Under the pieces are notes generated by a model. It did no database searches, had not been told where the DNA came from, and saw nothing but the letters and a program-made list of their open reading frames with translations. The translations under genes were made by a program, and so were the position numbers. This document shows positions 1-64,000 of a stretch of DNA of 64,000 nucleotides, in pieces (the first letter of the stretch is position 1; each line of letters starts with the position of its first letter). The DNA comes from an uncultured Faecalibacterium sp. Its GTDB lineage: Bacteria; Bacillota; Clostridia; Oscillospirales; Ruminococcaceae. The stretch is from positions 32,363 to 96,362 of the forward strand of contig CAMKDB010000001.1 in NCBI GenBank assembly GCA_946411155.1, in the 5' to 3' direction.

Positions 1-1
1 A

Positions 2-562
2 GACAACATCGTAGACAGCTGTTTGGAACAGATCCTTGATCAGCTGAATACCGGGGAATTCGATATCATCGTCCGTCCGCACCCGCAGGAAGTGCGTCAC
101 AAGAAGCAGTACATGGAAAATCTGCGCCAGAAATACGAGAAAGACGGTATAATAGTACAGACGGATTTCTCCTCCAACAATCCGATCATGGAAGCCGACC
201 TCCTGATCACCGACTGGTCCGGAATCAGCTGGGAATTTGCTTTCACGACCCGGCGACCGGTACTGTTCATCGACACCCCCATGAAGGTTATGAACCCAGA
301 CTGGCAGCAGATCGATGTTCCTCCGCTGAATATTGCCCTGCGTGATCAGATCGGAAAGCGTCTTTCTCTGGATGAACTTGACCGCACACTGGAGACCGCA
401 AAAGATCTCCTCGGCCGGTCGGAGGAGTATCACCGGAACATAGAGGCTCTTGCTCACGAATATGTTTATAATCTGGGCAATTCCTCGGAGATCGCTGCAC
501 GCTATATTATCAAAACCATCCGCCAGAAGGTGGAGGATAAAAAGGAGAAACAAATTCCATGA
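2..562 (+). CDS. CDP-glycerol glycerophosphotransferase (TagF/TagB family), C-terminal part; 5' end lies outside the window
   Basis: The frame is open from base 2. The motif EADLLITDWSGISWEFAFTTRRPVLFIDTP is typical of the TagF-family C-terminal domain. The M at 23 in the track is a TTG inside the open frame. Confidence 0.7.
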   Translation, partial: DNIVDSCLEQILDQLNTGEFDIIVRPHPQEVRHKKQYMENLRQKYEKDGIIVQTDFSSNNPIMEADLLITDWSGISWEFAFTTRRPVLFIDTPMKVMNPDWQQIDVPPLNIALRDQIGKRLSLDELDRTLETAKDLLGRSEEYHRNIEALAHEYVYNLGNSSEIAARYIIKTIRQKVEDKKEKQIP

Positions 563-828
563 AAAAGATCTTATCTGTGCTCACTGCCATTTATCTTTTC
601 GGAACAGGCATGCTGCTCTTTGGCCTTAACGCTAAGGCTTATATTGATCCTTCCGTCACGACATATGTGATCCAGGCCGTCGCCGGAATCGCAATCGCTG
701 TTGGTGCCGCCCTGGGTGTTTATCTGCGCCGGGCGAAAAAGAAAGTCAGTGAAAAACTGGGCATCGACGAGAACCGCAACAAGGAAGTCGAGTCGGACGA
801 CCTTGGCGTCGACGATGACGATGTATAA
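559..828 (+). CDS. small membrane protein (89 aa): two hydrophobic helices and an acidic tail
   Basis: ATGA overlap with the upstream stop indicates translational coupling. It has N-terminal and central hydrophobic segments, and a terminator follows. No family recognised. Confidence 0.5.
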   Translation: MKKILSVLTAIYLFGTGMLLFGLNAKAYIDPSVTTYVIQAVAGIAIAVGAALGVYLRRAKKKVSEKLGIDENRNKEVESDDLGVDDDDV

Positions 829-847
829 CTGAAAATGATGCAGTGTT

Positions 848-884
848 GCTGCTGCCGTTTCGGACGGCAGCAGCTTTTTCTTTA
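848..884 (+). terminator. rho-independent terminator
   Basis: GCTGCTGCCG / CGGCAGCAGC 10-bp stem with a 7-nt loop, followed by TTTTTCTTT. Confidence 0.75.
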
Positions 885-958
885 TTATCAAAGCGGGGAA
901 GTGGAGGTCTCTGGTGCTTCCCAGTCACAGACGGATGGCGGAATCAGAAAAGCCCTGT

Positions 959-1933
959 TTACAGCAGGGCTTCCATTACTTTAAGATCTTCAGCGCTCAC
1001 TACCCGGTAATTTCGGGGATGTCCCTCGCAAAACCGCAATTCTCTTCCAAGGTGATACAGAAAAACAGCGCAGATCGTTTCGTCACACGGAAGGCCGATC
1101 CTGTCCGCATCATAAAAAGCCTGCCGTAGGAACCCGAAGTTATAGCACTCCGGAGATTTTACATTGATCAGCCTTTCAGCAGGGAGATGGGACAAGCCTT
1201 TTTCCGGATCGCTTCCGTTCAGAAGAAAAGGAGTCACAGGATCCATCCGCTCAAAAGTGACCGCACTTCCATATTGCCGGCAGCAGCGAATGGCGTTGGA
1301 GACCGTCTCAGGATCCACAAACGGACTTGTGCCGTCCTGAACGATCAGAACGTCCCACACATCGGCGGAAGCAGTCAGCCATTCTACGGCATTCCGTAAG
1401 GAAGTGACCCCGGATGAGCCCCCGTGAACGATACCCAAAAGTTTTGTGATTCCTTCTTTTTCAGCATAGGCAGAAAGATAATCTTCCCATCCGTTCAGAC
1501 ATACCGCAACGATTCCGTCTATCTGCGGGTGTCTCTGAAAGGCTTCCATGGTATATAGAATCACCGGTTTTTCACGCACCGTCACGAACTGGAAAGGTAT
1601 TCCGGCAACGTTCATATGTTTCATTCCGCCCGCAAGGATTACGGCGACACACCGCTGTTTTCTCTTTCTCCGCTCAGGCGGCTTCAGAACAGAAGGATCC
1701 GGAACGATGATCCCTTTCGGCAGATCGTTCTCCGGCTCATCATTCGCAAGATATCCCACAGTCGTATGGAGGATCTGCGCCAACTGCTGAAGCTGTTCTC
1801 CTGTGACAGGTGATGCGTCTTTTTCTATTCTGGTAATGGAGGAACGGTTCCTGTAGCCCATGGCGTCCGCCAGTTTCTGCTGACTGATTCCGAGAGCAAT
1901 GCGTTTTTTCCTTATATTTTTCCCCAGTGACAT
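959..1933 (-). CDS. XRE-family HTH domain fused to an IspD/TarI-like cytidylyltransferase-fold domain
   Basis: The N-terminus IRKKRIALGISQQKLADAMGYRNRSSITRIEKD is an HTH_3 type. The C-terminal ~230 aa has the IspD-like pattern CVAVILAGGMKHMNVAGIPFQFVTVREKPVILYTMEAF. A GGAGG RBS lies upstream of the ATG. Confidence 0.75.
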   Translation of the reverse strand: MSLGKNIRKKRIALGISQQKLADAMGYRNRSSITRIEKDASPVTGEQLQQLAQILHTTVGYLANDEPENDLPKGIIVPDPSVLKPPERRKRKQRCVAVILAGGMKHMNVAGIPFQFVTVREKPVILYTMEAFQRHPQIDGIVAVCLNGWEDYLSAYAEKEGITKLLGIVHGGSSGVTSLRNAVEWLTASADVWDVLIVQDGTSPFVDPETVSNAIRCCRQYGSAVTFERMDPVTPFLLNGSDPEKGLSHLPAERLINVKSPECYNFGFLRQAFYDADRIGLPCDETICAVFLYHLGRELRFCEGHPRNYRVVSAEDLKVMEALL

Positions 1934-2017
1934 GTTTCCGCCTCCTGCGCATTCTATATATACTATTTAATCAGCACACCCGCAGAAGGTCAATAAAATG
2001 TTGCATTGTTGCGTGTT

Positions 2018-2047
2018 AATCAACAAATGATCGGTAAGTTGTTGATT
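2018..2047. promoter_or_regulatory. perfect 9-bp inverted repeat AATCAACAA-N12-TTGTTGATT in a divergent intergenic region (candidate operator)
   Basis: Read directly from the sequence: 2018-2026 and 2039-2047 are exact reverse complements. The repeat lies between the HTH::IspD-like gene and the LicC-like gene. Confidence 0.35.
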
Positions 2048-2137
2048 CGAGCTTGTAAACAATCCGCTCACGTTGACCGCCGCAAGGATAAGGCTGTACG
2101 TTATTAACATGCAAAAAATGCGGAAAAGGGGAATTGT

Positions 2138-3028
2138 ATGGATAGGATCTCCTTCGAGATACTGAGCGCGATTGCGGAAAACAGAGACCTGTCGCTTGAC
2201 TGCCGGGTATTCGGATGGAAGCAGACAATGCTGGACGAGGCATGCGCGGCACTGGAACGGAACGGTTTTCTGTCCGGAGGTGCCGTGACGGAAGCGGGAC
2301 TCGAAGCCCTGGAACCTTACAGGGTTAAGCGCGCCGTGTTTATTGCAGCCGGCTTCGGCTCGCGGATGGTTCCCATTACGATCAACACCCCAAAACCGCT
2401 GGTGCGTGTTCACGGTAAGAGGATCATCGAGACGCTCATTGACGCGGTCCTTGCCGCCGGTATTACGGAGATCTTCATTGTTCGCGGTTATCTCGGAGAG
2501 CAATTTGAGCTTCTTCAGAAAAAATACCCGATGATCCATTTGGTGGACAATCCCGAATACGATGGTACCGGGACCATCTCCTCCTTTTTCTACGCACGGG
2601 AACTGCTTGAGCAGGCGTATGTGCTGGAATCCGATCTGGTCGTAGCAAACCCAAAGATCATACGGAAATACCACTTCAGCTCTGATTTCATGGGGATCCC
2701 CATGAAAGAGACGGACGACTGGTTCCTGAAGACAGACGCCGAAGGGACGATCCGAGAAATCGGCGTGAACGGGGCGGGAGATAATCTATTCCGTCTCATA
2801 GGAATCTCTTACTGGGACGCGGATGCCGGACACAGACTCGCTCTTGACATAAAGGAAGCATACGAGGGTCCCGATGGAAAAATGCTTCCCATGTCCTATG
2901 TGCCATTCCGGGTTTACCGAAACAGATATCAGGTCTCCGTGATGCCCTGTCAAGAAACGGATGTCATTGAGATCGATTCTTTCCGTGAACTCCAGGAAAT
3001 GGACATAAGCTATCAGATAAAAAGCTGA
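2138..3028 (+). CDS. LicC-like nucleotidyltransferase (CTP:phospho-headgroup cytidylyltransferase type) with a ~65-aa N-terminal extension
   Basis: The signature AVFIAAGFGSRMVPITINTPKPLVRVHGKRIIE is a G-x-G-x-R-M plus PKPL nucleotidyltransferase signature. The N-terminal 65 aa may be winged-helix-like. Confidence 0.75.
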   Translation: MDRISFEILSAIAENRDLSLDCRVFGWKQTMLDEACAALERNGFLSGGAVTEAGLEALEPYRVKRAVFIAAGFGSRMVPITINTPKPLVRVHGKRIIETLIDAVLAAGITEIFIVRGYLGEQFELLQKKYPMIHLVDNPEYDGTGTISSFFYARELLEQAYVLESDLVVANPKIIRKYHFSSDFMGIPMKETDDWFLKTDAEGTIREIGVNGAGDNLFRLIGISYWDADAGHRLALDIKEAYEGPDGKMLPMSYVPFRVYRNRYQVSVMPCQETDVIEIDSFRELQEMDISYQIKS

Positions 3029-3070
3029 ATTAAATCAGCATAATTCAATCAGTATGGAGGAATATACCCC

Positions 3071-4612
3071 ATGAAACAAAACATCAAAAAAATGCTCGCT
3101 GTTCTGCTGCTGACGAGTCTGACGCTGTCGCTCGTCTCCTGCGGCGGAAAACAGGAAACCGCGGATCCGGCGGAAAACTGGGACGGCGTTATTACCATCG
3201 TACAGTCTTCGGACGTCATCGGTTTCGACCCGACAGCTTCCACCGACACCAACAACAAAAACGTTCTGAAGAACATGGTCTCCCGTTTATATGAGACGGA
3301 TGACTATTTCAATCCGGTGCCTGTGCTTGCTACCGATTACAAACAGGTGAACGATTACACCTGGGAGTTCACCATCGCTTCCGATGTGCATTTTCACGAC
3401 GGCACAGTGCTGACTGTGGATGACGTCATTTACAGCCTGCAGCGCGCAAAGGAGAAATCCTCTTCCGGCAAGACCCTGCTGGGGCCGGTAGAAACCTTTG
3501 AAAAGGTGGACGAACATACGCTGCGCCTGACCACATCCACGGTTTATGGTTCCATGTTGACTGCGCTGTCCAATTCCGCCTGCACAATCCTCTCGAAAAC
3601 TTGGATCGAAAAGGCCGAAGCAGGGGAGTGCGACTGGGACGAAGTGATCCGCCAGGGTGCGACCGGCCGTTATATCCTGGGCGACCGTCAGATCGGAAAT
3701 CAGGTCGAACTTCTGAAGAATGAGAACTATTTCGATCCGAACGACGCAGCAAAAAATGACAAGCTCATTTTCCGGATCATTCCTGACGCCACCAGCCGTA
3801 CCGTCATGGTTCAGACCGGCGAAGCGGACGTGAACGTCAACTTTGATACGGCTGCAATGGACGATTGCCTTGCAGACCCGAACGTGCAGGTACTTCAGCA
3901 TGAGTCTTCCACGATCTATTACATTGCACTGAACTGTGAGAAAGGCCCCTTCACCAGCAAGGAACTGCGTCAGGCCGTCGCATGGGCGGTAAACCGTGCG
4001 GACTGCCTGGAGGTCGGTTACAACGGCTACGGCCGTGAATGGTCGAATGTCTGGGCACCTACTGTATACGGTGCTACTGACGATCCCTACACGCTGGACG
4101 AGGCCAAGGCAAAGGAACTGGTCGCAAAATCCGGCTACAACGGTGAGGTCATCTCCGCCTGTGTAAAAACCGACGCCGAGGAGCGCATCGCTCAGGCGGT
4201 TCAGGCTCATCTTGCCAAAGTCGGTATCACGATGAAATATTCCCGTATCGACAATACGATTCTTACGGAAGTAATGGCAAATAACGAGTATGATATGGCC
4301 TTCGACTACACCGCATTCTACAACGATCCCGAGTTGTTCGTAGGCCGTCAGTTCCAGGCGTCCGGCATCGGTGCGAAGAACTATTCGCACTATTCCAACC
4401 CGGAAGTCGATCGTCTGATGGAAGAGGCAAAGGCCACTCTGGACGAGAACAAGCGTATGGAATACTATCACCAGATCAACCAGATCCTCTGTGACGACTG
4501 TCCGTGGATCGGCATGTTCAACAGCAATCTCTACGCGCTTGCCCGCACCGGAATCCAGGGCGTCAACATCAACGTGGAGACGACCTATTGGTACAACACG
4601 ATCTGCTATTGA
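3071..4612 (+). CDS. ABC transporter substrate-binding lipoprotein, family 5 (Opp/Dpp/Nik type)
   Basis: Lipobox LTLSLVSCGG, a length of 513 aa and the family-5 SBP sequence pattern. GGAGG RBS. Confidence 0.85.
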   Translation: MKQNIKKMLAVLLLTSLTLSLVSCGGKQETADPAENWDGVITIVQSSDVIGFDPTASTDTNNKNVLKNMVSRLYETDDYFNPVPVLATDYKQVNDYTWEFTIASDVHFHDGTVLTVDDVIYSLQRAKEKSSSGKTLLGPVETFEKVDEHTLRLTTSTVYGSMLTALSNSACTILSKTWIEKAEAGECDWDEVIRQGATGRYILGDRQIGNQVELLKNENYFDPNDAAKNDKLIFRIIPDATSRTVMVQTGEADVNVNFDTAAMDDCLADPNVQVLQHESSTIYYIALNCEKGPFTSKELRQAVAWAVNRADCLEVGYNGYGREWSNVWAPTVYGATDDPYTLDEAKAKELVAKSGYNGEVISACVKTDAEERIAQAVQAHLAKVGITMKYSRIDNTILTEVMANNEYDMAFDYTAFYNDPELFVGRQFQASGIGAKNYSHYSNPEVDRLMEEAKATLDENKRMEYYHQINQILCDDCPWIGMFNSNLYALARTGIQGVNINVETTYWYNTICY

Positions 4613-4687
4613 TCGGAAATACGTTTATCACGACCCCGGAGACCTCACTGAGGACTCCGGGGCATCCCCATCCATAAAGGTACAGTC

Positions 4688-5698
4688 ATGATTCGTTATT
4701 CGTTCAAAAGGATTCTGTACATGATTCCGGTAACGATAGCAGTGATCTTTCTCGTTTACCTGATCATGTACCTGACACCGGGAGACCCGGTAGCGCTGTT
4801 GCTTGGCGGCGACGCGACCCCGGAGCTGATTGCGGAGACCCGCCAGAAACTGGGCATCACGGATCCCTTCCTTGTCCAATTCGGGCGTTACCTGTGGAAT
4901 CTGCTCCACGGGGATTTCGGTATGTCCTGGTATACCGGAAGGCCGGTGGCGGAACGTCTCTTTTCAGCGATTCCGTTTACTGTGACCCTGAGTCTGTGCT
5001 CCATGCTGGTCGCACTGCTGATCTCGGTTCCTTTAGGTATCCTTGCGGCAGTGAACCGCAATACGGTCTCAGACTATGTGATCAGCGTTTTTGCCATGAT
5101 CGGCGTCTCGGCGCCGACGTTCTGGGTCGGAACGATGCTGCTTCTCTGGTTCTCTTTGGGCCTGAGAATGCTGCCTTCCGCCTACGACGGCACCTGGCGG
5201 AGCATGGTGCTTCCAACGATTACACAGGGTTTCAATATGCTGGCGAGTATCGTCCGCACCCAGCGTTCCTCCATGCTGGAGGTTCTGAGTTCAGACTATA
5301 TTCGAACGGCACGCGCCAAAGGCGTCAGCAGATTCAGCGCGACTTATAAGCATGCGCTGCGCAACGCAGTTCTGCCCTCCATTACAGTCGCAGGACTGGA
5401 TTTCAGCCTTTTGGTCGGCGGATCGGTCGCCATCGAGACCGTGTTCGCCATCCCCGGAGTGGGAAGGCTGATGATCGATAATATCAAATTGCACGATACA
5501 CCCACGGTCATCGGGTGCATGGTATTTGTTTCGGTGATGGTCAGTATCATCAATCTGCTGGTCGACATCCTGTACGGACTGATCGACCCCAGAATCAAAG
5601 CGCAGTATTTAAGAGGAGCCGGTAATGGCAGAAAAGAAGAACCGAAAGAAAAAGGAAAGTCAGGCGAGACAGGTCTGGAAACGGTTCCGGAAAAATAA
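4688..5698 (+). CDS. ABC transporter permease (OppB/DppB type)
   Basis: N-terminal LTPGDPVALLLGGDATPE and C-terminal LIDPRIK are typical of this family, and the protein is polytopic. Its 3' tail overlaps the next gene by 74 nt. Confidence 0.85.
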   Translation: MIRYSFKRILYMIPVTIAVIFLVYLIMYLTPGDPVALLLGGDATPELIAETRQKLGITDPFLVQFGRYLWNLLHGDFGMSWYTGRPVAERLFSAIPFTVTLSLCSMLVALLISVPLGILAAVNRNTVSDYVISVFAMIGVSAPTFWVGTMLLLWFSLGLRMLPSAYDGTWRSMVLPTITQGFNMLASIVRTQRSSMLEVLSSDYIRTARAKGVSRFSATYKHALRNAVLPSITVAGLDFSLLVGGSVAIETVFAIPGVGRLMIDNIKLHDTPTVIGCMVFVSVMVSIINLLVDILYGLIDPRIKAQYLRGAGNGRKEEPKEKGKSGETGLETVPEK

Positions 5699-6500
5699 GA
5701 TCGCCATGCTGGCGCTGTTTATCCTCACGGTCATAGTGCTGGCGGCATGTACAGCGGATCTGTTCTGGGATTATGAAGCAGACGCTTGTGAGATCCACGT
5801 TTCCGACCGCCTGCAGAAGCCGTCTGCCGAACACTGGCTTGGAACCGATGAGATGGGCAGGGATATGCTGTGCCGTATCGTTTACGGCGCACGCGCCTCC
5901 CTCACGGTAGGTCTGACTGCCACCACTTTTGCGCTGCTCGTCGGCGGCGCACTCGGCGCGGTATGCGGATATTACGGAGGTGCTCTGGACAATATCATCA
6001 TGAGATGTACGGACGTTCTTCTTGCGATCCCGGGCCTTCTTCTTGCCATTGCTATCATGAGTGCGTTCGAGCCCAATATCTTTTACATCAGCCTCTCGCT
6101 GGGCATTTCCTACATTTCGAAGTTCACAAGGATCGTCCGCTCTGCGGTTCTCACCGTAAGAGAGCAGGAATATATTGAAGCGGCGAGGGCGATCGGCGCG
6201 CAGGACCATGTTATCATTCTCAAACATGTACTGATGAACTGTATGGCGCCGATTCTCGTACAGTACGCACTTGCTATCGGCAGCCGTATCCTCTCTGTAT
6301 CCACATTGAGTTACATCGGCATGGGCATTCAGGCACCGACACCGGACTGGGGAAATATGCTCTCCGGCGCCCGCGCCTATATCCGCGGAAACGCCTATCT
6401 CGTTCTGGGGCCGGGCATCGCTCTTCTTCTGACGATCAGCGCATTCAACCTGATTGGAGACGGATTGCGGGATGCTCTGGATCCGCGGCTGAAACGGTAG
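5625..6500 (+). CDS. ABC transporter permease (OppC/DppC type)
   Basis: VWKRFRKNKIAMLAL N-terminus, LGTDEMGRDMLCRIVYGAR motif and C-terminal DALDPRLK. Confidence 0.85.
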   Translation: MAEKKNRKKKESQARQVWKRFRKNKIAMLALFILTVIVLAACTADLFWDYEADACEIHVSDRLQKPSAEHWLGTDEMGRDMLCRIVYGARASLTVGLTATTFALLVGGALGAVCGYYGGALDNIIMRCTDVLLAIPGLLLAIAIMSAFEPNIFYISLSLGISYISKFTRIVRSAVLTVREQEYIEAARAIGAQDHVIILKHVLMNCMAPILVQYALAIGSRILSVSTLSYIGMGIQAPTPDWGNMLSGARAYIRGNAYLVLGPGIALLLTISAFNLIGDGLRDALDPRLKR

Positions 6501-6512
6501 GGGGTATGCATT

Positions 6513-7556
6513 ATGGACGAAAAGAAAGATCTCATGCTTGATATCCGGGACCTGTCTGTGGAATACCGAACCGACGAAGAAACCGTCAAAGCGGTCAACG
6601 GTGTCAGTCTGCAGATTAGACGGGGAAAATCCCTCGGGCTTGTCGGTGAGACAGGAGCAGGAAAAACTACCACTGCTCTTGCAGTACTGAATCTGCTTCC
6701 CGAAACTACCGGCGTCATCACAGGCGGAATCATCTCGGTGGACGGCGAAGAGATCATAAAAAGAAACGGGAAGGGCGAGAGCGTATCCGCAAAAACCGAC
6801 AGTCAGATGCAGAAGATCCGCGGTGAGAAAGTCGCCATGATCTTCCAGGATCCCATGACTGCATTGAATCCGATTTTTACTGTCGGTGATCAGATCGCTG
6901 AAGCGGTACTGCTTCACCAGAACTGTTCCAGAAAAGAAGCTGTTGCCAAAGCTGAGGAGATGCTCGAACTGGTCGGTATTCCCGCCGGGCGTAAGGACGA
7001 TTATCCGCACCAGTTTTCCGGCGGTATGAAGCAGCGCGTGGTCATCGCCATGGCGCTGGCATGCAATCCCTCTCTTCTGATCGCGGACGAACCGACCACC
7101 GCTCTGGATGTGACCATCCAGGCACAGGTGTTGGAGATGATCAAGGAACTCAGGGAACGGTTTGGCACATCCGTCCTGATGATCACCCACGACCTTGGAA
7201 TCATTGCCGAGACCTGCGATGAAGTTTCTGTCATGTACGCGGGCTCCATCGTTGAACATGGCAACCTGGAAGACGTCTTCGACCGGACCCGTCATCCTTA
7301 TACGCAAGGGCTTTTCAATTCTCTGCCCAACATCCAGGACAGAACCGCAAGGCTGAAACCTATCCGCGGATTGATGCCTGATCCTGCTAATCTGCCTGCC
7401 GGCTGCGCCTTTGCAGACCGGTGCGACTATGCCTGTGACGTCTGCCGATCCGCGAAACCGGCAGGAAAATGGCTGACCGATACCCACTATGTGGCGTGCG
7501 TCCTCTATGAGGACGGAGCAGACGAAGACCGCCTCGGAAAGGAGAAGCAGGAATGA
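6513..7556 (+). CDS. ABC transporter ATP-binding protein (OppD/DppD type)
   Basis: Walker A GETGAGKTT, signature FSGGMKQR and Walker B LLIADEPTTALD, plus the C-terminal Cys-rich oligopeptide-type extension. Confidence 0.9.
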   Translation: MDEKKDLMLDIRDLSVEYRTDEETVKAVNGVSLQIRRGKSLGLVGETGAGKTTTALAVLNLLPETTGVITGGIISVDGEEIIKRNGKGESVSAKTDSQMQKIRGEKVAMIFQDPMTALNPIFTVGDQIAEAVLLHQNCSRKEAVAKAEEMLELVGIPAGRKDDYPHQFSGGMKQRVVIAMALACNPSLLIADEPTTALDVTIQAQVLEMIKELRERFGTSVLMITHDLGIIAETCDEVSVMYAGSIVEHGNLEDVFDRTRHPYTQGLFNSLPNIQDRTARLKPIRGLMPDPANLPAGCAFADRCDYACDVCRSAKPAGKWLTDTHYVACVLYEDGADEDRLGKEKQE

Positions 7557-8527
7557 GCAACGCACCGGAGCAAGACATCCTGCTGGATGTCCGTCATCTA
7601 AAGAAATATTTCCCAACCGACGCAGGGATGCTTCACGCAGTGGACGACGTATCCTTCACCATCGAGCGAGGAAAAACCCTGGGCATCGTCGGAGAATCCG
7701 GCTGCGGAAAATCCACCATCGGCCGAACGATTCTGCGTCTCATCGAACCGACTTCCGGTGAGGTATATTTTGAAGGTAAAAACATTCTCACGTTTTCCAA
7801 GCGTGAAATGCGGCGTCTGAGACAGGATATGCAGATCATTTTTCAGGATCCGTATTCCTCCCTCGATCCGCGTATGACGATCAGCCAGACAATCGCTGAA
7901 CCGCTGATCCTTCACGGAATCGTGAAGGACCGGAAACAAAGGGAACAGCGGGTCCTCGAACTGATGGAAACGGTCGGACTTGCTGAGCGCCTGTACGATA
8001 CTTACCCCCACGAACTGGACGGCGGCCGCCGCCAGCGTGTGGGCATCGCACGTGCACTGGCCATGAACCCGAAATTCATCGTATGCGACGAGCCTGTATC
8101 GGCGCTGGACGTTTCTATCCAGGCCCAAATCCTGAACCTGATGCAGGACATTCAGGAGCAGGAGCACCTCACTTATATTTTCATCACCCATGATCTTTCT
8201 GTTGTGAACCATTTTGCGGACGAGATCCTTGTCATGTATATGGGACGAATGGTCGAAAAGGCGGATGCGGAAACGCTGTTCCGCAATCCGATCCATCCAT
8301 ATACGCGCGCACTCCTGTCGGCAATCCCGATTCCAGACATCCATCACCGGATGGATCGTATCGTTCTGAAAGGGGAAGTGGTGTCGCCCATTGAGCCTGA
8401 TGCTGCCTGCCGGTTCGCTCCCCGCTGTCCTGAGGTTTGTGAGCAATGCCGGAACAGCGAGCCCGCTTTTGTTGAGGTTGAGCCCGGTCACTGGGTCGCC
8501 TGTTCGGTCTGCGGAAAAAACGGGTAA
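7553..8527 (+). CDS. ABC transporter ATP-binding protein (OppF/DppF type)
   Basis: Walker [10 protein letters not shown], signature-like LDGGRRQR and Walker [17 protein letters not shown] overlap with the upstream gene. Confidence 0.9.
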
Positions 8528-8566
8528 GATCACATATTTCTTGGCCGAATCAGAATTCATAAAAAA

Positions 8567-8601
8567 CCGAGACGGGGCATCCTACCCCGGTCTCGGTTTT
8601 T
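8567..8601 (+). terminator. rho-independent terminator after the ABC importer genes
   Basis: CCGAGACGGGG ... CCCCGGTCTCGG stem followed by TTTTT. Confidence 0.75.
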
Positions 8602-8652
8602 CTCTATATCAAAAGCGTTGCCTGACAGAGAGTGATATATTCCTGATAATCA

Positions 8653-8661
8653 TGCTATACT
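8653..8661 (+). promoter_or_regulatory. extended -10 element TGcTATACT upstream of the DUF2142-like gene
   Basis: Read directly from the sequence. It lies about 55 nt upstream of a GGAGG RBS at 8704-8708. No good -35 was seen. Confidence 0.3.
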
Positions 8662-8676
8662 ATAGTTTAGATTATT

Positions 8677-11346
8677 ATGACTATTTGTCTTTTCCGTTTC
8701 TCCGGAGGCATACGATTGAGCAAGACGCTGAAAAAATATTTTCCCCTGTTTCTCGCCGGAGTCCTTCTACTGGTCTTTGTATCCGCTTACGTCAAAGGCG
8801 AGAAGGTCTCCTATTGCGTGTCATCGATTTCCAGCGGTTCTCTTTCCACTCTCACCTTTACGAAAGACTCCGTTTTTGAGGCAGACTGGAACATCCAGGT
8901 GGATTCCTTCGGAGGTTTCGGCGTCTCTTTGAAGTATCCTGCGGAGACGGTCATCACGGATCAGTCCGTACTGTGCACGATGACCTCGGAAACCGGCAAA
9001 AAAATCACGTCGGAAGCTATGATCCGGGCAATGGGATTCGTCGGAGACGGAGCCAATGAAGGCATGCTGATCTTTGATTTCAGAGATAATGAATTCCCGA
9101 AAGGGTCTTACCGGGTCGAACTGAGCGCGAGGAATTTTGCCGAGAGCGACTCTTTCCTTCTGCTCGTGCGCAACAAGTCCTACATGCTGTCTCCTGTCTC
9201 GGTGAATGGGGAACCGACAGAATCCTGTTATCTTTCCGGAAATCAGTATTACTCGCCTGCTTCCGAACGGAATAACAGAATCCTCTATTTTGCGATTGCC
9301 CTGCCATTTCTTTGCATCATCTGGTTCTTCATCCGTAAAGACGCTCCTCAGCGGGAAGTCGGTTCCTCAGCAGAACGGAAAGAAAAAAGGCGGTTTTCCA
9401 TGAAAGCCTTCGCCCTTCTTCTGATTCTTGTCCTGATCGAAGCGGTGTGTCTGGAGTACGCGTATTTCCGCGGGCTCGGCTTCGGAAGCAATCAGACCGA
9501 GTCCGTCAACAAAAAAGGATCCGTCTACATGACGCTTTTCCCCGGAGATACCGTGACCTGGGATACGGTCTCCTCCATGGACCGGTTCGCAGGGGTGACA
9601 GTCCAGATCAGTCCTCTCTATCAGGACGATCTTTCCGCGGTGCTGGAGATTCTTGACGCCGAAACCGGAGAAATTCTCGGAAGAGACGAGTTCGGTCCGG
9701 CTGATTTCATTCCTCCGGAGTCCGACAATCTGATCTCACTGAAGACGGAGCCGGTCGACGCTTCGGAAAACAGAAATCTGCGGATCCGCCTGTCTCTGCT
9801 CTCCGGAGATCTCGGTCTGCAGCTGCTGACGGAAAAAGGGGATGAGACCATTCCCTATTACACCAATCTTTATAACTCCTATTACTTCCTTGCCGGCTAT
9901 TTCAAGTGGATCGCTGTCCTGCTGATCCTCGGCACTGTCATCGCCTTTGTACTCGTGCAGGCAAATGCCCCGACAGAAATCATTTTTCTTGCGGTATATC
10001 TTCCGCTGCTGATTGTATTCTCAATGCTGATCAAGCCGATCTCCGTTCCGGATGAATATGCTCATATGGACATGGCGATCCAAGTCTCCAACAAACTGAT
10101 GGGTGTTCCGGACAGTCCCTTCCCCAACGTCCTGTACAAGGAAAAGGCTCTGATGCTCACTGATCCGATGACTTTCGCGCGTGTCGGCAAATGGTCCTAC
10201 CTTTCCGCCGTGGAGAGACTCGGCAAAGCAGCCAATTCCGACGGTGCGTATGCCCTTGTCTATTCCAGAGATCAGACCAAAGGCACTTCCATCCTGTATT
10301 TCCTGTTTTCCGGCATCGGTGTCTCCATAGGCAGAATGCTCGGGCTGGATTTCACCGGTATCGCCTATGCAGGACGGATCTGCAACCAGATTGCAGGGAC
10401 AATTCTGCTTTATCTGGCGATCCGGAAAGCCCGTCACCGGAAATATCTGTTTGCCTCACTGGCATGTATCCCCGTCGCGCTTCAGGAACTCTGTTCTATT
10501 GCTCCTGATGCCGTCCTGATGCCCGCCATCTTCCTGATGATCTCTCTCACTGCCTCCATGCTGACAGATCCCGATGGCTGTGATTACCGGGACGTTTTGC
10601 TTCTCCTGCTGCTGATGCTCATCGTTCCTCTCTGCAAAGGCGGCGCATATCTGCCGCTCCTGTTCCTTCCTGCCGGCGCAGTCATCCGGTTCTTCTCCGG
10701 AAAGCACAGCAAAGTCCGGTTTCCGCGCTATGTGAAGATCCTGCTCAGCATCCTGCTGATCGTTGCCATTCTGTCCATCGGATTCTTCTTCACCAGCGCA
10801 CTGCGCACCAAACTGACTGCAACACAGTCCGGCTCCTATTCAGCCAGGAGAGCATCCGAAACGTATACCCTCTCTTATCTGATCACCCACCCGGGAACGC
10901 TCTTCCGTCTCCTCGAAGGTACCTTATACTATGAGACCCCCTACCACTTGTTCAACTGGGCAGGCAGAGGTCTCGGCTGGATCCGCGGTATTCATCTCGG
11001 TTACGGCGTACAGTTGCTTTACTTCTTCCTTTTCTCTTATCTCCTGCTCTCGTCCGATGAAGACTATTCGCTGTCCGGCAAAGCCTCCGTTGTCGCAATG
11101 CTGTCCGTTATTCTGAGTTTCGGCGCATTCGCCGCGGCGATGGCGTCCGGATGGACACGGTTCGGCGAATTGTATATCGACGGCATGCAAGGCAGGTATT
11201 ACCTTCCTTTTGCTCCGTTCCTTTTCCTGACCGCCTTCCCCGAACGGCTGCGGCTGCGCCGCCAGCCTGACGGTTTTGCTCTCATTGCCTGCAGCGTATT
11301 CGGAGCGATCGCGGCAGGAAGTTTCGTTATCTCCGTTCTTAAATGA
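8677..11346 (+). CDS. large polytopic membrane protein, DUF2142-like (GT-C-like putative glycosyltransferase)
   Basis: The ISVPDEYAHMDMA (PDE..H) motif sits at the start of a long multi-helix block, preceded by two predicted soluble segments that each follow a TM helix. The start is more likely the in-frame TTG at 8716, which lies 7 nt after GGAGG. Confidence 0.65.
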   Translation: MTICLFRFSGGIRLSKTLKKYFPLFLAGVLLLVFVSAYVKGEKVSYCVSSISSGSLSTLTFTKDSVFEADWNIQVDSFGGFGVSLKYPAETVITDQSVLCTMTSETGKKITSEAMIRAMGFVGDGANEGMLIFDFRDNEFPKGSYRVELSARNFAESDSFLLLVRNKSYMLSPVSVNGEPTESCYLSGNQYYSPASERNNRILYFAIALPFLCIIWFFIRKDAPQREVGSSAERKEKRRFSMKAFALLLILVLIEAVCLEYAYFRGLGFGSNQTESVNKKGSVYMTLFPGDTVTWDTVSSMDRFAGVTVQISPLYQDDLSAVLEILDAETGEILGRDEFGPADFIPPESDNLISLKTEPVDASENRNLRIRLSLLSGDLGLQLLTEKGDETIPYYTNLYNSYYFLAGYFKWIAVLLILGTVIAFVLVQANAPTEIIFLAVYLPLLIVFSMLIKPISVPDEYAHMDMAIQVSNKLMGVPDSPFPNVLYKEKALMLTDPMTFARVGKWSYLSAVERLGKAANSDGAYALVYSRDQTKGTSILYFLFSGIGVSIGRMLGLDFTGIAYAGRICNQIAGTILLYLAIRKARHRKYLFASLACIPVALQELCSIAPDAVLMPAIFLMISLTASMLTDPDGCDYRDVLLLLLLMLIVPLCKGGAYLPLLFLPAGAVIRFFSGKHSKVRFPRYVKILLSILLIVAILSIGFFFTSALRTKLTATQSGSYSARRASETYTLSYLITHPGTLFRLLEGTLYYETPYHLFNWAGRGLGWIRGIHLGYGVQLLYFFLFSYLLLSSDEDYSLSGKASVVAMLSVILSFGAFAAAMASGWTRFGELYIDGMQGRYYLPFAPFLFLTAFPERLRLRRQPDGFALIACSVFGAIAAGSFVISVLK

Positions 11347-12272
11347 GGCCATTCATGATTTCTGTCCTGATGACAACTTACCGGGAACCGCTGGAGATCC
11401 TCCGTGCTTCTGTGGAATCGATCCTTTCGCAGACATACAGGGATCTCGAGTTCATCGTGATCCTAGACGATCCGGACAATCAACCGGCGAAGGATCTGCT
11501 CTTCTCCTTAGCGGAAACTGACCCCCGTCTCAAGATCGAAATCAACGCCTCGAATCTGAAACAGCGAAAATCTCTGAACCGCGCTCTGGAACTGGCAACG
11601 GGGGAGTATATCGCCCGGATGGATGCGGATGATATCTCTCTTCCCGAACGTCTGGAACTACAGCTGGACTTCCTGATCCGTAACAATCTGGATCTGATCG
11701 GCGGTCTCGTACAGATCATGGACGAAAAGGGGAATGACATGTACATGGTCTCCCGCACGCCTTCCTCCCCTGAGAAGGTCCGCCGACTCAGCAGACTTGG
11801 GGATTGTCTGGCACACCCTACCTGGCTTGGGAAAAGGGAAGTATTCGTGACTTTGGATGGGTATCGGGATCTGCCCTGCGCGGCAGATTACGATCTGCAG
11901 CTGCGCGCACTCATGAAGGGGTACCGTCTTTCCAATCTTCAGGCGCCGGTCCTCCGTTACCGCAGGACGTCATCCGGAATCTCCCAGCGGAATCTTTACC
12001 GCCAGTATCTGACGATGTGTGTACTGGCGGAGATGTACCGTTCGAACACCGAACTGAGCGTGGAGGAAATCCTGTCCCGCGTTGACGACCGTTATTCGGA
12101 ACCTGTCGCCGCAAGATACACCAAGGCGGAGACCTGCTTCTTCAAAGCGCTATCCGACGCTTCCGACCGGAACATTCCCGCTTTTCTTTTCAATGCGGTC
12201 CAAATCCCGTTCCTCTCTCTTCGCTACTGCGACAAAGCAATCCGCTTCCTCCTGCTCTTCCTATTCTCCTGA
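11343..12272 (+). CDS. family 2 glycosyltransferase
   Basis: ISVLMTTYREP ... ARMDADDISLPERL (GT-A fold with DxD). ATGA overlap with the upstream stop. Confidence 0.85.
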   Translation: MRPFMISVLMTTYREPLEILRASVESILSQTYRDLEFIVILDDPDNQPAKDLLFSLAETDPRLKIEINASNLKQRKSLNRALELATGEYIARMDADDISLPERLELQLDFLIRNNLDLIGGLVQIMDEKGNDMYMVSRTPSSPEKVRRLSRLGDCLAHPTWLGKREVFVTLDGYRDLPCAADYDLQLRALMKGYRLSNLQAPVLRYRRTSSGISQRNLYRQYLTMCVLAEMYRSNTELSVEEILSRVDDRYSEPVAARYTKAETCFFKALSDASDRNIPAFLFNAVQIPFLSLRYCDKAIRFLLLFLFS

Positions 12273-12286
12273 CCGGAGGTCTTTTT

Positions 12287-13189
12287 GTGATCATTTACTA
12301 CGACAACGGACACCTGCCGCTTTTCCGGGATCTGTTCCGGAACTGCGGATCCGGGTGGAGTACACAGCACCGGAGCGACATTGCACGGTTTCTGGATCTG
12401 TTCTTCAGGAAGAAAAAGCTTCCGTCTTTTATTGACGAACTTCTGTTCCGTCCTCTTCCCAAGGATTGCGATGATCTGGTCATCGTATTCGATTCGATGA
12501 CGACCGCCCGTTATCTGAACTGGCTTTCACGGACTTATCCGGAGAAGCGGATCATCCTCTGGTTCTGGAACAGAGTCACGGATATCACACGATTCGAAGG
12601 ACTCGACCCGAAGGTGGAAATCTGGTCCTACAGCCCACAGGACTGTGATCAATTCGGTCTTCGTTATAACACGCCGTTCTACTTCGACTGTCTGGAAACA
12701 TCCTGCCCCGGAAATGACCGATCCGTTCTTTTCGTAGGGCGTGAAAAGGGAAGGGGAGCAATGTTGGAAGAGATCCGCTGTGCCCTTTCGGGAAGCGGAT
12801 ATACGCTCCGGACGCATCTCGTACACCAGCTTCCCTTTGGATTTGACGATCCCTTCCGCTCTTCGTTCCTCTCCTATGAGCAGAATCTCGAACTCGTCAA
12901 AAACTGTTCTGCCATCCTGGATCTCACCGCCTCCGCCAATGCGGGGCCATCTCTCCGTGTGATGGAATCCCTGTTTTTCGGCAAAAAACTGATCACCGAC
13001 AATCTTTCTGTCGGTGACCTGCCGTTTTATAATCCGGAAAATATCTATCTGATGGGAAAAGACCGCCGCGCTCTGTCGGATTTTCTGGATGCTCCATGCG
13101 CCGCGGCAGATCCCTCTGTCCAATCGGACTATCTTTTTTCACACTGGATCACCCGGTTCACGGAGAAAACACCCACCGATGTATCCTGA
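12287..13189 (+). CDS. uncharacterised protein in the glycosyltransferase operon (possible GT-B-like C-terminal half)
   Basis: GTG start 7 nt after GGAGG (12275-12279). Contains VLFVGREKGRG and PSLRVMESLFFGKKLITDN. No family recognised with confidence. Confidence 0.55.
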   Translation: MIIYYDNGHLPLFRDLFRNCGSGWSTQHRSDIARFLDLFFRKKKLPSFIDELLFRPLPKDCDDLVIVFDSMTTARYLNWLSRTYPEKRIILWFWNRVTDITRFEGLDPKVEIWSYSPQDCDQFGLRYNTPFYFDCLETSCPGNDRSVLFVGREKGRGAMLEEIRCALSGSGYTLRTHLVHQLPFGFDDPFRSSFLSYEQNLELVKNCSAILDLTASANAGPSLRVMESLFFGKKLITDNLSVGDLPFYNPENIYLMGKDRRALSDFLDAPCAAADPSVQSDYLFSHWITRFTEKTPTDVS

Positions 13190-14114
13190 ACATTTCAACA
13201 ATGACGCCCTTCACTCGCTGAAGGAACTGGAACTGCAGACCCGGAAGTACAAGGATTCTTCCGGGCTTTCGGCGTTTCAGGCTCTTTTGGAAAAACTCCG
13301 CACCGGGGATCTGACCTCCGTTTTCCGCGCGCTGATTTTGAGAACTCTCGGGCTGGAATCCGGAAAACACGCCCGCCAGCCGATCAGTTATGAACCGGAA
13401 GATTATGTTTCCGACAGGCGGATCGCCGTATTCATCGCCATGTTCGGCGGATATGATACCGTCCGCGATCCTCTGGTATTTCCGGACAACGTGGATTACT
13501 ACCTGATCACTGACAGCAATACCGGCGTCAAGAAGTGGAACCTGCTGGATCCGTCCGGTCTTCTTCCGGAGGAACTGACTTCTCCGGCGGAAAAAAACCG
13601 CTGGTGCAGGATGCATCCGCACCTGATCTTTCCGGACCACGACGTCTCGATCTACGTGGATTCTTCGACCCTCATCACATCGGATCTTACTCCGCTGACC
13701 AAGGATCTGTCCGTTTTTCCTGTGCAGCTCTTTGCGCATAAGGACAGAGACTGTGTCTATCAGGAACTGACCGCCTGCGGTATCAAGGGAAAGATGCCCT
13801 CCCGTGCGGCGGAGCAGCAGAAACGTTATCTGTCCGGGCTCGGCGTTCCACACCACAGCGGGCTTCTGGAGACGCCTGTCGTCGTCCAGGACCTGCATTC
13901 CGCTGAGGCCGCCAGGGTGGCCGAGACCTGGTGGGAAGAATATCTCCGTTTCCCTTACCGCGATCAGCCCGCGCTGGTCTCCGCCCTTTGGAAACTGGGA
14001 ATCGCTCCGGAACAGGCGTCAATGCTGGGGACGGATCTGAGGAACTGCGATCTGTTCGTACGTCTGCCCCACGGCCTGACAGAGAACATCAGTCTGAATG
14101 GAGGGGAGCCATGA
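13179..14114 (+). CDS. DUF616 (TOD1/MUCI70-like) putative glycosyltransferase
   Basis: IAVFIAMFGGYDT, DYYLITDS and NRWCRMHPHLIFPDHDVSIYVDSS match the DUF616 pattern. The internal ATG at 13179 was chosen, giving an 11-nt overlap with the upstream gene. The track ORF starts earlier, inside the upstream gene. Confidence 0.7.
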   Translation: MYPEHFNNDALHSLKELELQTRKYKDSSGLSAFQALLEKLRTGDLTSVFRALILRTLGLESGKHARQPISYEPEDYVSDRRIAVFIAMFGGYDTVRDPLVFPDNVDYYLITDSNTGVKKWNLLDPSGLLPEELTSPAEKNRWCRMHPHLIFPDHDVSIYVDSSTLITSDLTPLTKDLSVFPVQLFAHKDRDCVYQELTACGIKGKMPSRAAEQQKRYLSGLGVPHHSGLLETPVVVQDLHSAEAARVAETWWEEYLRFPYRDQPALVSALWKLGIAPEQASMLGTDLRNCDLFVRLPHGLTENISLNGGEP

Positions 14115-15010
14115 GCAAGACCGTTTTTGCCGTACTTCATTTTCTTTCTCCGGAAACAACGATTCGCGCCGTGGACCTTGTCCTGTCTCTCCCGCTGAGC
14201 AATTCCGATGAAGTCCGTGTCGTGATTGCAGACAATCATTCTCCCGATGGGAGCGGTCCGCTGCTGAAGGACCATTACCGGTCTGACAGCCGCGTCGACG
14301 TACTTCTCCTGAAAGAAAACATGGGGTTTGCCCGCGGAAACAACGAAGCGTTCCGCTGGATCCGGGACAAATACGATCCGGATTATCTTGTATTCCTAAA
14401 CAACGATGTCCTGATCGATCAGTCCGACTTCTTGGAAACACTGGACCGGATCTATCAGCATGAACCGTTCGATGTACTCGGTCCCGACATCCGCTGTCCG
14501 GACGGCACACACCAGAACCCAGCCCATCTGAAGGGCTTTACAAAAAAAGAACTGGTCCTGCGCAAGCGCAGAAACCAGTTGCGGAACCGTATTTTCCCCG
14601 TTGCCTTTCTCCTTGACCGTATCAGAGGCCTATACCGAAGAGCGGAAGCTGCTCTTCTGAAAAAGGACTCCCTCCCGAAAAGGTCCGTGCCTCCCGCTGC
14701 ACAGGACGCAGTCCTGCACGGCGCATGCATGGTCTTCTCTGCCCGTTTCTGCCGGGCGCGGAAATATGCTTTCCATCCCGGAACGTTTCTGTATTTTGAA
14801 GAGGAGATCTTGTGGCTGGAATGCCATACCGGAGGATTCCGGATGTGCTATGACCCATCCCTGAGCGTCACTCATCTGAACGACGTATCCTCCGATACCT
14901 ACTGGCAGAGCCTATACCGCAAGGAAAAATATAAAAATGAGCAGATCGGCCATTCTCTGGATATCATGCTGGATCTGTATGACCGTTCTGGCGTCTCCGA
15001 CCATCAGTGA
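14111..15010 (+). CDS. family 2 glycosyltransferase (rhamnosyltransferase-like)
   Basis: VVIADNHSPDGSG, MGFARGNNEAF and LVFLNNDVLI. The ATG at 14111 forms ATGA with the upstream stop. Confidence 0.8.
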   Translation: MSKTVFAVLHFLSPETTIRAVDLVLSLPLSNSDEVRVVIADNHSPDGSGPLLKDHYRSDSRVDVLLLKENMGFARGNNEAFRWIRDKYDPDYLVFLNNDVLIDQSDFLETLDRIYQHEPFDVLGPDIRCPDGTHQNPAHLKGFTKKELVLRKRRNQLRNRIFPVAFLLDRIRGLYRRAEAALLKKDSLPKRSVPPAAQDAVLHGACMVFSARFCRARKYAFHPGTFLYFEEEILWLECHTGGFRMCYDPSLSVTHLNDVSSDTYWQSLYRKEKYKNEQIGHSLDIMLDLYDRSGVSDHQ

Positions 15011-15873
15011 CTTTTCCGCTTACCGAGGATCTCATCCCGATATTCCCGGTAATCCCGATGAATATCCACGATATCGACGCCTTCATCCGCGAATTTCAGT
15101 ACACGCTTGGATTCAGGCGGCAGTTTCATATAATCCCCGTACATGACCGTCAGCAGCGCGTCATATTCTTTCGGGATCCGGAACAGTTCGCCCTCAAACG
15201 GCTTCAGTATCGAATCTTTCCACTGGGCAGAACGGTATTTCGGGAAGAAATACGAGGTATCCACCGAGCATACCCTTTCCGTGCTGGTCGGGGATAGATA
15301 CGCCCATCGGATCGCAGTTTCGGCAGCGGCATTTCTCAGAAACTCCGGAATCATTTTCCAGATCCGCGTTTTCCAGTCTTTTGCCCCCTCATATCGCACA
15401 CGGCAGTTGAGACTGCGCGCACCGCGCGCAAACCGCATTGCCGCCTGCTGTCGTTCAATACCTTTCCTTGTATCTCTTGTCCCGATCATTGGATAGATGT
15501 CGATGCATATCCCCTGATGGATCTTCCGTTCGATATAATCCATACGGATTGCGGTCGTTCCGTCGATGCAGACTCTGGCGAACAGTCTGGGATAGTCCCT
15601 GTTATTGCCGTAATGCTGAAGTTCGTATCCGGGGGAGAGTTCTTTCGGTGCGATCTTCAAAAAGCGTTTGTAATCATCCAGCGGCATCGTCAGATCGATA
15701 TCATTATCCCACGGGATAAATCCGCCGTGTCGGATGCACCCCAACAACGTTCCGCAATACAGGAAATAGGTCAGATCATGAGCCTCGCATACCCGCCTGA
15801 TCTCGACCAGTGCCTTCAGCAGTATTCCGTGCAGTTCATCAATTTCTTGCTGCGTGATCGCCGTCTGATTCAT
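15004..15873 (-). CDS. LicD-family phosphotransferase (phosphocholine / polyol-phosphate transferase family)
   Basis: YFLYCGTLLGCIRHGGFIPWDNDIDLTMP, the LicD signature with DxD. Confidence 0.85.
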   Translation of the reverse strand: MNQTAITQQEIDELHGILLKALVEIRRVCEAHDLTYFLYCGTLLGCIRHGGFIPWDNDIDLTMPLDDYKRFLKIAPKELSPGYELQHYGNNRDYPRLFARVCIDGTTAIRMDYIERKIHQGICIDIYPMIGTRDTRKGIERQQAAMRFARGARSLNCRVRYEGAKDWKTRIWKMIPEFLRNAAAETAIRWAYLSPTSTERVCSVDTSYFFPKYRSAQWKDSILKPFEGELFRIPKEYDALLTVMYGDYMKLPPESKRVLKFADEGVDIVDIHRDYREYRDEILGKRKSH

Positions 15874-15905
15874 TTTGAAACCTCAGCCTTGACCCTGTAC
15901 GGGTC

Positions 15906-16955
15906 TTATTTTTTTGCTCCGTTTTTATATTGAGCGAACCACCGCGCAAACCGATCCAGTCCATCTTCAATATTCACAGACGGTTTAATCCCATAATCAT
16001 TCAGCAGGCCGGAACTGTCCGCACAAGTGATTTCCGGGTCTCCAGCCTGTTTTCCGACCAAATCGACACGATCCCAGAGAGAAAAATCCGTAGGCAGCGC
16101 GCCGTAACGAATCAGACTGTCCGACAGGATACGAACGAAGTCTGTCATCAGCACGGGATTCTCATTGCCGATGTTATATACCCGGTAAGGCGTCTCCATC
16201 GCATCAAACAGTTCTTTGCTCTTCCCGGACAGCAAAATCTGCTCCAGTGCGGACACCACATCGTCGATATATGTAAAGTCGCGTTTACATCTGCCCTCAT
16301 CAAACAGGGAAATATTCTTTCCGGACATCCAGGTCTCGGAAAAATGGTAATACGCCATATCCGGCCGGCCTGCCGGACCGTAGACAGAGAAGAACCGAAG
16401 CGCAGTCATCGGAAGACCAAAGCATTTGCTGTATGCATAGCCCATTACTTCGTTCGTCTTCTTTGTCGCTGCATAAAAAGAGACCGGATGGTCCGTATCC
16501 TGCTCCGGCTCAAAGGGAACGTCTCTGCTGTCTCCGTAGACCGATGAGGAAGACGCGAACACCAGATGCCCGACATGATACTCCCGACAGGATTCCAGTA
16601 TGTTGAAAAAACCGATCACATTGGAGGCAAGGTAAACCTCCGGCTCGCGAAGTGATCGCCGAACACCTGCCTGAGCGGCAAGATTGACGACCAGTTCCGG
16701 TCTGTGCTCGTCAAATACTGCCCGGACCTTTTCCCGGTCTTCCAGCTCTCCGGACACAAAGGTCCATCTGCCTTCGCTTTCTGGTAAAGCGCCGATCATA
16801 TCAAGCCGATATTCCTTCAGAGATACCGGGTAATACGGATTCAGGTTGTCATATCCGACAACGCTGATTTCCGGATGGTCTTTCAGCAGGCGCATCGTCA
16901 GCCAGCTTCCGATAAAGCCTGCCGCTCCGGTAACCAGTATCTTTTTTGTCTGCAT
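15906..16955 (-). CDS. NAD-dependent nucleotide-sugar epimerase (UDP-glucuronate 4-epimerase-like SDR)
   Basis: ILVTGAAGFIGSWL Rossmann motif and the YAATK catalytic YxxxK. Confidence 0.85.
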   Translation of the reverse strand: MQTKKILVTGAAGFIGSWLTMRLLKDHPEISVVGYDNLNPYYPVSLKEYRLDMIGALPESEGRWTFVSGELEDREKVRAVFDEHRPELVVNLAAQAGVRRSLREPEVYLASNVIGFFNILESCREYHVGHLVFASSSSVYGDSRDVPFEPEQDTDHPVSFYAATKKTNEVMGYAYSKCFGLPMTALRFFSVYGPAGRPDMAYYHFSETWMSGKNISLFDEGRCKRDFTYIDDVVSALEQILLSGKSKELFDAMETPYRVYNIGNENPVLMTDFVRILSDSLIRYGALPTDFSLWDRVDLVGKQAGDPEITCADSSGLLNDYGIKPSVNIEDGLDRFARWFAQYKNGAKK

Positions 16956-17033
16956 ATTTTTTGGACTCCTGTCATTTTCTGTTCTTTATGATACGTTTTT
17001 TCCAGTTTTCAGTAAAGGAAAAAACTGACACGG

Positions 17034-18425
17034 TCATTCCTGTCTGCTGAATACAGAATGCGCCCATCCTGCGCGTGCCGTATATGCAGCATACCCGGCG
17101 CAGAGAATCAGATTATGCGCAATCATGCATGCCCATGCGGCTTCCAGGCCGTAGCCGAATAGTTTCGTACAAACGGTCGTCCCTCCGATCCGGATACACC
17201 ACATCCCGAGCAGGTTCAGAATGAAGGGAAAACGCGTCTCTCCCGCACCCTGGAGCATGCCTTCCAGAACGATCGATGCGCCAAAGAAGGGTTCGGAGCA
17301 AGCGACCATCCGAAGGACCGTGCTGCCCAGACAGATGACCTCCGGATCATCGGCGAACAGAGAGACCATCTGCGGCGCATATGCAAACAGCAGAGAACCG
17401 GTCAGAATCATCAGAGATACTTCGATAAAAAGGATCATCCGCCGCATATCTCTGAACCGTTCAGGATCTCTGGCTCCGATCGCGTTTCCTGTCAGCGTCG
17501 CCGCAGCTGTCATCATGCCGAAACCAGGAACATAGAACGCCGATTCCACAGTATTCGCAACGGTGTTCGCCGCCGTCGACACTTCACCGAGCGAGTTGAT
17601 GAGGGAAGCGAAGACAACATATCCGAGGGATGATCCGAACCGCTGGAGCATATTGGGCAACGCAACGGTAAGACACGGTTTCAGAATGTCCCAGTCCACA
17701 CGCACTTTGATTCCAATCGGGGAGATCTCCGGATGGTGAAGCACGCCCACGATGATCGCGATCCCGCCGAAAAGATATGCCGCGGCACTCGCCGCAGCAG
17801 CGCCGAGCACGCCCATTCCCGCACCATGCAGATAGACCTCTCTTCCGAATACCGCAACAGTTCTGCTCTCCGGAATCAGGAAAAAGTTCAGAACCACATT
17901 CAGCAGGTTCGTATAGATTCCGACACGCATCGGCGTTCTGGAATCTCCAAAAGCACGCAACACGGTACCAAGGATACTTGTCGCCGTGCGGGGAAGCATG
18001 GCACAGTACAATATAAAGAAATAACGGGAAGCCAGATCCTGTATCGCCGGATCGACATGCATCCAGACAGGCACTTTTCTGCTGACGGAAAGAAGGAGCG
18101 CAGTGAACAGACTTCCCACCACCAGGATCATAATGAAAGCCTGCATGACAGCCTTGCGGGCAGTCTGATAGTCTTTCCTTCCGCATGCCTGAGAAATATA
18201 CGCGAGGAAACCTACGCCAAATGCAGACAGCGAACTGAGCACCAGCCAGTTCACGGTCGAAGTGGATCCGACCGCTGCGGTCGCACTCGTTCCGAGCGCA
18301 CCGACCATCGCTGTATCAAAATACTGGACCGCCGTCCCGAGGAGTTCCTCAAGGATCGTCGGCCACGCCAGGGAAAAAACGACAGGCAGCAATGACCAGT
18401 CGAGAAATCTGCGCTTTTTCTCCAT
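17034..18425 (-). CDS. MATE family efflux transporter
   Basis: Polytopic protein of about 12 helices with WPTILEELLGTAVQYFDTAMVGALG. The start was taken at MEKKRRF (18425), which is preceded by GGAGG. Confidence 0.85.
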   Translation of the reverse strand: MEKKRRFLDWSLLPVVFSLAWPTILEELLGTAVQYFDTAMVGALGTSATAAVGSTSTVNWLVLSSLSAFGVGFLAYISQACGRKDYQTARKAVMQAFIMILVVGSLFTALLLSVSRKVPVWMHVDPAIQDLASRYFFILYCAMLPRTATSILGTVLRAFGDSRTPMRVGIYTNLLNVVLNFFLIPESRTVAVFGREVYLHGAGMGVLGAAAASAAAYLFGGIAIIVGVLHHPEISPIGIKVRVDWDILKPCLTVALPNMLQRFGSSLGYVVFASLINSLGEVSTAANTVANTVESAFYVPGFGMMTAAATLTGNAIGARDPERFRDMRRMILFIEVSLMILTGSLLFAYAPQMVSLFADDPEVICLGSTVLRMVACSEPFFGASIVLEGMLQGAGETRFPFILNLLGMWCIRIGGTTVCTKLFGYGLEAAWACMIAHNLILCAGYAAYTARAGWAHSVFSRQE

Positions 18426-18603
18426 GAAAAACCTCCGGTTATTTCTCACAAATGACGAAAACACAATACCAATTTTGCCCCTGTTTGTCCATGGACATCG
18501 GTTCCTTACCGCGCAGGTTTCCTGTTAGTTTCCGCACCTCCCTTGGAAAAATAAGGAAAAAATGTTATTTAATACAGAAGAAACACGCTTCTGGAGGTTT
18601 GAT

Positions 18604-19068
18604 ATGCCGCACATTCTGGTTTGTTCCGTCTTTGACGCTTTTGAATACTGCATGGATCATTATGCTCCTTTCGGTCTGGAAGAATTCGCGGAACGAAAAG
18701 ACCGCTATGCGGTCATCTCGATCCAGGATTCCCATACCGGTGGCTTCGGCATCCGCTTCTGTGAGAGCGCATCCTGCACCGGCGCACTGACGCTCCTGTT
18801 CGACGATATCATCCGTCCGGTCGACGGCGCTGTGTTCTTTTCTGCGGAACATGCCGACAGGATCATTGATTTCGCTCTTGCGCATCAGGACGCAGATACC
18901 ATCCTCGTTCATTGCTATGCCGGCGAATCCCGTTCCCGGGCGGTTGGAGGATTTCTTGAGAAGTTGTTCGGTGCTGAACGTTCCCGTTATCTTGATACCG
19001 GAAGTCCGAATGAAGCCATCCTCCGGACTTTGAATGAGCAATGGGTATTGCGGTCTGACCATTTATAA
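18604..19068 (+). CDS. small Cys-based phosphatase-like protein (CX5R; COG5350-like predicted protein tyrosine phosphatase)
   Basis: LVHCYAGESRSRAVG contains HC-x5-R-S. The start at MPHILVC (18604) is preceded by GGAGG. Confidence 0.6.
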   Translation: MPHILVCSVFDAFEYCMDHYAPFGLEEFAERKDRYAVISIQDSHTGGFGIRFCESASCTGALTLLFDDIIRPVDGAVFFSAEHADRIIDFALAHQDADTILVHCYAGESRSRAVGGFLEKLFGAERSRYLDTGSPNEAILRTLNEQWVLRSDHL

Positions 19069-19073
19069 AACAC

Positions 19074-19105
19074 AAAAGCGGGTTCCTTCCGAACCCGCTT
19101 TTTTC
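19074..19105. terminator. hairpin terminator between convergent genes
   Basis: AGCGGGTTC cttcc GAACCCGCT followed by TTTTT, with AAAA on the 5' side. Confidence 0.7.
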
Positions 19106-19117
19106 TTATTTGTCTGA

Positions 19118-20422
19118 TCACCATTCATTCAGCAGCAGGGAACCGTCTTTCCCGCTCTGCCATATTTCATAAAGATGCTCCTGCCCGTCCGGATCGGTAA
19201 AGGCGATTCCGAATGTTGGCATATCCTGAAGATAAGGGAGCGTCAGCAGAAGGGGACGGTCCGGTTCCAGTTCATCCAGCGTATAGACAGGATCCGCAAT
19301 CCATTGCGGGATGTTGTCTTCGGAAAAACCATCCATGAACAGTGAACAGATCTTGACGTCCGAGAGCGTCTGATCCGGCCAGATCAGAACCTCGATATGA
19401 TCGTCATTGTCGGTAACACTTGCCTCGATCCAGTCTTCATAACCGTCCAGATGATCTTCCGCCCATCCGATGTGGATCGGATTGTGATCGATGACCGGTG
19501 TTCCCATCTGGTAGAGCCCGTATCCGGCATATTCCAGTTCTTCCAGATCCGTTACTGCGCCGTCTTCGTCTGTTTCGACACGGACGAGACCCGGCATCAG
19601 GACTTCACCGTCCTGACCGTTATCCGGAACAGATGAGTACCAAACGCCTCTGAGAGAATGTCCGTTGCTTGCCGGTCTGACGGAAACGACCCAAACAGGG
19701 AATCCCCAGTCTTCTTCAAATTCGTTTCCATCCATTTCCTGCAGGAAATAACCCAGTTTTCCGCTGAGCCATCGGTAAGCATAGAAAATAGCGTTCTTTT
19801 TCTTCTGCACTTCCTCTTTTTTGCCTGCTGCGGGCGTGCGGATCAATGTCCATCCACGGTCGGAAGACATCAGATTGAACCCGAAGCCCTCATCTCCCAG
19901 AATGCTGATACCGTTTCCCACTTCCCTGAGCATCAGCAGATCCGATTCTCCCGCATTACAGACAAAGAACTGGTAGGAAATCGGCTCTTCCAAAGGATAT
20001 CCGGATGCCGCTTCTACGATCACGGGAGAGATTTCATCCAGTGTGAATATCATCTCATCCATGTGATCACCTTCTCCGTACAGAGAGCCGAACGAAACCT
20101 CCATGGTGATCGTTTCTCCGTCATCCCGAACCAGTTCCGCATTTCCGCTTTTTCCGTCGATAACAAGTTCCGTTGATTTTTCCTGCTCTCCCGGGATTCT
20201 GCCCATCGGGCACAGCCTCCAGGATCCGTCCAGAAGTGCCAGCGCATCCTCTTCTGTTTTCAGAAGATCTTTATACAGATCCGGTTCCGTTCCGGATATG
20301 ACAACCGGTTCCGGTTCTGCAGGGGTCTGGGCCGGATCCGCGACCAGTTCCGGCGTTTCTCCACAGGATGTCAGGCAGAAAAGAATTCCTGCCAGCAGGA
20401 TCCACACAGCAGCTTTTTTCAT
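19118..20422 (-). CDS. lipoprotein of unknown function (434 aa)
   Basis: Lipobox LFCLTSCGE. ATGA overlap with the GtrB-like stop. No family recognised. Confidence 0.7.
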   Translation of the reverse strand: MKKAAVWILLAGILFCLTSCGETPELVADPAQTPAEPEPVVISGTEPDLYKDLLKTEEDALALLDGSWRLCPMGRIPGEQEKSTELVIDGKSGNAELVRDDGETITMEVSFGSLYGEGDHMDEMIFTLDEISPVIVEAASGYPLEEPISYQFFVCNAGESDLLMLREVGNGISILGDEGFGFNLMSSDRGWTLIRTPAAGKKEEVQKKKNAIFYAYRWLSGKLGYFLQEMDGNEFEEDWGFPVWVVSVRPASNGHSLRGVWYSSVPDNGQDGEVLMPGLVRVETDEDGAVTDLEELEYAGYGLYQMGTPVIDHNPIHIGWAEDHLDGYEDWIEASVTDNDDHIEVLIWPDQTLSDVKICSLFMDGFSEDNIPQWIADPVYTLDELEPDRPLLLTLPYLQDMPTFGIAFTDPDGQEHLYEIWQSGKDGSLLLNEW

Positions 20423-21375
20423 CTGTTATCTTCCTTTTTCAGGTTCGTTTCCTTAACGATATAAATCGGCCGGTTTTTGGTCTCAGAATATATCTTCGCA
20501 ATATACTGTCCCATTACGCCGGTGCAGAACAGCTGAATGCCACCGATGAAGATGATGACACAGATCGTGGATGCCCAGCCGGCCACTGGATCACCAAACA
20601 GCAATTTCCGGACAACGATGAAGATCAGCATAACGAAAGCGAGACCCGTCATCAGAAACCCAAACCATGATGCGAGGCTCAGCGGCGCGTGGGAGAAATT
20701 GATGATACCTTCCAGAGCGTACCGGAACAATTTCCAGAAACTCCATTTGCTTTTTCCGGCTGCACGTTCCACGTTCTCATAGGGAAGCCAGCAGGTGTTG
20801 AATCCCACCCAGCCGAAGATCCCCTTGGAAAAACGGTTGTATTCCGTCATTCGGACAATCGCGTCCACCATGTTCCGCTTCATCATGCGGAAGTCTCTGG
20901 CTCCATCCTTGATATCCGCGTCCGAGATACGGTTCATGATCTGGTAGAATATTCTGGCAAACCAGCTTCTCAACGCGGGTTCTCCTTTGCGATCCGAGCG
21001 GTAGGCAGCGACGCAGTCATAGGTTCCTTCGTCCAGGATCCGCACCATCTCCGCCAGCAGTTCGGGCGGATCCTGAAGATCCGCGTCCATCACCGCAACG
21101 TAGTCACCGTGCGCCTCGCTGAGACCGGCATACATTGCCGCCTCCTTGCCAAAATTCCGGGAGAAGGACAGATATTTCACATGCCCATCCTTCTCTGCAA
21201 CTTTCTGCAGATAGGAGAGTGTCCCGTCCGTGGAACCGTCGTCCACGAACAGATATTCATAAGGCTTTCCGATTCCGGAAAGGATCGCCGTTGTTTTTTC
21301 CAGAAACAGCGGGAGCACTTCCTGCTCGTTGAAGCAGGGTACGATGACTGTGATCCTTTTTTCCGTATTCTCCAT
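20419..21375 (-). CDS. polyprenyl-phosphate glycosyltransferase (GtrB/CsbB/ArnC-like GT2)
   Basis: ITVIVPCFNEQEVL, FVDDGSTDGT and VMDADLQDPPEL, plus two C-terminal TM helices. The start was taken at MENTEKR (21375). Confidence 0.85.
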   Translation of the reverse strand: MENTEKRITVIVPCFNEQEVLPLFLEKTTAILSGIGKPYEYLFVDDGSTDGTLSYLQKVAEKDGHVKYLSFSRNFGKEAAMYAGLSEAHGDYVAVMDADLQDPPELLAEMVRILDEGTYDCVAAYRSDRKGEPALRSWFARIFYQIMNRISDADIKDGARDFRMMKRNMVDAIVRMTEYNRFSKGIFGWVGFNTCWLPYENVERAAGKSKWSFWKLFRYALEGIINFSHAPLSLASWFGFLMTGLAFVMLIFIVVRKLLFGDPVAGWASTICVIIFIGGIQLFCTGVMGQYIAKIYSETKNRPIYIVKETNLKKEDNR

Positions 21376-21418
21376 GACTGGATTTTCCTTCCGTTCTCTG
21401 TATGGTGGTCTCATTCTA

Positions 21419-23572
21419 TCATTTTTCTGTCCGTGAGGGAAACTGTCCCTTTTTTCTGAATACACCCGTCAGAAGAATAGTCAGCAGGATCCCGAAAACG
21501 GACGCTACTGTTCCTGGAATGCTCCACGGAGTCCTGTAGGTCAGTACGACTTTATGGCTTCCTGCGGACACCGGCACGCCGATGAATGCATCCAGCAGGG
21601 TCAGTACCGGAACTGTTTTTCCGTCCACAGCTGCATACCATCCATTCTGCATGGGAACCGAAACGAAAACAAGCGATTCACTGTCCGATTCCGCCAGCCC
21701 TTCGATTTGTCCGCTTTCCAGCTTTTCCACACGGAAAATACCGTCCCATCCCCGTAGATCATCCAGTACGCTCCCAATCCTTTCCCTGTTCTCCGCTGCA
21801 ATCCCGGACAGTGCAAGATCCGTCCATCCAACAGGAACAAGAAAAGCGACAGGCTGTGGATCCGCGCATTCCGTCCGCTTCAGTTTCGTGATCCTCGGAC
21901 TTTCTCCGTTTCCTTCTTTTTCGGGGATGATCACACAGCGGATTCCCAGCAGACGGTCCGTTTCCGGAGACCCTGGAACGTACCAGTATTGCTTTGCTGC
22001 AGAACCGTATCCCAGTTTTTTCACTGCAGAAGCGACACCGGCGTCATAAGCTGAAGAAAAGAGGGACGGGGAAAGAAAACCGATCTCCATACCGGCGTTC
22101 AGCCGTTCTGGATCTTCGTAAGCGATCCTAAAGTCTGACTCTTCAGAAACGAGGGTTCTCATCTCCGTCCGGAAAAAGAGAAACTGTTCCTTAGAAGGAA
22201 ATTCATTCTGAAGATCCACGCCGTGCAGCACCAGCACACCGTTGAGCAACATCTCTGACAGAACAGTCATCAACAGGAGAAGAGAGCAGACCTTTTCCCG
22301 GTTTCCGTCCTTCCGCAATCCCATCAGTATCAGCGGATACGCTGCGAGCAGTATGATTTCATAGACGGCCGGAAGCGCGTCCATGTTGTTTCTCAGCGAT
22401 CTGAAGCAGAGTGTCAGCAGGGCGGGAAAAACCAGAAGCACCGGGAACATCCATCCGGGTATGCCTTCCATTTCCGATGCATTTTTATGCGCAAGCCAGA
22501 TAAGCAGAAATACGATACAGAACGCGTAGCGGTAAGCAAATGCATTCGGGTACGCGAATCCGTGCCAGATCCGGTCCAGTACCGGCAGGTAAGTGGAAAT
22601 CATCAAAAATGCAAGAAAGCCCCCGGACAAAATCCGTCTCTTCATGGAGATCCGCGCGTTCAGGAAATACAGAAAGACCAGCAATAGAACAGCCGTACCG
22701 CAGAAGATCGTGGGGGCTGCCGCATTTCCGATACTGTCGAAATATCCGACGAATAGTTTCAGGATCAGCTGCTTGGGTGTATAGTTCACCCTTCCATACC
22801 CGTCATAGGCATCCCCGAGTGAATGCATCATCTGGTAGAACGTCGGCAATAGCAGAAACCCCGCATTCAGAAACGCCAGAACAGCGCTCAACGCAAGTTT
22901 TCCAAGATTCAGAACCGTATGTTTCAGCGATTCACCCTCTTCAAGGCACCGATACAACAGAAAAAGTGCGGTAAACAGGCCGGTCATATACGAAATGTAA
23001 TAATTTGATATAAATAATACGGTAAGGATAACTACGGTTTTCCCGACATTTTCTCCGCTCCTGAGGCTCTCCAGAGAGGAGATCAGCAGAGGTAGCCACA
23101 CAAGTGCATCCAACCAGAACTGATTGATAAAGAAGAAAAAAACATAGGACATCAGTGCATAACAGATTGACAGCGGAAGCACGGACCAGTTCTTCTTCTG
23201 TCGACTGAGACATACAGACATCGTCACGGCAGACAGTGCCGTCTTCAGCATTATGATCCAGAACAGTGCGTCAGGCAGACTGTCGGAAGGGAACAGCCAG
23301 ATCAGCAGAGAAAATGGGCTGGAAAGATAGTACGCGAACAGAGCGACCGTCGGCGTTCCCAGACCGATTTCCATCGTGTAGGGTGTGAACCTGCCTTCGC
23401 GAAGAGCGGAATAAAAGGCGATATACTGCTTCTTCATATCGGAGATCAGGATTGTTTTCAACCCGAAAGGACCCACATCGTTCAGGGAAAAAGCGAGCAC
23501 AAAAACGAATGCAGTCAGCAGAAAAGCCGCTGCTGCCGTCCGAATCATTGCTTTATTTTCCTTCCGTCCCAT
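21419..23572 (-). CDS. yfhO: YfhO-family polytopic membrane protein (GT-C type extracytoplasmic glycosyltransferase family)
   Basis: The N-terminal ILISDMKKQYIAFY pattern, many TM helices and a large C-terminal soluble domain. An alternative start is the ATG at 23548. Confidence 0.8.
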   Translation of the reverse strand: MGRKENKAMIRTAAAAFLLTAFVFVLAFSLNDVGPFGLKTILISDMKKQYIAFYSALREGRFTPYTMEIGLGTPTVALFAYYLSSPFSLLIWLFPSDSLPDALFWIIMLKTALSAVTMSVCLSRQKKNWSVLPLSICYALMSYVFFFFINQFWLDALVWLPLLISSLESLRSGENVGKTVVILTVLFISNYYISYMTGLFTALFLLYRCLEEGESLKHTVLNLGKLALSAVLAFLNAGFLLLPTFYQMMHSLGDAYDGYGRVNYTPKQLILKLFVGYFDSIGNAAAPTIFCGTAVLLLVFLYFLNARISMKRRILSGGFLAFLMISTYLPVLDRIWHGFAYPNAFAYRYAFCIVFLLIWLAHKNASEMEGIPGWMFPVLLVFPALLTLCFRSLRNNMDALPAVYEIILLAAYPLILMGLRKDGNREKVCSLLLLMTVLSEMLLNGVLVLHGVDLQNEFPSKEQFLFFRTEMRTLVSEESDFRIAYEDPERLNAGMEIGFLSPSLFSSAYDAGVASAVKKLGYGSAAKQYWYVPGSPETDRLLGIRCVIIPEKEGNGESPRITKLKRTECADPQPVAFLVPVGWTDLALSGIAAENRERIGSVLDDLRGWDGIFRVEKLESGQIEGLAESDSESLVFVSVPMQNGWYAAVDGKTVPVLTLLDAFIGVPVSAGSHKVVLTYRTPWSIPGTVASVFGILLTILLTGVFRKKGQFPSRTEK

Positions 23573-23593
23573 GGAACCTCCAGTCCCGTTTTA

Positions 23594-23622
23594 TTGTTAT
23601 TTTATACCTGCTTTGTTATACT
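23594..23622 (+). promoter_or_regulatory. TTGTTA-N17-TATACT promoter ending 6 nt before the ATG at 23629 (candidate leaderless transcript)
   Basis: Read directly from the sequence. There is no Shine-Dalgarno between the -10 element and the ATG. Confidence 0.35.
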
Positions 23623-23628
23623 TTCGGT

Positions 23629-25602
23629 ATGGTCAGACAAGGTCAGAAAAAGAAGATTCTTTTATTCCTGTGCGGTGCCGTTCTCGGCGCTGTCACATTT
23701 TTTGTTCTGTTTCCGCTGTCCTCCCTGGATCCGACAAATCTCTCCTATGTCCGAGGCGGCTATGTGGAACGGGATATCATCCAGCATTATGCCGGCTGGA
23801 ATTTCTACAGGAACGAACCCCTCTCATTCCCGCTCGGAATATCCCGGAATATGAGTTATCCGGAAGGCGCTTCGGTCGTCTATTCCGATTCGATTCCGCT
23901 CTTCGCCGTTCTGTTCCGCTTGGCGGAACCTCTGCTTCCTGTGCAGTTCCAGTATTTCGGTCTGTTTGTATTCTGCAGTTATCTGCTTCAGGGCGGCTTT
24001 TCTGCTCTGCTTCTTTCCCTGTTTCTGGACAATCCTTTTTCTGTTCTGACCGGTACGATTCCGTTTCTTTTCAGTCCGATCCTTGCGGAACGCGCATTCA
24101 GACATACATCCCTGACAGCACACTGGCTGATCCTTGCCGCGCTGTACGCCTATTTCTCTGCAAAACGGGAAAAAAGACGCCATCCGGGACTATGGATCCT
24201 GCTGGCGGTGATTACCCCATTGATCCATACCTACTTTCTTCCAATGGTCTACGCCATCCGACTCGCGGACCTGATCGACAATGAAAACCGAAAGACGCGT
24301 CTGCGTTCAGCCGCCGGCCTCCTTCTCTGCCTGATGCTCTCCGTCTTCTCACTGTTCAGTGTCGGCGCATTCTCAACCGGTTCTTCCGGCAGTTCCTTCG
24401 GGTATGGTTATTTCTCGATGAACGTAAATGCCATCTTCAATCCGGTAAGCGCTTCCGGCATCCGATGGTCCCGCATCCTGCCGCCGCTTCCTCAGGGATT
24501 CGGCACCTATGAGGGCTTTAATTATCTCGGTTTCGGGATGCTGATCGGTTTTTTCTCCATCAGTATACATCTTCTGTTCCGCTTCAAAAAGGAGAAACCC
24601 CTTCGGTATGCGGCTTCCCATCCCGGACTCCTCTTTGTCTGCGCGGCGTTGACCGCCTTCGCGGTCTCGACAACCGTCATCGCGAACAATTCCGCTTTTA
24701 TCCGGATCCCACTGCCTCAGAAACTGTATGAACTCTGTTCCACTTTCCGCAGCAGCGGGCGCATGTTCTGGCCGGTCTACTATCTTGTATTTCTCTTTAC
24801 CGTCGTATATCTGGAACACCGTTTCTCCGCAAAAAGCCTTGGAAACGCAGTCCTGTTGCTGATCACCTGTGTACAGCTGTTCGATCTTTCTCCGGCGATT
24901 GCGGAAAAACACGGCAGTTTTTCCCATAATATGCCGCAATTCGAAATTCTTACCGATTCTCCTTTTTTCAGGGAAAATGCGGATTCCTATTCTCATATCT
25001 CCGATCCGGGAACCAGCCCGTTCCGCGGTCTATATATCGCGCTGTGGGCGTCCGAAAACGGCATGACGACGGATTTTCCGTTCCTGGCGCGTTACGACGC
25101 TGAACGCCATCTGGCGGAGGCAGAGAAAACGAAGGAATTCCTTCTGAACGGGCAAATCGATCCTGATACGATCTACCTGTTCTCTCTCGAGGATGAATCC
25201 GTTTTTCACGATATTGCCTATTTCATCAACGGAGAAGGCGTTCGTTGCGGGCAGGTCGCAGGTGACTTTTTCTTTATCGCACCGGAGAACGGACGTCTGA
25301 TCATACCGGAAACAGACGAGTCCCTGATCCTTTACGAAGACATCCCGCTCATCGTTGCGGACTATTCGGACGACATCTGGGATCATGGCGTCCTGATGTC
25401 TCAGCCTGGCACGATCACATTCCTTAACAACGCGTTTACACACAGTTTCTTCGACGGGGCAACGGAACTCTATTGCGACGGTGAAACGTACCGGATCCTA
25501 CGTGTATGGGAGGATCCCGGATACGTCATGGTCGATGTCGAAGTTCCGGACGGACATATCCTCACAGGGAAAGAGCTGACGACAGACCGCAGGCCTTCCT
25601 GA
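23629..25602 (+). CDS. large polytopic membrane protein with a C-terminal soluble domain (possibly DUF6311-type, GT-C-like; family assignment uncertain)
   Basis: The N-terminus has a TM helix and then RDIIQHYAGWNFYRNEPLSFPLG, followed by multiple helices. The ATG at 23629 is the first start outside yfhO. Confidence 0.6.
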   Translation: MVRQGQKKKILLFLCGAVLGAVTFFVLFPLSSLDPTNLSYVRGGYVERDIIQHYAGWNFYRNEPLSFPLGISRNMSYPEGASVVYSDSIPLFAVLFRLAEPLLPVQFQYFGLFVFCSYLLQGGFSALLLSLFLDNPFSVLTGTIPFLFSPILAERAFRHTSLTAHWLILAALYAYFSAKREKRRHPGLWILLAVITPLIHTYFLPMVYAIRLADLIDNENRKTRLRSAAGLLLCLMLSVFSLFSVGAFSTGSSGSSFGYGYFSMNVNAIFNPVSASGIRWSRILPPLPQGFGTYEGFNYLGFGMLIGFFSISIHLLFRFKKEKPLRYAASHPGLLFVCAALTAFAVSTTVIANNSAFIRIPLPQKLYELCSTFRSSGRMFWPVYYLVFLFTVVYLEHRFSAKSLGNAVLLLITCVQLFDLSPAIAEKHGSFSHNMPQFEILTDSPFFRENADSYSHISDPGTSPFRGLYIALWASENGMTTDFPFLARYDAERHLAEAEKTKEFLLNGQIDPDTIYLFSLEDESVFHDIAYFINGEGVRCGQVAGDFFFIAPENGRLIIPETDESLILYEDIPLIVADYSDDIWDHGVLMSQPGTITFLNNAFTHSFFDGATELYCDGETYRILRVWEDPGYVMVDVEVPDGHILTGKELTTDRRPS

Positions 25603-25620
25603 ATGATGTTGACAAAAATA

Positions 25621-25670
25621 AACTGTGGAGTCTCTGACATGACGTCAGGTACTCCACAGTTCTTTTTTTT
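25621..25670. terminator. bidirectional terminator between convergent genes
   Basis: AACTGTGGAGT ... ACTCCACAGTT 11-bp stem with an inner hairpin, then TCTTTTTTTT. The 5' flank is A-rich. Confidence 0.8.
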
Positions 25671-25676
25671 ATCGGA

Positions 25677-28238
25677 TTATTCTTCTTCGTCCTTCAGGGA
25701 CAGGCTGAGCATCTCCTCGATTTCATCTTCCGTTGGCAATGTCTCTTCGGCTTCCAGATGCGGTCTCTTCTCCTTAACCGGTTCTTCCGGCAGTTCAACA
25801 TCATCCCGAAGGGTGCAGGCAACGGTCACTACACGGTCGCCTTCATCCATACGCATGACACGCACACCGCCGCCATAGCGGCTCTGTGTAGCAACAGAAC
25901 TGACATGGATGCGGATAACGGTCCCATTTTCACTGATCATGATCGCATCATCCATCTCCTCGTTGACGGAACGGACACCGGCAACGGCATCGCCTTTCGA
26001 GCAATCGTAGTTGCGAGAACCCTGTCCGCCGCGTTTCTGGCAGTTGTAGTATTCGTTTTCTGTCATCCTGCCCTTTCCGTTCTGCGTGATCGTCAGGATC
26101 TTCTGATTCTCACGGATGACCGCCATGCCGATGACTTCATCTCCCTCTTTCAGCTGGATCGCTCGGACGCCCCTGGTGGTTCTGCCCATAGGACGGCAAT
26201 CGGTCTCAGAAAACCGGATCGCCATACCGAATCTGGAAGCGACCAGCAATTCATCGTTTCCGGAAGTGATCCTTGCCCAGGCAAGTTCATCGCCTTCATC
26301 CAGTTCGATGCCGATGATGCCTGTCTTACGGATATTTTTGAACAGAATCAGCTGGCTGCGCTTGATCACGCCCCTCTTTGTGACCATGACCAGATACTTG
26401 GATTCATCATTGAAGTCGTCAATTTTCAGAATCGAGCTGATCTTTTCTTCGGGAAGCAGCGGCAGCACGTTGACGATGTTCGTACCGCGGCTCTGGCGTG
26501 AACCTTCAGGGATAGCATAACTCTTTACGGTATACACTCTTCCGAACGAGGTCATGAACAACAGGTGATCGTGGCTGTTGCAGGAGAACAGGTCTTCCAC
26601 AAAGTCTTCATCTTTCCTGGCAATTCCCGTTACGCCGCGGCCACCGCGTCCCTGCGTCCGGTATTCGGAGACAGACTGTCTCTTGATATATCCGAAATGT
26701 GTGCGGGCAATGACGCATTCCTCCTCGGGAATCAAGTCCTCGATATCCACATCACCGGAGACCGCCTCGATACTGGTTCTGCGCTCATCACCGTATTTTT
26801 TGATGATCTCTTCCAGCTCTTCCTTGATGATGGAAGTCAGGTGCGCCTCATTGGTCAGGATGTCCTCATAATCCGCGATATTCTCGTTCAGTTCGCCGAG
26901 TTCTGCCTCAATCTTCTTAATCTCCAGACCGGCCAACTGTCCCAGACGGAAAGCGACGATGGCGCTTGCCTGCGGATCATCGAAACCGAATTTTTCCATG
27001 ATTGCCGCTTTGGCTTCCGCCTGACCGCCGTTTGTATGGCGGATCGTGTAGATGATTTCGTCGACGATGTCGATCGCTCTGGTCAATCCTTCCAGAATAT
27101 GAGCGCGGTCACGCGCTTTCCTGAGGTTGAATTCCGTTCTCCTGCGTACGACTTCTTCCCGGAATTCAATGAATTTGGAAAGAACGGTCTTAAGGTTCAT
27201 GACCTTAGGCACGCCATGATCCAGCGCAAGCATGATCACGCCGACCGTATCCTGCAGCTGTGTCAGTTTATACAGCTGATTCAGAACAATCTGCGCATTC
27301 GCATCGCGTTTCAGTTCAATCACGATGCGAAGACCTTTTTTGTCGCTCTCGTCGCGAAGATCAGAGATTCCTTCGATGCGCTTGTCTCTGACAAGATCCG
27401 CGATGTGTTTGATCATCTCCGCCTTATTGACCATATACGGGATTTCGGAGACGACGATGCGGTTTCTGCCGCTGTGCATCTCTTCGATCTCGGCACGTCC
27501 ACGGAGTGTGATCTTTCCTCTTCCCGTGGCATAAGCGGCTCGGATCCCGCTTCTGCCCATGATGATGCCGCCGGTGGGGAAGTCCGGACCCTGGACGTAA
27601 TTCATCAAATCAAGGACATCACAGTCCGGATTATCGATCAGATAATCGATGGCAGAGACCACTTCCTTCAGGTTGTGAGGAGGAATATTGGTCGCCATAC
27701 CGACAGCGATACCGGAGGATCCGTTGATCAACAAGTTAGGAATCCTTGTGGGAAGAACTTCCGGCTCCTTTGTCGTATCATCAAAGTTCGGTATGAAATC
27801 GACAGTCTCCTTGTCGATATCTTCCAGCATCGTTCCAGCGATTCTTGCCATCCGCGCTTCCGTATAACGGTAAGCGGCGGGCGGATCTCCGTCTACTGAA
27901 CCGAAGTTTCCCTGTCCTTCCACGAGCGGATACCTCATGGAGAAAGATTGTGCCAGTCGCACCAGTGCACCGTAGACGGAAGAGTCTCCGTGCGGGTGGT
28001 ATGCACCGAGCACCGCGCCGACGATTGTCGCGCTCTTTCGGGTCGGTTTGTCATGGGTCAGTCCTGTCTCATCCATGGAATAAAGGATACGGCGGTGGAC
28101 CGGTTTCAGACCGTCCCGGACATCGGGAAGCGCGCGGCTCACGATGACCGACATGGAGTAATCCAGAAAACTCTGTTTGATTTCTTCCTCCACGTTGACG
28201 TCTATGATTTTTTCATTGTCCAGATTGAATTCTTCCAT
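25677..28238 (-). CDS. gyrA: DNA gyrase subunit A
   Basis: [11 protein letters not shown] and the active-site region [14 protein letters not shown]. 853 aa with a C-terminal beta-pinwheel repeat region. Confidence 0.97.
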
Positions 28239-28271
28239 ATATCTCTCTCCAAATGGGAACGATGTTCCCGT

Positions 28272-28777
28272 TCACATCCAATTTACTCTGATCTTCTCGG
28301 CGGCAAGCCCGTTCAGAAAGGCGCGCTCCTCCGCCGTGAGGATCCGGTTCGGCAGACACAGTCTGCCGGCAGGTGCGGTAATCCTGCAGATCCGATTGCC
28401 CTGTTCGATCACCTGAATATCCTGCCATCCGGCCTGAAAAAAGGTTTCGTCCCTGTATCTTCCGGCACCGATGCCTGTTTCAGACCAGAACAGATAATAC
28501 TGTCCTTTTTCCAGTTCTGTTCGTACCGTTTTCTTTCTGTGGTTTACGTATGCCATCATCGCAAGCCACCCTGTTATTGCTACCGCATATCCTCCCAGCG
28601 CCCTGACGGACGGCAGAGGCAGATCCAGAATCATCCGCAGAAAGACGGACAGGATCAGAATAACGAGCATTGCGACGGACATTTTTTCCGGAAGATCTCC
28701 GGTTCCAGTCTCCGCACGGGAGACCGATTCCGCTTCTTCGGAAGAAAACGTGAACGCTCTGACTTGATTTTCCATAC

Positions 28778-28781
<4 letters not shown>
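28272..28781 (-). CDS. membrane protein with a YcxB-like C-terminal domain (169 aa)
   Basis: Two hydrophobic helices followed by WQDIQVIEQGNRICRITAPAGRLCLPNRILTAEERAFLNGL. Its start overlaps the upstream stop (28778-28781). Confidence 0.6.
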
Positions 28782-31442
<2,661 letters not shown>

Positions 31443-31454
31443 CTATCCGTTTCT

Positions 31455-31721
31455 TTAATCCTCTATCTGTCTGCTCTGTTCTGCACGTTTGGTCAGTGTT
31501 GCGGGAGAGACATTCGTGATATAAACTCTTTTTTTCTTTTCTTCAGCCGTTACGATGAAACTTTTAGGCAGATCCTGCGTCACGTCGATGACTTCACCGT
31601 TTTTTTGGGCTTTATTTAAAAAACTGCGGGATCGTTTATCGACCGAGCAGTGATCAAAATCGAAAATACCGATGATCGTGTTGGTCCGGACGGCAACGTC
31701 GTTGCCGAGATGGATGTACAT
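31455..31721 (-). CDS. remB: DUF370 protein (RemB/YaaB-like)
   Basis: MYIHLGNDVAVRTNTIIGIFDFD, and the conserved position between recF and gyrB. Confidence 0.85.
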   Translation of the reverse strand: MYIHLGNDVAVRTNTIIGIFDFDHCSVDKRSRSFLNKAQKNGEVIDVTQDLPKSFIVTAEEKKKRVYITNVSPATLTKRAEQSRQIED

Positions 31722-31724
31722 ATT

Positions 31725-32813
31725 TCAAACCTCCGAAAGTATTCCTTTTTCCATTCGGAATACTTTTGCTGCTGTCTGCCGTTCAATGAAATTCGGTTCG
31801 CAGCAGGTGATGATTGCCTGTGACTGTCCGAGTCTCTTCAGAAGAAATTCCTGACGGTTGCCGTCCAGTTCCGAAAGCACATCATCCAAAAGCAGAACCG
31901 GTTCTTCGCCCAGTTTTTCCCGGAACAATTCCGCTTCCGCCAATTTCAGGGCAAGAACAGCGGTCCTCTGCTGACCCTGTGAAGCATAAATTCTTGCTGG
32001 ATCCGTATCGAGACAGATGATCATATCGTCTCTGTGCGGACCGAGAGTGGAAAAACCCGCGCGAATATCATCCGCTCTTGCCCCAAGAATTTTTTCGTAG
32101 GCATCATCTGCACTGATTAGATTGATGAAAAGTGTAGACTCATAAGCAAGGGAAAGAACTTCTCTGTTTCCCGATACCGCTCCGTATACTTCTCTTGCTA
32201 CGATATCCAGCTGTCCGATAAATGCTTTTCTTGCCCGGGCTATTCCAACGGAAGATTCAGCCAACTGCCGATCATAAATATCCAGAATGTCATATGCTGC
32301 GGCAATGTTGCGGGCGTCTTTAAGCAGTGTATTTTTCTGTTGAATCAGACGTGTATAGGTACGGAGATCATTCAGATATCTTGGAGAGAGCTGACAGAGG
32401 GCGGTATCCAGAAATCTGCGGCGCTCGGAGGGAGCGCCTTTGACCAATTCCAAATGATCCGGTGAAAAAACAACGCAACAGAAAGTACCGGCGAAATCGG
32501 ATGCCTTCTGTTCCGAGCCGCGGTTCAGCGAAGCGCGGCGCCCCTTATCACTGATAGTGAAATGAAAAGACTGCTCCCGCTGTTCAGCAAAAAAGCGGGC
32601 ATCGATTACCGAATAATCCTTCTGCTTTTCTATCAGTTCCCTGTCCTTGACTTTCCGAAAACTTTTTGCACCGCTGAGGAGAAAAATACTTTCCAGAAGA
32701 TTTGTCTTTCCCTGACCGTTTTCTCCGCAAATGACAGTCACAGTTTCCGAAGGTTCAAAAACTGCGGAATCAATATTTCGGTAATTCGTGATTTTTTCCG
32801 ATATGAGTCTCAC
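31725..32813 (-). CDS. recF: DNA replication and repair protein RecF
   Basis: Walker A VICGENGQGKTNLLE, Walker B LLLDDVLSELD, and synteny. Confidence 0.95.
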   Translation of the reverse strand: MRLISEKITNYRNIDSAVFEPSETVTVICGENGQGKTNLLESIFLLSGAKSFRKVKDRELIEKQKDYSVIDARFFAEQREQSFHFTISDKGRRASLNRGSEQKASDFAGTFCCVVFSPDHLELVKGAPSERRRFLDTALCQLSPRYLNDLRTYTRLIQQKNTLLKDARNIAAAYDILDIYDRQLAESSVGIARARKAFIGQLDIVAREVYGAVSGNREVLSLAYESTLFINLISADDAYEKILGARADDIRAGFSTLGPHRDDMIICLDTDPARIYASQGQQRTAVLALKLAEAELFREKLGEEPVLLLDDVLSELDGNRQEFLLKRLGQSQAIITCCEPNFIERQTAAKVFRMEKGILSEV

Positions 32814-33028
32814 GACCGAACCACCTGGTATTGTTCATCAAATACAGTGACAGTCTCGCCGCCGTATAATTTTTTACCTCTTGCAGTACATACCTCGCCG
32901 TTTACCCGCACAATCCCGTCACGGATCCATTCTCCGGCTTCGCCGCCTGTCGCGGCCGCACCGCAGAATTTCAGAAACTGACTGAGTGTGATATATTCGG
33001 TGTGTATCAGAATTCTATTATTATTCAT
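32810..33028 (-). CDS. yaaA: S4-domain RNA-binding protein (YaaA-like)
   Basis: 72 aa with ITLSQFLKFCGAAATGGEAGEWIRDGIVRVNGEV, and the conserved position between dnaN and recF. Confidence 0.85.
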   Translation of the reverse strand: MNNNRILIHTEYITLSQFLKFCGAAATGGEAGEWIRDGIVRVNGEVCTARGKKLYGGETVTVFDEQYQVVRS

Positions 33029-34130
33029 AGGAACGGAGCATTACGGGAAGGATGAGATAAAGAAAATCGTTTCCTTCCACCGGTACGATTGTCATAGGAC
33101 GGGTCGGTTCATTCATCATCAGTTTGACTTCGGCAACACCGCCGTTTCTCAACGCGTCAAGTACGTAACGGTAATTGAAACCGATTTCAAGGGGGTCACC
33201 TTCACAGGTGCAGGGAATCTCGTCATGAACAGAGCCCAGTGCCGTCGTGCAGCTGACTTTCAACTCTTCCGAACCGATCTGAAGACGGATTGGGCTCTTG
33301 AAACGGTCGCTGATCAGCAAAGAAGTTCTGTCAACCGCGTCCATCAGATCGCCTGCTTTAACAGTAACGACGGTCTTGTAACTCTGAGGCACGCTCGCCT
33401 TATAATCGATGAAATCTCCTTCCAGCAAACGTGTGACGACGGTATATCCGACAAGATGGAAAATCGCATACCTTCTGGCAGTACTGATCCGGACATTTTC
33501 TTCCTTGTCTCCGATCAGTTTTGAAAGTTCCTGAAGCGTCTTGGCAGGAACGATGAAAGATGCGTCCACATCACTTCCGATACCTTCTTTTCTGGCAACC
33601 GCCAGGCGGTGTCCGTCAACGGAAACCACAGTAATCGTTCCGTCTTTCAGGATAAATTTGCTTCCTGTATGTACCGGACGCTGGTCATTCGTGGATACCG
33701 CATAGATTGTCTTGTCAATCAGATCCTTCACATCCTGTCCGGGGATGGAAAGGGAAGAATCCGTCGCAGGCATAGGCAGTTCCGGAAAATCAGAGGGAGA
33801 GATTCCGATAAAGGAATACTTTGTGATTCCGCTCTGAATCCGAACGCGAAGAGAATCATCACTTTCGATAGTGACATTCTCACCGTCGCTCTTTCTCAGA
33901 ATATCCATCAGCAGGCGCGCGTTGATGATGATACTTCCTGTATCAATCACATCCGCTGCAGCATAGGTGATGATGCCGATTTCAAGATCATAGGCTGTGA
34001 GTTTCAGTTTTGTGTCATCGCATTCAAAAAGGATGCCCTCAATGGAGGGAATGGAGGATTTCGAACTGACAGCTCTGCTCACTCCGGTGATGGATGCCAA
34101 AAGATCCTGCCTGTTGCAAGTTATTTTCAT
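33021..34130 (-). CDS. dnaN: DNA polymerase III subunit beta (sliding clamp)
   Basis: 369 aa with MKITCNRQDLL at the N-terminus and a three-domain clamp pattern. Lies immediately downstream of dnaA. Confidence 0.95.
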   Translation of the reverse strand: MKITCNRQDLLASITGVSRAVSSKSSIPSIEGILFECDDTKLKLTAYDLEIGIITYAAADVIDTGSIIINARLLMDILRKSDGENVTIESDDSLRVRIQSGITKYSFIGISPSDFPELPMPATDSSLSIPGQDVKDLIDKTIYAVSTNDQRPVHTGSKFILKDGTITVVSVDGHRLAVARKEGIGSDVDASFIVPAKTLQELSKLIGDKEENVRISTARRYAIFHLVGYTVVTRLLEGDFIDYKASVPQSYKTVVTVKAGDLMDAVDRTSLLISDRFKSPIRLQIGSEELKVSCTTALGSVHDEIPCTCEGDPLEIGFNYRYVLDALRNGGVAEVKLMMNEPTRPMTIVPVEGNDFLYLILPVMLRSYE

Positions 34131-34143
34131 TTTGGTTTCTCCT

Positions 34144-34165
34144 AATATATTTTTATAAATTTATT
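34144..34165. other. 22-nt stretch composed only of A/T (candidate DNA-unwinding element of oriC, or dnaN promoter/leader)
   Basis: AATATATTTTTATAAATTTATT read directly from the sequence. It lies 14 nt upstream of the dnaN start in the dnaA-dnaN spacer. Confidence 0.35.
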
Positions 34166-34277
34166 GAGTAGATTCAGTAGAGAGCGTCAAAGTGTTTAAA
34201 ACTGCGTTTTGTGATGATATACCAATGAAATATACGATGAAAATCTTTAACACGGAGACGTTCAAATGATGCGTAAA

Positions 34278-34334
34278 TGTTGAAACAGAAATATCAGATG
34301 TTGAAGGTGTTGAAAACAGGATGTTGATTGTTGA
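34278..34334. repeat. five same-orientation copies of a TGTTGA core (9-mers TGTTGAAAC, TGTTGAAGG, TGTTGAAAA, TGTTGATTG, TGTTGAAAA); degenerate DnaA-box-like
   Basis: The cores start at 34278, 34299, 34308, 34322 and 34329. The best copies differ at 2 of 9 positions from TGTGGATAA, the complement of TTATCCACA. Confidence 0.5.
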
Positions 34335-34342
34335 AAAAATGT

Positions 34343-35653
34343 TTATTGCTGACAGTTTTTGATGATATCTTCCACAATCGCTTTCAGACGGGAATCTTCT
34401 TTCATCTGTTTCTCAACTTTGCGGATGCCATACACGACAGTGGCGTGATTTCTTCCGCCGAATTCGCTTCCAATTTTTTCCATCGTATTTCCTGTAATCT
34501 CGCGGATCACATACATGGCAGTCTGACGGGCATTGGATATTTCTGCATTCTGCTTATTTGAACGGATATCTTCCGCGGTGACACCGAAAGTTCTGGCGCA
34601 TTCTTCGATGATGTTGTCGACCGTTGCCGGCCAGGGCATCTGTTCATTGATGATATCGCTGATTGCTTCCTGTGCCTGAGACAATGTCGGTTCCGTACCG
34701 TTCATCAGATAATATGCATACAGTTTTTTCAAAGATCCTTCCAGCTGGCGGATATCGTTCTTCAGCTGTTTGGCAATATATTCCGCCACATCAGCAGGCA
34801 GGGTAAAGTTCATTTCTTCCGCTTTCTGATAAAGGATGGAAATCCTCGTTTCAATATCCGGCGGTTTGACATCAGCAATGAGACCCCACTCAAAACGGGT
34901 ACGCAGACGGTCTTCCAGACTTTTGATTTCTTTTGGAGGACGGTCCGAAGTCAATACGATCTGTTTATGGGCATCATGAAGCGCATTGAAAGTGTGGAAG
35001 AATTCTTCCTGTGTGGATTCCTTTCCGCCGATAAACTGGACATCGTCCACCAGCAGGACATCCACATTGCGGTATTTATCATGGAAAGGTTCTGTGGAAC
35101 CGCTTTTGATTGCAGCAATCAGTTCATTGGTAAAACTGTCTCCGCCGATGTACAATACCTTCAGTTCCGGTCTTGTACTTGCAAGCTGATTTTTGATTGC
35201 ATACAGAAGGTGTGTTTTTCCGAGTCCGGATGCGCCGTAGATGAACAGCGGGTTGTAGGTATTAGAAGGATTTGCTGCTACAGCGACAGCAGCCGCATGA
35301 GCAAAGCGGTTGTCCGATCCGATGATGAAATTATCGAACGTATAGGATTCCTCACCGCGAGAGACCATGGGACCCGGTGTGACGGGAACAGGATCCGGTT
35401 TCATCGCATCCCTGGAAAGGATGGTAAGTTCAAGAGGATATCCGATCACCGCTTCAAAACCCTCTTTCAGAAGGGGAAGGTAACGTGTTTCAAGTGTCGT
35501 GCGGATAAAATCAGAGGAAGTGCTGAGAACAGCACTGTCACCGGAAAAAGATTCTGCCTCAATACCCTTGAACCAGAGATTGTAGGCGGCTTCTGTGACT
35601 TGTTCCCTGCAGTATTCCTTTACGGCATCAACACACTGGGAAAAGGATTCCAT
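34343..35653 (-). CDS. dnaA: chromosomal replication initiator protein DnaA
   Basis: Walker A IYGASGLGKTHLL, LLVDDVQFIGGKESTQEEFFHTFN, and the C-terminal DNA-binding GGRNHATVVYGIRKVE. Confidence 0.97.
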   Translation of the reverse strand: MESFSQCVDAVKEYCREQVTEAAYNLWFKGIEAESFSGDSAVLSTSSDFIRTTLETRYLPLLKEGFEAVIGYPLELTILSRDAMKPDPVPVTPGPMVSRGEESYTFDNFIIGSDNRFAHAAAVAVAANPSNTYNPLFIYGASGLGKTHLLYAIKNQLASTRPELKVLYIGGDSFTNELIAAIKSGSTEPFHDKYRNVDVLLVDDVQFIGGKESTQEEFFHTFNALHDAHKQIVLTSDRPPKEIKSLEDRLRTRFEWGLIADVKPPDIETRISILYQKAEEMNFTLPADVAEYIAKQLKNDIRQLEGSLKKLYAYYLMNGTEPTLSQAQEAISDIINEQMPWPATVDNIIEECARTFGVTAEDIRSNKQNAEISNARQTAMYVIREITGNTMEKIGSEFGGRNHATVVYGIRKVEKQMKEDSRLKAIVEDIIKNCQQ

Positions 35654-35667
35654 GTATCATTCCTCAT

Positions 35668-35740
35668 TCAAAAAAGTATAGAATAATATAATATAATACT
35701 AATAATATAAACCAATTAATTTTACCAAATTTTGAGTATG
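35668..35740. other. strongly AT-rich tract immediately upstream of dnaA (dnaA leader and/or second oriC module)
   Basis: AAAAAAGTATAGAATAATATAATATAATACTAATAATATAAACCAATTAATTTTACC... read directly from the sequence. Confidence 0.35.
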
Positions 35741-35747
35741 TTTTCAA
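35719..35747 (-). promoter_or_regulatory. candidate dnaA promoter TTGAAA-N17-TAAAAT; the -35 lies inside a GGTTGAAAA DnaA-box-like 9-mer
   Basis: Minus-strand reading: -35 at 35747-35742 and -10 at 35724-35719. Confidence 0.35.
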
Positions 35748-35836
35748 CCTGAACAGCAGCAAAAACAATGGTCCAAAAATGCTGATTCTGCAAGGAAAAA
35801 TCATAAAAAACATAAAGAAAAGGCAAGTAGTTTTCC

Positions 35837-35866
35837 TTGACAAGAAAAATAGCCTTAGTATATACT
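35837..35866 (+). promoter_or_regulatory. candidate rpmH promoter TTGACA-N18-TATACT
   Basis: TTGACA at 35837-35842 and TATACT at 35861-35866, about 35 nt upstream of the rpmH ATG. The RBS is AAAGGAG. Confidence 0.5.
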
Positions 35867-35900
35867 TGTAATCCGCAAGGTTTTACAAAGGAGAATTTCA

Positions 35901-36035
35901 ATGCAGCCTACATTTCACCCGAAAAAGCGCACCCAGAAGAGAGAGCATGGTTTTCTCAAACGCATGTCCTCCAAGAGCGGACGCAAGATCCTGGCGCGTC
36001 GTCGTGCACGCGGCAGGGCTCGTTTAAGCGCGTAA
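35901..36035 (+). CDS. rpmH: 50S ribosomal protein L34
   Basis: Hand translation gives [44 protein letters not shown] (44 aa). It is absent from the ORF track because it is under 60 aa. It holds the classical position upstream of rnpA and divergent from dnaA. Confidence 0.9.
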
Positions 36036-36092
36036 AATGAGAAGCCAACCCTTCGCGGCTGGCTTTATTAATAGTTACTGGAATGTTTTCCT

Positions 36093-36428
36093 ATGAAATT
36101 GAAAACATTAACGCAGAATTATCAGTTTTTGCGCGCTTACAAAAGTAAAAAAGCCTATGTATCTCCCATGCTGGTCACTTATGTGGTACCGAAAAAGCAT
36201 GGAGGGATTTGTTTGGGTATAACGACAAATAAAAAACTCGGTTGTGCTGTGGAACGAAACCGCGCAAGACGAATTGTCCGAGCGGCAGCGACGGATTTGC
36301 TCAGGGATAATGAGTGTTCCGCGAATATCGTCGTGGTCTGCAGACATCCGATTCTGAAGAAAAAGAGCACGGATGTCAGAGAGGTGCTCGAAAAACATTT
36401 CACCCAGGCCGGTATCCTGTCCACATGA
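36093..36428 (+). CDS. rnpA: ribonuclease P protein component
   Basis: 111 aa and basic, with the RNRARRIVR motif. Synteny rpmH-rnpA-yidD-yidC. Confidence 0.9.
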   Translation: MKLKTLTQNYQFLRAYKSKKAYVSPMLVTYVVPKKHGGICLGITTNKKLGCAVERNRARRIVRAAATDLLRDNECSANIVVVCRHPILKKKSTDVREVLEKHFTQAGILST

Positions 36429-36685
36429 TCAGCAGAATCGTCAGCAAGCTCCTGATCGGTCTTGTCAGACTGTATCAGATCACACTCTCTCCACTGCTTG
36501 GAAAAAACTGCAGATACATCCCGACTTGCAGCCAATATATGATCGGTGCTATTCAGATCCACGGACCCGTGCGTGGGACATGGCTTGGCATCCGCCGGAT
36601 TCTTCGCTGCAATCCACTCGGCGGATGGGGATTCGACCCGGTCCCTCAGAAAAAAACTAACTTACTCGGAGATAATAAAAAATGA
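36425..36685 (+). CDS. yidD: membrane protein insertion efficiency factor YidD
   Basis: LYQITLSPLLGKNCRYIPTCSQYMIGAIQIHG. ATGA overlap with the rnpA stop. The longer track ORF starts inside rnpA. Confidence 0.9.
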   Translation: MISRIVSKLLIGLVRLYQITLSPLLGKNCRYIPTCSQYMIGAIQIHGPVRGTWLGIRRILRCNPLGGWGFDPVPQKKTNLLGDNKK

Positions 36686-37740
36686 ATTTTTTGAACCAAC
36701 TTCTGGCCATCCCGCTCGGATATATTATGAAGTTCTGCTACTGGCTTGCAGAAGATATCCTTCATTTCCCGCTGGCCTACCTTTTCGCCCTGCTGCTCTT
36801 TACTCTGATCACGAAGATTCTGATGTTCCCTCTGAGCATCAACCAGCATAAGAGTACTGCACAGATGGCTGCGTTCAACCCACTGGTCCAGGATATCCAG
36901 ACCCGCTACAGGAACGACCGAGACAAACAGAACGAGGAACTTACGAAACTGACCACCGAGTACGGCTACAATCCGACTGCCGGATGTCTGCCCATGGTCA
37001 TCAACCTTCTGATCATGTTCGGTCTTGTTGAGGTCATTTACAGACCTCTGACCTATATGCTGACGCTTCCCAAGGATTTCATCGCCTCTCTGGCTGAGCG
37101 CACGATTTCCCTTGCCGAAACAGCAGGCACCACCATCGCAAGTAACAATCGTATGATTGAGACTTATATTATTCAGTACGTAAAGTCCAATGCCGGCGCG
37201 TTTTCAGACATTGCTACCGCATATGCGAACGAGTTCAAGACTATCCAGGATCTGAAAATGAACATCGGTAGCATCAATCTGTATGAAAAACCGGAACTGA
37301 AGTTCGGTATCGCTCTGCTGATCCCGCTGTTTTCCATCGCCACGCAGCTCATTGCTACTACTGTCTCCATGAAGAGCTCCGGCACCCAGTCGGGAGAAGC
37401 GGCAAGACAGACGAGAACCATGCTCTGGACGACAAGCCTGATGTTTGCAGGTTTTTCCTTCATGTATCCCCTCGGCTTCAGCCTTTATTGGGGATTTCAG
37501 AACCTGCTCTCCATGCTCCAGAGCCTTCTGCTGAAGAAGATGTATGATCCGGAAAAGATGAAACAGGATATTTTGGATCAGATCAAACAGAAGAAAAAAC
37601 AGAAGAACGCAAAACGCACTGTGGCTTATACGGACAAAACGACCGGAAAAACCGTCGAGAAAGAGATGACTGCGAACGAAGCGGACCGCATACGTCTGCA
37701 GCGTGCCAGAGAGATCGATGCCGAACGGTACGGTGAGTAG
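36682..37740 (+). CDS. yidC: YidC/Oxa1-family membrane protein insertase with a basic C-terminal tail
   Basis: Conserved polytopic core with LMFPLSINQHKSTAQMAAFNP and YPLGFSLYWGFQNL. ATGA overlap with yidD. Confidence 0.9.
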   Translation: MNFLNQLLAIPLGYIMKFCYWLAEDILHFPLAYLFALLLFTLITKILMFPLSINQHKSTAQMAAFNPLVQDIQTRYRNDRDKQNEELTKLTTEYGYNPTAGCLPMVINLLIMFGLVEVIYRPLTYMLTLPKDFIASLAERTISLAETAGTTIASNNRMIETYIIQYVKSNAGAFSDIATAYANEFKTIQDLKMNIGSINLYEKPELKFGIALLIPLFSIATQLIATTVSMKSSGTQSGEAARQTRTMLWTTSLMFAGFSFMYPLGFSLYWGFQNLLSMLQSLLLKKMYDPEKMKQDILDQIKQKKKQKNAKRTVAYTDKTTGKTVEKEMTANEADRIRLQRAREIDAERYGE

Positions 37741-37757
37741 AAAGGAAAAAGCACAGT

Positions 37758-38981
37758 ATGGCAGAAATCATCACGACAGGAAAGACTGTCGATGAGGCTG
37801 TCGAAGAGGGATGCAAACAGTTGGGCGTATCCCGGGACGAAATCAGCATCGAAGTGCTGGAAATGCCTCAGAAGATTCTGTTCTTTTCCAAACCTGCCAA
37901 GGTGAAAATCACCCAGAAGAGAGACGAGTTCTCTGTACATGATCTTCTTTACGGAGATGATCACAAGCCTGAGAAGAAAAAGGCAGAAAAAAAGGAACAA
38001 AAAGAGCAAAAAGAACAGAACAACAGTAAAAAACAGAATCAGAAACAGAAAAACAAAGACAAAGAAGAAAAACAGAATCAGCCGAAAGAAGAAAAAAAGA
38101 AGACAGAAAAGGCTGAAGTCAAAACAGAGAATGCTCCGAAAGAGCAGAAAAAAGACCAGAAAAAGGATCAGAAGAAAGAGCAGAAATCCGGCAAGAAAGA
38201 ACAGAAGAACACTGTCAAGGAAGCAAAAAAACAGCAGAAGCCCGAAGAAAAGAAACTGGCGGCCGTGACTGTGCTTGATGAGCCGGAAGACAACGATGAA
38301 GATCTCTCCGCAGAAGTCATTCTGGAAACAATCCAGGAAAATGAACTGCCGGGAAGAGCGGTGAAGGCGCTCTCGTTCCTGAAAGAGATCGTTTCCGCAT
38401 ACGGTGCAAAGGAAGTAGAATATTCCTTTGCCAAGACCGAACGCGGTGTCTGCATTCAAATCGGCGGAGAAGATGCGCCGATGCTCATCGGCAAACGCGG
38501 AGAACTGATGGATGCCATTCAGTACCTGTGCACTGTCGGTTCTTCCAGAGACAGCGGCGATTACTGCCGTGTAAGTCTGGATATCGAAGGATACAGGGCA
38601 CGCAGGGAAAAAGCTCTTCGAGGAGTTGCGGCGAAGACCGCCTCCAAGGTCCTGCGTATCCACCGCAGCCAGGCTCTTGAGCCGATGAATCCCTATGAGC
38701 GTGCAATTGTGCACTCCGAAGTTCAGAAAATCAAAGGCGTCAGTTCTCACTCCGTGGGAAGCGAACCCAGACGCAAAGTCGTGATCACCCTGGAAGGTGA
38801 GGGCGGCGAGGAAAGAAAGCGCAGCCGTAGAGGGCGTTCGGGAAAAGTCAGCGGTGAACGCAGATCCTCCGAACACACACCTTCCGTTCCGAAAGTCAGG
38901 ATGAGCGATATTCCTGTCAAAAAAGAACTGAAGTCCACGGAAGAATTCATCGGAAGTCTTTACGGAAAAATTGAATTGTAA
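37758..38981 (+). CDS. jag: Jag/KhpB-type RNA-binding protein (Jag_N, KH, R3H) with an expanded K/E/Q-rich linker
   Basis: Jag_N TGKTVDEAVEEGCKQLGVSRDEISIEVLE, the KH region DIEGYRARREKAL and R3H LEPMNPYERAIVHSEVQ. Residues 70-166 are low-complexity. Confidence 0.85.
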   Translation: MAEIITTGKTVDEAVEEGCKQLGVSRDEISIEVLEMPQKILFFSKPAKVKITQKRDEFSVHDLLYGDDHKPEKKKAEKKEQKEQKEQNNSKKQNQKQKNKDKEEKQNQPKEEKKKTEKAEVKTENAPKEQKKDQKKDQKKEQKSGKKEQKNTVKEAKKQQKPEEKKLAAVTVLDEPEDNDEDLSAEVILETIQENELPGRAVKALSFLKEIVSAYGAKEVEYSFAKTERGVCIQIGGEDAPMLIGKRGELMDAIQYLCTVGSSRDSGDYCRVSLDIEGYRARREKALRGVAAKTASKVLRIHRSQALEPMNPYERAIVHSEVQKIKGVSSHSVGSEPRRKVVITLEGEGGEERKRSRRGRSGKVSGERRSSEHTPSVPKVRMSDIPVKKELKSTEEFIGSLYGKIEL

Positions 38982-38991
38982 TTGAACACCG

Positions 38992-39051
38992 GGGTCAAAG
39001 GTCGGTGTTCCCAGCATGGTTTGGGAACAGGGGATACTTTGACCCTTTTTT
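38992..39051 (+). terminator. long compound hairpin plus T-run after jag (terminator or attenuator)
   Basis: GGGTCAAAG (38992-39000) pairs with CTTTGACCC (39037-39045) and is followed by TTTTTT. An inner hairpin is GTTCCCA/TGGGAAC. A competing helix is GAACACCG (38983-38990) with CGGTGTTC (39003-39010). Confidence 0.5.
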
Positions 39052-39062
39052 CGAGGAATAAA

Positions 39063-39422
39063 ATGACTGCAAAGGAACGCGAATTCTGGACATTTCTGGA
39101 TATGCTCGTTGAACAGCACCCTGTCGTGATCGACAGACCAAAGGGCAGTTTTCACCCGGAACATCCGCAGATCCTGTATGAGTTGGATTACGGATATCTG
39201 GAAGGGACAAAAACAGCGGACGGAGAGGAAATCGACGTATGGCTGGGAAGCAGCGGGGAACGGGAAGTTGTTGCAGTAATTGCCACAGTCGATCTCGTGA
39301 AGCATGATGCGGAACTGAAACTGATCCTCGGCGCTGACGAGAAGGAACTGGAAATCATCGACGCATTCTACGGAAAATGGGGAATGCAGAGAGGCATTGT
39401 GATCAGAAGGGAGAAACAATGA
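39063..39422 (+). CDS. small inorganic-pyrophosphatase-like protein (119 aa)
   Basis: IDRPKGSFHPEHPQILYELDYGYLEGTKTADGEEIDVWLG resembles the family I PPase core (P-x-GS ... YGF/Y ... DG-x-x-DV). Its stop overlaps the mnmE start. Confidence 0.55.
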   Translation: MTAKEREFWTFLDMLVEQHPVVIDRPKGSFHPEHPQILYELDYGYLEGTKTADGEEIDVWLGSSGEREVVAVIATVDLVKHDAELKLILGADEKELEIIDAFYGKWGMQRGIVIRREKQ

Positions 39423-40795
39423 TGCTGACATCAACAGTTGCAGCGATTTCGACTCCTGCCGGAAAGGGCGGGATCGGGATCGTCCGGATCAGCGGTCCGG
39501 ATGCGTATGCGGTTGCTGAAAAAGTCTTTTCTCCCAGGCAGAATAAAAAGGTCTCGGAGATGATCGGATATACGGCATGTCTCGGCACGGTGCGCGACTC
39601 CTGCGGAAAAGTGCTGGATCAGGCGATCCTGCTTTGTTTCCGGGCGCCGAAAAGCTATACAGGAGAGGACGTCGTCGAGATCCAGTGTCACGGCGGTGAG
39701 GCTGTCACAGAAGCGGTTCTCAGAGCGGTGTATGATGCCGGAGCAGAGCCTGCCGGAAAGGGCGAATTCACCAGAAGAGCCTTTCTGAACGGCAGGATCG
39801 GTCTTACAGAGGCGGAAGCCGTGATGGAACTGATCAACGCCGTTTCCCTGGACGGGGAAAAAGCGGCTGCTTCCCTTGCCGATGGATCTCTCGCAAAAAA
39901 GACGGAGGATCTGAAAAATCAGCTTCTGGAGATCCAGACGCAGATCGCCGCGGAGATCGATTTTCCGGAGGAGGACGTAGATGAAGCGGACCGGGATCTG
40001 CTGGAATCCGGGATCACGGAGGTAAGCAGACAGCTTTCCGAATTGCTGACCGGATATGATTCCGGACAGAAACTGCTGAGAGGCGTTCCCGCGGCGATCG
40101 TCGGAAGCCCCAATGTCGGAAAAAGCACGCTGCTGAATCTGATCGCCGGTTTTGACCGGGCGATCGTGTCGAATGAAGCCGGAACGACGCGTGACGTGCT
40201 GGAAGAGAGGGTCACCATCGGCGGTGTACCGCTGCTTCTGGCAGATACAGCCGGGATCCGGGAAGAAGCGTCCGGGCAGGTGGAACAGATCGGGATCGAC
40301 CGCGCGAGACAGCGTCTGGAGCGTTCCAGCCTGATCCTCGCAGTCTTCGATCAAGGCAGGAAACTCAGCGACGACGACCGTGCTCTGATCGGAGAACTCA
40401 AAGGAAGACCTGTCCTTGTGGTGCTGAACAAGGGGGATCTGGAGGAAAAGATCGAAAAGGACGAGATCTACGCCGCGTTTCCCCATGTCATCGAGATCAG
40501 CGCAAAGGAAGACGGCGCACTGTCCCGGCTGTCTGAGGCGGTAACTTCCTTTCTGGGTGTGAACCGGTTCGATGCGGATGCGCCGCTGCTCGCGAACGAA
40601 CGGCAGCGGAACTGCGCACAGCGGTCAAAAACGGCTGTGGATGACGCTTTGGACAGTCTCAGAAGCGGAATTACGCTGGATGTCTGTTACGCGCTGCTGG
40701 ACGAAGCACTCGCTGCACTGTATGATCTTTCCGGTGAGAACGCCAGCGAAGACGTGATCAGCGCGGTATTTGAGAATTTCTGTGTAGGAAAATAA
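39419..40795 (+). CDS. mnmE: tRNA modification GTPase MnmE
   Basis: TVAAISTPAGKGGIGIVRISG, G1 IVGSPNVGKSTLLN and the C-terminal FCVGK. Confidence 0.95.
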   Translation: MMLTSTVAAISTPAGKGGIGIVRISGPDAYAVAEKVFSPRQNKKVSEMIGYTACLGTVRDSCGKVLDQAILLCFRAPKSYTGEDVVEIQCHGGEAVTEAVLRAVYDAGAEPAGKGEFTRRAFLNGRIGLTEAEAVMELINAVSLDGEKAAASLADGSLAKKTEDLKNQLLEIQTQIAAEIDFPEEDVDEADRDLLESGITEVSRQLSELLTGYDSGQKLLRGVPAAIVGSPNVGKSTLLNLIAGFDRAIVSNEAGTTRDVLEERVTIGGVPLLLADTAGIREEASGQVEQIGIDRARQRLERSSLILAVFDQGRKLSDDDRALIGELKGRPVLVVLNKGDLEEKIEKDEIYAAFPHVIEISAKEDGALSRLSEAVTSFLGVNRFDADAPLLANERQRNCAQRSKTAVDDALDSLRSGITLDVCYALLDEALAALYDLSGENASEDVISAVFENFCVGK

Positions 40796-40806
40796 CGGAG
40801 AAGGAT

Positions 40807-42699
40807 ATGTTTCAGTTTCCATCGTATGATATCGCGGTGGTCGGTGCCGGTCATGCCGGGATCGAAGCCGCGCTCGCGGCTGCCCGGCTCGGATGCCGGA
40901 CAGCGATTTTCACGATTACACTGGATGCCATCGGCAATATGCCCTGCAATCCCTCCATCGGCGGAACGGGAAAAGGACATCTGGTTTTCGAACTCGATGC
41001 GCTGGGCGGGGAAATGGGCAGAGCGGCTGACGCTACGATGCTTCAGAGCCGCATGCTGAACCAGACGAAAGGACCTGCGGTACATTCTCTGCGTGTGCAG
41101 AGCGACCGGAGGGCTTATCACCGTTATATGAAATCCGTGCTGGAACAGCAGTCCGGACTGGATATTTTCCAGGATGAGGTCACCGAGATCCTGACGGAAA
41201 ATGGCGCGGTGACCGGTGTCCGGACCTCTCTCGGCGGAGATTTCGCATGCAAAGCGGTAATCATCTGTACCGGCACCTATCTGGGCGGGAAAATCTTCGT
41301 CGGTGACGCGATCCGGCACAGCGGTCCGGACGGCGTCGTTCCGGCGACGAAACTGACCGAGAATCTGATCAAACTCGGCCTGCCGATCCGCCGGTTCAAG
41401 ACGGGAACGCCGGCTAGGGTCCACAGGAGAAGCATCGATTTCTCCAGGCTGGAAGTCCAGTACGGGGACGAAGAGATCGTCCCGTTCTGCTTTGACGATG
41501 CGCAGGAACTGGCGAACAAGGTCACCTGTTATATCGCGTATACAAATGAACGGACACATGAGGTGATCCGGAACAACCTGTCCCGTTCTCCGCTGTACGG
41601 CGGGGCGATCGTGGGGATCGGTCCCAGATACTGCCCGTCGATCGAGGATAAAGTAGTCCGTTTTTCCGATAAAAAACGGCATCAGTTGTTTATTGAGCCC
41701 TGCGGGGAGAATACCGATGAGATGTACCTGCAGGGAATGAGTTCTTCTCTTCCGCTGGATGTCCAGTATGAGATGTACCGGACGATCGAGGGCCTTGAAC
41801 ATGTGGAGATCATGAGGCCGGCGTATGCCATCGAATATGATTGCTGCGATCCGCTCTCCCTGAAGGCGTCTCTGGAATCCAAGGATATCCGCGGGCTGTT
41901 CGGTGCGGGGCAGTTCAACGGAACTTCCGGATACGAAGAGGCCGCTGTGCAGGGACTGATGGCGGGGATCAACGCAGTGCGGCTCATCCGGGGAGAAGAA
42001 CCCTTCATTTTGACTCGGCAGGAGGCCTATATAGGCACTTTGATCGATGATCTGGTAACGAAGGGTGTCAATGACCCCTACCGGATGATGACGTCCCGAT
42101 GCGAGTACCGCCTGATCCTTCGTCAGGACAATGCAGATGACCGTCTGTGCGAGAAAGGTTACCGTCTGGGACTCCTCCCGGAGGAAAAATATCTGCAGTA
42201 CCGCCGGAACCGGGAAGAACTGGACGCGGAACTGGAACGCATCCGCTCCACGGTCGTCCACGCTTCGGAGGAAGTCAACAGAATGCTGCGGGAAAAAGGT
42301 GAGGCAGAACTGACGAAAGGCGTCTCCGCGGAAGCACTGCTCAAACGGCCTGAGATCCATTACGCTGACATCGCCGCCGTGATCCATCCGGACGGAGACT
42401 ATCCGGCAGCCCGGACGATACGCAAAGCGGAGATCGAGATCAAATACGAGGGATATCTGAAACGTCAGAATGCTCTGGCTGCAAAACTGGTGCGGGAGGA
42501 GAGCCTTGCGCTGCCGGAGAATCTGGATTATTCGAAGGTGACAGGCCTGAGGCTGGAGGCAGCTGATAAACTGAACAAAGTAAGACCGTCTTCCTTTGGT
42601 CAAGCGGGACGGATCAGCGGGGTCAATCCCGCGGATCTACAGGTGCTTTCGGTCTGGATCGCCAAAAACCGCGCGGAAAAAGGAGTTCAGGAAACATGA
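40807..42699 (+). CDS. mnmG: tRNA uridine 5-carboxymethylaminomethyl modification enzyme MnmG
   Basis: FAD motif YDIAVVGAGHAGIEAA. 630 aa, with synteny to mnmE and rsmG. Confidence 0.97.
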   Translation: MFQFPSYDIAVVGAGHAGIEAALAAARLGCRTAIFTITLDAIGNMPCNPSIGGTGKGHLVFELDALGGEMGRAADATMLQSRMLNQTKGPAVHSLRVQSDRRAYHRYMKSVLEQQSGLDIFQDEVTEILTENGAVTGVRTSLGGDFACKAVIICTGTYLGGKIFVGDAIRHSGPDGVVPATKLTENLIKLGLPIRRFKTGTPARVHRRSIDFSRLEVQYGDEEIVPFCFDDAQELANKVTCYIAYTNERTHEVIRNNLSRSPLYGGAIVGIGPRYCPSIEDKVVRFSDKKRHQLFIEPCGENTDEMYLQGMSSSLPLDVQYEMYRTIEGLEHVEIMRPAYAIEYDCCDPLSLKASLESKDIRGLFGAGQFNGTSGYEEAAVQGLMAGINAVRLIRGEEPFILTRQEAYIGTLIDDLVTKGVNDPYRMMTSRCEYRLILRQDNADDRLCEKGYRLGLLPEEKYLQYRRNREELDAELERIRSTVVHASEEVNRMLREKGEAELTKGVSAEALLKRPEIHYADIAAVIHPDGDYPAARTIRKAEIEIKYEGYLKRQNALAAKLVREESLALPENLDYSKVTGLRLEAADKLNKVRPSSFGQAGRISGVNPADLQVLSVWIAKNRAEKGVQET

Positions 42700-43397
42700 T
42701 CGATAAGAAATGGCTCGCAGAAGAAGCTATACGGTACGGTATTCAGCTGACGCCGGAGAAAGCGGAGGAGATCGACAGATACTGTGAAGCGGTTTCCGAA
42801 ACGAACCGGTCCTTCAACCTGACGGCGATCACGGACCCGGAAGGGATGCAGGAGAAAAACGCGTTGGACTGCCTTACGGTGCTTCCGTATCTTCCCGGCA
42901 ACGGCTGTGTAGCTGATGTGGGAACAGGAGCGGGATTTCCGGGGGCACTGATCCGGATCATGAGGCCGGATCTGTCCCTCACGCTGATCGAAGCGACAGA
43001 TAAGAAACTTCAGTTCGCGCTTCAGACGCTCAGATCCATGGGATTGCCCACAGAAGGCGTGCACCTTCGCGGTGAGGACGCGGGACGCGGGGAATACCGC
43101 GAACGATTCGATGCGGTCACCGCCCGGGCGGTCGCGCCTCTCTCGTCTTTGCTGGAATACACACTTCCGCTGGTAAAGGTCGGAGGGACACTGATTGCCA
43201 TGAAAGGAGCGGGAGGAAAGGAAGAGCTTGAAGAAGCGAAGAATGCGCTGAAGATCCTCGGGGGCAGTGTTGCCGGAGTCCATGAACTGGAACTTCCGAC
43301 CGCCGGGGGGAGGGTGATTCTGGAAATCAGAAAAGATAAGCCCTGTCCGTCGAAATACCCCAGACAGAGCCGTCTGATCCGTAAGAACCCGTTATAA
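42696..43397 (+). CDS. rsmG: 16S rRNA (guanine527-N7)-methyltransferase RsmG
   Basis: SAM motif VADVGTGAGFPG. ATGA overlap with mnmG. Confidence 0.93.
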   Translation: MIDKKWLAEEAIRYGIQLTPEKAEEIDRYCEAVSETNRSFNLTAITDPEGMQEKNALDCLTVLPYLPGNGCVADVGTGAGFPGALIRIMRPDLSLTLIEATDKKLQFALQTLRSMGLPTEGVHLRGEDAGRGEYRERFDAVTARAVAPLSSLLEYTLPLVKVGGTLIAMKGAGGKEELEEAKNALKILGGSVAGVHELELPTAGGRVILEIRKDKPCPSKYPRQSRLIRKNPL

Positions 43398-43439
43398 TTT
43401 ACCCATCATCCCCGTATCATTGCTGAAGGAGGCACGACG

Positions 43440-44426
43440 ATGGATAGGATAATGAAAAAAGCAGTCTGCTTAGGAATGTTGTTGGTAATGGTCTTTTCGA
43501 TGTCGTTTGCCGGAAGGGAAAGAGTGTATGCTGCGGAAGCAACTGTTCCCGATCGGCAGGAAGCGGGAGCGCCGTACCTGACTGTGTATACGGAACTGAT
43601 TCAGCTGCCGATGAACGGAACGCAACAGATTTCTTATGATACGAATGCCGACAAAGTCACCTGGACGAGTGACAATCCCGAGGTTGTGTCCGTTGATAAA
43701 AACGGACTGGTCACAGCACTGAAAGTCGTGTACGACGATACGTGGATCACGGCGTCGATCCCTGACGGAAACGGCGGAACAATCGAGCGGAGATGTCTGG
43801 TCTATACTTATTTCATCGATGTCTACGGGGATTATCCGTACTATTTCTTTCCCGTCTACTGGGCGTTCGGACAGAATATCACCACAGGATATACGGACAG
43901 CCACGGGAATCAGACCGGGTATTTCGGACCGGATGATTCGTGTACCCGGGGGCAGATTGTGACATTCATGTACCGTTTTCTCAAGGATTACTTCCCGGCG
44001 GATACCGGAGGAGGGATGTCTTTCTCCGATGTCAAAAAGAAAACGTATTATTATGACGCCGTCAAATGGGCGGTTGCGAACGGAATCACGACAGGCTATA
44101 CCGATGAGAACGGGAACCCGACTGGGGAATTCGGACCGGACGATATATGCACACGTGCGCAGATCGTGACCTTCATCTACCGCCTGCTGAGGGAAGAATG
44201 GCCGCAAAATGTTGACACCAGCGGGGTCAGTTACAAAGACGTTAAAAAGAACACGTATTATTATGACGCGGTTCGGTGGGCAGTTGCGGCAGGGATCACG
44301 ACCGGATTTACTGATGCAAACGGAAATCCGACCGGAAGATTCGGACCGAACCAGAATTGTACACGCGGGCAGGCTGTGACGTTCATTTACCGAATCGGAT
44401 TCGAATCAGACTGGTATTTCAGCTGA
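43440..44426 (+). CDS. secreted protein with an Ig-like (Big_2-like) segment and three SLH-like repeats
   Basis: A signal peptide is followed by VTWTSDNPEVVSVDKNGLVTALK. Three ~57-aa repeats follow, of the type FSDVKKKTYYYDAVKWAVANGITTGYTDENGNPTGEFGPDDICTRAQIVTFIYRLL. Confidence 0.8.
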   Translation: MDRIMKKAVCLGMLLVMVFSMSFAGRERVYAAEATVPDRQEAGAPYLTVYTELIQLPMNGTQQISYDTNADKVTWTSDNPEVVSVDKNGLVTALKVVYDDTWITASIPDGNGGTIERRCLVYTYFIDVYGDYPYYFFPVYWAFGQNITTGYTDSHGNQTGYFGPDDSCTRGQIVTFMYRFLKDYFPADTGGGMSFSDVKKKTYYYDAVKWAVANGITTGYTDENGNPTGEFGPDDICTRAQIVTFIYRLLREEWPQNVDTSGVSYKDVKKNTYYYDAVRWAVAAGITTGFTDANGNPTGRFGPNQNCTRGQAVTFIYRIGFESDWYFS

Positions 44427-44455
44427 ACGGAAAGATTTTTGACTTCAAAACATAA

Positions 44456-44498
44456 AGGATCCCGGTCTTCCTGAGAGGAAGGATCGGGATCCTGTTTT
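44456..44498 (+). terminator. rho-independent terminator
   Basis: AGGATCCCGGTCTTCC ... GGAAGGATCGGGATCCT long stem followed by GTTTT. Confidence 0.75.
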
Positions 44499-44551
44499 AT
44501 AAATACGGAATACCCAGGCAGGGAGACACAAAGCCGGCGGATTCCCTGAAA

Positions 44552-44755
44552 TCAGGAAAGGAAGAAAAGCTGCTCAAAACGCAGACCGAGTTCCCGGCAA
44601 AGTTTAAGCGCGAGAAGGGCGGAAGGGGTATAACTTCCTTTCTCCAGCGCATTGATCGTCTGACGGGAAACACCCGTGCGGTCTGCCAGCTCCTGCTGAG
44701 TCAGACCCTGTTTACGGCGGGCGAAACGGATGCGGTTTTTCAGCATTTCTTCCAT
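44552..44755 (-). CDS. small XRE-family HTH transcriptional regulator (67 aa)
   Basis: GLTQQELADRTGVSRQTINALEKG. Confidence 0.8.
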   Translation of the reverse strand: MEEMLKNRIRFARRKQGLTQQELADRTGVSRQTINALEKGSYTPSALLALKLCRELGLRFEQLFFLS

Positions 44756-44776
44756 GTCTTTTCTCCTTGAAAGAGA

Positions 44777-44796
44777 GTGTAAAGTAAACTTGACAC
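44777..44796. promoter_or_regulatory. imperfect palindrome GTGTAAAGT-AA-ACTTGACAC between the candidate promoter and the XRE start (candidate autoregulatory operator)
   Basis: Read directly from the sequence, with one mismatch between the arms. On the minus strand TTGACC-N17-TATTCT lies just upstream. Confidence 0.3.
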
Positions 44797-44832
44797 CTAT
44801 AGAATACAGATAGTTGAGACCGCGGTCAAGGG

Positions 44833-44866
44833 AAAAAAGAAGAACGGAGAGGAAACTCTCCGTTCT
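44833..44866 (-). terminator. rho-independent terminator of pepT
   Basis: AGAACGGAGAG gaaa CTCTCCGTTCT, with a T-rich run (CTTTTTT) on the minus strand. Confidence 0.7.
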
Positions 44867-44922
44867 ATTACAAATTGTAATACTGTAAAGGTATTATACT
44901 TTCTGGAAAGCGGAAAACCTTG

Positions 44923-46146
44923 TCAGGAGGCAAAAAGTGCCGTAATTTCAAGCAAAACTGACACCATCTGCTCCATTTCCTCAGCAACGACATACTCGTA
45001 ACGGCCATGACAGTTGCGGTCTCCGGTCCCGATATTGGGGCATGGAACGCCATGATAGGACATGGTTGCGCCGTCCGTACCGCCGCGAATGGGGCTGATG
45101 ACGGGCTCGATGCCGAATTTCTCGTAGGCTTTCACGGCGTTATCGATGAGGGTCGGATACTGCTCCACGATCTCCCGCATGTTGCGGTAACTGTCCCTGA
45201 GGATCAGCTCCACAGTGCCTTCGCCGTACTTGGCGTTCATGAAATCGGCGGCAGCCTGTGTGACGCGCTTACGGTTTTCCAGAATGGACGAATCATGGTC
45301 CCGGAGGATATAGCTGAGGACTGCGCGGTCGCAGTTTCCTTCGAAAGTATCCAGATGATAGAATCCCTCATAGCCTTCCGTGAATTCAGGGCTTTCCGCG
45401 CGCGGGAGCAGGGCATCGAATTCTTCCGCGATGCGGACAGCGTTCTTCATCTTCCCTTTCGCAGCGCCTGGGTGGATGCTGAGACCGTGAACGATCACGG
45501 TGGCGGAAGCGGCGCTGAAGCATTCATAGCTCAGATCGCCGAGCGGACCGCCGTCAAGCGTATAGCCGAAGTCGGCGTCCAGCCGTTCATAATCCAGCCC
45601 TGAAACGCCCATTCCGACTTCCTCGTCCGGAGTAAAGGCGATCCTGAGTTCGCCGTGCGGAAGATCCGGATGGGCGAGAAGATGCTCTGCAAGCGACATG
45701 ATGATCGCGACGCCTGCTTTGTCGTCCCCGCCCAGAAGCGTGGAGCCGTCTGTGCTGATGATGGTCTTGCCGATCTGTTTCAGAAGGTCCGGATAGTCCT
45801 TCGGGGAGAGGATCCTGCCGTCCGTGCCCAGGTCGATATCCTGTCCCTGATAGTTCTCCGTGATCAGCGGCCGGACGTCCGTGTCGCTGACGGCAGGACT
45901 GGTGTCCATATGTGCGACGAGCGCCAGTTTCGGACCGGCAGCACCGGTATTGGAGGGGATCCTGGCGTAGACATAGCAGCGCTCTTCATCGAGATAGACA
46001 TCCGATGCGCCGATCTCCTTTAGTTCTTCCGTCAGCATGCGGGCAAGATCGAACTGTTGCATCGTGGAGGGTGTGGTGTCGTGTCCTTCCTCACTCATCG
46101 TGTCCACTTTGACATAGCGTAGAAAGCGTTCTGTGGTTTTCGTCAT
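44923..46146 (-). CDS. pepT: peptidase T (tripeptide aminopeptidase, M20B)
   Basis: RFLRYVKVDT, HMDTSP, LGGDDKAGVAI and FTPDEEVG. The start was chosen at MTKTTERF on RBS spacing. ATG 46152 and the track start 46203 are alternatives. Confidence 0.9.
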   Translation of the reverse strand: MTKTTERFLRYVKVDTMSEEGHDTTPSTMQQFDLARMLTEELKEIGASDVYLDEERCYVYARIPSNTGAAGPKLALVAHMDTSPAVSDTDVRPLITENYQGQDIDLGTDGRILSPKDYPDLLKQIGKTIISTDGSTLLGGDDKAGVAIIMSLAEHLLAHPDLPHGELRIAFTPDEEVGMGVSGLDYERLDADFGYTLDGGPLGDLSYECFSAASATVIVHGLSIHPGAAKGKMKNAVRIAEEFDALLPRAESPEFTEGYEGFYHLDTFEGNCDRAVLSYILRDHDSSILENRKRVTQAAADFMNAKYGEGTVELILRDSYRNMREIVEQYPTLIDNAVKAYEKFGIEPVISPIRGGTDGATMSYHGVPCPNIGTGDRNCHGRYEYVVAEEMEQMVSVLLEITALFAS

Positions 46147-46261
46147 AGTCATGTTTCCTTTTCTGTTTTTTTCCATTATAGGACCGCTGTTCGCTTCTGT
46201 CACGGCTTGCCGTATGCAATTCCTGCGTGTAGAATGAAGAAAAAAATGAGGTATCTGAACG

Positions 46262-47293
46262 ATGATCCGTTTTGAATGTGATTACGGCGAAGGCGCACAC
46301 CCCAGGATACTGGAGCTCCTTCAGGAAACCAACTATGAACAGACGCCCGGATATGGTGAAGACCGCTGGTGCCGGCTTGCCGCGGACCGGATCCGTGAGG
46401 CTTGCGGGGCACCGGAGGCGGACGTACATTTCGTCGTCGGCGGAACACAGGCGAATCTGATGGTCGTCGCGTCTCTTCTGCGTCCTTATGAAGGCGTCAT
46501 TTCTGCGACGACCGGACACATCGAAGTCCACGAGACCGGCGCAGTGGAAGCCACCGGGCACAAGATCCTGACGGTTCCCGAAACGGAAGGCAAGATCTCG
46601 GCTGCCCAGGTCGAAGCCGTTCTGGCGGAATATGCAGATTCTCCGGTACCGGATCATGTGGTGAAACCGGGCATGGTCTATATTTCCCATCCGACCGAAT
46701 ACGGTACGCTTTACAGCAGGGACGAACTGAAAGCGCTGTCCGACGTATGTCACAGATACGGGATCCCGCTCTTCCTGGACGGTGCGAGGCTTGCCTTTGC
46801 GCTGGGGGCGGAAGAAAACGATGTTTCTCTGCAGGACCTGGCTGAACTTTGTGACGTCTTTTATATCGGAGGAACCAAATGCGGAGCGCTGTTCGGCGAA
46901 GCCGTCGTGATCACCACGCCTGCCTGCAAGAAGGGATTCCGGATGATGATGAAACAGCGCGGCGGTATGCTTGCCAAAGGCAGATTGCTGGGTGTCCAGT
47001 TCTTTGCGCTCTTTGAGGGCGGGCTGTATGAGGAAGTCGGCAGAAAGGCGGACGGCCAGGCGCTGAGAATCAAAAAAGCGTTGAAAGAAAAGGGCGTCCC
47101 GCTGTATTATGAATCTACAACGAACCAGCAGTTCTTTGTGCTGACTGAAGATCAGTACGCCGTGCTGAAAGACCGGTATTCGTTCTCGGATAACGGTCCG
47201 GTGTCAGGAGGAAGGCTGGTCCGGGCATGCACGAGCTGGGCGACCAGAGACGAAGACGTCGACACGCTCGTCGCAGATATCAATCAACTATAA
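46262..47293 (+). CDS. PLP-dependent threonine aldolase / beta-eliminating lyase family protein
   Basis: VVGGTQANLMV and the putative PLP-lysine region YIGGTKCGALFGEA. 343 aa. Confidence 0.75.
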   Translation: MIRFECDYGEGAHPRILELLQETNYEQTPGYGEDRWCRLAADRIREACGAPEADVHFVVGGTQANLMVVASLLRPYEGVISATTGHIEVHETGAVEATGHKILTVPETEGKISAAQVEAVLAEYADSPVPDHVVKPGMVYISHPTEYGTLYSRDELKALSDVCHRYGIPLFLDGARLAFALGAEENDVSLQDLAELCDVFYIGGTKCGALFGEAVVITTPACKKGFRMMMKQRGGMLAKGRLLGVQFFALFEGGLYEEVGRKADGQALRIKKALKEKGVPLYYESTTNQQFFVLTEDQYAVLKDRYSFSDNGPVSGGRLVRACTSWATRDEDVDTLVADINQL

Positions 47294-47305
47294 GGAGGGA
47301 TACAA

Positions 47306-47740
47306 ATGAAAAAGAAAGGTTTGCTTGCTGAGTTTAAGGAGTTTCTTGCACAGGGAAATGCCCTGGATCTGGCAGTCGGTGTCGTCATCGGCGGCGCGTT
47401 CTCCTCGATCGTGAATGCGATCGTTGACGCGGTCATCAATCCGATCATCGGCGTGATCGTCGGCGGTGTCGATTTCTCCGGCATCACCATCGGCCTGTTC
47501 CCGATCGGACAGCTGATCATGGCGATCATCAACTTCGTACTCGTTGCGTTCGTTCTCTTCATGATCGTACGCACCGCAAATGCCGCAAAGGCGAAACTCA
47601 ATGCAGAGAAGATCGCCGCGGAAAAGGCAAAAGCGGAAGAGGAAGCAGCTGCGAAGAAGGCTGCTGAAGAAGAAGCCGCCAGAAAAGCAGAGGAACCCGT
47701 GGAACTGCTCCGGGAGATCCTCGCCGCTCTCAAAAAATAA
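47306..47740 (+). CDS. mscL: large-conductance mechanosensitive channel
   Basis: EFKEFLAQGNALDLAVGVVIGGAFSSIVNA. Confidence 0.93.
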   Translation: MKKKGLLAEFKEFLAQGNALDLAVGVVIGGAFSSIVNAIVDAVINPIIGVIVGGVDFSGITIGLFPIGQLIMAIINFVLVAFVLFMIVRTANAAKAKLNAEKIAAEKAKAEEEAAAKKAAEEEAARKAEEPVELLREILAALKK

Positions 47741-47756
47741 TCATCCGCGAAGGAAG

Positions 47757-47797
47757 AACAGAGACCCGTCCCGTACGGGCCTCTGTTTTTTGTTTTT
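47757..47797 (+). terminator. rho-independent terminator
   Basis: AACAGAGACCCG ... CGGGCCTCTGTT followed by TTTTTGTTTTT. Confidence 0.75.
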
Positions 47798-47889
47798 CCG
47801 GGATATGGATTTTTGAGAATCTGTCAATTATATTATGTATCAGTAGTTTAAAATTTTTTGTCTGATGCGGCTGTGTGGGGGAAACAGTA

Positions 47890-49746
47890 ATGGCTGGTCC
47901 AAGAGGGGCGTTCGGCCCCAGAGGTTTTCTGACAGAAGAAGAAAAGAAAGAGAAGCCGAAAGTCACGAAGGAGCTGCTGCTCCGGATCCTTTCGTACCTG
48001 AAACCGTACTGGTTCCAGTTTGTGCTGGTTTTTGCCGCGATCCTTCTTTCATCGGCAGTCGGTCTGCTTCCTTCCATCATTACGGGAAGGATCGTGGATC
48101 AGGCTTTGGTAGGGAAAAACATGGCCCTGCTGATCCGGCTGCTGCTCCTTGCCTTCCTGACACTGGCGGCATCTCAGGTGATCGGGGTTCTGGAGAGCTA
48201 TATCAACGCCTGGATCTCCCAGCGGATCATCTTCGATATGAAGAATCAGATGTACGCGCATCTGCAGTCTATGCCGCACTCTTTCTTCACCTCGGAGAAG
48301 CAGGGAGACATCATCACCCGTATGAATACGGATATCAGCGGCGTGAGCAATGTGATCTCCGGTACGCTTTCCAGTATCGTCAGCAACGTGGCAACGGTGG
48401 CGACGACGCTTGTAGCGCTGTTCTCCATGAGCTGGCAGCTTGCCCTGGTGGGGATCGTCGTGATCCCTCTGCTGGTGCTGCCGACCAAAACGGTGGGCAA
48501 GACCCGCTGGCAGCTGCTTACGGAGAGTCAGGAAAAACATGATGAGATGAACCAGATGATCAACGAGACGCTGAGCGTCAGCGGATCGATGCTGGTCAAG
48601 ATCTTCACACGCGAGAAAAAAGAATATGAACGGTTCGTCAAATTGAATGAAGAGGTCACGCAGCTCTCTCTGAAGGAGCAGCGCAGCGGCAAATGGTTCC
48701 GCGTGGTCATGGGCATGTTCACCCAGATCGGACCGCTTCTGATCTATTTTGCCGGTGGCTATCTGATCATCACCAAGATGGATCAGTCGCTGAGCGTCGG
48801 CATGATCACCGCCACGGTCGCGCTGATAAACCGTCTGTACCGGCCGGTGGAATCCCTGCTGAACATTCAGGTGGACTTTACCCGTTCACTGGCGCTGTTC
48901 ACCAGGATCTTCGATTATTTCGACAAGGAAGCGACGATCGTCAGTCCGAAGAACGGCAGACGGCCGAACATGTTCAAGACAGACATCGTATACGACCATG
49001 TCAGCTTCAGTTACACGCCGGATAAGCCCCTGCTGACGGATATCAACTTCACCGTGCCAGGCGGTGCGATGTACGCTATCGTCGGGCCGTCCGGTTCGGG
49101 CAAATCCACGGTCGTGAACCTGATCCCGCGTCTGTACGACGTGGTCGGCGGCAGCGTCTCTATCGGCGGATACGACGTGCGCAAGATCGACCTTACCTAC
49201 CTCAGGGAATCTGTCGGCGTCGTGACGCAGGACACCTACCTGTTCAACGGCACGATCCGGGAGAACCTGCTGTACGCGAAAGAGGACGCCACGGAGGCGG
49301 AACTGGAGCGCGCGTGCAGAATCGCCAACATCCATGATTACATCGCCTCACAGCCGGACGGATATGATACCATGGTCGGCAACCGCGGGCTGAAACTGTC
49401 CGGCGGTGAGAAACAGCGGCTCTCTATCGCGCGGGTGATCCTGAAGGATCCCAAGATCCTGATCCTGGACGAGGCAACCTCCGCGCTGGACAGCATCTCC
49501 GAAAACTCCATACAGGACGCGCTGGAAACGATCATGAAGGGAAGAACGAGCATCGTGATCGCGCACAGGCTTTCCACTATTCTGAAAGCGGACAAGATTC
49601 TGGTCGTGGCAGGCGGAGTGATCGCCGAACAGGGCAGCCATGAGGAACTGCTCGAGAAGAACGGGATCTACAGAGAACTGTACGAGACCCAGTTCCGTAA
49701 GATCATCGAGTATGAAGGAGAGAAGAATCCGGAATCCCGGCAGTGA
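47890..49746 (+). CDS. ABC exporter, fused permease/ATPase (MsbA/ABCB type)
   Basis: Six-helix TMD, then Walker A IVGPSGSGKSTV, signature LSGGEKQRLSIARV and Walker B ILILDEATSALD. The ATG at 47890 follows GGGGGAAAC. Confidence 0.9.
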   Translation: MAGPRGAFGPRGFLTEEEKKEKPKVTKELLLRILSYLKPYWFQFVLVFAAILLSSAVGLLPSIITGRIVDQALVGKNMALLIRLLLLAFLTLAASQVIGVLESYINAWISQRIIFDMKNQMYAHLQSMPHSFFTSEKQGDIITRMNTDISGVSNVISGTLSSIVSNVATVATTLVALFSMSWQLALVGIVVIPLLVLPTKTVGKTRWQLLTESQEKHDEMNQMINETLSVSGSMLVKIFTREKKEYERFVKLNEEVTQLSLKEQRSGKWFRVVMGMFTQIGPLLIYFAGGYLIITKMDQSLSVGMITATVALINRLYRPVESLLNIQVDFTRSLALFTRIFDYFDKEATIVSPKNGRRPNMFKTDIVYDHVSFSYTPDKPLLTDINFTVPGGAMYAIVGPSGSGKSTVVNLIPRLYDVVGGSVSIGGYDVRKIDLTYLRESVGVVTQDTYLFNGTIRENLLYAKEDATEAELERACRIANIHDYIASQPDGYDTMVGNRGLKLSGGEKQRLSIARVILKDPKILILDEATSALDSISENSIQDALETIMKGRTSIVIAHRLSTILKADKILVVAGGVIAEQGSHEELLEKNGIYRELYETQFRKIIEYEGEKNPESRQ

Positions 49747-49825
49747 TCCGGACCGGAAGCGTATGGAAGGACGGCTGACAGGTACGTTCTGAACGGCGGT
49801 TATAGCATAAAAACGGATACAGAAA

Positions 49826-49867
49826 AGCGGCAGCGCCTTCTTTGAGTGGTGCTGCCGCTCCTTTTTT
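49826..49867. terminator. bidirectional terminator between convergent genes
   Basis: AGCGGCAGCGCC ... GGTGCTGCCGCT stem, with TTTTTT on the plus strand and TTTT on the minus strand. Confidence 0.75.
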
Positions 49868-49896
49868 CAGTTCAGATCCGATGTCTGTCTGTCAGA

Positions 49897-51603
49897 TCAT
49901 TTGATTGTGATTCTGCCTTCCAGTTCGGCGTACTGGCTCAGGTCGCCCTGCAGTACGTCGCGGATGTAGTTGATCAGGACCTGATAGTCTGCGATCGCGC
50001 TGTCAACGAGGAAGTTGTTGTCAGCAAACATGCTGTAGCCGTCGCCCATGCTCTGGAGCATGTAGTTGTGGCATGCAAGCGTGTAGGTCTTCTCAGGATC
50101 GATCGGCTCGTACTCGCCGGTCTCTTTGTTAAGAACGACGACGTCACTGACTCTTCTGGTGCCTTCCACGCCCTGGAACAAACCGTCCGCATCTGCGATG
50201 CAGGGGCTTTCGATACTGGTGTCGATGGTGTACTTCAGGCCGGATACCTGCAGGAATCCGCCGCACTCGCCAACTGCATTGCCGTCAGCCTTGTATTCAG
50301 GCTGTACCATGCGGGAGCCCCACTCAAGAGCATCCAGGATCTCCTGACCTGTGGCTTCGCAGACGCAGAGCATGTTGCCGAAGGGGTGCACGTTGATGAT
50401 GTTTGCATAGGTGATATCGCCTTCCGGCAGGTCTGCGCGGACACCGCCGCCGTTGACCCAGCCGATATCGGCGTTGCCGGCGGAACGATACGCGTCAGCG
50501 CTCAGGTTAGCCAGCTCAACTTCACGGTTACGTACCATACGTACGCCATCGGCGTCCTTGATGGACAGAGCGGTATTGCTGGTGGCAACGACCTCATTGA
50601 CCTTTGCCTCGAAGCTGGCCTTGATATCCTGAATGAAAGCGTCCACATCAGGATCCTTCTCTGCAAAGTCAGAGATCAGGCCGACGGTGATGAAACCTTC
50701 CGGGCTGATGGTCAGCTGACCGATGTTGTTCAGTTTCGTTCCGGTGGAAGCAACCATGACGTCCTTGCCGTCCTTATTCCTCAGGACACGGCAGGGCAGT
50801 GTGCTGTGGGAGTGTCCGTCCAGGAACACGTCGACACCGGTGGTATTCTCCGCTGCCTCGGTGGATGTCCAGGGGGTGGAGGAGGGGTCGTCACCCAGGT
50901 GTCCGAGCACGATGACGTAATCGGCGCCTGCATCACGAACTTCCTTCGCGGCTTCGGTGATGCGGTTATAGAATGTCTCGGGGCTCTCATGAGAGAAGGA
51001 ATAGACCATCTTGTCGTCTTCCTTGAAAAGTCCGGGCTCGGATTTGGTGATGGTCTCAGGGGTCGCGATGCCGAGGAATCCGACTTTTACGCCGCCCAGG
51101 TCGGCGATCTCATAGGGAACGGTGTCAGAAAGGAAATTGTAGCCGCTTCCGCTGCCTGTATAGGACATGTTGGAGACGATGATCTTGGCCTCCATGGCGC
51201 CAGTGCGCTCTTCGCAGACGTCCAGCGCACCGAACTCGTGGTTTCCGAGGGTCACATAGTCATAGCCGACTTTGTTCATGATATCGATGATATACATGCC
51301 CTTGGAGACGGTTCCGATGGTATCGCCGTCCACGTAGTCACCGGTATCGACCAGGAGCACGTAAGGTGTCTTTTCCAGCATCAGGTTGCGATAGGCAGCC
51401 AGACCTGCGTAACCGATGTCGTCCTCGATACCGCAGTGTACGTCGCCGGTGAAGAGAATGACAATCTCTTTCGCGGCTTCCGGTTCTTCTACCGGCGGTT
51501 CAGCCGGTGTCTCTTCCGGTTTTTTCCCGCAGCTGGTCAGCATAGCCATGGACAGGACCAGAACTGCGAGAAGAGAAAGGAACTTCTTGAGCTGCTTGTT
51601 CAT
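49897..51603 (-). CDS. bifunctional metallophosphatase / 5'-nucleotidase lipoprotein (UshA-like)
   Basis: Lipobox AMLTSCGKK. Metallophosphoesterase motifs ILFTGDVHCG, LVDTGDYVDG, TLGNHEFG, VLGHLG and FLDGHSHS. The start at MNKQLKK (51603) is preceded by GGAGG. Confidence 0.88.
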   Translation of the reverse strand: MNKQLKKFLSLLAVLVLSMAMLTSCGKKPEETPAEPPVEEPEAAKEIVILFTGDVHCGIEDDIGYAGLAAYRNLMLEKTPYVLLVDTGDYVDGDTIGTVSKGMYIIDIMNKVGYDYVTLGNHEFGALDVCEERTGAMEAKIIVSNMSYTGSGSGYNFLSDTVPYEIADLGGVKVGFLGIATPETITKSEPGLFKEDDKMVYSFSHESPETFYNRITEAAKEVRDAGADYVIVLGHLGDDPSSTPWTSTEAAENTTGVDVFLDGHSHSTLPCRVLRNKDGKDVMVASTGTKLNNIGQLTISPEGFITVGLISDFAEKDPDVDAFIQDIKASFEAKVNEVVATSNTALSIKDADGVRMVRNREVELANLSADAYRSAGNADIGWVNGGGVRADLPEGDITYANIINVHPFGNMLCVCEATGQEILDALEWGSRMVQPEYKADGNAVGECGGFLQVSGLKYTIDTSIESPCIADADGLFQGVEGTRRVSDVVVLNKETGEYEPIDPEKTYTLACHNYMLQSMGDGYSMFADNNFLVDSAIADYQVLINYIRDVLQGDLSQYAELEGRITIK

Positions 51604-51874
51604 TCGTAAGCCTCCATAAGAAAAATCGATGAAAATAAACAGATTATAACAATAATCTATATTACTATTATCGTTTCTTACATGCTCCAAAACAACACGA
51701 TTCTGCAGCAGACAGGTGGATTCGTGAAAATCACCAATGAATCGGGGACTGAATGGTAATAATGCTAAACTTGATTCCAATCGGGGAAAACATGTTAAAA
51801 AATTCCTGGTTCGGGTTATACTGAAGATGAGCAACGATCGGATACTGTATAAAAGAATAAAGGAGAATCACTGC

Positions 51875-52435
51875 ATGAAAGAGAACCGTCTCAACCATCT
51901 GGTTTTTCATATCGGCGCGCACTCAGAACTCACGCTGCTGACACCGGATAAGTCTCTGCGCTGCTATCCCGGTGATCTGAGCGCCATGACTGCTTCCTCG
52001 GTCGCGAAGATCGCGGAACTTCTGGAAGCCGGCGTACTGAGCACGACAGGACAGATCCGTCAGAAAGGTCATCCCTATGTGGACCGCATCGTATCCGTGC
52101 GGCATCTTCCGGCTCTTCAGACTGATGAAGGGCTGCTGACGTCAACGGATATCCGGAATTTCCAGATCGCGAAAGCGACAGCGGCTTCCGCGGTCCAGTA
52201 TCTGCTGGAAAAAGCAGGTGTGAAGCCGGAAGAAGTATGCGTTATCACGCTGGATGCGGCGGACGGAGCGGTTGATCCGGATAAGGCGAAACGCGTCGGC
52301 ATACTTCCCAAGGGCGTTGTGTTTGACGACGCGCCGGGCGGCGAAGTCAGTCTGGCTCTGGACGTTCTGGACCTGTCCGCAGATGAGAACGTAATCCACG
52401 CCTACACGGACCACTTGTTCTTCCCCAAGAAATAA
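51875..52435 (+). CDS. stand-alone, degenerate C-terminal fragment of a DUF4445 (ASKHA-fold, RACo-like) protein
   Basis: DIRNFQIAKATAASAVQYLLEKAGVKPEEVCVITLDAADGAVDPDKAKRVGILP parallels the DUF4445 pattern DIRelQLAKAAI...LAGAFG...IGLLP. The glycine-rich motifs are replaced. The ATG at 51875 follows AAAGGAG. Confidence 0.5.
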   Translation: MKENRLNHLVFHIGAHSELTLLTPDKSLRCYPGDLSAMTASSVAKIAELLEAGVLSTTGQIRQKGHPYVDRIVSVRHLPALQTDEGLLTSTDIRNFQIAKATAASAVQYLLEKAGVKPEEVCVITLDAADGAVDPDKAKRVGILPKGVVFDDAPGGEVSLALDVLDLSADENVIHAYTDHLFFPKK

Positions 52436-52450
52436 GAAAACGTGCATAAA

Positions 52451-52483
52451 AGAAACAGGAGCCCCGACGGGCTCCTGTTTTTC
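52451..52483. terminator. bidirectional terminator
   Basis: AACAGGAGCCC cgac GGGCTCCTGTT followed by TTT. The 5' flank is A-rich. Confidence 0.75.
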
Positions 52484-52499
52484 TGTGTGATTAAGACGT

Positions 52500-52958
52500 T
52501 CACCAGATCAGCGTGCGGCTCAGATGATCGCACAGCTGCGCAAGTCCGTCACGGTCCTCCTCGCTGAAGCGGGAGAAGGAAGGACTGTCGATGTCCATGA
52601 CTGCCGCGACGGCGCCGTTGTTAAGGATCGGCAGCACGATCTCGGAATTGGACGCACTGTCGCAGGCGATGTGCCCGGGAAATGCGTGGACATCTGGAAC
52701 CAGCTGGATCTCATTCTTTGCCCAGGCCGTGCCGCAAACGCCTTTTCCCCTGGGGATGTGGATGCAAGCGACCTTGCCCTGATAAGGTCCTACAGCGAGG
52801 ATCTCTCCCCGCACAAGATAGAATCCGGCCCAGTTGATATCTTCCAGCGATTCCCAGAGCAAGGCGGCGGCGGAAGAGAGGGCAGTGACATAGTTCGGGT
52901 CTTGGGAGACCAGCGCTTTGAGCTGTTCCAGCATCATTTTATAATCCGGTTTCTGCAT
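52500..52958 (-). CDS. GAF-domain protein (free methionine-R-sulfoxide reductase-like)
   Basis: 152 aa with INWAGFYLV and GKGVCGTA. Confidence 0.8.
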   Translation of the reverse strand: MQKPDYKMMLEQLKALVSQDPNYVTALSSAAALLWESLEDINWAGFYLVRGEILAVGPYQGKVACIHIPRGKGVCGTAWAKNEIQLVPDVHAFPGHIACDSASNSEIVLPILNNGAVAAVMDIDSPSFSRFSEEDRDGLAQLCDHLSRTLIW

Positions 52959-52982
52959 GATGTGACCTCCGGCAGATAACAG

Positions 52983-53324
52983 TCAGCCATACCGGGCTTC
53001 CGTCAGCGGCTGCTCCCAGCAGACGGTGCTCCCCGCGGTTCCGGCAAGCTCATTTACGGCGTCCCTGACCATTTCAAGACAGGCGGCGTCTTTCTTTTTG
53101 GAGCGTCTGCCCTTTCCCTCCGTCAGGACTTTGGAGAAATAGGCGTCGTAAGAGACGGCGAAATCCTCAGGGTCATTGTGGGGAAAGAAGCTGACGCTGG
53201 TTTCATAGGTGATCATACCGGCATCGGAAGTGGCGGTGAGTTTCACGGAAGCGCCGTGGCGGGGAACCCCGTTCCATACGCCGTCGGCGGCAAAATACTG
53301 CTGATAGACATCGATCACTAGCAT
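52983..53324 (-). CDS. hypothetical protein (113 aa)
   Basis: The internal ATG is preceded by AAAGGAGAC. No family recognised. The longer track ORF lacks an RBS. Confidence 0.4.
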   Translation of the reverse strand: MLVIDVYQQYFAADGVWNGVPRHGASVKLTATSDAGMITYETSVSFFPHNDPEDFAVSYDAYFSKVLTEGKGRRSKKKDAACLEMVRDAVNELAGTAGSTVCWEQPLTEARYG

Positions 53325-53465
53325 GAAAAGATGTCTCCTTTCAATACGGATATAGCGGATTGTCCGGAAAAAGGAGCAGGCAGCCTGCGACAGATCGCCC
53401 TGCCCAGTGAAAAAAGAGGATGGGACCCGCCGGAAAACGGATCTCATCCGGGTCTGCGCACCGTC

Positions 53466-53696
53466 TCAGTCTTCCTGAAGTCTTTCAATAAGAGCGGCGA
53501 TGGCTTCCGCAGAATTGAAATTTTCCGGTTCGAGATCGTCCACGCTGATCTCGACATCAAACACATCGTTGCATTCGCTGACGATGGAGATGATGTCAAA
53601 GGAATCCAGCAGGTCGTCATCGATCAGACGCGTCTCATTCTCGAAATCCAGGTCCGGACGGACCTCGCTGAGGATCTCCAATAACCTTTCCAGCAT
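53466..53696 (-). CDS. acyl/peptidyl carrier protein (DltC-like size, 76 aa)
   Basis: LIDDDLLDSFDIISIV contains the DS(F/L) phosphopantetheine-serine motif in an acidic small protein. The ATG at 53696 is preceded by GGAGG, 4 nt after the upstream stop. Confidence 0.75.
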   Translation of the reverse strand: MLERLLEILSEVRPDLDFENETRLIDDDLLDSFDIISIVSECNDVFDVEISVDDLEPENFNSAEAIAALIERLQED

Positions 53697-53700
53697 TGTT

Positions 53701-54396
53701 TCATTCCTCCTGTTTTTTGTGAACCGTTTCCAGCTGATCAAGTATCTCATCTGTGAGCTCGCCAGAAAGCAGGCTCCAGTTTTCAACAACGGTATCATCC
53801 GGCCAGTCCCACCACCGGATCGCAAGCAGCCGCCGGATCTGCTCCTCCGGGAACCGGTATCCGATCACCCTTGCGGGCACGCCTGCCGCAATGGCATAGG
53901 GCGGGATGCTTTTTGTCACGACCGCGCCGGCACCGATCACAGCGCCGTCTCCCACGGTCAGGCCGGGTTTTCGTGCGATCGAGACGCCCTGACCGATCCA
54001 TACATCGTTGCCCACCCGGATCATCTCCTCGTCCGGATGCTTTTTCGGTTTGCCCATCATGCGGGTCCTGAAACGATAATCCGGCATCATGGAAGTGGCG
54101 CGGTAGTTGTGCTCATTGCCGCCGATATCCACGGAACGGGAGATGCAGCAGTATTTCCCGACTTCTGCCCAGAGGATGCAGGTATCCGTTCCCGTGTAGC
54201 TCATATCGCCGATGACGGAAGCCCGGATCAGATTGCGCTTCTCGATATCACAACGGGAGCCGATCACGGAATTCAGGACAATCGAATCGTGGTCGACGGT
54301 GGAACCCGCGCCGATCCGGCTCTGCTTGATCAGGACATCTCTTCCAGTTTTATATTGTTTCGTTTCGTCTTCCACGGTACCTCCGGATGCGTTCAC
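53701..54396 (-). CDS. hexapeptide-repeat (LbH) acyltransferase, CatB/Vat (XAT)-like
   Basis: Repeated [LIV]G hexads and the C-terminal IAAGVPARVIGYRFPEEQIRRLLAIRWWDWPD. The GTG start overlaps the upstream stop (GTGA). Confidence 0.85.
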   Translation of the reverse strand: MNASGGTVEDETKQYKTGRDVLIKQSRIGAGSTVDHDSIVLNSVIGSRCDIEKRNLIRASVIGDMSYTGTDTCILWAEVGKYCCISRSVDIGGNEHNYRATSMMPDYRFRTRMMGKPKKHPDEEMIRVGNDVWIGQGVSIARKPGLTVGDGAVIGAGAVVTKSIPPYAIAAGVPARVIGYRFPEEQIRRLLAIRWWDWPDDTVVENWSLLSGELTDEILDQLETVHKKQEE

Positions 54397-55196
54397 CGCA
54401 GTGTGCCGCCTGAAACACCGGGCAGAGCGAATAGCCTGTCTGCGAATGCTTCAGGGTCTGTCTCGATACAATTATGACACCCCGGAAAGGTTTCCACAAG
54501 CCAGCCCAGAGAAGCGGCTGCTTTTTCCGATGCGGAGCGGAAAAGATTGTCCGCTCCGTCCGATGAGAGACAGATCACGACGGGAACGGTCAGTCTGCGG
54601 AGTTCATCCGGGTCGAAAGCGCAAGCAAGCAATCCGCGCATTTCACCGTTCATGAATTCTCTTGCACCGGAAAGAGCGCGTTTTACATTCTGAATGGCGT
54701 CTCCCGGAGAAGCGGATCTTCCGGGGTGAATGTCCGCCGCCTGGATAAAGGCGGGGAAAAGGTCCGTGATCCTGCCGGTTTCCGCAATGCGGAGAAGCTC
54801 ATCGCGCCATCTGTCCAGTTCGGGCAGTTCAGTCCCGCTCAGGCGGAAGGCTGGCTCGAAAAGGATCAGTCCTTTCACCAGTTCGGGATGATCCAGCGCA
54901 AGTCTGAGCGCAATCACGCCTCCCGCGCTATGCCCAAGGACCCACGCAGGAGCGCTGTCCGTACGGGAAAGAAGGGAGGCGGCATCCCCTGCCTGCTCCG
55001 TAATGGAGAGTCTGGATGACCCGGACCGGGACTTTCCGCAGCATCTGCGGTCATAAGTGACCGTGCGGAAGCGATCGGAAAGAAACGGGAGCAGTCCGCT
55101 GAAAAAGGAACTGTCGCTCATGATTCCGTGAATGAGCAGGAGTGCCTCCGCTCCGTTGCCATGCTGTTCGTAGTAGATCGGTCCTTCGTAGCTCAT
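54393..55196 (-). CDS. alpha/beta-fold hydrolase
   Basis: LLLIHGIMSDSSFF and the nucleophile elbow VLGHSAGGVIAL. Confidence 0.8.
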   Translation of the reverse strand: MSYEGPIYYEQHGNGAEALLLIHGIMSDSSFFSGLLPFLSDRFRTVTYDRRCCGKSRSGSSRLSITEQAGDAASLLSRTDSAPAWVLGHSAGGVIALRLALDHPELVKGLILFEPAFRLSGTELPELDRWRDELLRIAETGRITDLFPAFIQAADIHPGRSASPGDAIQNVKRALSGAREFMNGEMRGLLACAFDPDELRRLTVPVVICLSSDGADNLFRSASEKAAASLGWLVETFPGCHNCIETDPEAFADRLFALPGVSGGTLR

Positions 55197-55211
55197 GTTG
55201 AAAAATGCGGT

Positions 55212-56804
55212 TCAGAACTGTTCATAGATGAAGTTGCCGCTCACATACCCCGGTCCGTAGATCCCGAAGATCAGGACCAGAAGAATGGCGATGTAATAGA
55301 TCAGCCAGCGGAAGATGAGCGGCTGTCTGGAGATGCTCTCCCGGATCTTTACGCCTTTTTCATGAAGGTTGTCTGTATAGAGAAGGACCAGCACCGCGAC
55401 GGCAAGCACGATCCAGTCCGGACCTTCCAGTCCAAGCCCGAGCAGCGCGCCATTGGAGAGCGGGGACAAGTCATACCAGTTGTGGAACATGGAACCGATC
55501 ATTGCGAAAGCGGTCGCGGTATCTTTTGCTCTGGAAAAGAACCGTCCTACCGAGATGATCCAGAATGTGCGGATCATCCGGAAAACACGCCAGGAGGCGG
55601 AATCCTCATCGATACGGAACAGGCGCCTTCCCTTTTCATACAGGTCCGGAAGAAGCAGACCGCCCACGATGAAGATACCGTTCCAAATCCCGTATAGGAT
55701 ATAGGTCCACTGCGGGCCGTGCCAGATGCCGACCAGGAAATAAACGATGAACATGGCCAGGATCGAGGGGAGTTTTTTACCGAGTGAGGGCCCGACCAGT
55801 TTGCGCGCTTTCTGGCTGAGAGAGCCGAAAGCCTTGGAGAGGGACAGCGGATAGAAAACGTAATCCTTCATCCACGCGCCAAGCGTGATATGCCATCTCC
55901 GCCAGAAATCTTCCACAGACGTGGAGAAATACGGCTGGGTGAAGTTCGGCGTCAGGGTGATGCCAAAGGTCTGTGCGGCACCGAGCGCGATGTCCATGCC
56001 TCCTGAGAAGTCCGCATATACCTGAATGCCGTAAAAAGCGGCACCGAGAAATGCCATCACGCCGCTGTAGTTTTCCGGAGCGGAGAAGATCGCTGAGACC
56101 GGTGTGGCGATGCGATCCGCAATGATCAGTTTTTTCATGAAGCCCCAGAGGATCAGCTGAAGCCCCCTGCAGAATCCGTCCGGATCAAAAGGATGCCCCT
56201 CCGCCAGCTGAGGTCCGAGGTCCCTGTAGCGGGGGATCGGTCCCTGAACGATCTGAGGGAAGAAACAGAGATAAAGCAGCAGCCGGAGCGGGTCCTTTTC
56301 CGGGTCCGCTTTGCCCCTGCTGATGTCCACCAGATAGGAGATGGCCTGAAGCGTATAGAAGGAGATCCCCAGGGGGAGCAGCAGTTTCATCGGGGAATAG
56401 ACCCCTTTGCCTCCCGTGAACAGGGAGACCGCCGTCCCGGCAAAGAAGTTGGAATACTTCAAAAACAGGAGGATTCCGAGAATCACCAGAACGAAGAGAG
56501 TCAGGACCTGCTTCGCCTGTTTTTTGGACCGGTCCCTGGCAGATTTCTTTTCTTCCTTCGTCAGGGATGGTTCCTGCTCCAGGAGTGTCTTATAGGAAAA
56601 CAGGCGGGCATGGATCATTCTGCCTCCCGCGTAGACCAGTGCGGCTGTTGCGACGAGTACCAGCGTCAGAAGTCCGCTGTTGACGGCATAGAAAACAAGG
56701 CTTGCCGCCAGAAGCACGAGCCATCTGTGCCGCAGGGGGAACAGATAATAGAGGAGATCCGCGGCAAGGAGCAGGATCAGGAAGGGTACGGATACGAACG
56801 TCAT
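55212..56804 (-). CDS. MBOAT-family membrane O-acyltransferase (DltB/AlgI/PatA type)
   Basis: FYTLQAISYLVDI and the conserved-His region VEDFWRRWHITLGAWMKDYVFYPL. The start at MTFVSVP is preceded by GGAGG. Confidence 0.9.
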   Translation of the reverse strand: MTFVSVPFLILLLAADLLYYLFPLRHRWLVLLAASLVFYAVNSGLLTLVLVATAALVYAGGRMIHARLFSYKTLLEQEPSLTKEEKKSARDRSKKQAKQVLTLFVLVILGILLFLKYSNFFAGTAVSLFTGGKGVYSPMKLLLPLGISFYTLQAISYLVDISRGKADPEKDPLRLLLYLCFFPQIVQGPIPRYRDLGPQLAEGHPFDPDGFCRGLQLILWGFMKKLIIADRIATPVSAIFSAPENYSGVMAFLGAAFYGIQVYADFSGGMDIALGAAQTFGITLTPNFTQPYFSTSVEDFWRRWHITLGAWMKDYVFYPLSLSKAFGSLSQKARKLVGPSLGKKLPSILAMFIVYFLVGIWHGPQWTYILYGIWNGIFIVGGLLLPDLYEKGRRLFRIDEDSASWRVFRMIRTFWIISVGRFFSRAKDTATAFAMIGSMFHNWYDLSPLSNGALLGLGLEGPDWIVLAVAVLVLLYTDNLHEKGVKIRESISRQPLIFRWLIYYIAILLVLIFGIYGPGYVSGNFIYEQF

Positions 56805-56808
56805 AATC

Positions 56809-58704
56809 TCAGTCCTCCTTTCCGCTGGACGTGACCGGATCGGAAGGATACTCGTAGACCGTCCCTCCGTATTCGATGACACTCACGACACGGTATGTAA
56901 CGGGGCCGGTCAGCGGATCCGCGTCGACATAATAATCTGCGGAACGCTTATCCCGGATCAGATCCCAAGCACCGCTGTCGGACAGACGGTAGACTCGGTA
57001 ATAATTCGCGCCTTTCACATGATCCCAGAAGACCCTGCGGGAGCCGTCCGTCTCTTCTTTTACGGAAGGTGACGGGGCGGGAATGTCCCTGAAACGGAGA
57101 AGTCCGTCCGGATTGTAATAACTGACGACGGTCTCTCCGTCGATCTCCTTGGTCGAACTGACGGAATAGCGGTAAGGCAGGTCCGGCTGAACGACGGTAT
57201 CCCGGAAGGAAAGCACGCCGGAATCCGCGGAAATATCAGCGATGGGCAGCCATACGTCACCGTTGATCGCTTTGTAGATTTTATAACCGTCCACGCCGGA
57301 CACCGCCTTCCATGAGATGGTGACTGCGCCGTCCCATTCCTCCAGGAACAGCAGATCCGGCGTGTCCAGCGTCGTGGTAGCGGATTTCATCGGATACAGG
57401 ATCTGTCCGAAACAGGTGGCGCCTTCTTTCTCAACGGCGGCGACCACCGCATAGGAGAACGTGGAGTTCTCGGGGAGGGACAGATCCTGATAATAATCCA
57501 TGTCTCCGGGTACGGTGCCGATGAGGTCGATGGAGGAACGGGGATCCTCAGCTTTGCGGAGGATCGCATAGCCCTGTGCGCCTTCCACAGGCTCCCAGTC
57601 GATCCGGACCGTCGTGCCATATGAAACACAGGAAGTGATCCGGACCCCGCTCAGCGAAGGATCCCATGGAGCGTTGTCCCGTTCCATGGGCGCGATATGC
57701 GGTCCGACGATGTCCAGATATTTCTCGTAGGCGGCGTCCCAGCTGCTGTAAGCGGGATTTCCGCGCTTATCTTTAAAGCCGTATCTCTCCGTGAGATACT
57801 GCCCGAGATAACGGGTATATTTGATGCTGCCGTGAAGGTTCACATGGTAGCCGTTGTAATAATCACATTCCAGCTGGAGTCCGATCTCGTCAACGCTGTT
57901 CATCAGATCCAGAACATCGAATCCTCTGTCGCGGCAGATGTCCGCGACGGTATTCAGCTGACCGATGGCGGATTCATTGGAAACCGCCTGCGGAACAAAG
58001 AGGAACAGGAATCTGCCGCCGGAAGCTTCGCAGTAATCCAGGAGCTGATTCAGCTCTTCCTGCTGGCGGTCGTACAGGGGCAGGGAGGCGTCCGTATAGT
58101 GAAAGGTGGACGTCACATCGGTGTATTGATGCAGGAAGATGTCGTACCAGCTTCCGCCCTTGACGCCGTTGACTTTGCGGACGAAGTCGTTGGTGACCAG
58201 CTCGTTCCATCTGGAATGGAAACGAATGAAAGGGAAATAGTATTCCCAGGGGGAGACCTCTTCCTCGCATTCATCCACCAGATCGTTGATAAGGGCGATC
58301 TTCGTGGGAGACAGTTTCAGATAGTCCGAAACGAAGTGGAAAGAACTTGCCGTGACATCGTCCACATATTTGAAATCGTTCAGGCAGAGGATGTACAGTG
58401 CGTCAGGCTGGGTCTTCATGGCTTCTTCGACCATATAGATCATCGCCTGCGCGGGCATGCTCGGCGTCGACAAAGGAAAGACGGAGATGCCGAATTCTCC
58501 CCACCCGAAAGGGGAGGACCAGTAACTGTAAACGTTGCTCGCCCCGATATATATCGCGTCCAGACTGCCTCTCGGTTCCCGGTAGAAGGCACTGAAACAC
58601 TGGTAGATTCGATTGTCCTTGAATTCGAAGACGGACTGGAATCCGGTCAGAACCAGAGCAAGGCAGGCAAGAAAAGCGATGGACTTCAGTAAGAATTTGC
58701 GCAT
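56809..58704 (-). CDS. membrane-anchored SGNH/DltD/AlgX-like protein with three C-terminal FN3-like repeats
   Basis: An N-terminal anchor helix is followed by AIYIGASNVY (block I-like) and DYYNGYHVNLHG (D..H block). The FN3-like segments are IDWEPVEGAQGYAILRK, ISWKAVSGVDGYKIYK and VFWDHVKGANYYRVYR. Confidence 0.65.
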   Translation of the reverse strand: MRKFLLKSIAFLACLALVLTGFQSVFEFKDNRIYQCFSAFYREPRGSLDAIYIGASNVYSYWSSPFGWGEFGISVFPLSTPSMPAQAMIYMVEEAMKTQPDALYILCLNDFKYVDDVTASSFHFVSDYLKLSPTKIALINDLVDECEEEVSPWEYYFPFIRFHSRWNELVTNDFVRKVNGVKGGSWYDIFLHQYTDVTSTFHYTDASLPLYDRQQEELNQLLDYCEASGGRFLFLFVPQAVSNESAIGQLNTVADICRDRGFDVLDLMNSVDEIGLQLECDYYNGYHVNLHGSIKYTRYLGQYLTERYGFKDKRGNPAYSSWDAAYEKYLDIVGPHIAPMERDNAPWDPSLSGVRITSCVSYGTTVRIDWEPVEGAQGYAILRKAEDPRSSIDLIGTVPGDMDYYQDLSLPENSTFSYAVVAAVEKEGATCFGQILYPMKSATTTLDTPDLLFLEEWDGAVTISWKAVSGVDGYKIYKAINGDVWLPIADISADSGVLSFRDTVVQPDLPYRYSVSSTKEIDGETVVSYYNPDGLLRFRDIPAPSPSVKEETDGSRRVFWDHVKGANYYRVYRLSDSGAWDLIRDKRSADYYVDADPLTGPVTYRVVSVIEYGGTVYEYPSDPVTSSGKED

Positions 58705-58738
58705 GGGAAAACCTTATCTTAGATGGAATTTGTAATAG

Positions 58739-58747
58739 AGTATATCA
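58739..58747 (-). promoter_or_regulatory. extended -10 TGaTATACT for the SGNH-MBOAT operon
   Basis: Minus-strand reading, about 35 nt upstream of the ATG at 58704. Confidence 0.4.
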
Positions 58748-58835
58748 TATCATCTGAACGGACAGAAACCGGATTTTCTTCTTCACGCACGGTTATTATT
58801 CGGAAAAGAAAAATTCACTAAAAGTTCTTATTCTG

Positions 58836-58862
58836 TTGAACTGTGAAAGAGTATGATATAAT
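58836..58862 (+). promoter_or_regulatory. candidate telA promoter TTGAAC-N15-(TGa)TATAAT
   Basis: Read directly from the sequence. The extended -10 compensates for the short spacer. Confidence 0.45.
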
Positions 58863-58910
58863 CAAACCAAATGACGAATCTCAGGCTCATGCCTGTCACA
58901 GGAGGAAAAA

Positions 58911-60071
58911 ATGGACGAGAATAAAGAACTGGACCTCGCTTTGGATCTGGAGATCCCGACCCTTGAGGCGGAACTTGCAACGATGGACGAGACGAGTGTT
59001 GTTCCCGCTCAGGAGACACAGGTCACCAACGGGTTTCTGAAAGAGGAGAATCTGACAGAAGCTGAGGCGAAGGCCGTCGCGGACCTGTCGGAGAAGATCG
59101 ACATCAGCAACTCCAAGATCGTGCTGTATTACGGCACATCCTGCCAGAAGGAGATCGCTTCCTTCTCGGACGCCGCCCTTAAGAATATCCGCACCAAGGA
59201 TCTCGGGGAAGTCGGCGACATGATCACCGCGCTCGTCGGGGAGCTGAAGGGCTTCAACGCAGAGACCGAAGAAAGCAAAGGATTCCTGGGACTGTTCAAG
59301 AAGCCCGCGAATTCGCTTGCCAAACTTCAGGCAAAATACGCCGCCGCAGAGACCAATGTTTCCAAGATCACCAACGTGCTGGAAGACCATCAGAACACTC
59401 TGCTCAAGGACATCGTCATGCTGGACAAGATGTATGACGAGAACCTGGACTACTTCAAGAAACTCACGATGTATATCATCGCCGGCAAAAAGAGACTGGA
59501 GCTGGAGCGCTCCACGACTCTCGTCGACCTGCAGAAGAAGGCTCAGGAGACCGGCCTTGCCGAAGACGCCCAGGCAGCGAACGATTATGCCAATCTGTGC
59601 GACCGTTTCGAGAAGAAACTGTATGATCTGGAGCTGACCCGCGCGATCTCCGTGCAGATGGCGCCTCAGATCCGTCTGATCCAGAACGGCGATACCTTGA
59701 TGGTAGAGAAAATCCAGTCTACGATCATCAATACGATCCCGCTGTGGAAGAACCAGATGGTTCTCGCGCTCGGCATCGCCCATAGCAAAGAGGCGATGGA
59801 GGCTCAGAGCGCAGTCAGCAATCTGACCAACGAGCTGCTGAAGAAGAACGCGGAGACCCTGAAGCAGGGCTCCATCGAGATCGCTACGGAAAGCGAGAGA
59901 GGCATCGTCGACATCGAGACCGTACAGGAGACCAACCGGAAACTCATCGAGACCCTCGACGAGGTCCTGAAGATTCAGGCAGACGGACGCCAGAAACGTC
60001 AGGATGCCGAGAACGAACTCGGTCACATCGAAGCGGAACTGAAGAACAAGCTGCTTGAGATCCGCAACTGA
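58911..60071 (+). CDS. telA: TelA-family toxic anion resistance protein (YaaN-like)
   Basis: 386 aa with SEKIDISNSKIVLYYGTSCQKEIASFSDAALKNIRTKDLGEVGDMI and a long helical body. GGAGG RBS. Confidence 0.88.
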   Translation: MDENKELDLALDLEIPTLEAELATMDETSVVPAQETQVTNGFLKEENLTEAEAKAVADLSEKIDISNSKIVLYYGTSCQKEIASFSDAALKNIRTKDLGEVGDMITALVGELKGFNAETEESKGFLGLFKKPANSLAKLQAKYAAAETNVSKITNVLEDHQNTLLKDIVMLDKMYDENLDYFKKLTMYIIAGKKRLELERSTTLVDLQKKAQETGLAEDAQAANDYANLCDRFEKKLYDLELTRAISVQMAPQIRLIQNGDTLMVEKIQSTIINTIPLWKNQMVLALGIAHSKEAMEAQSAVSNLTNELLKKNAETLKQGSIEIATESERGIVDIETVQETNRKLIETLDEVLKIQADGRQKRQDAENELGHIEAELKNKLLEIRN

Positions 60072-60098
60072 CAGACCGGATGAAAGAAGGAAACCGCT

Positions 60099-60800
60099 AT
60101 GTATGATAAGAGACCCTTAGTCCGCGGAACGGGATGTGCGACGATCATCGGCCTGGTCGTGCTGTATTTCATCGTGCGCAGCATTCTGCCCCATCTCTCA
60201 ACGATCCTGCTCTATCTGATCACGCTGGCTTTCGTCGCGTTGATCGCCTTCGTCGTCGCCCTCATGATCATCTCCTTCCGCTCCAACAACAAGGAGAAAG
60301 AGGAGAAGGCGGCTGAAGAGGGACTTGAGGCGCTGGACGCAGAGAACGCAACGGTTCTCAACAATGCAAAAGCGAGCCTGATCGCACTTCGCGGCCGCGT
60401 GGCCCGCATCAGTAACAGCGAGATCCGCTCCGCGGGCAATGATGTGTGCGAGGAAGCGGATCGCATCCTCGGTGCTCTGCGGAAGAACGTGAAACAGATT
60501 CCGACTGCCCGTCAGTTCTGGAACTATTATCTGCCTTCTCTCGGCACCATCGTAACCAAGTACGAGAAGATCGAGAAGAGCGGCGTCCCGGATGAAAAAA
60601 TGACGGAAAAGGTCCTGACCTATCTGAAAGAGATCAAGACCGCGCTGGAAAAACTGTATAAGAGTCTGTTTGACGATGACAAACTGGATCTCTCCGTTGA
60701 GATGGAAGCCATGAAAATGGCGATGCAGCGAGATGGTCTGATGTCGAACGACGAGACCGAGATCAAGAACGGGGAAGAGACGATCAATCTTACCCTGTGA
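60099..60800 (+). CDS. xpaC: XpaC-like (5-bromo-4-chloroindolyl phosphate hydrolysis family) membrane protein
   Basis: Two N-terminal TM helices, then a helical domain with QFWNYYLPSLGTIVTKYEKIE. Adjacent to telA, as in Bacillus subtilis yaaN-xpaC. Confidence 0.6.
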   Translation: MYDKRPLVRGTGCATIIGLVVLYFIVRSILPHLSTILLYLITLAFVALIAFVVALMIISFRSNNKEKEEKAAEEGLEALDAENATVLNNAKASLIALRGRVARISNSEIRSAGNDVCEEADRILGALRKNVKQIPTARQFWNYYLPSLGTIVTKYEKIEKSGVPDEKMTEKVLTYLKEIKTALEKLYKSLFDDDKLDLSVEMEAMKMAMQRDGLMSNDETEIKNGEETINLTL

Positions 60801-60816
60801 TCCAAGTAAAACCAAG

Positions 60817-60850
60817 GGACACGGATGCCGGATGGGATCCGTGTCCTTTT
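60817..60850 (+). terminator. rho-independent terminator after the xpaC-like gene
   Basis: GGACACGGAT ... ATCCGTGTCC perfect 10-bp stem with a 10-nt loop, followed by TTTT. Confidence 0.7.
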
Positions 60851-60863
60851 CAAAGGATGACTC

Positions 60864-61724
60864 ATGGAAGCGTGCGGCGGATATCTGAAGGAGTGTCTGA
60901 TCGACAACTGGATAGAGTTATCCCAGGAAGGAAACTTCAACGCCAACTCACGTCTGTTCCTGAAGGAAGGAACAGTACGCAAGATCTATACAGAAAACGC
61001 GGAAAGCAACACCGCGGTAATTCTGGCACTCTCCCATCGGCAGGATCTGGAGACGGTGCCGGAACTGATTCTTCCTACCCGAATCCTAATGGAAAACGGA
61101 AAAGTCGCCGGATTTGAGATGCCGTGGGCAGACGGAAGGACATGGACTGAGGTCCGCACGGATCCGGGGATCTCTGTCGGCGATAAAATGCGCTTCCTGG
61201 AGAAAGCCGCGGACGCACTCAGACGGTTCCCCGTGGATCTGGTCTGGGGAGATGTTCACGGAAACAATCTTCTGGTGTGCGGGGATGCAATCCGGATCGC
61301 GGATCCGGACGGTCTCGGATTGTCCTGCCCGCAGGAGATCCTGCTGGACGAACTGCCGGAACGATACCGCGGCAGCGACGGACATATCCGGATCTCCAGA
61401 GATACGGATATTCTGGGATTATGCGCGCTCGGGCTGGAACTGATGCTGGACGGTTTCGATTTCTATTCGTTTTCTCCCGAATGGAAACGGCGGTATCTTT
61501 GTTTCCTGAGAAAACACGGTGCGGAAGCGCTGGCGGACAGTATACAGTCTACAATAGCAGAAAACGGTCCCTGCCTTTTGCGGGAGGACGCATTCCTGCC
61601 GGCAGACGCCGGACTTCTAACCTACGATCGGTTTCTCAAGGAAAGCGGACTCTGGCTGGAAGAACTGAAACACAAGAAAAAGATTGACCGATGGATCGGA
61701 GAGAGGGAAAAAAGAAATGAGTGA
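60864..61724 (+). CDS. atypical protein-kinase-like fold protein (Kdo/RIO/Bud32-like catalytic loop)
   Basis: VWGDVHGNNLLVCGDAIRIADPDG resembles the HGDxHxxN catalytic loop plus a metal-binding Asp. TVRKIY is a candidate beta3-Lys. No Gly-rich loop was seen. Confidence 0.5.
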   Translation: MEACGGYLKECLIDNWIELSQEGNFNANSRLFLKEGTVRKIYTENAESNTAVILALSHRQDLETVPELILPTRILMENGKVAGFEMPWADGRTWTEVRTDPGISVGDKMRFLEKAADALRRFPVDLVWGDVHGNNLLVCGDAIRIADPDGLGLSCPQEILLDELPERYRGSDGHIRISRDTDILGLCALGLELMLDGFDFYSFSPEWKRRYLCFLRKHGAEALADSIQSTIAENGPCLLREDAFLPADAGLLTYDRFLKESGLWLEELKHKKKIDRWIGEREKRNE

Positions 61725-62259
61725 GAGGATCTATGTCGAATGCCGGAATGCCGGCAGAATTTTGGGGAAGATCAATATGCCTGTGACACGGACTACAACG
61801 GAGACCCGGAAAACGCTGTTCGGGAAATTCAAGTATGTGGATGTCACGAAGACAAAACGTGAAGATGTTGATGTCCCGCTGCTGCTCTACAGAGAAGACG
61901 GGAAGATTATCGAGTTCTTTACCGGGCGGGAAATGTATGAGGGCAGGAGCAGTTACAATTTCTGCAACGACGTTATTCCGCCGGAAATCAAGGAAAAAAG
62001 ATATCCCGATTACAGTATTGAAAGATTTTCCCGTTCAAACACACGCATTTGCAATGCCACTGCCTTCGCTGAACTGGTGGAGAAGTGGATGCCATATAAG
62101 GATGAGATCGCAAAACGGATCGAGAATCATATCCGGGAGACGAACGAACGGTACCTGAAGGATGTGGCAAAGGAAACGGCAGAGAAGGAAAGAGCAATGT
62201 CCGCTGAGGAGAAGAGCGAAGCCTGGCTGGATTCCATGATCCGGAAGGGTAAATTCTGA
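61717..62259 (+). CDS. hypothetical soluble protein (180 aa)
   Basis: The ATG at 61717 overlaps the upstream gene by 8 nt, and a terminator follows. No family recognised. Confidence 0.45.
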   Translation: MSERIYVECRNAGRILGKINMPVTRTTTETRKTLFGKFKYVDVTKTKREDVDVPLLLYREDGKIIEFFTGREMYEGRSSYNFCNDVIPPEIKEKRYPDYSIERFSRSNTRICNATAFAELVEKWMPYKDEIAKRIENHIRETNERYLKDVAKETAEKERAMSAEEKSEAWLDSMIRKGKF

Positions 62260-62262
62260 ACT

Positions 62263-62308
62263 GAAAAACAAACTGCCCCGGAACCGTGCGGATCCGGGGC
62301 AGTTTTTC
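62263..62308. terminator. bidirectional terminator
   Basis: AACTGCCCCGGA ... TCCGGGGCAGTT followed by TTTTT. The 5' flank is A-rich. Confidence 0.75.
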
Positions 62309-62325
62309 CTGTGTTCTGTTTTCTG

Positions 62326-63168
62326 TCAGAATGGATTGGTATCGTACGAGAGGAAATTGGAGACTCCTTTATAGTTTTCATAACGGAAGCCGGTCAGACA
62401 GAGTCCGTTTTCACCTTTTGAGAACGTGTAGACGTTGGTCTGCATCTGTTTTGCGATATTTTCCACAAGGTCGATCGGCACGGCATCGCCGTTTCCTGAT
62501 TCCACCAGCAGCGCATTCTCTTCATCTTCGGAGAAAAGGGGATCGACCAGGTTGAGCATCCACAGTTCATAGGTTCCGTCTTCCTTCACAAGCGCAGCCC
62601 AGGTATACAGGAAGGTGTTCGGCATGCCGATTCCGTAAGTCAGGACCATGCCGTTCTCCGTATCCAGCATAAACGGACTGTAATCGGAGGAGAACCAGTT
62701 CGGCGACAGTTCCACCCCACGGCCGAAGACCTCTGAAACGGCGTCGGTCACAGCAGTGATCGGAAGACCCATGGTGAATCCGTCGTCCAGCATCTCAAAC
62801 TGGTCGCCGAGATAACTGACCGCTGTGAAGAATTTGCAGGAGTCCGAGAGCTGATCGGGGGAAACGAACTCCTCCGGCGCATTGCTGAATACGGAAGCGA
62901 GATGTTTCATCTCCAGCAGTTCTTCGTAGGAGCACTCGATCCGGCAGGATGGGAACTCGGCTTCCAGCGCTTCCGCATAGGGATTTTCGTCTTCCCCGGG
63001 AACGGGCAAAGGCTCAGGCTCAGCAGAAGGAGAGGTAGCCGGTGTGTCCGAAGGTTCCGTTTCTGAAGGATGGTTGTAGTAATGCTGATCGTATTCCCGG
63101 TCCTTTCCGCAGGATACGAGAGAAAGGGACAGCGCCAGAAGCAGAAGGGCGGATATTAGTCGTTTCAT
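62326..63168 (-). CDS. lipoprotein of unknown function (280 aa)
   Basis: Lipobox LSLSLVSCGK. Its start overlaps the stop of the FkbH-like gene (ATGA). Confidence 0.7.
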   Translation of the reverse strand: MKRLISALLLLALSLSLVSCGKDREYDQHYYNHPSETEPSDTPATSPSAEPEPLPVPGEDENPYAEALEAEFPSCRIECSYEELLEMKHLASVFSNAPEEFVSPDQLSDSCKFFTAVSYLGDQFEMLDDGFTMGLPITAVTDAVSEVFGRGVELSPNWFSSDYSPFMLDTENGMVLTYGIGMPNTFLYTWAALVKEDGTYELWMLNLVDPLFSEDEENALLVESGNGDAVPIDLVENIAKQMQTNVYTFSKGENGLCLTGFRYENYKGVSNFLSYDTNPF

Positions 63169-64000
63169 GCCCGTTCACCTCCGTTTTCGTGTTCAATGCG
63201 GATCACACTGTTCCGCTGAATGTAGTCATCCGGAATGACAAAACGCCATTCGGATTGGCCTTCCGTGTTTTCTGAAGTCTTTGTGAAACCGAGGGAGGCA
63301 TAGAAGTCTTTCACGATCCGGTTTTTGGCGGTGGGGAGATAGCGTCCGGTGATCTCGGTGCCCCCTTCTTCGCGGACGCGCCGGACCAGTTCATCGAACA
63401 TGGCATATTCCAGGTCTCTCTTGAAGACGCGGCAGGACATGATCCACAGTTCGATGTCCCATACAGCCGGTGCTATGCGCTGAGCGAGGATGACCGAAAC
63501 GATTCCGTTATCTCCGAACTTGTCCACAAGTCTGCCGGAAAGAGTGATGTAATCCGCAGAGGAAGCCCGTGAAGCCATTTCTTCCGGCTGATAGCGGCGG
63601 GTTGTCAGGTTGAATTGGTTGGTCTTGTTCGCCAGTTGGGTGACCCGCTCCAGCTGACCTTCCCGGAAAGAACCGAGGTAGGCTGTCATCTCCAGAGAAG
63701 ACAGATACGCGCCGTAATCCGTGAAGGTAGCCGCGCTCTGCTCCCGTTCCAGGTTTTCCCGGTACATCCGTGCCCGGGAAAGGTCATCAGAGGAGAGCGA
63801 CACGACTTCAAAATAGCCGGCGCGGGAGATGGTTTCCGCGAAGCGTTCCGGAACATCCAGTTCCGGGACTGCTTCCGTAAGTCCGGAATCCCGTACGATC
63901 TTGCGCTCAGCAGGATTGTCATCCGCGAAGACGATGGCATCCGTACCAATATTGAGTTCCTTTGCGGATGCGGCCAGATTCACCGGCTTTGGATCCCAGT
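63165..64000 (-). CDS. HAD-IIIC (FkbH-like) phosphatase domain with a GNAT-like C-terminal domain; 5' part lies outside the window
   Basis: IVFADDNPAERKIV, DKFGDNGIVSVILAQ and LWIMSCRVFKRDLEYAMFDEL match the FkbH-like pattern. The frame stays open to the window edge. Confidence 0.8.
   Translation of the reverse strand, partial: WDPKPVNLAASAKELNIGTDAIVFADDNPAERKIVRDSGLTEAVPELDVPERFAETISRAGYFEVVSLSSDDLSRARMYRENLEREQSAATFTDYGAYLSSLEMTAYLGSFREGQLERVTQLANKTNQFNLTTRRYQPEEMASRASSADYITLSGRLVDKFGDNGIVSVILAQRIAPAVWDIELWIMSCRVFKRDLEYAMFDELVRRVREEGGTEITGRYLPTAKNRIVKDFYASLGFTKTSENTEGQSEWRFVIPDDYIQRNSVIRIEHENGGERA

Follow-up and report, generated by a model that had tools for sequence, protein, structure and literature searches.

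The regulator gene and its divergent neighbours

The window in this study is a 64,000-nucleotide stretch of a contig from an uncultured Faecalibacterium sp. Within it, the gene for a two-domain putative regulator and the gene for a LicC-like cytidylyltransferase diverge from a 204-bp spacer (1934-2137), and the latter is followed by the genes of an ABC importer (Table 1).

Table 1. Positions of genes, protein domains and repeated sites at the regulator locus, numbered from the first nucleotide of the window.
Feature	Position	Strand	Basis or remark
Regulator gene, 324 aa	959..1933	-	ORF list, Pfam; stop codon 959-961
XRE-type HTH domain, residues 7-62	1748..1915	-	PF01381 HTH_3
Linker, residues 63-94, ~32 residues	1652..1747	-	C-terminal basic run RRKRKQR
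IspD/TarI-fold domain, residues 95-324, catalytically eroded	962..1651	-	PF01128, Foldseek, column statistics
LicC-like cytidylyltransferase, 296 aa	2138..3028	+	Presumed regulated gene; Pfam NTP_transferase, PDB 1jyk
Opp/Dpp-type ABC importer	3071..8527	+	3' of licC-like gene; family-5 binding protein (Pfam SBP_bac_5), two permeases, two ATPases
Central palindrome AATCAACAA-N12-TTGTTGATT, half-sites B and C	2018..2047		Exact; 9-nt arms 2018-2026 and 2039-2047
Half-site A, CGTTGA (+ strand), one mismatch	2071..2076		TCAAC invariant in spacer alignment A2
Half-sites D' (2007-2012, TGTTGC), D (1999-2004, TGTTGC) and E (1990-1995, TCAATA)	1990..2012		Invariant columns in alignment A2
TTAATCAGCA	1967..1976		90% direct copy of TTAATCAACA (2016-2025); in candidate spacer/-10 region of regulator promoter

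The first-pass annotation had described the minus-strand protein as an XRE helix-turn-helix (HTH) joined to a full-length IspD-fold domain, and Pfam recovers both parts above cut-off. The full-length HTH_3 profile matches residues 7-62 (E 5e-9; 36.4 bits, cut-off 23) and the IspD profile matches residues 96-324 (E 1e-15; 58.2 bits, cut-off 27). The recognition helix, R30-S31-x-I33-x-x-x-E37, is near-invariant in 210 fused proteins, with column conservation of 0.97-0.99. In the predicted structure used for fold matching (AF2, pLDDT 90), confidence is lowest in the linker (62-77 for residues 61-90), and Foldseek aligned the IspD-like domain with 1vpa, 6xhr and 5hs2 at target-length-normalised TM scores of 0.82-0.89 (1vpa: E 2e-19, TM 0.89). 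The protein falls below the NCBIfam cut-offs for naming it an enzyme, with 83.9 versus 181.3 bits for TIGR00453, 83.3 versus 253 for NF001186, and 67.2 versus 166 for the TarI subfamily NF001183; it also gives weak NCBIfam matches to XRE repressors of the PuuR, RamB, SinR, DicA and RstR type. An AGGAGG ribosome-binding site lies 8 nt 5' of its ATG, and proteins 99% and 93% identical to it are present in metagenomes. An artefact or a decaying gene was rejected since the reading frame is intact, near-identical copies come from independent samples, and the synteny is conserved.

The LicC-like protein retains the motifs AAGFGSRM...TPKPL, as the first-pass annotation had it, and carries an extra N-terminal segment of ~60 aa. 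Among solved structures it is closest to S. pneumoniae LicC (1jyk, E 1e-25, residues 59-288), and the second structure match is the phosphonate cytidylyltransferase 6pd1. Related loci were compared using genes from tblastn of the window proteins, directed neighbour extraction, and pre-called contig genes. In 71 of 75 loci, a cytidylyltransferase gene diverges from that of the regulator and usually has an importer after it. The type of importer follows the regulator's subclade: Opp-type ABC in F1, to which the window belongs, and an organophosphate-antiporter-type MFS protein in F2 (52 of 66 F2 loci). The ABC importer of the window is part of a conserved six-gene F1 module, whose gene order is the same in L004, L005, L086, L087, L088, and the P0002 contig. 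Neither choline kinase (PF01633) nor PEP mutase (PF13714) was matched in the window assembly, which is 69% complete. The genome also encodes an ispDF gene and a standalone TarI-like gene, the latter ~30 kb away on the same contig.

The repeat array in the divergent spacer

The palindrome reported in the first pass is exact and is unique in the 2-Mb assembly. Arms of at least 9 nt were obtained in 1.8% of 2000 dinucleotide shuffles of the spacer, and the palindrome alone is only modestly unlikely by chance. It is, however, the middle of a conserved array of five TCAACA half-sites, of which the outer ones are weaker. The half-sites are the sole invariant blocks of the F1 spacer alignment, and the TCAACA and TGTTGA of the central pair are invariant in all seven F1 spacers. 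Across the family, 65 of 74 divergent spacers contain the half-site AATCAACA, versus 1.5 expected, at a density of 7.6 per kb compared with 0.057 per kb in 1.12 Mb of flanks (133-fold); this conservation supports the array as a predicted inverted-repeat operator near the regulator's own promoter. Measured between centres, the two central half-sites lie ~21 bp apart, a wide spacing for a single XRE dimer. Half-sites D and E form a tight palindrome, and perfect versions of it occur in relatives, e.g. GTCAACATTTTGTTGAC in L086.

A scan of positions 1880-2200 for the sigma-70 consensus gave no promoter; the positions assigned to promoters in the window are thus based on weak hexamers and on analogy with L086, L088, and L004. 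Half-site A overlaps a candidate -35 box TTGACC (2073-2078) of the licC-like promoter, and half-site E overlaps a candidate -35 box GGTCAA (1988-1993, + strand) of the regulator's own promoter; both overlaps are tentative. By eye, the site equivalent to A in L086 and L004 overlaps TTGACG-N17-TATAAT directed toward the licC-like gene. In F2, a consensus TTGAAA/TATAAT promoter lies ~43 bp 5' of the regulator ATG, and its 17-bp spacer is filled by a palindrome, AAATCA-N8-TGATTT. Some F2 modules are 80-92% identical between genomes, so part of the F2 spacer conservation reflects recent common descent; the lack of conservation on either side of the motif blocks still points to a footprint.

Other roles for the repeats were considered. 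A site for a global regulator, such as a cre/CcpA-type site, was rejected since the motif strictly co-occurs with the regulator gene, and an RNA hairpin or terminator was rejected owing to the position between divergent promoters. A looser genome-wide search for operators, with TCAACA-N12-16-TGTTGA and TCAACA-N1-5-TGTTGA, gave two matches, both inside ORFs and at the level of reversed-pattern controls; extra operators were thus rejected as well.

The former active site and the origin of the fused clade

In B. subtilis IspD, three basic residues at the CTP triphosphate are strictly conserved: the catalytic Lys, an Arg, and a second Lys (PMC5099578). According to PMC5020098, which cites Richard et al. 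2004, the two Lys stabilise the pentavalent transition state. The window protein reads L-A-G-G-M-K-H-M-N at residues 100-108 and I-P-F-Q-F at residues 112-116, which agrees with the motifs quoted in the first-pass annotation; there, Phe and His had been placed at the positions of E. coli Lys27 and Arg20. The first assignment stands, as all HMMER alignments to solved IspD and TarI put Phe114 at the catalytic Lys (E. coli K27, B. subtilis K22). The second is off by one residue in the ungapped alignment to IspD-type loops such as that of T. maritima 1vpa, which has the same Arg-to-Lys spacing as B. subtilis R15/K22: Met107 falls in the catalytic Arg column, with His106 one earlier. Only in a gapped TarI alignment is His106 opposite the catalytic Arg, and neither alignment restores an Arg or the Lys, so the signature is eroded as had been claimed. 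The substrate Arg column is occupied by S203. At the second catalytic Lys (E. coli K213, B. subtilis K209) the window protein has Arg310, as do 53 of 55 F1 members, and 151 of 155 F2 members have Lys; the change to Arg is conservative.

The loss at the catalytic Lys column is shared by the whole clade. Lys is found there in 99 of 102 standalone relatives and in none of 208 members of the fused clade, in which various residues replace it (S, N, T, L, Y, F, I) and the neighbouring P, Q, and F are invariant. Of 155 F2 members, 123 keep the P-loop Arg (E. coli R20, B. subtilis R15), and since most of subclade F2 also keeps the substrate-side Arg and the second Lys, residual or altered catalysis may persist there. 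The cytosine contacts of the B. subtilis enzyme (Ala10 N, Gly80 O, and Ser86 OG) correspond to G102, G172, and S178; of 210 fused proteins, 207 keep the first, 198 the second, and 209 the third. The clade has in addition a conserved signature of its own, namely LAGGKxxxN, IPxQF, QE(A/S)TRP, and SPE. The two subclades, which differ in partner module, also differ in the pocket: F1 shows NRV..., a hydrophobic residue at 114, and Arg310, and F2 shows SGR..., Ser or Asn at 114, and Lys310. The window protein is the most eroded member of F1 (H106, D200, S203), and its pocket could be relaxed or decaying, not tuned.

The enzyme-like domains of the fused proteins group as one clade (support 100, stem length 0.57) within the active TarI-like enzymes of Clostridia, and thus have a single origin. 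Species-level genomes yielded at least 570 relatives, almost all from Oscillospirales MAGs; the family is a large set of predicted regulators in gut and rumen Clostridia. A separate HTH_3+IspD fusion (P0149, locus L094) has fully intact GxGxR and PKQF motifs.

Proposed function and its alternatives

With a probability of roughly 0.7, the regulator is a local transcription (auto)repressor whose dead TarI/IspD-type site senses a cytidine nucleotide and/or an organophosphate, and which controls the divergent module for import and CDP-activation. The protein would probably dimerise through its enzyme-like domain, and the XRE HTH domains would bind the TCAACA array, with the perfect central pair as the middle sites and the weaker outer sites covering the -35 regions of both the regulator promoter and the licC-like/ABC-importer operon. 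The array-bound regulator would presumably repress both promoters. Occupancy of the former active site by CTP or a CDP-activated head group, and/or by the imported organophosphate, would alter DNA binding, and expression of the module would follow how much of the head group is available, or needed, for transfer to surface glycopolymers by LicD-type transferases.

Regulators of such a composition are known from other pathways. B. subtilis PurR combines a DNA-binding domain with an inactive phosphoribosyltransferase-like sensor that binds PRPP, and NrtR-type regulators combine one with an inactive Nudix-like sensor that binds ADP-ribose. In the window regulator, a DNA-binding domain is likewise fused to an enzyme-fold domain without the catalytic residues. 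As in PurR and NrtR, a pathway enzyme fold seems to have lost catalysis, kept its pocket, and come to repress the genes of its own pathway; here, however, the sensor is a GT-A-like cytidylyltransferase, the DNA-binding domain is of the XRE HTH_3 type, the pathway CDP-activates surface head groups, and the ligand is putative. Compared with IspD and TarI (1vpa, 6xhp-6xht, 2vsh, 4jis, 5hs2), the domain keeps the dimer-arm region, the cytosine-binding Ser, and the P-loop glycines within the same fold, but it is fused to an HTH, and it has Q(E/D)(A/S/G)T(R/S)P where they have HD(G/A)xRP and SPE where they have TPQ. With XRE repressors that have a C-terminal sensor or oligomerisation domain (PuuR with a cupin, RamB, SinR, DicA, RstR) it shares the N-terminal Cro/CI-type HTH and, as predicted here, palindromic operators at or between promoter hexamers and autoregulation from a divergent spacer. 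Its effector domain sets it apart from them, as no XRE member with a cytidylyltransferase-fold effector domain is described in the literature searched; a search for HTH-cytidylyltransferase regulators and for lic-gene regulators in Clostridia found nothing relevant.

An alternative, which is unlikely but fares best among those weighed, is that the enzyme-like domain is a mere scaffold for dimerisation or oligomerisation, and that the repressor senses no small molecule and is constitutive, autoregulated, or otherwise controlled. IspD and TarI enzymes are obligate dimers, XRE repressors require a dimerising partner domain, and the pocket of the window protein is the most degraded in F1, all of which would suit a scaffold. 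However, the residues invariant in the clade are not confined to the dimer arm and occupy pocket and base-binding positions (AGG, PxQF, G172, S178, T202-R203-P204, S260-P261-E262, N308). The shift of the pocket signature between subclades with different partner modules is also unexpected for a scaffold.

It is improbable, to a greater degree, that the protein is a bifunctional enzyme-repressor in the manner of BirA and NadR, which makes a CDP-alcohol with other residues replacing the Lys and is corepressed by that product. In its favour, the fold is complete, the P-loop glycines and the cytosine-binding Ser are retained, F2 retains the Arg, the substrate-side Arg, and the second Lys as well, and the intact P0149 fusion indicates that an active fused enzyme is possible in principle. 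Against this, the catalytic Lys is absent from the entire clade with unconstrained replacements, although nearly all standalone relatives keep it; the window protein also lacks both Arg residues (M107 and S203) and scores far under the NCBIfam ispD and TarI cut-offs. Moreover, the adjacent gene encodes a true cytidylyltransferase, and ispDF and standalone TarI-like genes are also present in the genome. The reuse of an enzyme fold as a sensor, proposed in the first-pass annotation, is thus favoured by the dead catalysis and, as far as sequence conservation indicates, by the kept cytosine-binding positions and the new signature, and the control of the divergent LicC-like gene, proposed there too, by the conserved divergent partner and the family-wide half-site of the spacer; the accompanying parallel to BirA and NadR is less apt. 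Those proteins also join a nucleotidyl-transfer enzyme domain to an HTH that controls genes of the same pathway, yet they are active adenylate-forming or adenylyltransferase enzymes; by analogy, the catalytically dead sensors PurR and NrtR appear to be the better models.

Least probable of all, and only barely credible, is that the dead domain acts by protein-protein contact, as a heterodimer with, or by titration of, an active TarI-like or LicC-like enzyme whose abundance or state, and not a free metabolite, sets DNA binding: the domain does come from a dimeric enzyme family, an active paralogue is encoded on the same contig, and the regulator gene lies beside a cytidylyltransferase gene, but the conservation of nucleotide-binding positions is left unexplained, and a shared dimer interface is unlikely because the usual partner is LicC-type, not IspD-type.

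The repressor-sensor reading can be extended, although the extension is tentative and somewhat less likely to be right than wrong. The family would then consist of natural allosteric sensors that respond to CDP-activated head groups or to the organophosphates from which they derive, with the site binding the product of the neighbouring enzyme or the imported X-phosphate, and the pockets of F1 (Opp-type importer) and F2 (organophosphate-antiporter MFS) retuned to different head groups. The array would let several dimers shut both promoters cooperatively. If so, this would be the first described transcription factor to read CDP-alcohol pools, and the modules would represent an unrecognised kinase-free salvage route in gut and rumen Clostridia, in which an organophosphate is imported and directly cytidylylated to decorate surface polymers.

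Head groups of surface glycopolymers, such as phosphocholine, phosphonates, and polyol phosphates, shape the encounter of gut bacteria with host immunity and phages. The organisms in this case are uncultured MAGs from a group, the Clostridia, in which the control of these head groups has hardly been described; the family repeats, in hundreds of species, the combination of a regulator, an operator predicted precisely, and a compact regulon. It also appears to be a clean case of a pseudoenzyme that arose once, lost one catalytic Lys, kept base recognition, and was retuned subclade by subclade, and it may provide biosensor parts for CTP or CDP-alcohols. For annotation, the ~570 or more members of the family, which are called 'XRE family transcriptional regulator / IspD', should not be taken for enzymes of the MEP pathway or of CDP-ribitol synthesis.

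Architecture and ancestry of the regulator

The 324-aa regulator was described in a first-pass annotation as an XRE helix-turn-helix (HTH) joined to a full-length IspD-fold domain, and both domain searches and structure prediction bear this out. Pfam assigns HTH_3 and IspD (PF01128) domains, the latter at 58 bits (gathering score 27), and the NCBIfam models ispD and TarI match end to end with 84 and 67 bits, below their cut-offs of 181 and 166. In the AlphaFold2 model, computed with 42 family members as input (mean pLDDT 90.4, pTM 0.76), an HTH of five helices is followed by a less confidently predicted linker of ~30 residues and then by an alpha/beta domain. In Foldseek, the alpha/beta domain resembles IspD from T. 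maritima and B. subtilis and TarI from S. aureus, S. pneumoniae, and B. subtilis (E down to 2e-19; TM 0.82-0.89, normalised to target length). By its HTH the regulator belongs to the XRE family, and by its fold to the IspD family.

Among 5.8 billion proteins, a word-indexed search gave 197 matches to the regulator. All of the 120 matches listed have the HTH_3 + IspD architecture (287-349 aa), and the few named ones among them are 'XRE family transcriptional regulator' from Clostridia MAGs. In an exhaustive HMMER search, the fused proteins rank at the top and are followed by many standalone proteins of ~235 aa with 30-37% identity. Scanning a single genome for each prokaryote species confirmed at least 570 encoding stretches, and the 80 of these that were fetched are nearly all from gut or rumen Oscillospirales (Acutalibacteraceae, Oscillospiraceae, Faecousia, Ruminococcus). 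Literature searches found no published regulator of the XRE or any other HTH type whose effector domain has a cytidylyltransferase fold.

In a tree of the enzyme-like domain, every fused protein falls in a single clade (support 100, stem of 0.57 substitutions per site), which is nested within standalone TarI-like enzymes and divides into subclades F1, holding the window protein, and F2. Among these enzymes is a 236-aa paralogue on the same contig, ~30 kb upstream of the window. Its GSGQRM, IPKQF, HDAIRP, and N-L-K motifs are intact, and it is probably a close active relative of the dead domain. Contig 72 of the window genome carries an ispDF-type gene as well.

Features of the regulator locus and of related loci (window positions unless a contig or residues are named)
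Feature	Position	Strand	Remarks
Regulator ORF	959-1933	minus	324 aa
HTH_3 domain, regulator	residues 7-62		Pfam, E 5e-9
IspD domain (PF01128), regulator	residues 96-324		Pfam, E 1e-15
LicC-like ORF	2138-3028	plus	296 aa
LicC-like N-terminal extension	2138-2320		residues 1-61
Site A	2071-2076		one mismatch; at candidate -35 of licC-like promoter
Sites B and C	2018-2047		palindrome; both perfect; 21 bp centre to centre
Site D	1999-2004		one mismatch; tight palindrome with E
Site E	1990-1995		one mismatch; tight palindrome with D
Truncated TagF-like ORF	2-562		C-terminus of 633-aa protein
Membrane protein	559-828		89 aa
Overlap of the two permeases	5625-5698		74 nt
Five TGTTGA(A/T) cores	34278-34334		within 57 bp
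Only other AATCAACA of the window	34322-34329		made by one of the five cores
Standalone TarI-like enzyme	G000:C1:1833-2507 (L002:1471-2181)	minus (L002)	236 aa
P0149	L094:4280-5248		322 aa

Catalytic signature of the enzyme-like domain

In the structure of B. subtilis IspD with CTP, three strictly conserved basic residues (Lys, Arg, and a second Lys) lie on the triphosphate, and cytosine is read via Ala10 N, Gly80 O, and Ser86 OG (PMC5099578). A review, with reference to Richard et al. 2004, ascribes stabilisation of the pentavalent transition state to the two Lys (PMC5020098). At the three basic positions, the window protein has Met107, Phe114, and Arg310, and Ser203 replaces the substrate-side Arg of HDxxRP; the cytosine-contact positions (G102, G172, S178) are the same as in the enzymes.

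Phe had been placed at the catalytic Lys27 position, and Phe114 indeed faces the Lys of PKQF in every HMMER alignment to solved enzymes. The accompanying claim of His at Arg20 is alignment-dependent, since the Arg column differs with the reference. With TarI as reference, its loop being longer by one residue, HMMER inserts a gap and His106 stands opposite Arg; IspD-type loops align without a gap, with the Arg-to-Lys spacing of B. subtilis R15/K22, and the Arg column is then Met107, one position after His106. Neither Arg nor Lys is restored in either case.

Columns were counted in an alignment of 102 standalone proteins and 210 classed as fused. For the clade 208 of the 210 were used; P0193 and P0149, both Lys-bearing, were left out as non-members, since the former in fact has no HTH fusion and the latter is a separate fusion, with an enzyme that is intact, outside the clade. 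The catalytic column holds Lys in 99/102 standalone proteins and in 0/208 clade members; one subclade has Ser, Asn, or Thr in its place, the other Leu, Tyr, Phe, or Ile. The P-loop Arg is found in 98/102 standalone proteins and in 123/155 F2 members; F1 has Val, Ile, Leu, or Met there, and Arg at the position of His106 in 44 of 55 members. Pro, Gln, and Phe flanking the lost Lys are invariant in the clade, which has a conserved signature of its own (LAGGKxxxN, IPxQF), with Q-E-(A/S)-T-R-P replacing H-D-(G/A)-x-R-P and S-P-E replacing T-P-Q. Judged from the sequences, the tree and these columns point to one fusion, loss of Lys at its base, and then purifying selection on an altered pocket, the pattern expected of a pseudoenzyme that has become a sensor. 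The regulator resembles IspD/TarI enzymes in fold but fails their defining catalytic features, and should not carry an IspD or TarI enzyme annotation.

P0149 scores 123 bits on PF01128 and retains GGVGSRV, RPKQF, and N-I-K in its enzyme domain; its gene is transcribed in the same direction as a LicD gene and an MFS gene. P0149 may represent either a bifunctional enzyme-regulator or a fusion at an early stage.

The LicC-like partner and its neighbourhood

The LicC-like neighbour has intact motifs (AAGFGSRM...TPKPL), as first claimed, and among solved structures it is closest to S. pneumoniae LicC (1jyk, E 1e-25), with a Treponema phosphonate cytidylyltransferase (6pd1) second. A nucleotidyltransferase gene is divergent from the regulator in 71/75 fused loci; 63 of the 71 cluster with the window's LicC-like protein, and representatives are LicC-type enzymes in Pfam and PDB searches. 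The partner is fused to choline kinase in L027 and L070, and to a CTP_transf_like domain and PEP mutase in L054. The neighbour is an IspD-type enzyme instead in L053 and in the P0110 contig, where an FGGY kinase follows it. Neither choline kinase nor PEP mutase was found in the window genome's assembly, which is only 69% complete, so that the genome may still encode either.

All F1 loci (the window, L004, L005, L086-L088, and the P0002 contig) have a six-gene module (regulator, 295-aa LicC-like enzyme, family-5 binding protein, two permeases, two ATPases) inside variable surface-polysaccharide loci with LicD, glycosyltransferases, Wzz, and flippases. The F2 partner is a 246-aa transferase, followed in 52/66 loci with enough sequence by an MFS transporter whose top NCBIfam matches, at E 6e-48 but under the cut-off, are organophosphate:phosphate antiporters (PgtP, UhpC, GlpT). 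The theme common to the loci is an importer with a cytidylyltransferase, usually without a kinase, which suggests that an already phosphorylated head group is taken up and directly CDP-activated.

In 52 F2 loci besides L089 (5783-7839), from genomes of different families, the transferase is 80-92% and the adjacent MFS 56-91% identical to the L089 copy, and both are more conserved than the regulator. This suggests strong constraint on, or horizontal spread of, a kinase-less cassette that imports and cytidylylates an organophosphate.

The LicC-like N-terminal extension (~60 aa) is missing from S. pneumoniae LicC and the 246-aa F2 partners, and is kept in all F1 partners and the L070 LicC-choline kinase fusion. 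It has the pattern F-E-x-L...A-E...G-x-L...T-E-x-G-L-x-A-L-E-P-Y, and its sole domain match is a weak HTH_67 (E 0.05); the extension may form a small winged-helix-like domain. The second permease, whose long-ORF start overlaps the first, probably starts at a downstream ATG, since gene calls in four related contigs give 264 aa; the overlap is probably an ORF-listing artefact. In the near-identical P0002 contig, the complete TagF-like protein has YidC/60KD_IMP-type membrane-insertase and CDP-glycerol glycerophosphotransferase domains. A homologue of the membrane protein encoded after it adjoins a TagF-like gene in L039 and L077.

The divergent spacer and a proposed mechanism

The two divergent ORFs lie 204 bp apart, and the perfect palindrome claimed between them, AATCAACAA-N12-TTGTTGATT, is exact. 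It occurs once in the 2-Mb assembly; the 9-nt arm alone has a shuffle probability of 0.018. Looser matches were rejected as further targets, all being inside ORFs at the control frequency. The 8-mer AATCAACA or its complement is present in 65/74 divergent spacers (1.5 expected from shuffles), at 7.6 per kb; in the flanks of these loci (1.12 Mb) the figure is 0.057 per kb.

Seven aligned F1 spacers share 47% mean identity, and their sole invariant blocks are TCAAC(A) cores (sites A-E in the window). The licC-like promoter at site A reads TTGACG-N17-TATAAT in L086 and L004, and the D/E palindrome in L086 is GTCAACATTTTGTTGAC, with its right half forming the -35 of the regulator promoter. F2 has CTTGAAAATCAC-N4-TGTTGATTTATAATAtaCA ~43 bp upstream of the regulator's ATG, with unconserved sequence on both sides. 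It parses as -35 TTGAAA, a 17-bp spacer consisting of the palindrome AAATCA-N8-TGATTT, and -10 TATAAT, by its sequence the layout of a classic autorepressed promoter. GTTGA repeats form a second block, overlapping a TTGAC/TATAAT promoter directed towards the transferase gene. Conservation of the HTH recognition helix is 97-99% in F1 and F2 alike, which fits a half-site common to both.

We put at about 0.7 the probability that the regulator is a local repressor, which as a dimer or higher-order form would bind the TCAACA array and shut both promoters, while its dead cytidylyltransferase pocket would take a cytidine nucleotide and/or head-group phosphate and so set DNA affinity. The ligand may tentatively be a CDP-/CMP-type compound or organophosphate more than CTP, because the triphosphate-contacting basic residues are lost and the base contacts kept. 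Pocket signatures differ between F1 and F2 and, within F2, by module (KSGRN...QEATR with the MFS module, KS[TSV]RN...QESTR with others); this is consistent with ligand tuning, confounded with phylogeny.

A domain serving as a ligand-free scaffold is unlikely beside a pocket that keeps the cytosine contacts. A still-active bifunctional enzyme, such as P0149 may be, is less likely again with Lys absent from the whole clade. Sensing through contact with an active enzyme, of which the LicC-like partner would be an intact example, is the least probable. The repressor with a sensing pocket agrees with the first-pass view of an enzyme fold recycled as a sensor on a DNA-binding domain, which the comparative evidence supports. 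The BirA/NadR-type logic proposed with it is a less close analogy: BirA and NadR have live enzymes, whereas PurR and NrtR have dead enzyme-like sensors and are closer to the regulator, whose domain appears dead.

Elsewhere in the window, the five TGTTGA(A/T) cores have the same orientation and share the core of the regulator's half-site, but they are direct repeats at irregular intervals.

Follow-up and report, generated by a model that had tools for sequence, protein, structure and literature searches.

A five-gene operon with a predicted role in acylation

The window, the whole analysed stretch of 64,000 nucleotides from an uncultured Faecalibacterium sp., carries five closely packed genes on its minus strand, here called g1 to g5 (Table 1). 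Successive distances from g1 to g5 are +4, +15, -4 (a GTGA overlap) and +4 nt, in agreement with an earlier note on this DNA that had described five packed genes with gaps of at most 15 nt. The identical five proteins emerge from gene calls made independently on five public contigs of this organism. The earlier domain calls for g2 to g5 are borne out by Pfam and NCBIfam matches and by the motifs FWRRWH, GHSAG and LLDSFD. The five genes form a real operon, which is predicted to serve acyl transfer onto a cell-wall polymer. The operon is under purifying selection and its neighbourhood is conserved. The ligase-less gene order is kept in a relative of a second lineage (L089, 84% nucleotide identity), and comparison of the two lineages gives dN/dS values of 0.033-0.117 (rounded 0.03-0.12) at dS 0.34-0.86.

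Table 1. Coordinates of the operon genes, their motifs and neighbouring features
Feature	Coordinates	Strand	Details
g1, SGNH-like ectoprotein	58704..56809	minus	631 aa; N-terminal membrane anchor or signal; SGNH-fold domain 1-345; FN3-like segments 346-631; predicted catalytic residues Ser56, Asp281, His287 within the DltD-like SGNH-fold domain
g2, MBOAT	56804..55212	minus	530 aa; ATG start with GGAGGA 5' of it; Pfam MBOAT 73.5 bits
WRRWH, MBOAT catalytic-histidine motif in g2	55890..55904	minus	read from sequence; aligns with FWNRWH of DltB
FIYEQF, C-terminal FxYxxF acyl-shuttle motif of g2	55215..55232	minus	read from sequence
g3, alpha/beta-hydrolase	55196..54393	minus	267 aa; triad Ser90 (in GHSAG), Asp214, His241
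g4, XAT-class left-handed beta-helix (LbH) acetyltransferase	54396..53701	minus	231 aa; GTG start, overlapping the g3 stop (GTGA)
g5, carrier protein	53696..53466	minus	76 aa; putative phosphopantetheine Ser32 in LLDSFD, codon 53601-53603
ORF, function unassigned	52983..53324	minus	113 aa; 141 nt 3' of the carrier gene
FkbH-domain (HAD-IIIC) gene, 3' part	63165..64000	minus	597 aa, complete on contig L002

On every contig that extends far enough, gene calling recovers the small ORF that follows the carrier gene. Its first 30 aa are 87% conserved in L089, and a profile search returned no family match. The interval between g5 and this ORF holds only a weak terminator-like site, and a strong terminator lies at 52480-52453, after a GAF gene. 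The ORF may be co-transcribed with the operon; its membership in the acylation system is uncertain.

The MBOAT g2 is most closely related to DltB among characterised proteins. DltB is its best PDB sequence match (6bug, E 1.5e-23, with the FWxRWH histidine aligned) and its sole NCBIfam match (TIGR04091, 158 bits versus a cut-off of 375). A WxRWH motif is found in 34/34 carrier-linked MBOATs, and the sequence of each of the 34 full-length ones closes with FxYxx[F/Y] (F in 30, Y in four). This acyl-shuttle motif and its role have been described at the C-terminus of PatA-type MBOATs, which belong to Pat/Alg-type systems with acetyl-CoA as donor and no carrier protein (PMC12148441). The earlier note had listed DltX as missing. 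A separate gene is indeed absent, but the function is not lacking, because the MBOAT itself ends in FIYEQF, the motif that Dlt places on the separate DltX microprotein. We predict that g2 takes the acyl group from a cytoplasmic carrier to its own C-terminal tyrosine on the outside, by the same tyrosine-shuttle chemistry as in Dlt.

The description of g1 as SGNH/DltD-like finds no support among sequence families, as its N-terminal domain has no match among Pfam and NCBIfam models and the Pfam DltD model does not match the protein. Structure prediction upholds it. Foldseek searches of the PDB with an AF2 model (pLDDT 93.1, pTM 0.91) place DltD on top (6pfx, 6o93, 3bma, 7dxm; E 4e-5 to 7e-4), followed by PatB (7tjb) and then generic GDSL enzymes, and the similarity to DltD is distant (TM 0.35-0.42, identity 10-12%). 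G54, S56 and H287 do not vary across 21 cassette-linked and 44 database homologues, in which conservation of D281 is 90% or more. The three FN3-like repeats reported earlier, which are additional relative to DltD, are visible as three segments of ~95 aa, each with the pattern W..V.G...Y.(I/V)(Y/L)(R/K). However, only the third matches a Pfam model (GH85_C, 46 bits), and self-BLAST detected no internal repeats in g1. The protein is predicted to be the extracytoplasmic final transferase.

The operon resembles both the Dlt system of Bacillota (DltA, DltB, DltC, DltD, DltX) and the Pat/Alg systems, as the earlier note correctly stated. Shared with Dlt are a small carrier, an MBOAT and a membrane-anchored SGNH-fold ectoprotein, with DltB the nearest characterised relative of g2 and DltD the nearest fold of g1. 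Shared with PatA/PatB, AlgI/AlgJ/AlgX and WssH-type systems are the C-terminal FxYxxF on the MBOAT and a separate extracytoplasmic SGNH partner (paradigm in PMC12148441), and PatB also ranks high among the folds that match g1. Unlike the latter systems, the operon encodes a dedicated carrier and cytoplasmic tailoring enzymes. The fused motif is typical of CoA-using MBOATs (PMC12148441), and the operon has no loader gene. The MBOAT might hence use acetyl-CoA directly, with carrier, LbH protein and hydrolase serving a separate cytoplasmic reaction, or the operon might be a decaying remnant, as a nonsense codon inside the LbH gene on one metagenome contig (L089) could suggest. We give this explanation very little credence. 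The carrier is the most constrained gene of the operon (dN/dS 0.033 versus L089), and six of the seven window-lineage contigs examined (L001 to L005 and the second contig carrying P0122) carry the full set of five genes intact. The sister lineage's second assembly encodes an intact LbH protein of 224 aa, and, in many different gene orders, a carrier gene stands alongside 34 full-length MBOATs with the fused motif. The best reading is instead a hybrid, with a carrier protein as donor, as in Dlt, and a shuttle fused to the MBOAT, as in PatA/AlgI.

Related cassettes and the absent ligase

The carrier g5 passes the Pfam PP-binding model (22.2 bits, cut-off 20.8) and is 60-72% identical to the carriers of ligase-containing cassettes. 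Its family is linked to MBOAT and SGNH-like genes in 42 loci, and many metagenome loci have it next to such genes. Searches with four ligase queries (tblastn) found no AMP-binding gene in the 64-kb window, and three window ORFs of ligase size (513, 476 and 434 aa) have no AMP-binding match in Pfam. The reported local absence of a DltA-type ligase and of a separate DltX is thus correct. No description of this five-gene composition was found in the literature searched, which accords with the earlier note's statement that no characterised system is known to have this composition, and no characterised sibling cassette appeared in the same literature.

The missing ligase is a peculiarity of the lineage. 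In all ten non-window loci of the LbH type (L006, L007, L008, L090, L091, L093, L172, L173, L175/176 and L177), the LbH gene is immediately preceded by an AMP-binding gene, and a ligase is present in 17/19 well-flanked MBOAT loci. L173 has the gene order of the window, but with a ligase in the position of the hydrolase. The order in L090 is carrier-hydrolase-ligase-LbH, and removal of the ligase would therefore leave the hydrolase-LbH pair of the window. The family as a whole is not ligase-independent, and the consistent pairing in the ten other loci therefore points to a lineage-specific loss or replacement of the ligase and not to a system built without one. Adjacency of ligase and LbH is otherwise invariant, and a relocated ligase would itself be an exception. 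A split arrangement does occur on one contig, where a ligase-formyltransferase-carrier group is located at one site and a carrier-MBOAT-SGNH group 18 kb away; the two carriers are 86% identical.

Sibling clostridial cassettes combine a ligase with a GNAT, a formyltransferase, a PLP decarboxylase or none of these, together with carrier, MBOAT and SGNH-like genes. The gene for the additional enzyme mostly has the ligase on one side and the carrier or MBOAT on the other. The siblings share with the window operon the carrier family (56-74% identity), the fused-motif type of MBOAT and an SGNH-like family without a Pfam model. They differ in their tailoring enzymes, in keeping the ligase in all well-flanked loci but one, and in the kind of ligase, as theirs are DltA-like amino-acid adenylation enzymes (TIGR01733 320-337 bits). 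The LbH-linked ligases reach only 126-128 bits against the cut-off of 317 and match acyl-CoA ligases and an oxalate-CoA ligase best, with DltA in the PDB at 65 bits. This likeness of the LbH-linked ligases to acyl-CoA ligases, and not to enzymes that adenylate amino acids, makes D-alanine a less likely cargo than a small non-amino (hydroxy)carboxylic acid.

These comparisons bear on an ordinary but split dlt system, in which an unlinked DltA would charge the carrier with D-alanine for teichoic-acid D-alanylation. The DltB-only family and PDB matches of the MBOAT, the DltD fold of g1, a weakly DltC-like carrier and the DltA-like enzymes of siblings with a GNAT, formyltransferase, PLP enzyme or none are all compatible with it. 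However, the window proteins miss all Dlt equivalog cut-offs, and widely so for DltB and for the two DltC models (31.6 versus 68 bits and 20.7 versus 52 bits), and Pfam DltD has no match. The MBOAT itself carries the shuttle motif, the ligases paired with LbH fall outside the amino-acid and DltA types, and D-alanylation has no place for a conserved XAT acetyltransferase; the alpha/beta-hydrolase is a further addition relative to Dlt. A split dlt system is thus highly improbable.

The earlier note had counted the LbH protein and the hydrolase as two extra enzymes. Both are present, but their standing differs, as the LbH protein is fixed in a large subfamily and the hydrolase family is very small. 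The LbH protein g4 has Pfam hexapeptide repeats and NCBIfam matches below all cut-offs (TIGR03308 133 bits, Vat 106, CatB 82), and in the PDB its sequence matches VatD (1khr, E 2e-24), followed by ApmA and CatB. Its subfamily yields thousands of matches, the best 119 of which (P0002-P0120) are 59-92% identical; the best-ranked P0002-P0119 are 59-73% identical and come from Clostridia and Lachnospiraceae MAGs, a range that leaves out the same-lineage P0001 and the 143-aa fragment P0120. Selection on g4 is purifying (dN/dS 0.078 versus L089). Like the XAT enzymes VatD, CatB and ApmA, g4 combines a left-handed beta-helix with a C-terminal helical extension (WWDW). It differs in its setting within a wall-acylation cassette, with LbH always ligase-paired in relatives, and in its scores, which at 82-106 bits against cut-offs of 300-350 indicate that it is not a resistance enzyme. 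The catalytic His82 of VatD is aligned to Tyr98, and an invariant His96 lies two residues off, making an active XAT site plausible from the alignment. We take the protein to be the conserved tailoring or substrate-supply enzyme of the LbH cassette subfamily. Sibling cassettes have the GNAT, formyltransferase or PLP decarboxylase in its place, and this analogy makes acetylation of the cargo or of a cargo precursor its probable task.

Candidate loaders of the carrier

The hydrolase g3 is encoded where relatives have the AMP-binding ligase gene. It matches Pfam Abhydrolase_6 (80 bits; Abhydrolase_6/1), with the PF00975 thioesterase model reaching only E 0.0024. The top folds of its AF2 model (pLDDT 85) are the P. 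fluorescens aryl esterase/perhydrolase, feruloyl esterase, haloperoxidases and KAI2/D14. A single close homologue (82% identity) occurs in the same gene order, and the family numbers 16 clusters (E<=1e-30) in a set of 1.84 billion representatives. Candidate roles are those of a short-acyl esterase, a transacylase or an editing enzyme.

As a transacylase, g3 might load the carrier without any ligase by moving a short acyl group from acyl-CoA via acyl-Ser90 to the holo-carrier, possibly together with the LbH protein. Some acyltransferases with an alpha/beta-hydrolase fold do act on carrier proteins or use acyl-CoA (SyrC/CmaE, MetX). Ligase-free loading is also consistent with the exact ligase position relative to L173, the translational coupling to the LbH gene through the GTGA overlap, a conserved triad, purifying selection (dN/dS 0.117 versus L089), a second lineage with the ligase-less order, and nearest folds that are short-acyl esterases or perhydrolases forming acyl-enzyme intermediates. 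Those sequence and fold neighbours are, however, all hydrolases, and no acyl-CoA:carrier transacylase was found among them. In L090, a hydrolase homologue (36% identity), encoded between carrier and ligase genes, coexists with the ligase, which suggests that the ancestral role there was accessory and not loading. Loading by the hydrolase is possible but unlikely.

A second candidate loader is the FkbH-domain protein encoded on the same strand ~4.5 kb upstream of the operon. Characterised FkbH enzymes, such as the glyceryl-ACP loaders FK520 FkbH and OzmB, produce glyceryl-S-ACP. The 597-aa protein could accordingly transfer a glyceryl unit from phosphoglycerate to the carrier, giving a glyceroyl ester on the polymer that might be O-acetylated by the XAT enzyme. 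It exceeds the TIGR01686 cut-off of 146.65 (rounded 147) with 259 bits and, like known loaders, needs a carrier partner. No carrier gene was called between the FkbH gene and the operon or on L002 beyond the window end, which makes g5 the nearest carrier. Homologues are found in or beside related cassettes (L173, 42% identity, two genes past the carrier; L105, 34% identity, inside the cassette), and a hydroxy-acid cargo would fit both the small-organic-acid-like LbH-linked ligases and XATs as O-acetyltransferases. Against this, the gene lies outside the operon as a separate transcription unit with four opposite-strand genes between, and polyketide genes are absent. In L173 and L105 an FkbH gene and a ligase gene occur together, so that FkbH does not simply stand in for the ligase. 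FkbH occurs in only three of the 42 MBOAT loci, many of them truncated, and the association might merely mirror the general gene content of wall-polymer loci. We regard this route as distinctly unlikely.

The reading that we favour, with moderate confidence, is carrier-dependent MBOAT/SGNH acylation of an envelope polymer in a ligase-less variant. Most likely an unlinked, family-type ligase charges the carrier in trans, with the hydrolase and the FkbH-domain protein as alternatives.

Proposed relay and acceptor

From homology and gene context we infer the chemical steps, cargo, target polymer and loader as follows. The acyl group would be bound in thioester linkage to the carrier's phosphopantetheine arm at Ser32. 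Using the histidine of WRRWH, the MBOAT would carry it across the membrane to the tyrosine of its own FIYEQF terminus. The acyl group would then pass to Ser56 of the membrane-anchored g1 SGNH domain, acting with Asp281 and His287, and g1 would esterify a hydroxyl of a wall glycopolymer. The XAT-type LbH protein would serve in tailoring or substrate supply, probably by acetylating the cargo or its precursor. The window lineage would have lost the ligase gene and retained the alpha/beta-hydrolase that accompanies the ligase in L090.

The acceptor is most probably a wall glycopolymer of the teichoic-acid type. Several relatives are located amid genes for TagF-like proteins (PF04464), ABC-2 transporters of the TagG/TagH kind, TarI/TarJ-like proteins and phosphonate functions; in the window organism, the operon lies outside any teichoic-acid locus. 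The earlier note had named the secondary cell-wall polymer that anchors SLH proteins as one possible target. The SLH gene is real, but it is ~9 kb away on the opposite strand, and its link to the operon finds no support. The operon belongs to a large and apparently uncharacterised family of carrier-dependent MBOAT/SGNH cassettes in gut and rumen Clostridia, of which it is a rare ligase-less variant.

Operon layout and relation to known acylation systems

The earlier note had described five genes packed within 53466-58704, and all five open reading frames were found there on the minus strand, with spacings from first to last of +4, +15, -4 (a GTGA overlap) and +4 nt. Identical sets of the five proteins are called on five public metagenome contigs of the window organism. 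Pfam and NCBIfam bear out the domains proposed for the last four genes, namely an MBOAT (FWRRWH), an alpha/beta-hydrolase (GHSAG), an XAT-like hexapeptide transferase (LbH) and a PP-binding carrier (LLDSFD). A promoter scan returned sites no more frequent than in shuffled sequence. A weak terminator-like site lies 3' of the carrier gene. Between this site and the sole strong terminator on the operon strand lie a 113-aa ORF and a GAF gene, and both may therefore be co-transcribed with the operon. The 113-aa ORF, directly 3' of the carrier gene, has no family matches; in the sister lineage, too, it follows the carrier gene, at 87% identity across the 30 aa that can be compared. Divergent from the operon lie telA and a PF10112 gene, with an apparent deletion of about 0.7 kb within telA on one contig of the window organism.

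Coordinates of the operon genes, their surroundings and selected features of related loci, with substitution rates against the sister lineage
Feature	Contig	Position	Strand	Remark	dN/dS	dS
SGNH-like ectoprotein	window	58704..56809	minus	631 aa		
MBOAT	window	56804..55212	minus	530 aa; ATG preceded by ribosome-binding site GGAGGA	0.067	0.685
Hydrolase	window	55196..54393	minus	267 aa	0.117	0.862
LbH	window	54396..53701	minus	231 aa; GTG start	0.078	0.666
Carrier	window	53696..53466	minus	76 aa	0.033	0.336
113-aa ORF	window	52983-53324				
Strong terminator	window	52480-52453	minus			
telA and PF10112 genes	window	58911-60800				
Apparent telA deletion	L001	7406-8100				
FkbH-domain gene	window	63165-64000	minus	runs off window end		
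FkbH unit	window	62326-64000				
FkbH unit, complete	L002	1846-4478				
LbH nonsense codon	L089	2985-2987				
PLP decarboxylase	L127	8795-9988				
Ligase-LbH-AT3 block	L177	1-2814				
SLH protein	window	43440-44426				
DUF2142 membrane protein	window	8677-11346				
NAD-dependent epimerase/dehydratase	window	15906-16955				
CsbB-like GT2	window	20419-21465				
YfhO	window	21419-23572				
Origin region	window	31700-39000				
dnaA	window	34343-35653	minus			

The family and PDB matches of the MBOAT are exclusively DltB. Its best PDB match (E 1.5e-23) aligns the catalytic histidine, with WRRWH on WNRWH, and the score against the DltB model TIGR04091 is 158 bits, under the equivalog cut-off of 375. 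By sequence comparison the protein is best read as a DltB homologue rather than an equivalog. Its C-terminus reads GNFIYEQF, which is the FxYxxF acyl-shuttle motif. The motif is located on the microprotein DltX in Dlt systems and is fused C-terminally in PatA-type MBOATs (PMC12148441). The proposed lack of DltX holds for the gene, as no separate DltX gene is called in or beside the operon, but not for the motif. The absence is accounted for because the MBOAT itself ends in the shuttle motif. An FxYxx[F/Y] terminus together with WxRWH recurs in all 34 of the full-length carrier-linked MBOATs.

The ectoprotein had been called SGNH/DltD-like, which predicted structure supports and sequence families do not. 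Residues 1-345 have zero Pfam or NCBIfam matches, DltD Pfam and SGNH models included, and a 21-sequence profile found at best the SGNH enzyme TesA among PDB sequences (E only 0.12). An AlphaFold2 model built with 44 homologues (pLDDT 93.1, pTM 0.91) placed four DltD structures first in a Foldseek search of the PDB (E 4e-5 to 7e-4, probability 1.0), followed by PatB and then generic GDSL enzymes. Gly54, Ser56 and His287 do not vary among homologues, and Asp281 hardly does. An N-terminal hydrophobic helix, the predicted membrane anchor, is common to this protein and DltD. The model identifies the protein as a putative DltD-like SGNH ectoprotein, and the predicted kinship is distant, with TM-scores of only 0.35-0.42. 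Three FN3-like repeats had also been proposed. Residues 346-631 can be divided by eye into three FN3-resembling segments of about 95 aa each, only the third of which has a Pfam match, and self-BLAST recovered no internal repeats in this C-terminal region.

Against DltC models the carrier reaches 31.6 bits where 68 is required and 20.7 bits where 52.35 is required; it barely passes the generic PP-binding model (22.2 bits, cut-off 20.8). It is encoded within the operon, conserved family-wide and has the lowest dN/dS of the four genes compared. The operon is predicted to work like Dlt in its carrier donor, DltB-like MBOAT and putative DltD-like transferase, but it misses every Dlt equivalog cut-off and has neither DltA nor DltX within the 64 kb. 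A tyrosine shuttle fused to the MBOAT is shared with Pat/Alg systems, whereas Pat is CoA-only without a carrier and the window operon has a strongly constrained carrier gene. The operon belongs to neither Dlt nor Pat/Alg. An ordinary dlt operon was rejected as unlikely, given that the cut-offs are missed, the motif is fused and relatives have ligases of another type. In the current mechanistic account a carrier donor goes with a separate DltX and a CoA donor with a fused shuttle, and non-Dlt MBOAT/SGNH pathways are stated to be without a carrier (PMC12148441). The earlier note knew of no characterised system of such composition, and no description of cassettes with a carrier and a fused-motif MBOAT was found in the searchable literature.

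Related cassettes and their tailoring enzymes

A metagenome scan with the carrier alignment gave 80 loci, which were then classified locally. The wider cassette family consists of a ligase, a carrier, an MBOAT and an SGNH-like protein, with a PLP decarboxylase, a GNAT, a formyltransferase, an XAT-type LbH or nothing in addition. Of the MBOAT loci, 19 have flanks of 1.6 kb or more on each side of the block; 17 of these contain a ligase, and the exceptions are the window and locus L167. The latter shares contig Ga0137308_100741 with L138, where a ligase-formyltransferase-carrier block lies 18 kb from the second carrier-MBOAT-SGNH-like site. The carriers at the two sites are 86% identical, and at the L167 site the carrier, MBOAT and SGNH-like genes come after TagG/TagH-like genes. 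This contig represents a split system within one genome.

The carrier family also occurs in MBOAT-free loci with KAS III, SDR, ATP-grasp and a second carrier. Such loci (L094, L098, L101, L103, L107, L108, L118, L125, L129, L133, L135, L143, L146, L151, L159, L160, L162, L164 and others) hold genes for a ligase, a GNAT or formyltransferase, KAS III, SDR, a sugar-transfer ATP-grasp, an MBL-fold protein and a second carrier, and look like pathways building acyl side-chains for glycans.

The LbH protein has thousands of homologues. Of the best 120 matches, one is the protein of the window lineage itself (99% identity). The other 119 are relatives which, apart from a 143-aa fragment (92% identity across 62% of the query), are 59-73% identical and come from Clostridia/Lachnospiraceae MAGs. 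Similarity to VatD (E 2e-24 over residues 78-208) includes the WWDW region; Tyr98 stands opposite the catalytic His82 of VatD, and an invariant His96 lies two residues upstream. Scores fall below resistance-family cut-offs. A genome-contig scan with the LbH alignment used motifs common to all XATs; the best match listed was 40% identical, and an MBOAT was nearby in 0 of the 80 loci listed.

In the metagenome loci, LbH is immediately preceded by the gene for an AMP-binding ligase (466-475 aa) in L006, L007, L008, L090, L093, L172, L173 and L175/176, and in L091 and L177 the upstream gene is truncated but still shows the ligase C-terminal motif EIPKNxSGK...LNE at its end. Ligase-LbH adjacency thus holds in 10 of the 10 readable LbH-type loci other than the window. 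These ligases score 126-128 bits against the amino-acid adenylation model TIGR01733 (cut-off 317), and their best matches are acyl-CoA ligases, in the PDB oxalate-CoA ligase, with DltA at just 65 bits. XATs are O-acetyltransferases. Being acyl-CoA-ligase-like and not DltA-like, the ligases point to a cargo of the LbH subfamily that is probably a small non-amino acid. The ligases of sibling cassettes pass TIGR01733 (320-337 bits) and reach 275-323 bits against DltA models, under the cut-offs of those models. Together with the GNAT or formyltransferase partners, these scores suggest N-capped aminoacyl cargoes.

The exosortase A system-associated acyl-CoA ligase model (TIGR03098) is among the stronger, though not the best, NCBIfam matches of sibling ligases, and the decarboxylase model of that system (TIGR03099) is the best NCBIfam match of the sibling PLP decarboxylase in L127 and similar loci. 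By sequence, the sibling ligase and decarboxylase might parallel a ligase-decarboxylase pair of proteobacterial EPS loci that is itself uncharacterised. In L177 the ligase-LbH pair adjoins a 683-aa AT3 (PF01757) acyltransferase in place of the MBOAT, which hints that the cytoplasmic module may also feed AT3, the other known class of envelope O-acyltransferases.

Candidate routes for charging the carrier in the window lineage

The proposed absence of an adenylating DltA extends from the operon to the full 64 kb, where tblastn with four ligase queries found no ligase. Three ORFs as long as a ligase gene would be (513, 476 and 434 aa) lack AMP-binding matches and encode a solute-binding protein, a MatE transporter and a protein without a family match. 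Locus L173 has the gene order of the window (SGNH-like, MBOAT, X, LbH, carrier), with a ligase at X. Locus L090 reads carrier, hydrolase, ligase, LbH, and deletion of the ligase from such a block would thus leave the hydrolase-LbH pair seen in the window. A decaying remnant was rejected: dN/dS against the colinear sister-lineage contig L089 (84% nucleotide identity) is low in all four genes compared, which indicates that the ligase-less operon is kept by selection and is not decaying. In the LbH gene of L089 the codon for the first Trp of WWDW is changed from TGG to the nonsense codon TAG, which reflects either inactivation at the strain level or an error in sequencing. LbH is intact (224 aa) in a second sister-lineage assembly that has the same hydrolase.

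Loading by an unlinked ligase acting in trans is the favoured explanation, since the family always uses a ligase and the contig shared by L138 and L167 shows that split arrangements exist. The hydrolase is a candidate for an acyl-CoA:carrier transacylase. It has one close relative (82% identity) with the same MBOAT-hydrolase-LbH-carrier order, and its family is small: searched exhaustively with HMMER, 1.84 billion representatives yield only 16 clusters at E<=1e-30, whereas a word-indexed search missed the L090 hydrolase and undercounted the family. The L090 hydrolase is 36% identical to that of the window and falls within the same small group. In fold, the predicted model (pLDDT 85) most resembles short-acyl esterases and perhydrolases, e.g. 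the P. fluorescens aryl esterase. Neither sequence nor fold supports membership among type II thioesterases, as the score against PF00975 is 18.6 bits (cut-off 26.4) and the 50 best fold matches comprise esterases, perhydrolases and KAI2/D14 but no TEII; the protein may nevertheless have thioesterase activity.

FkbH enzymes make glyceryl-S-carrier proteins, and an FkbH-domain protein (TIGR01686, 259 bits, cut-off 146.65) encoded on the same strand about 4.5 kb upstream of the operon is a further candidate loader. Homologues lie inside or beside the related cassettes L173 (42% identity) and L105. However, these two loci retain a ligase as well, and the FkbH gene forms a transcription unit separate from the operon. 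Evidence for a partnership with the carrier consists of proximity and the two related loci. The complete unit encodes two proteins, an FkbH-domain/HAD-IIIC protein of 597 aa and, from an overlapping gene, a predicted lipoprotein of 280 aa without a family. No carrier genes are called past the window end on L002, a contig of the window organism, nor between the unit and the operon. Beside the favoured unlinked ligase, both candidate loaders lead to a second reading: the ATP-dependent ligase would have been replaced in the window lineage by ATP-independent charging, through either an acyl-CoA-using hydrolase transacylase or an FkbH-type loader that draws on a glycolytic intermediate.

Possible target polymer and significance

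The neighbours of several relatives include TagF-like, ABC-2 transporter (TagG/TagH-like), TarI/TarJ-like and phosphonate-biosynthesis genes, and the window operon lies outside any such teichoic-acid-type locus. At 8677-23572 the window holds a group of wall-glycopolymer decoration genes, which encode a DUF2142 membrane protein, an NAD-dependent epimerase/dehydratase, a CsbB-like GT2 and YfhO. The GT2 and YfhO pair at 20.4-23.6 kb resembles the pair known for glycosylating teichoic acids. The resemblance suggests that the organism makes a teichoic-acid-type polymer. The secondary cell-wall polymer (SCWP) anchoring SLH proteins had been proposed as a target. The SLH protein of the window is genuine, but no tie between the operon and SLH proteins or SCWP was found, and the proposal was dropped. 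A teichoic-acid-type polymer is the better guess. The window also contains the replication origin, where dnaN, an S4-domain gene and recF come after dnaA, with rnpA, yidD, yidC and jag on the other side and the cumulative GC skew minimum roughly at this region.

MBOAT-SGNH pairs are the general bacterial route for esterifying envelope polymers, and envelope esters influence antimicrobial-peptide resistance, autolysin control and host recognition. The window locus and many relatives combine the two recognised designs. The cassette family would add to Dlt and Pat a third class of envelope acylation by bacterial MBOAT-SGNH pairs, so far undescribed, which would be carrier-dependent as in Dlt, with the shuttle tyrosine fused to the MBOAT as in Pat, and with interchangeable cytoplasmic tailoring enzymes (XAT, GNAT, formyltransferase, PLP decarboxylase). 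We infer all chemistry of the system from sequence, fold and gene context. Both readings, a third class for the family and ATP-independent charging in the window lineage, are tentative and less likely than not. The main value lies in the family-level picture, and the ligase-less state is a testable puzzle, providing a natural test case for charging a Dlt-like carrier without a dedicated ligase. If the proposed class is true, gut and rumen Clostridia would decorate wall polymers with tailored acyl esters that are neither D-alanyl nor acetyl. The varied tailoring enzymes would predict yet-undescribed wall-polymer chemistry in these abundant bacteria.
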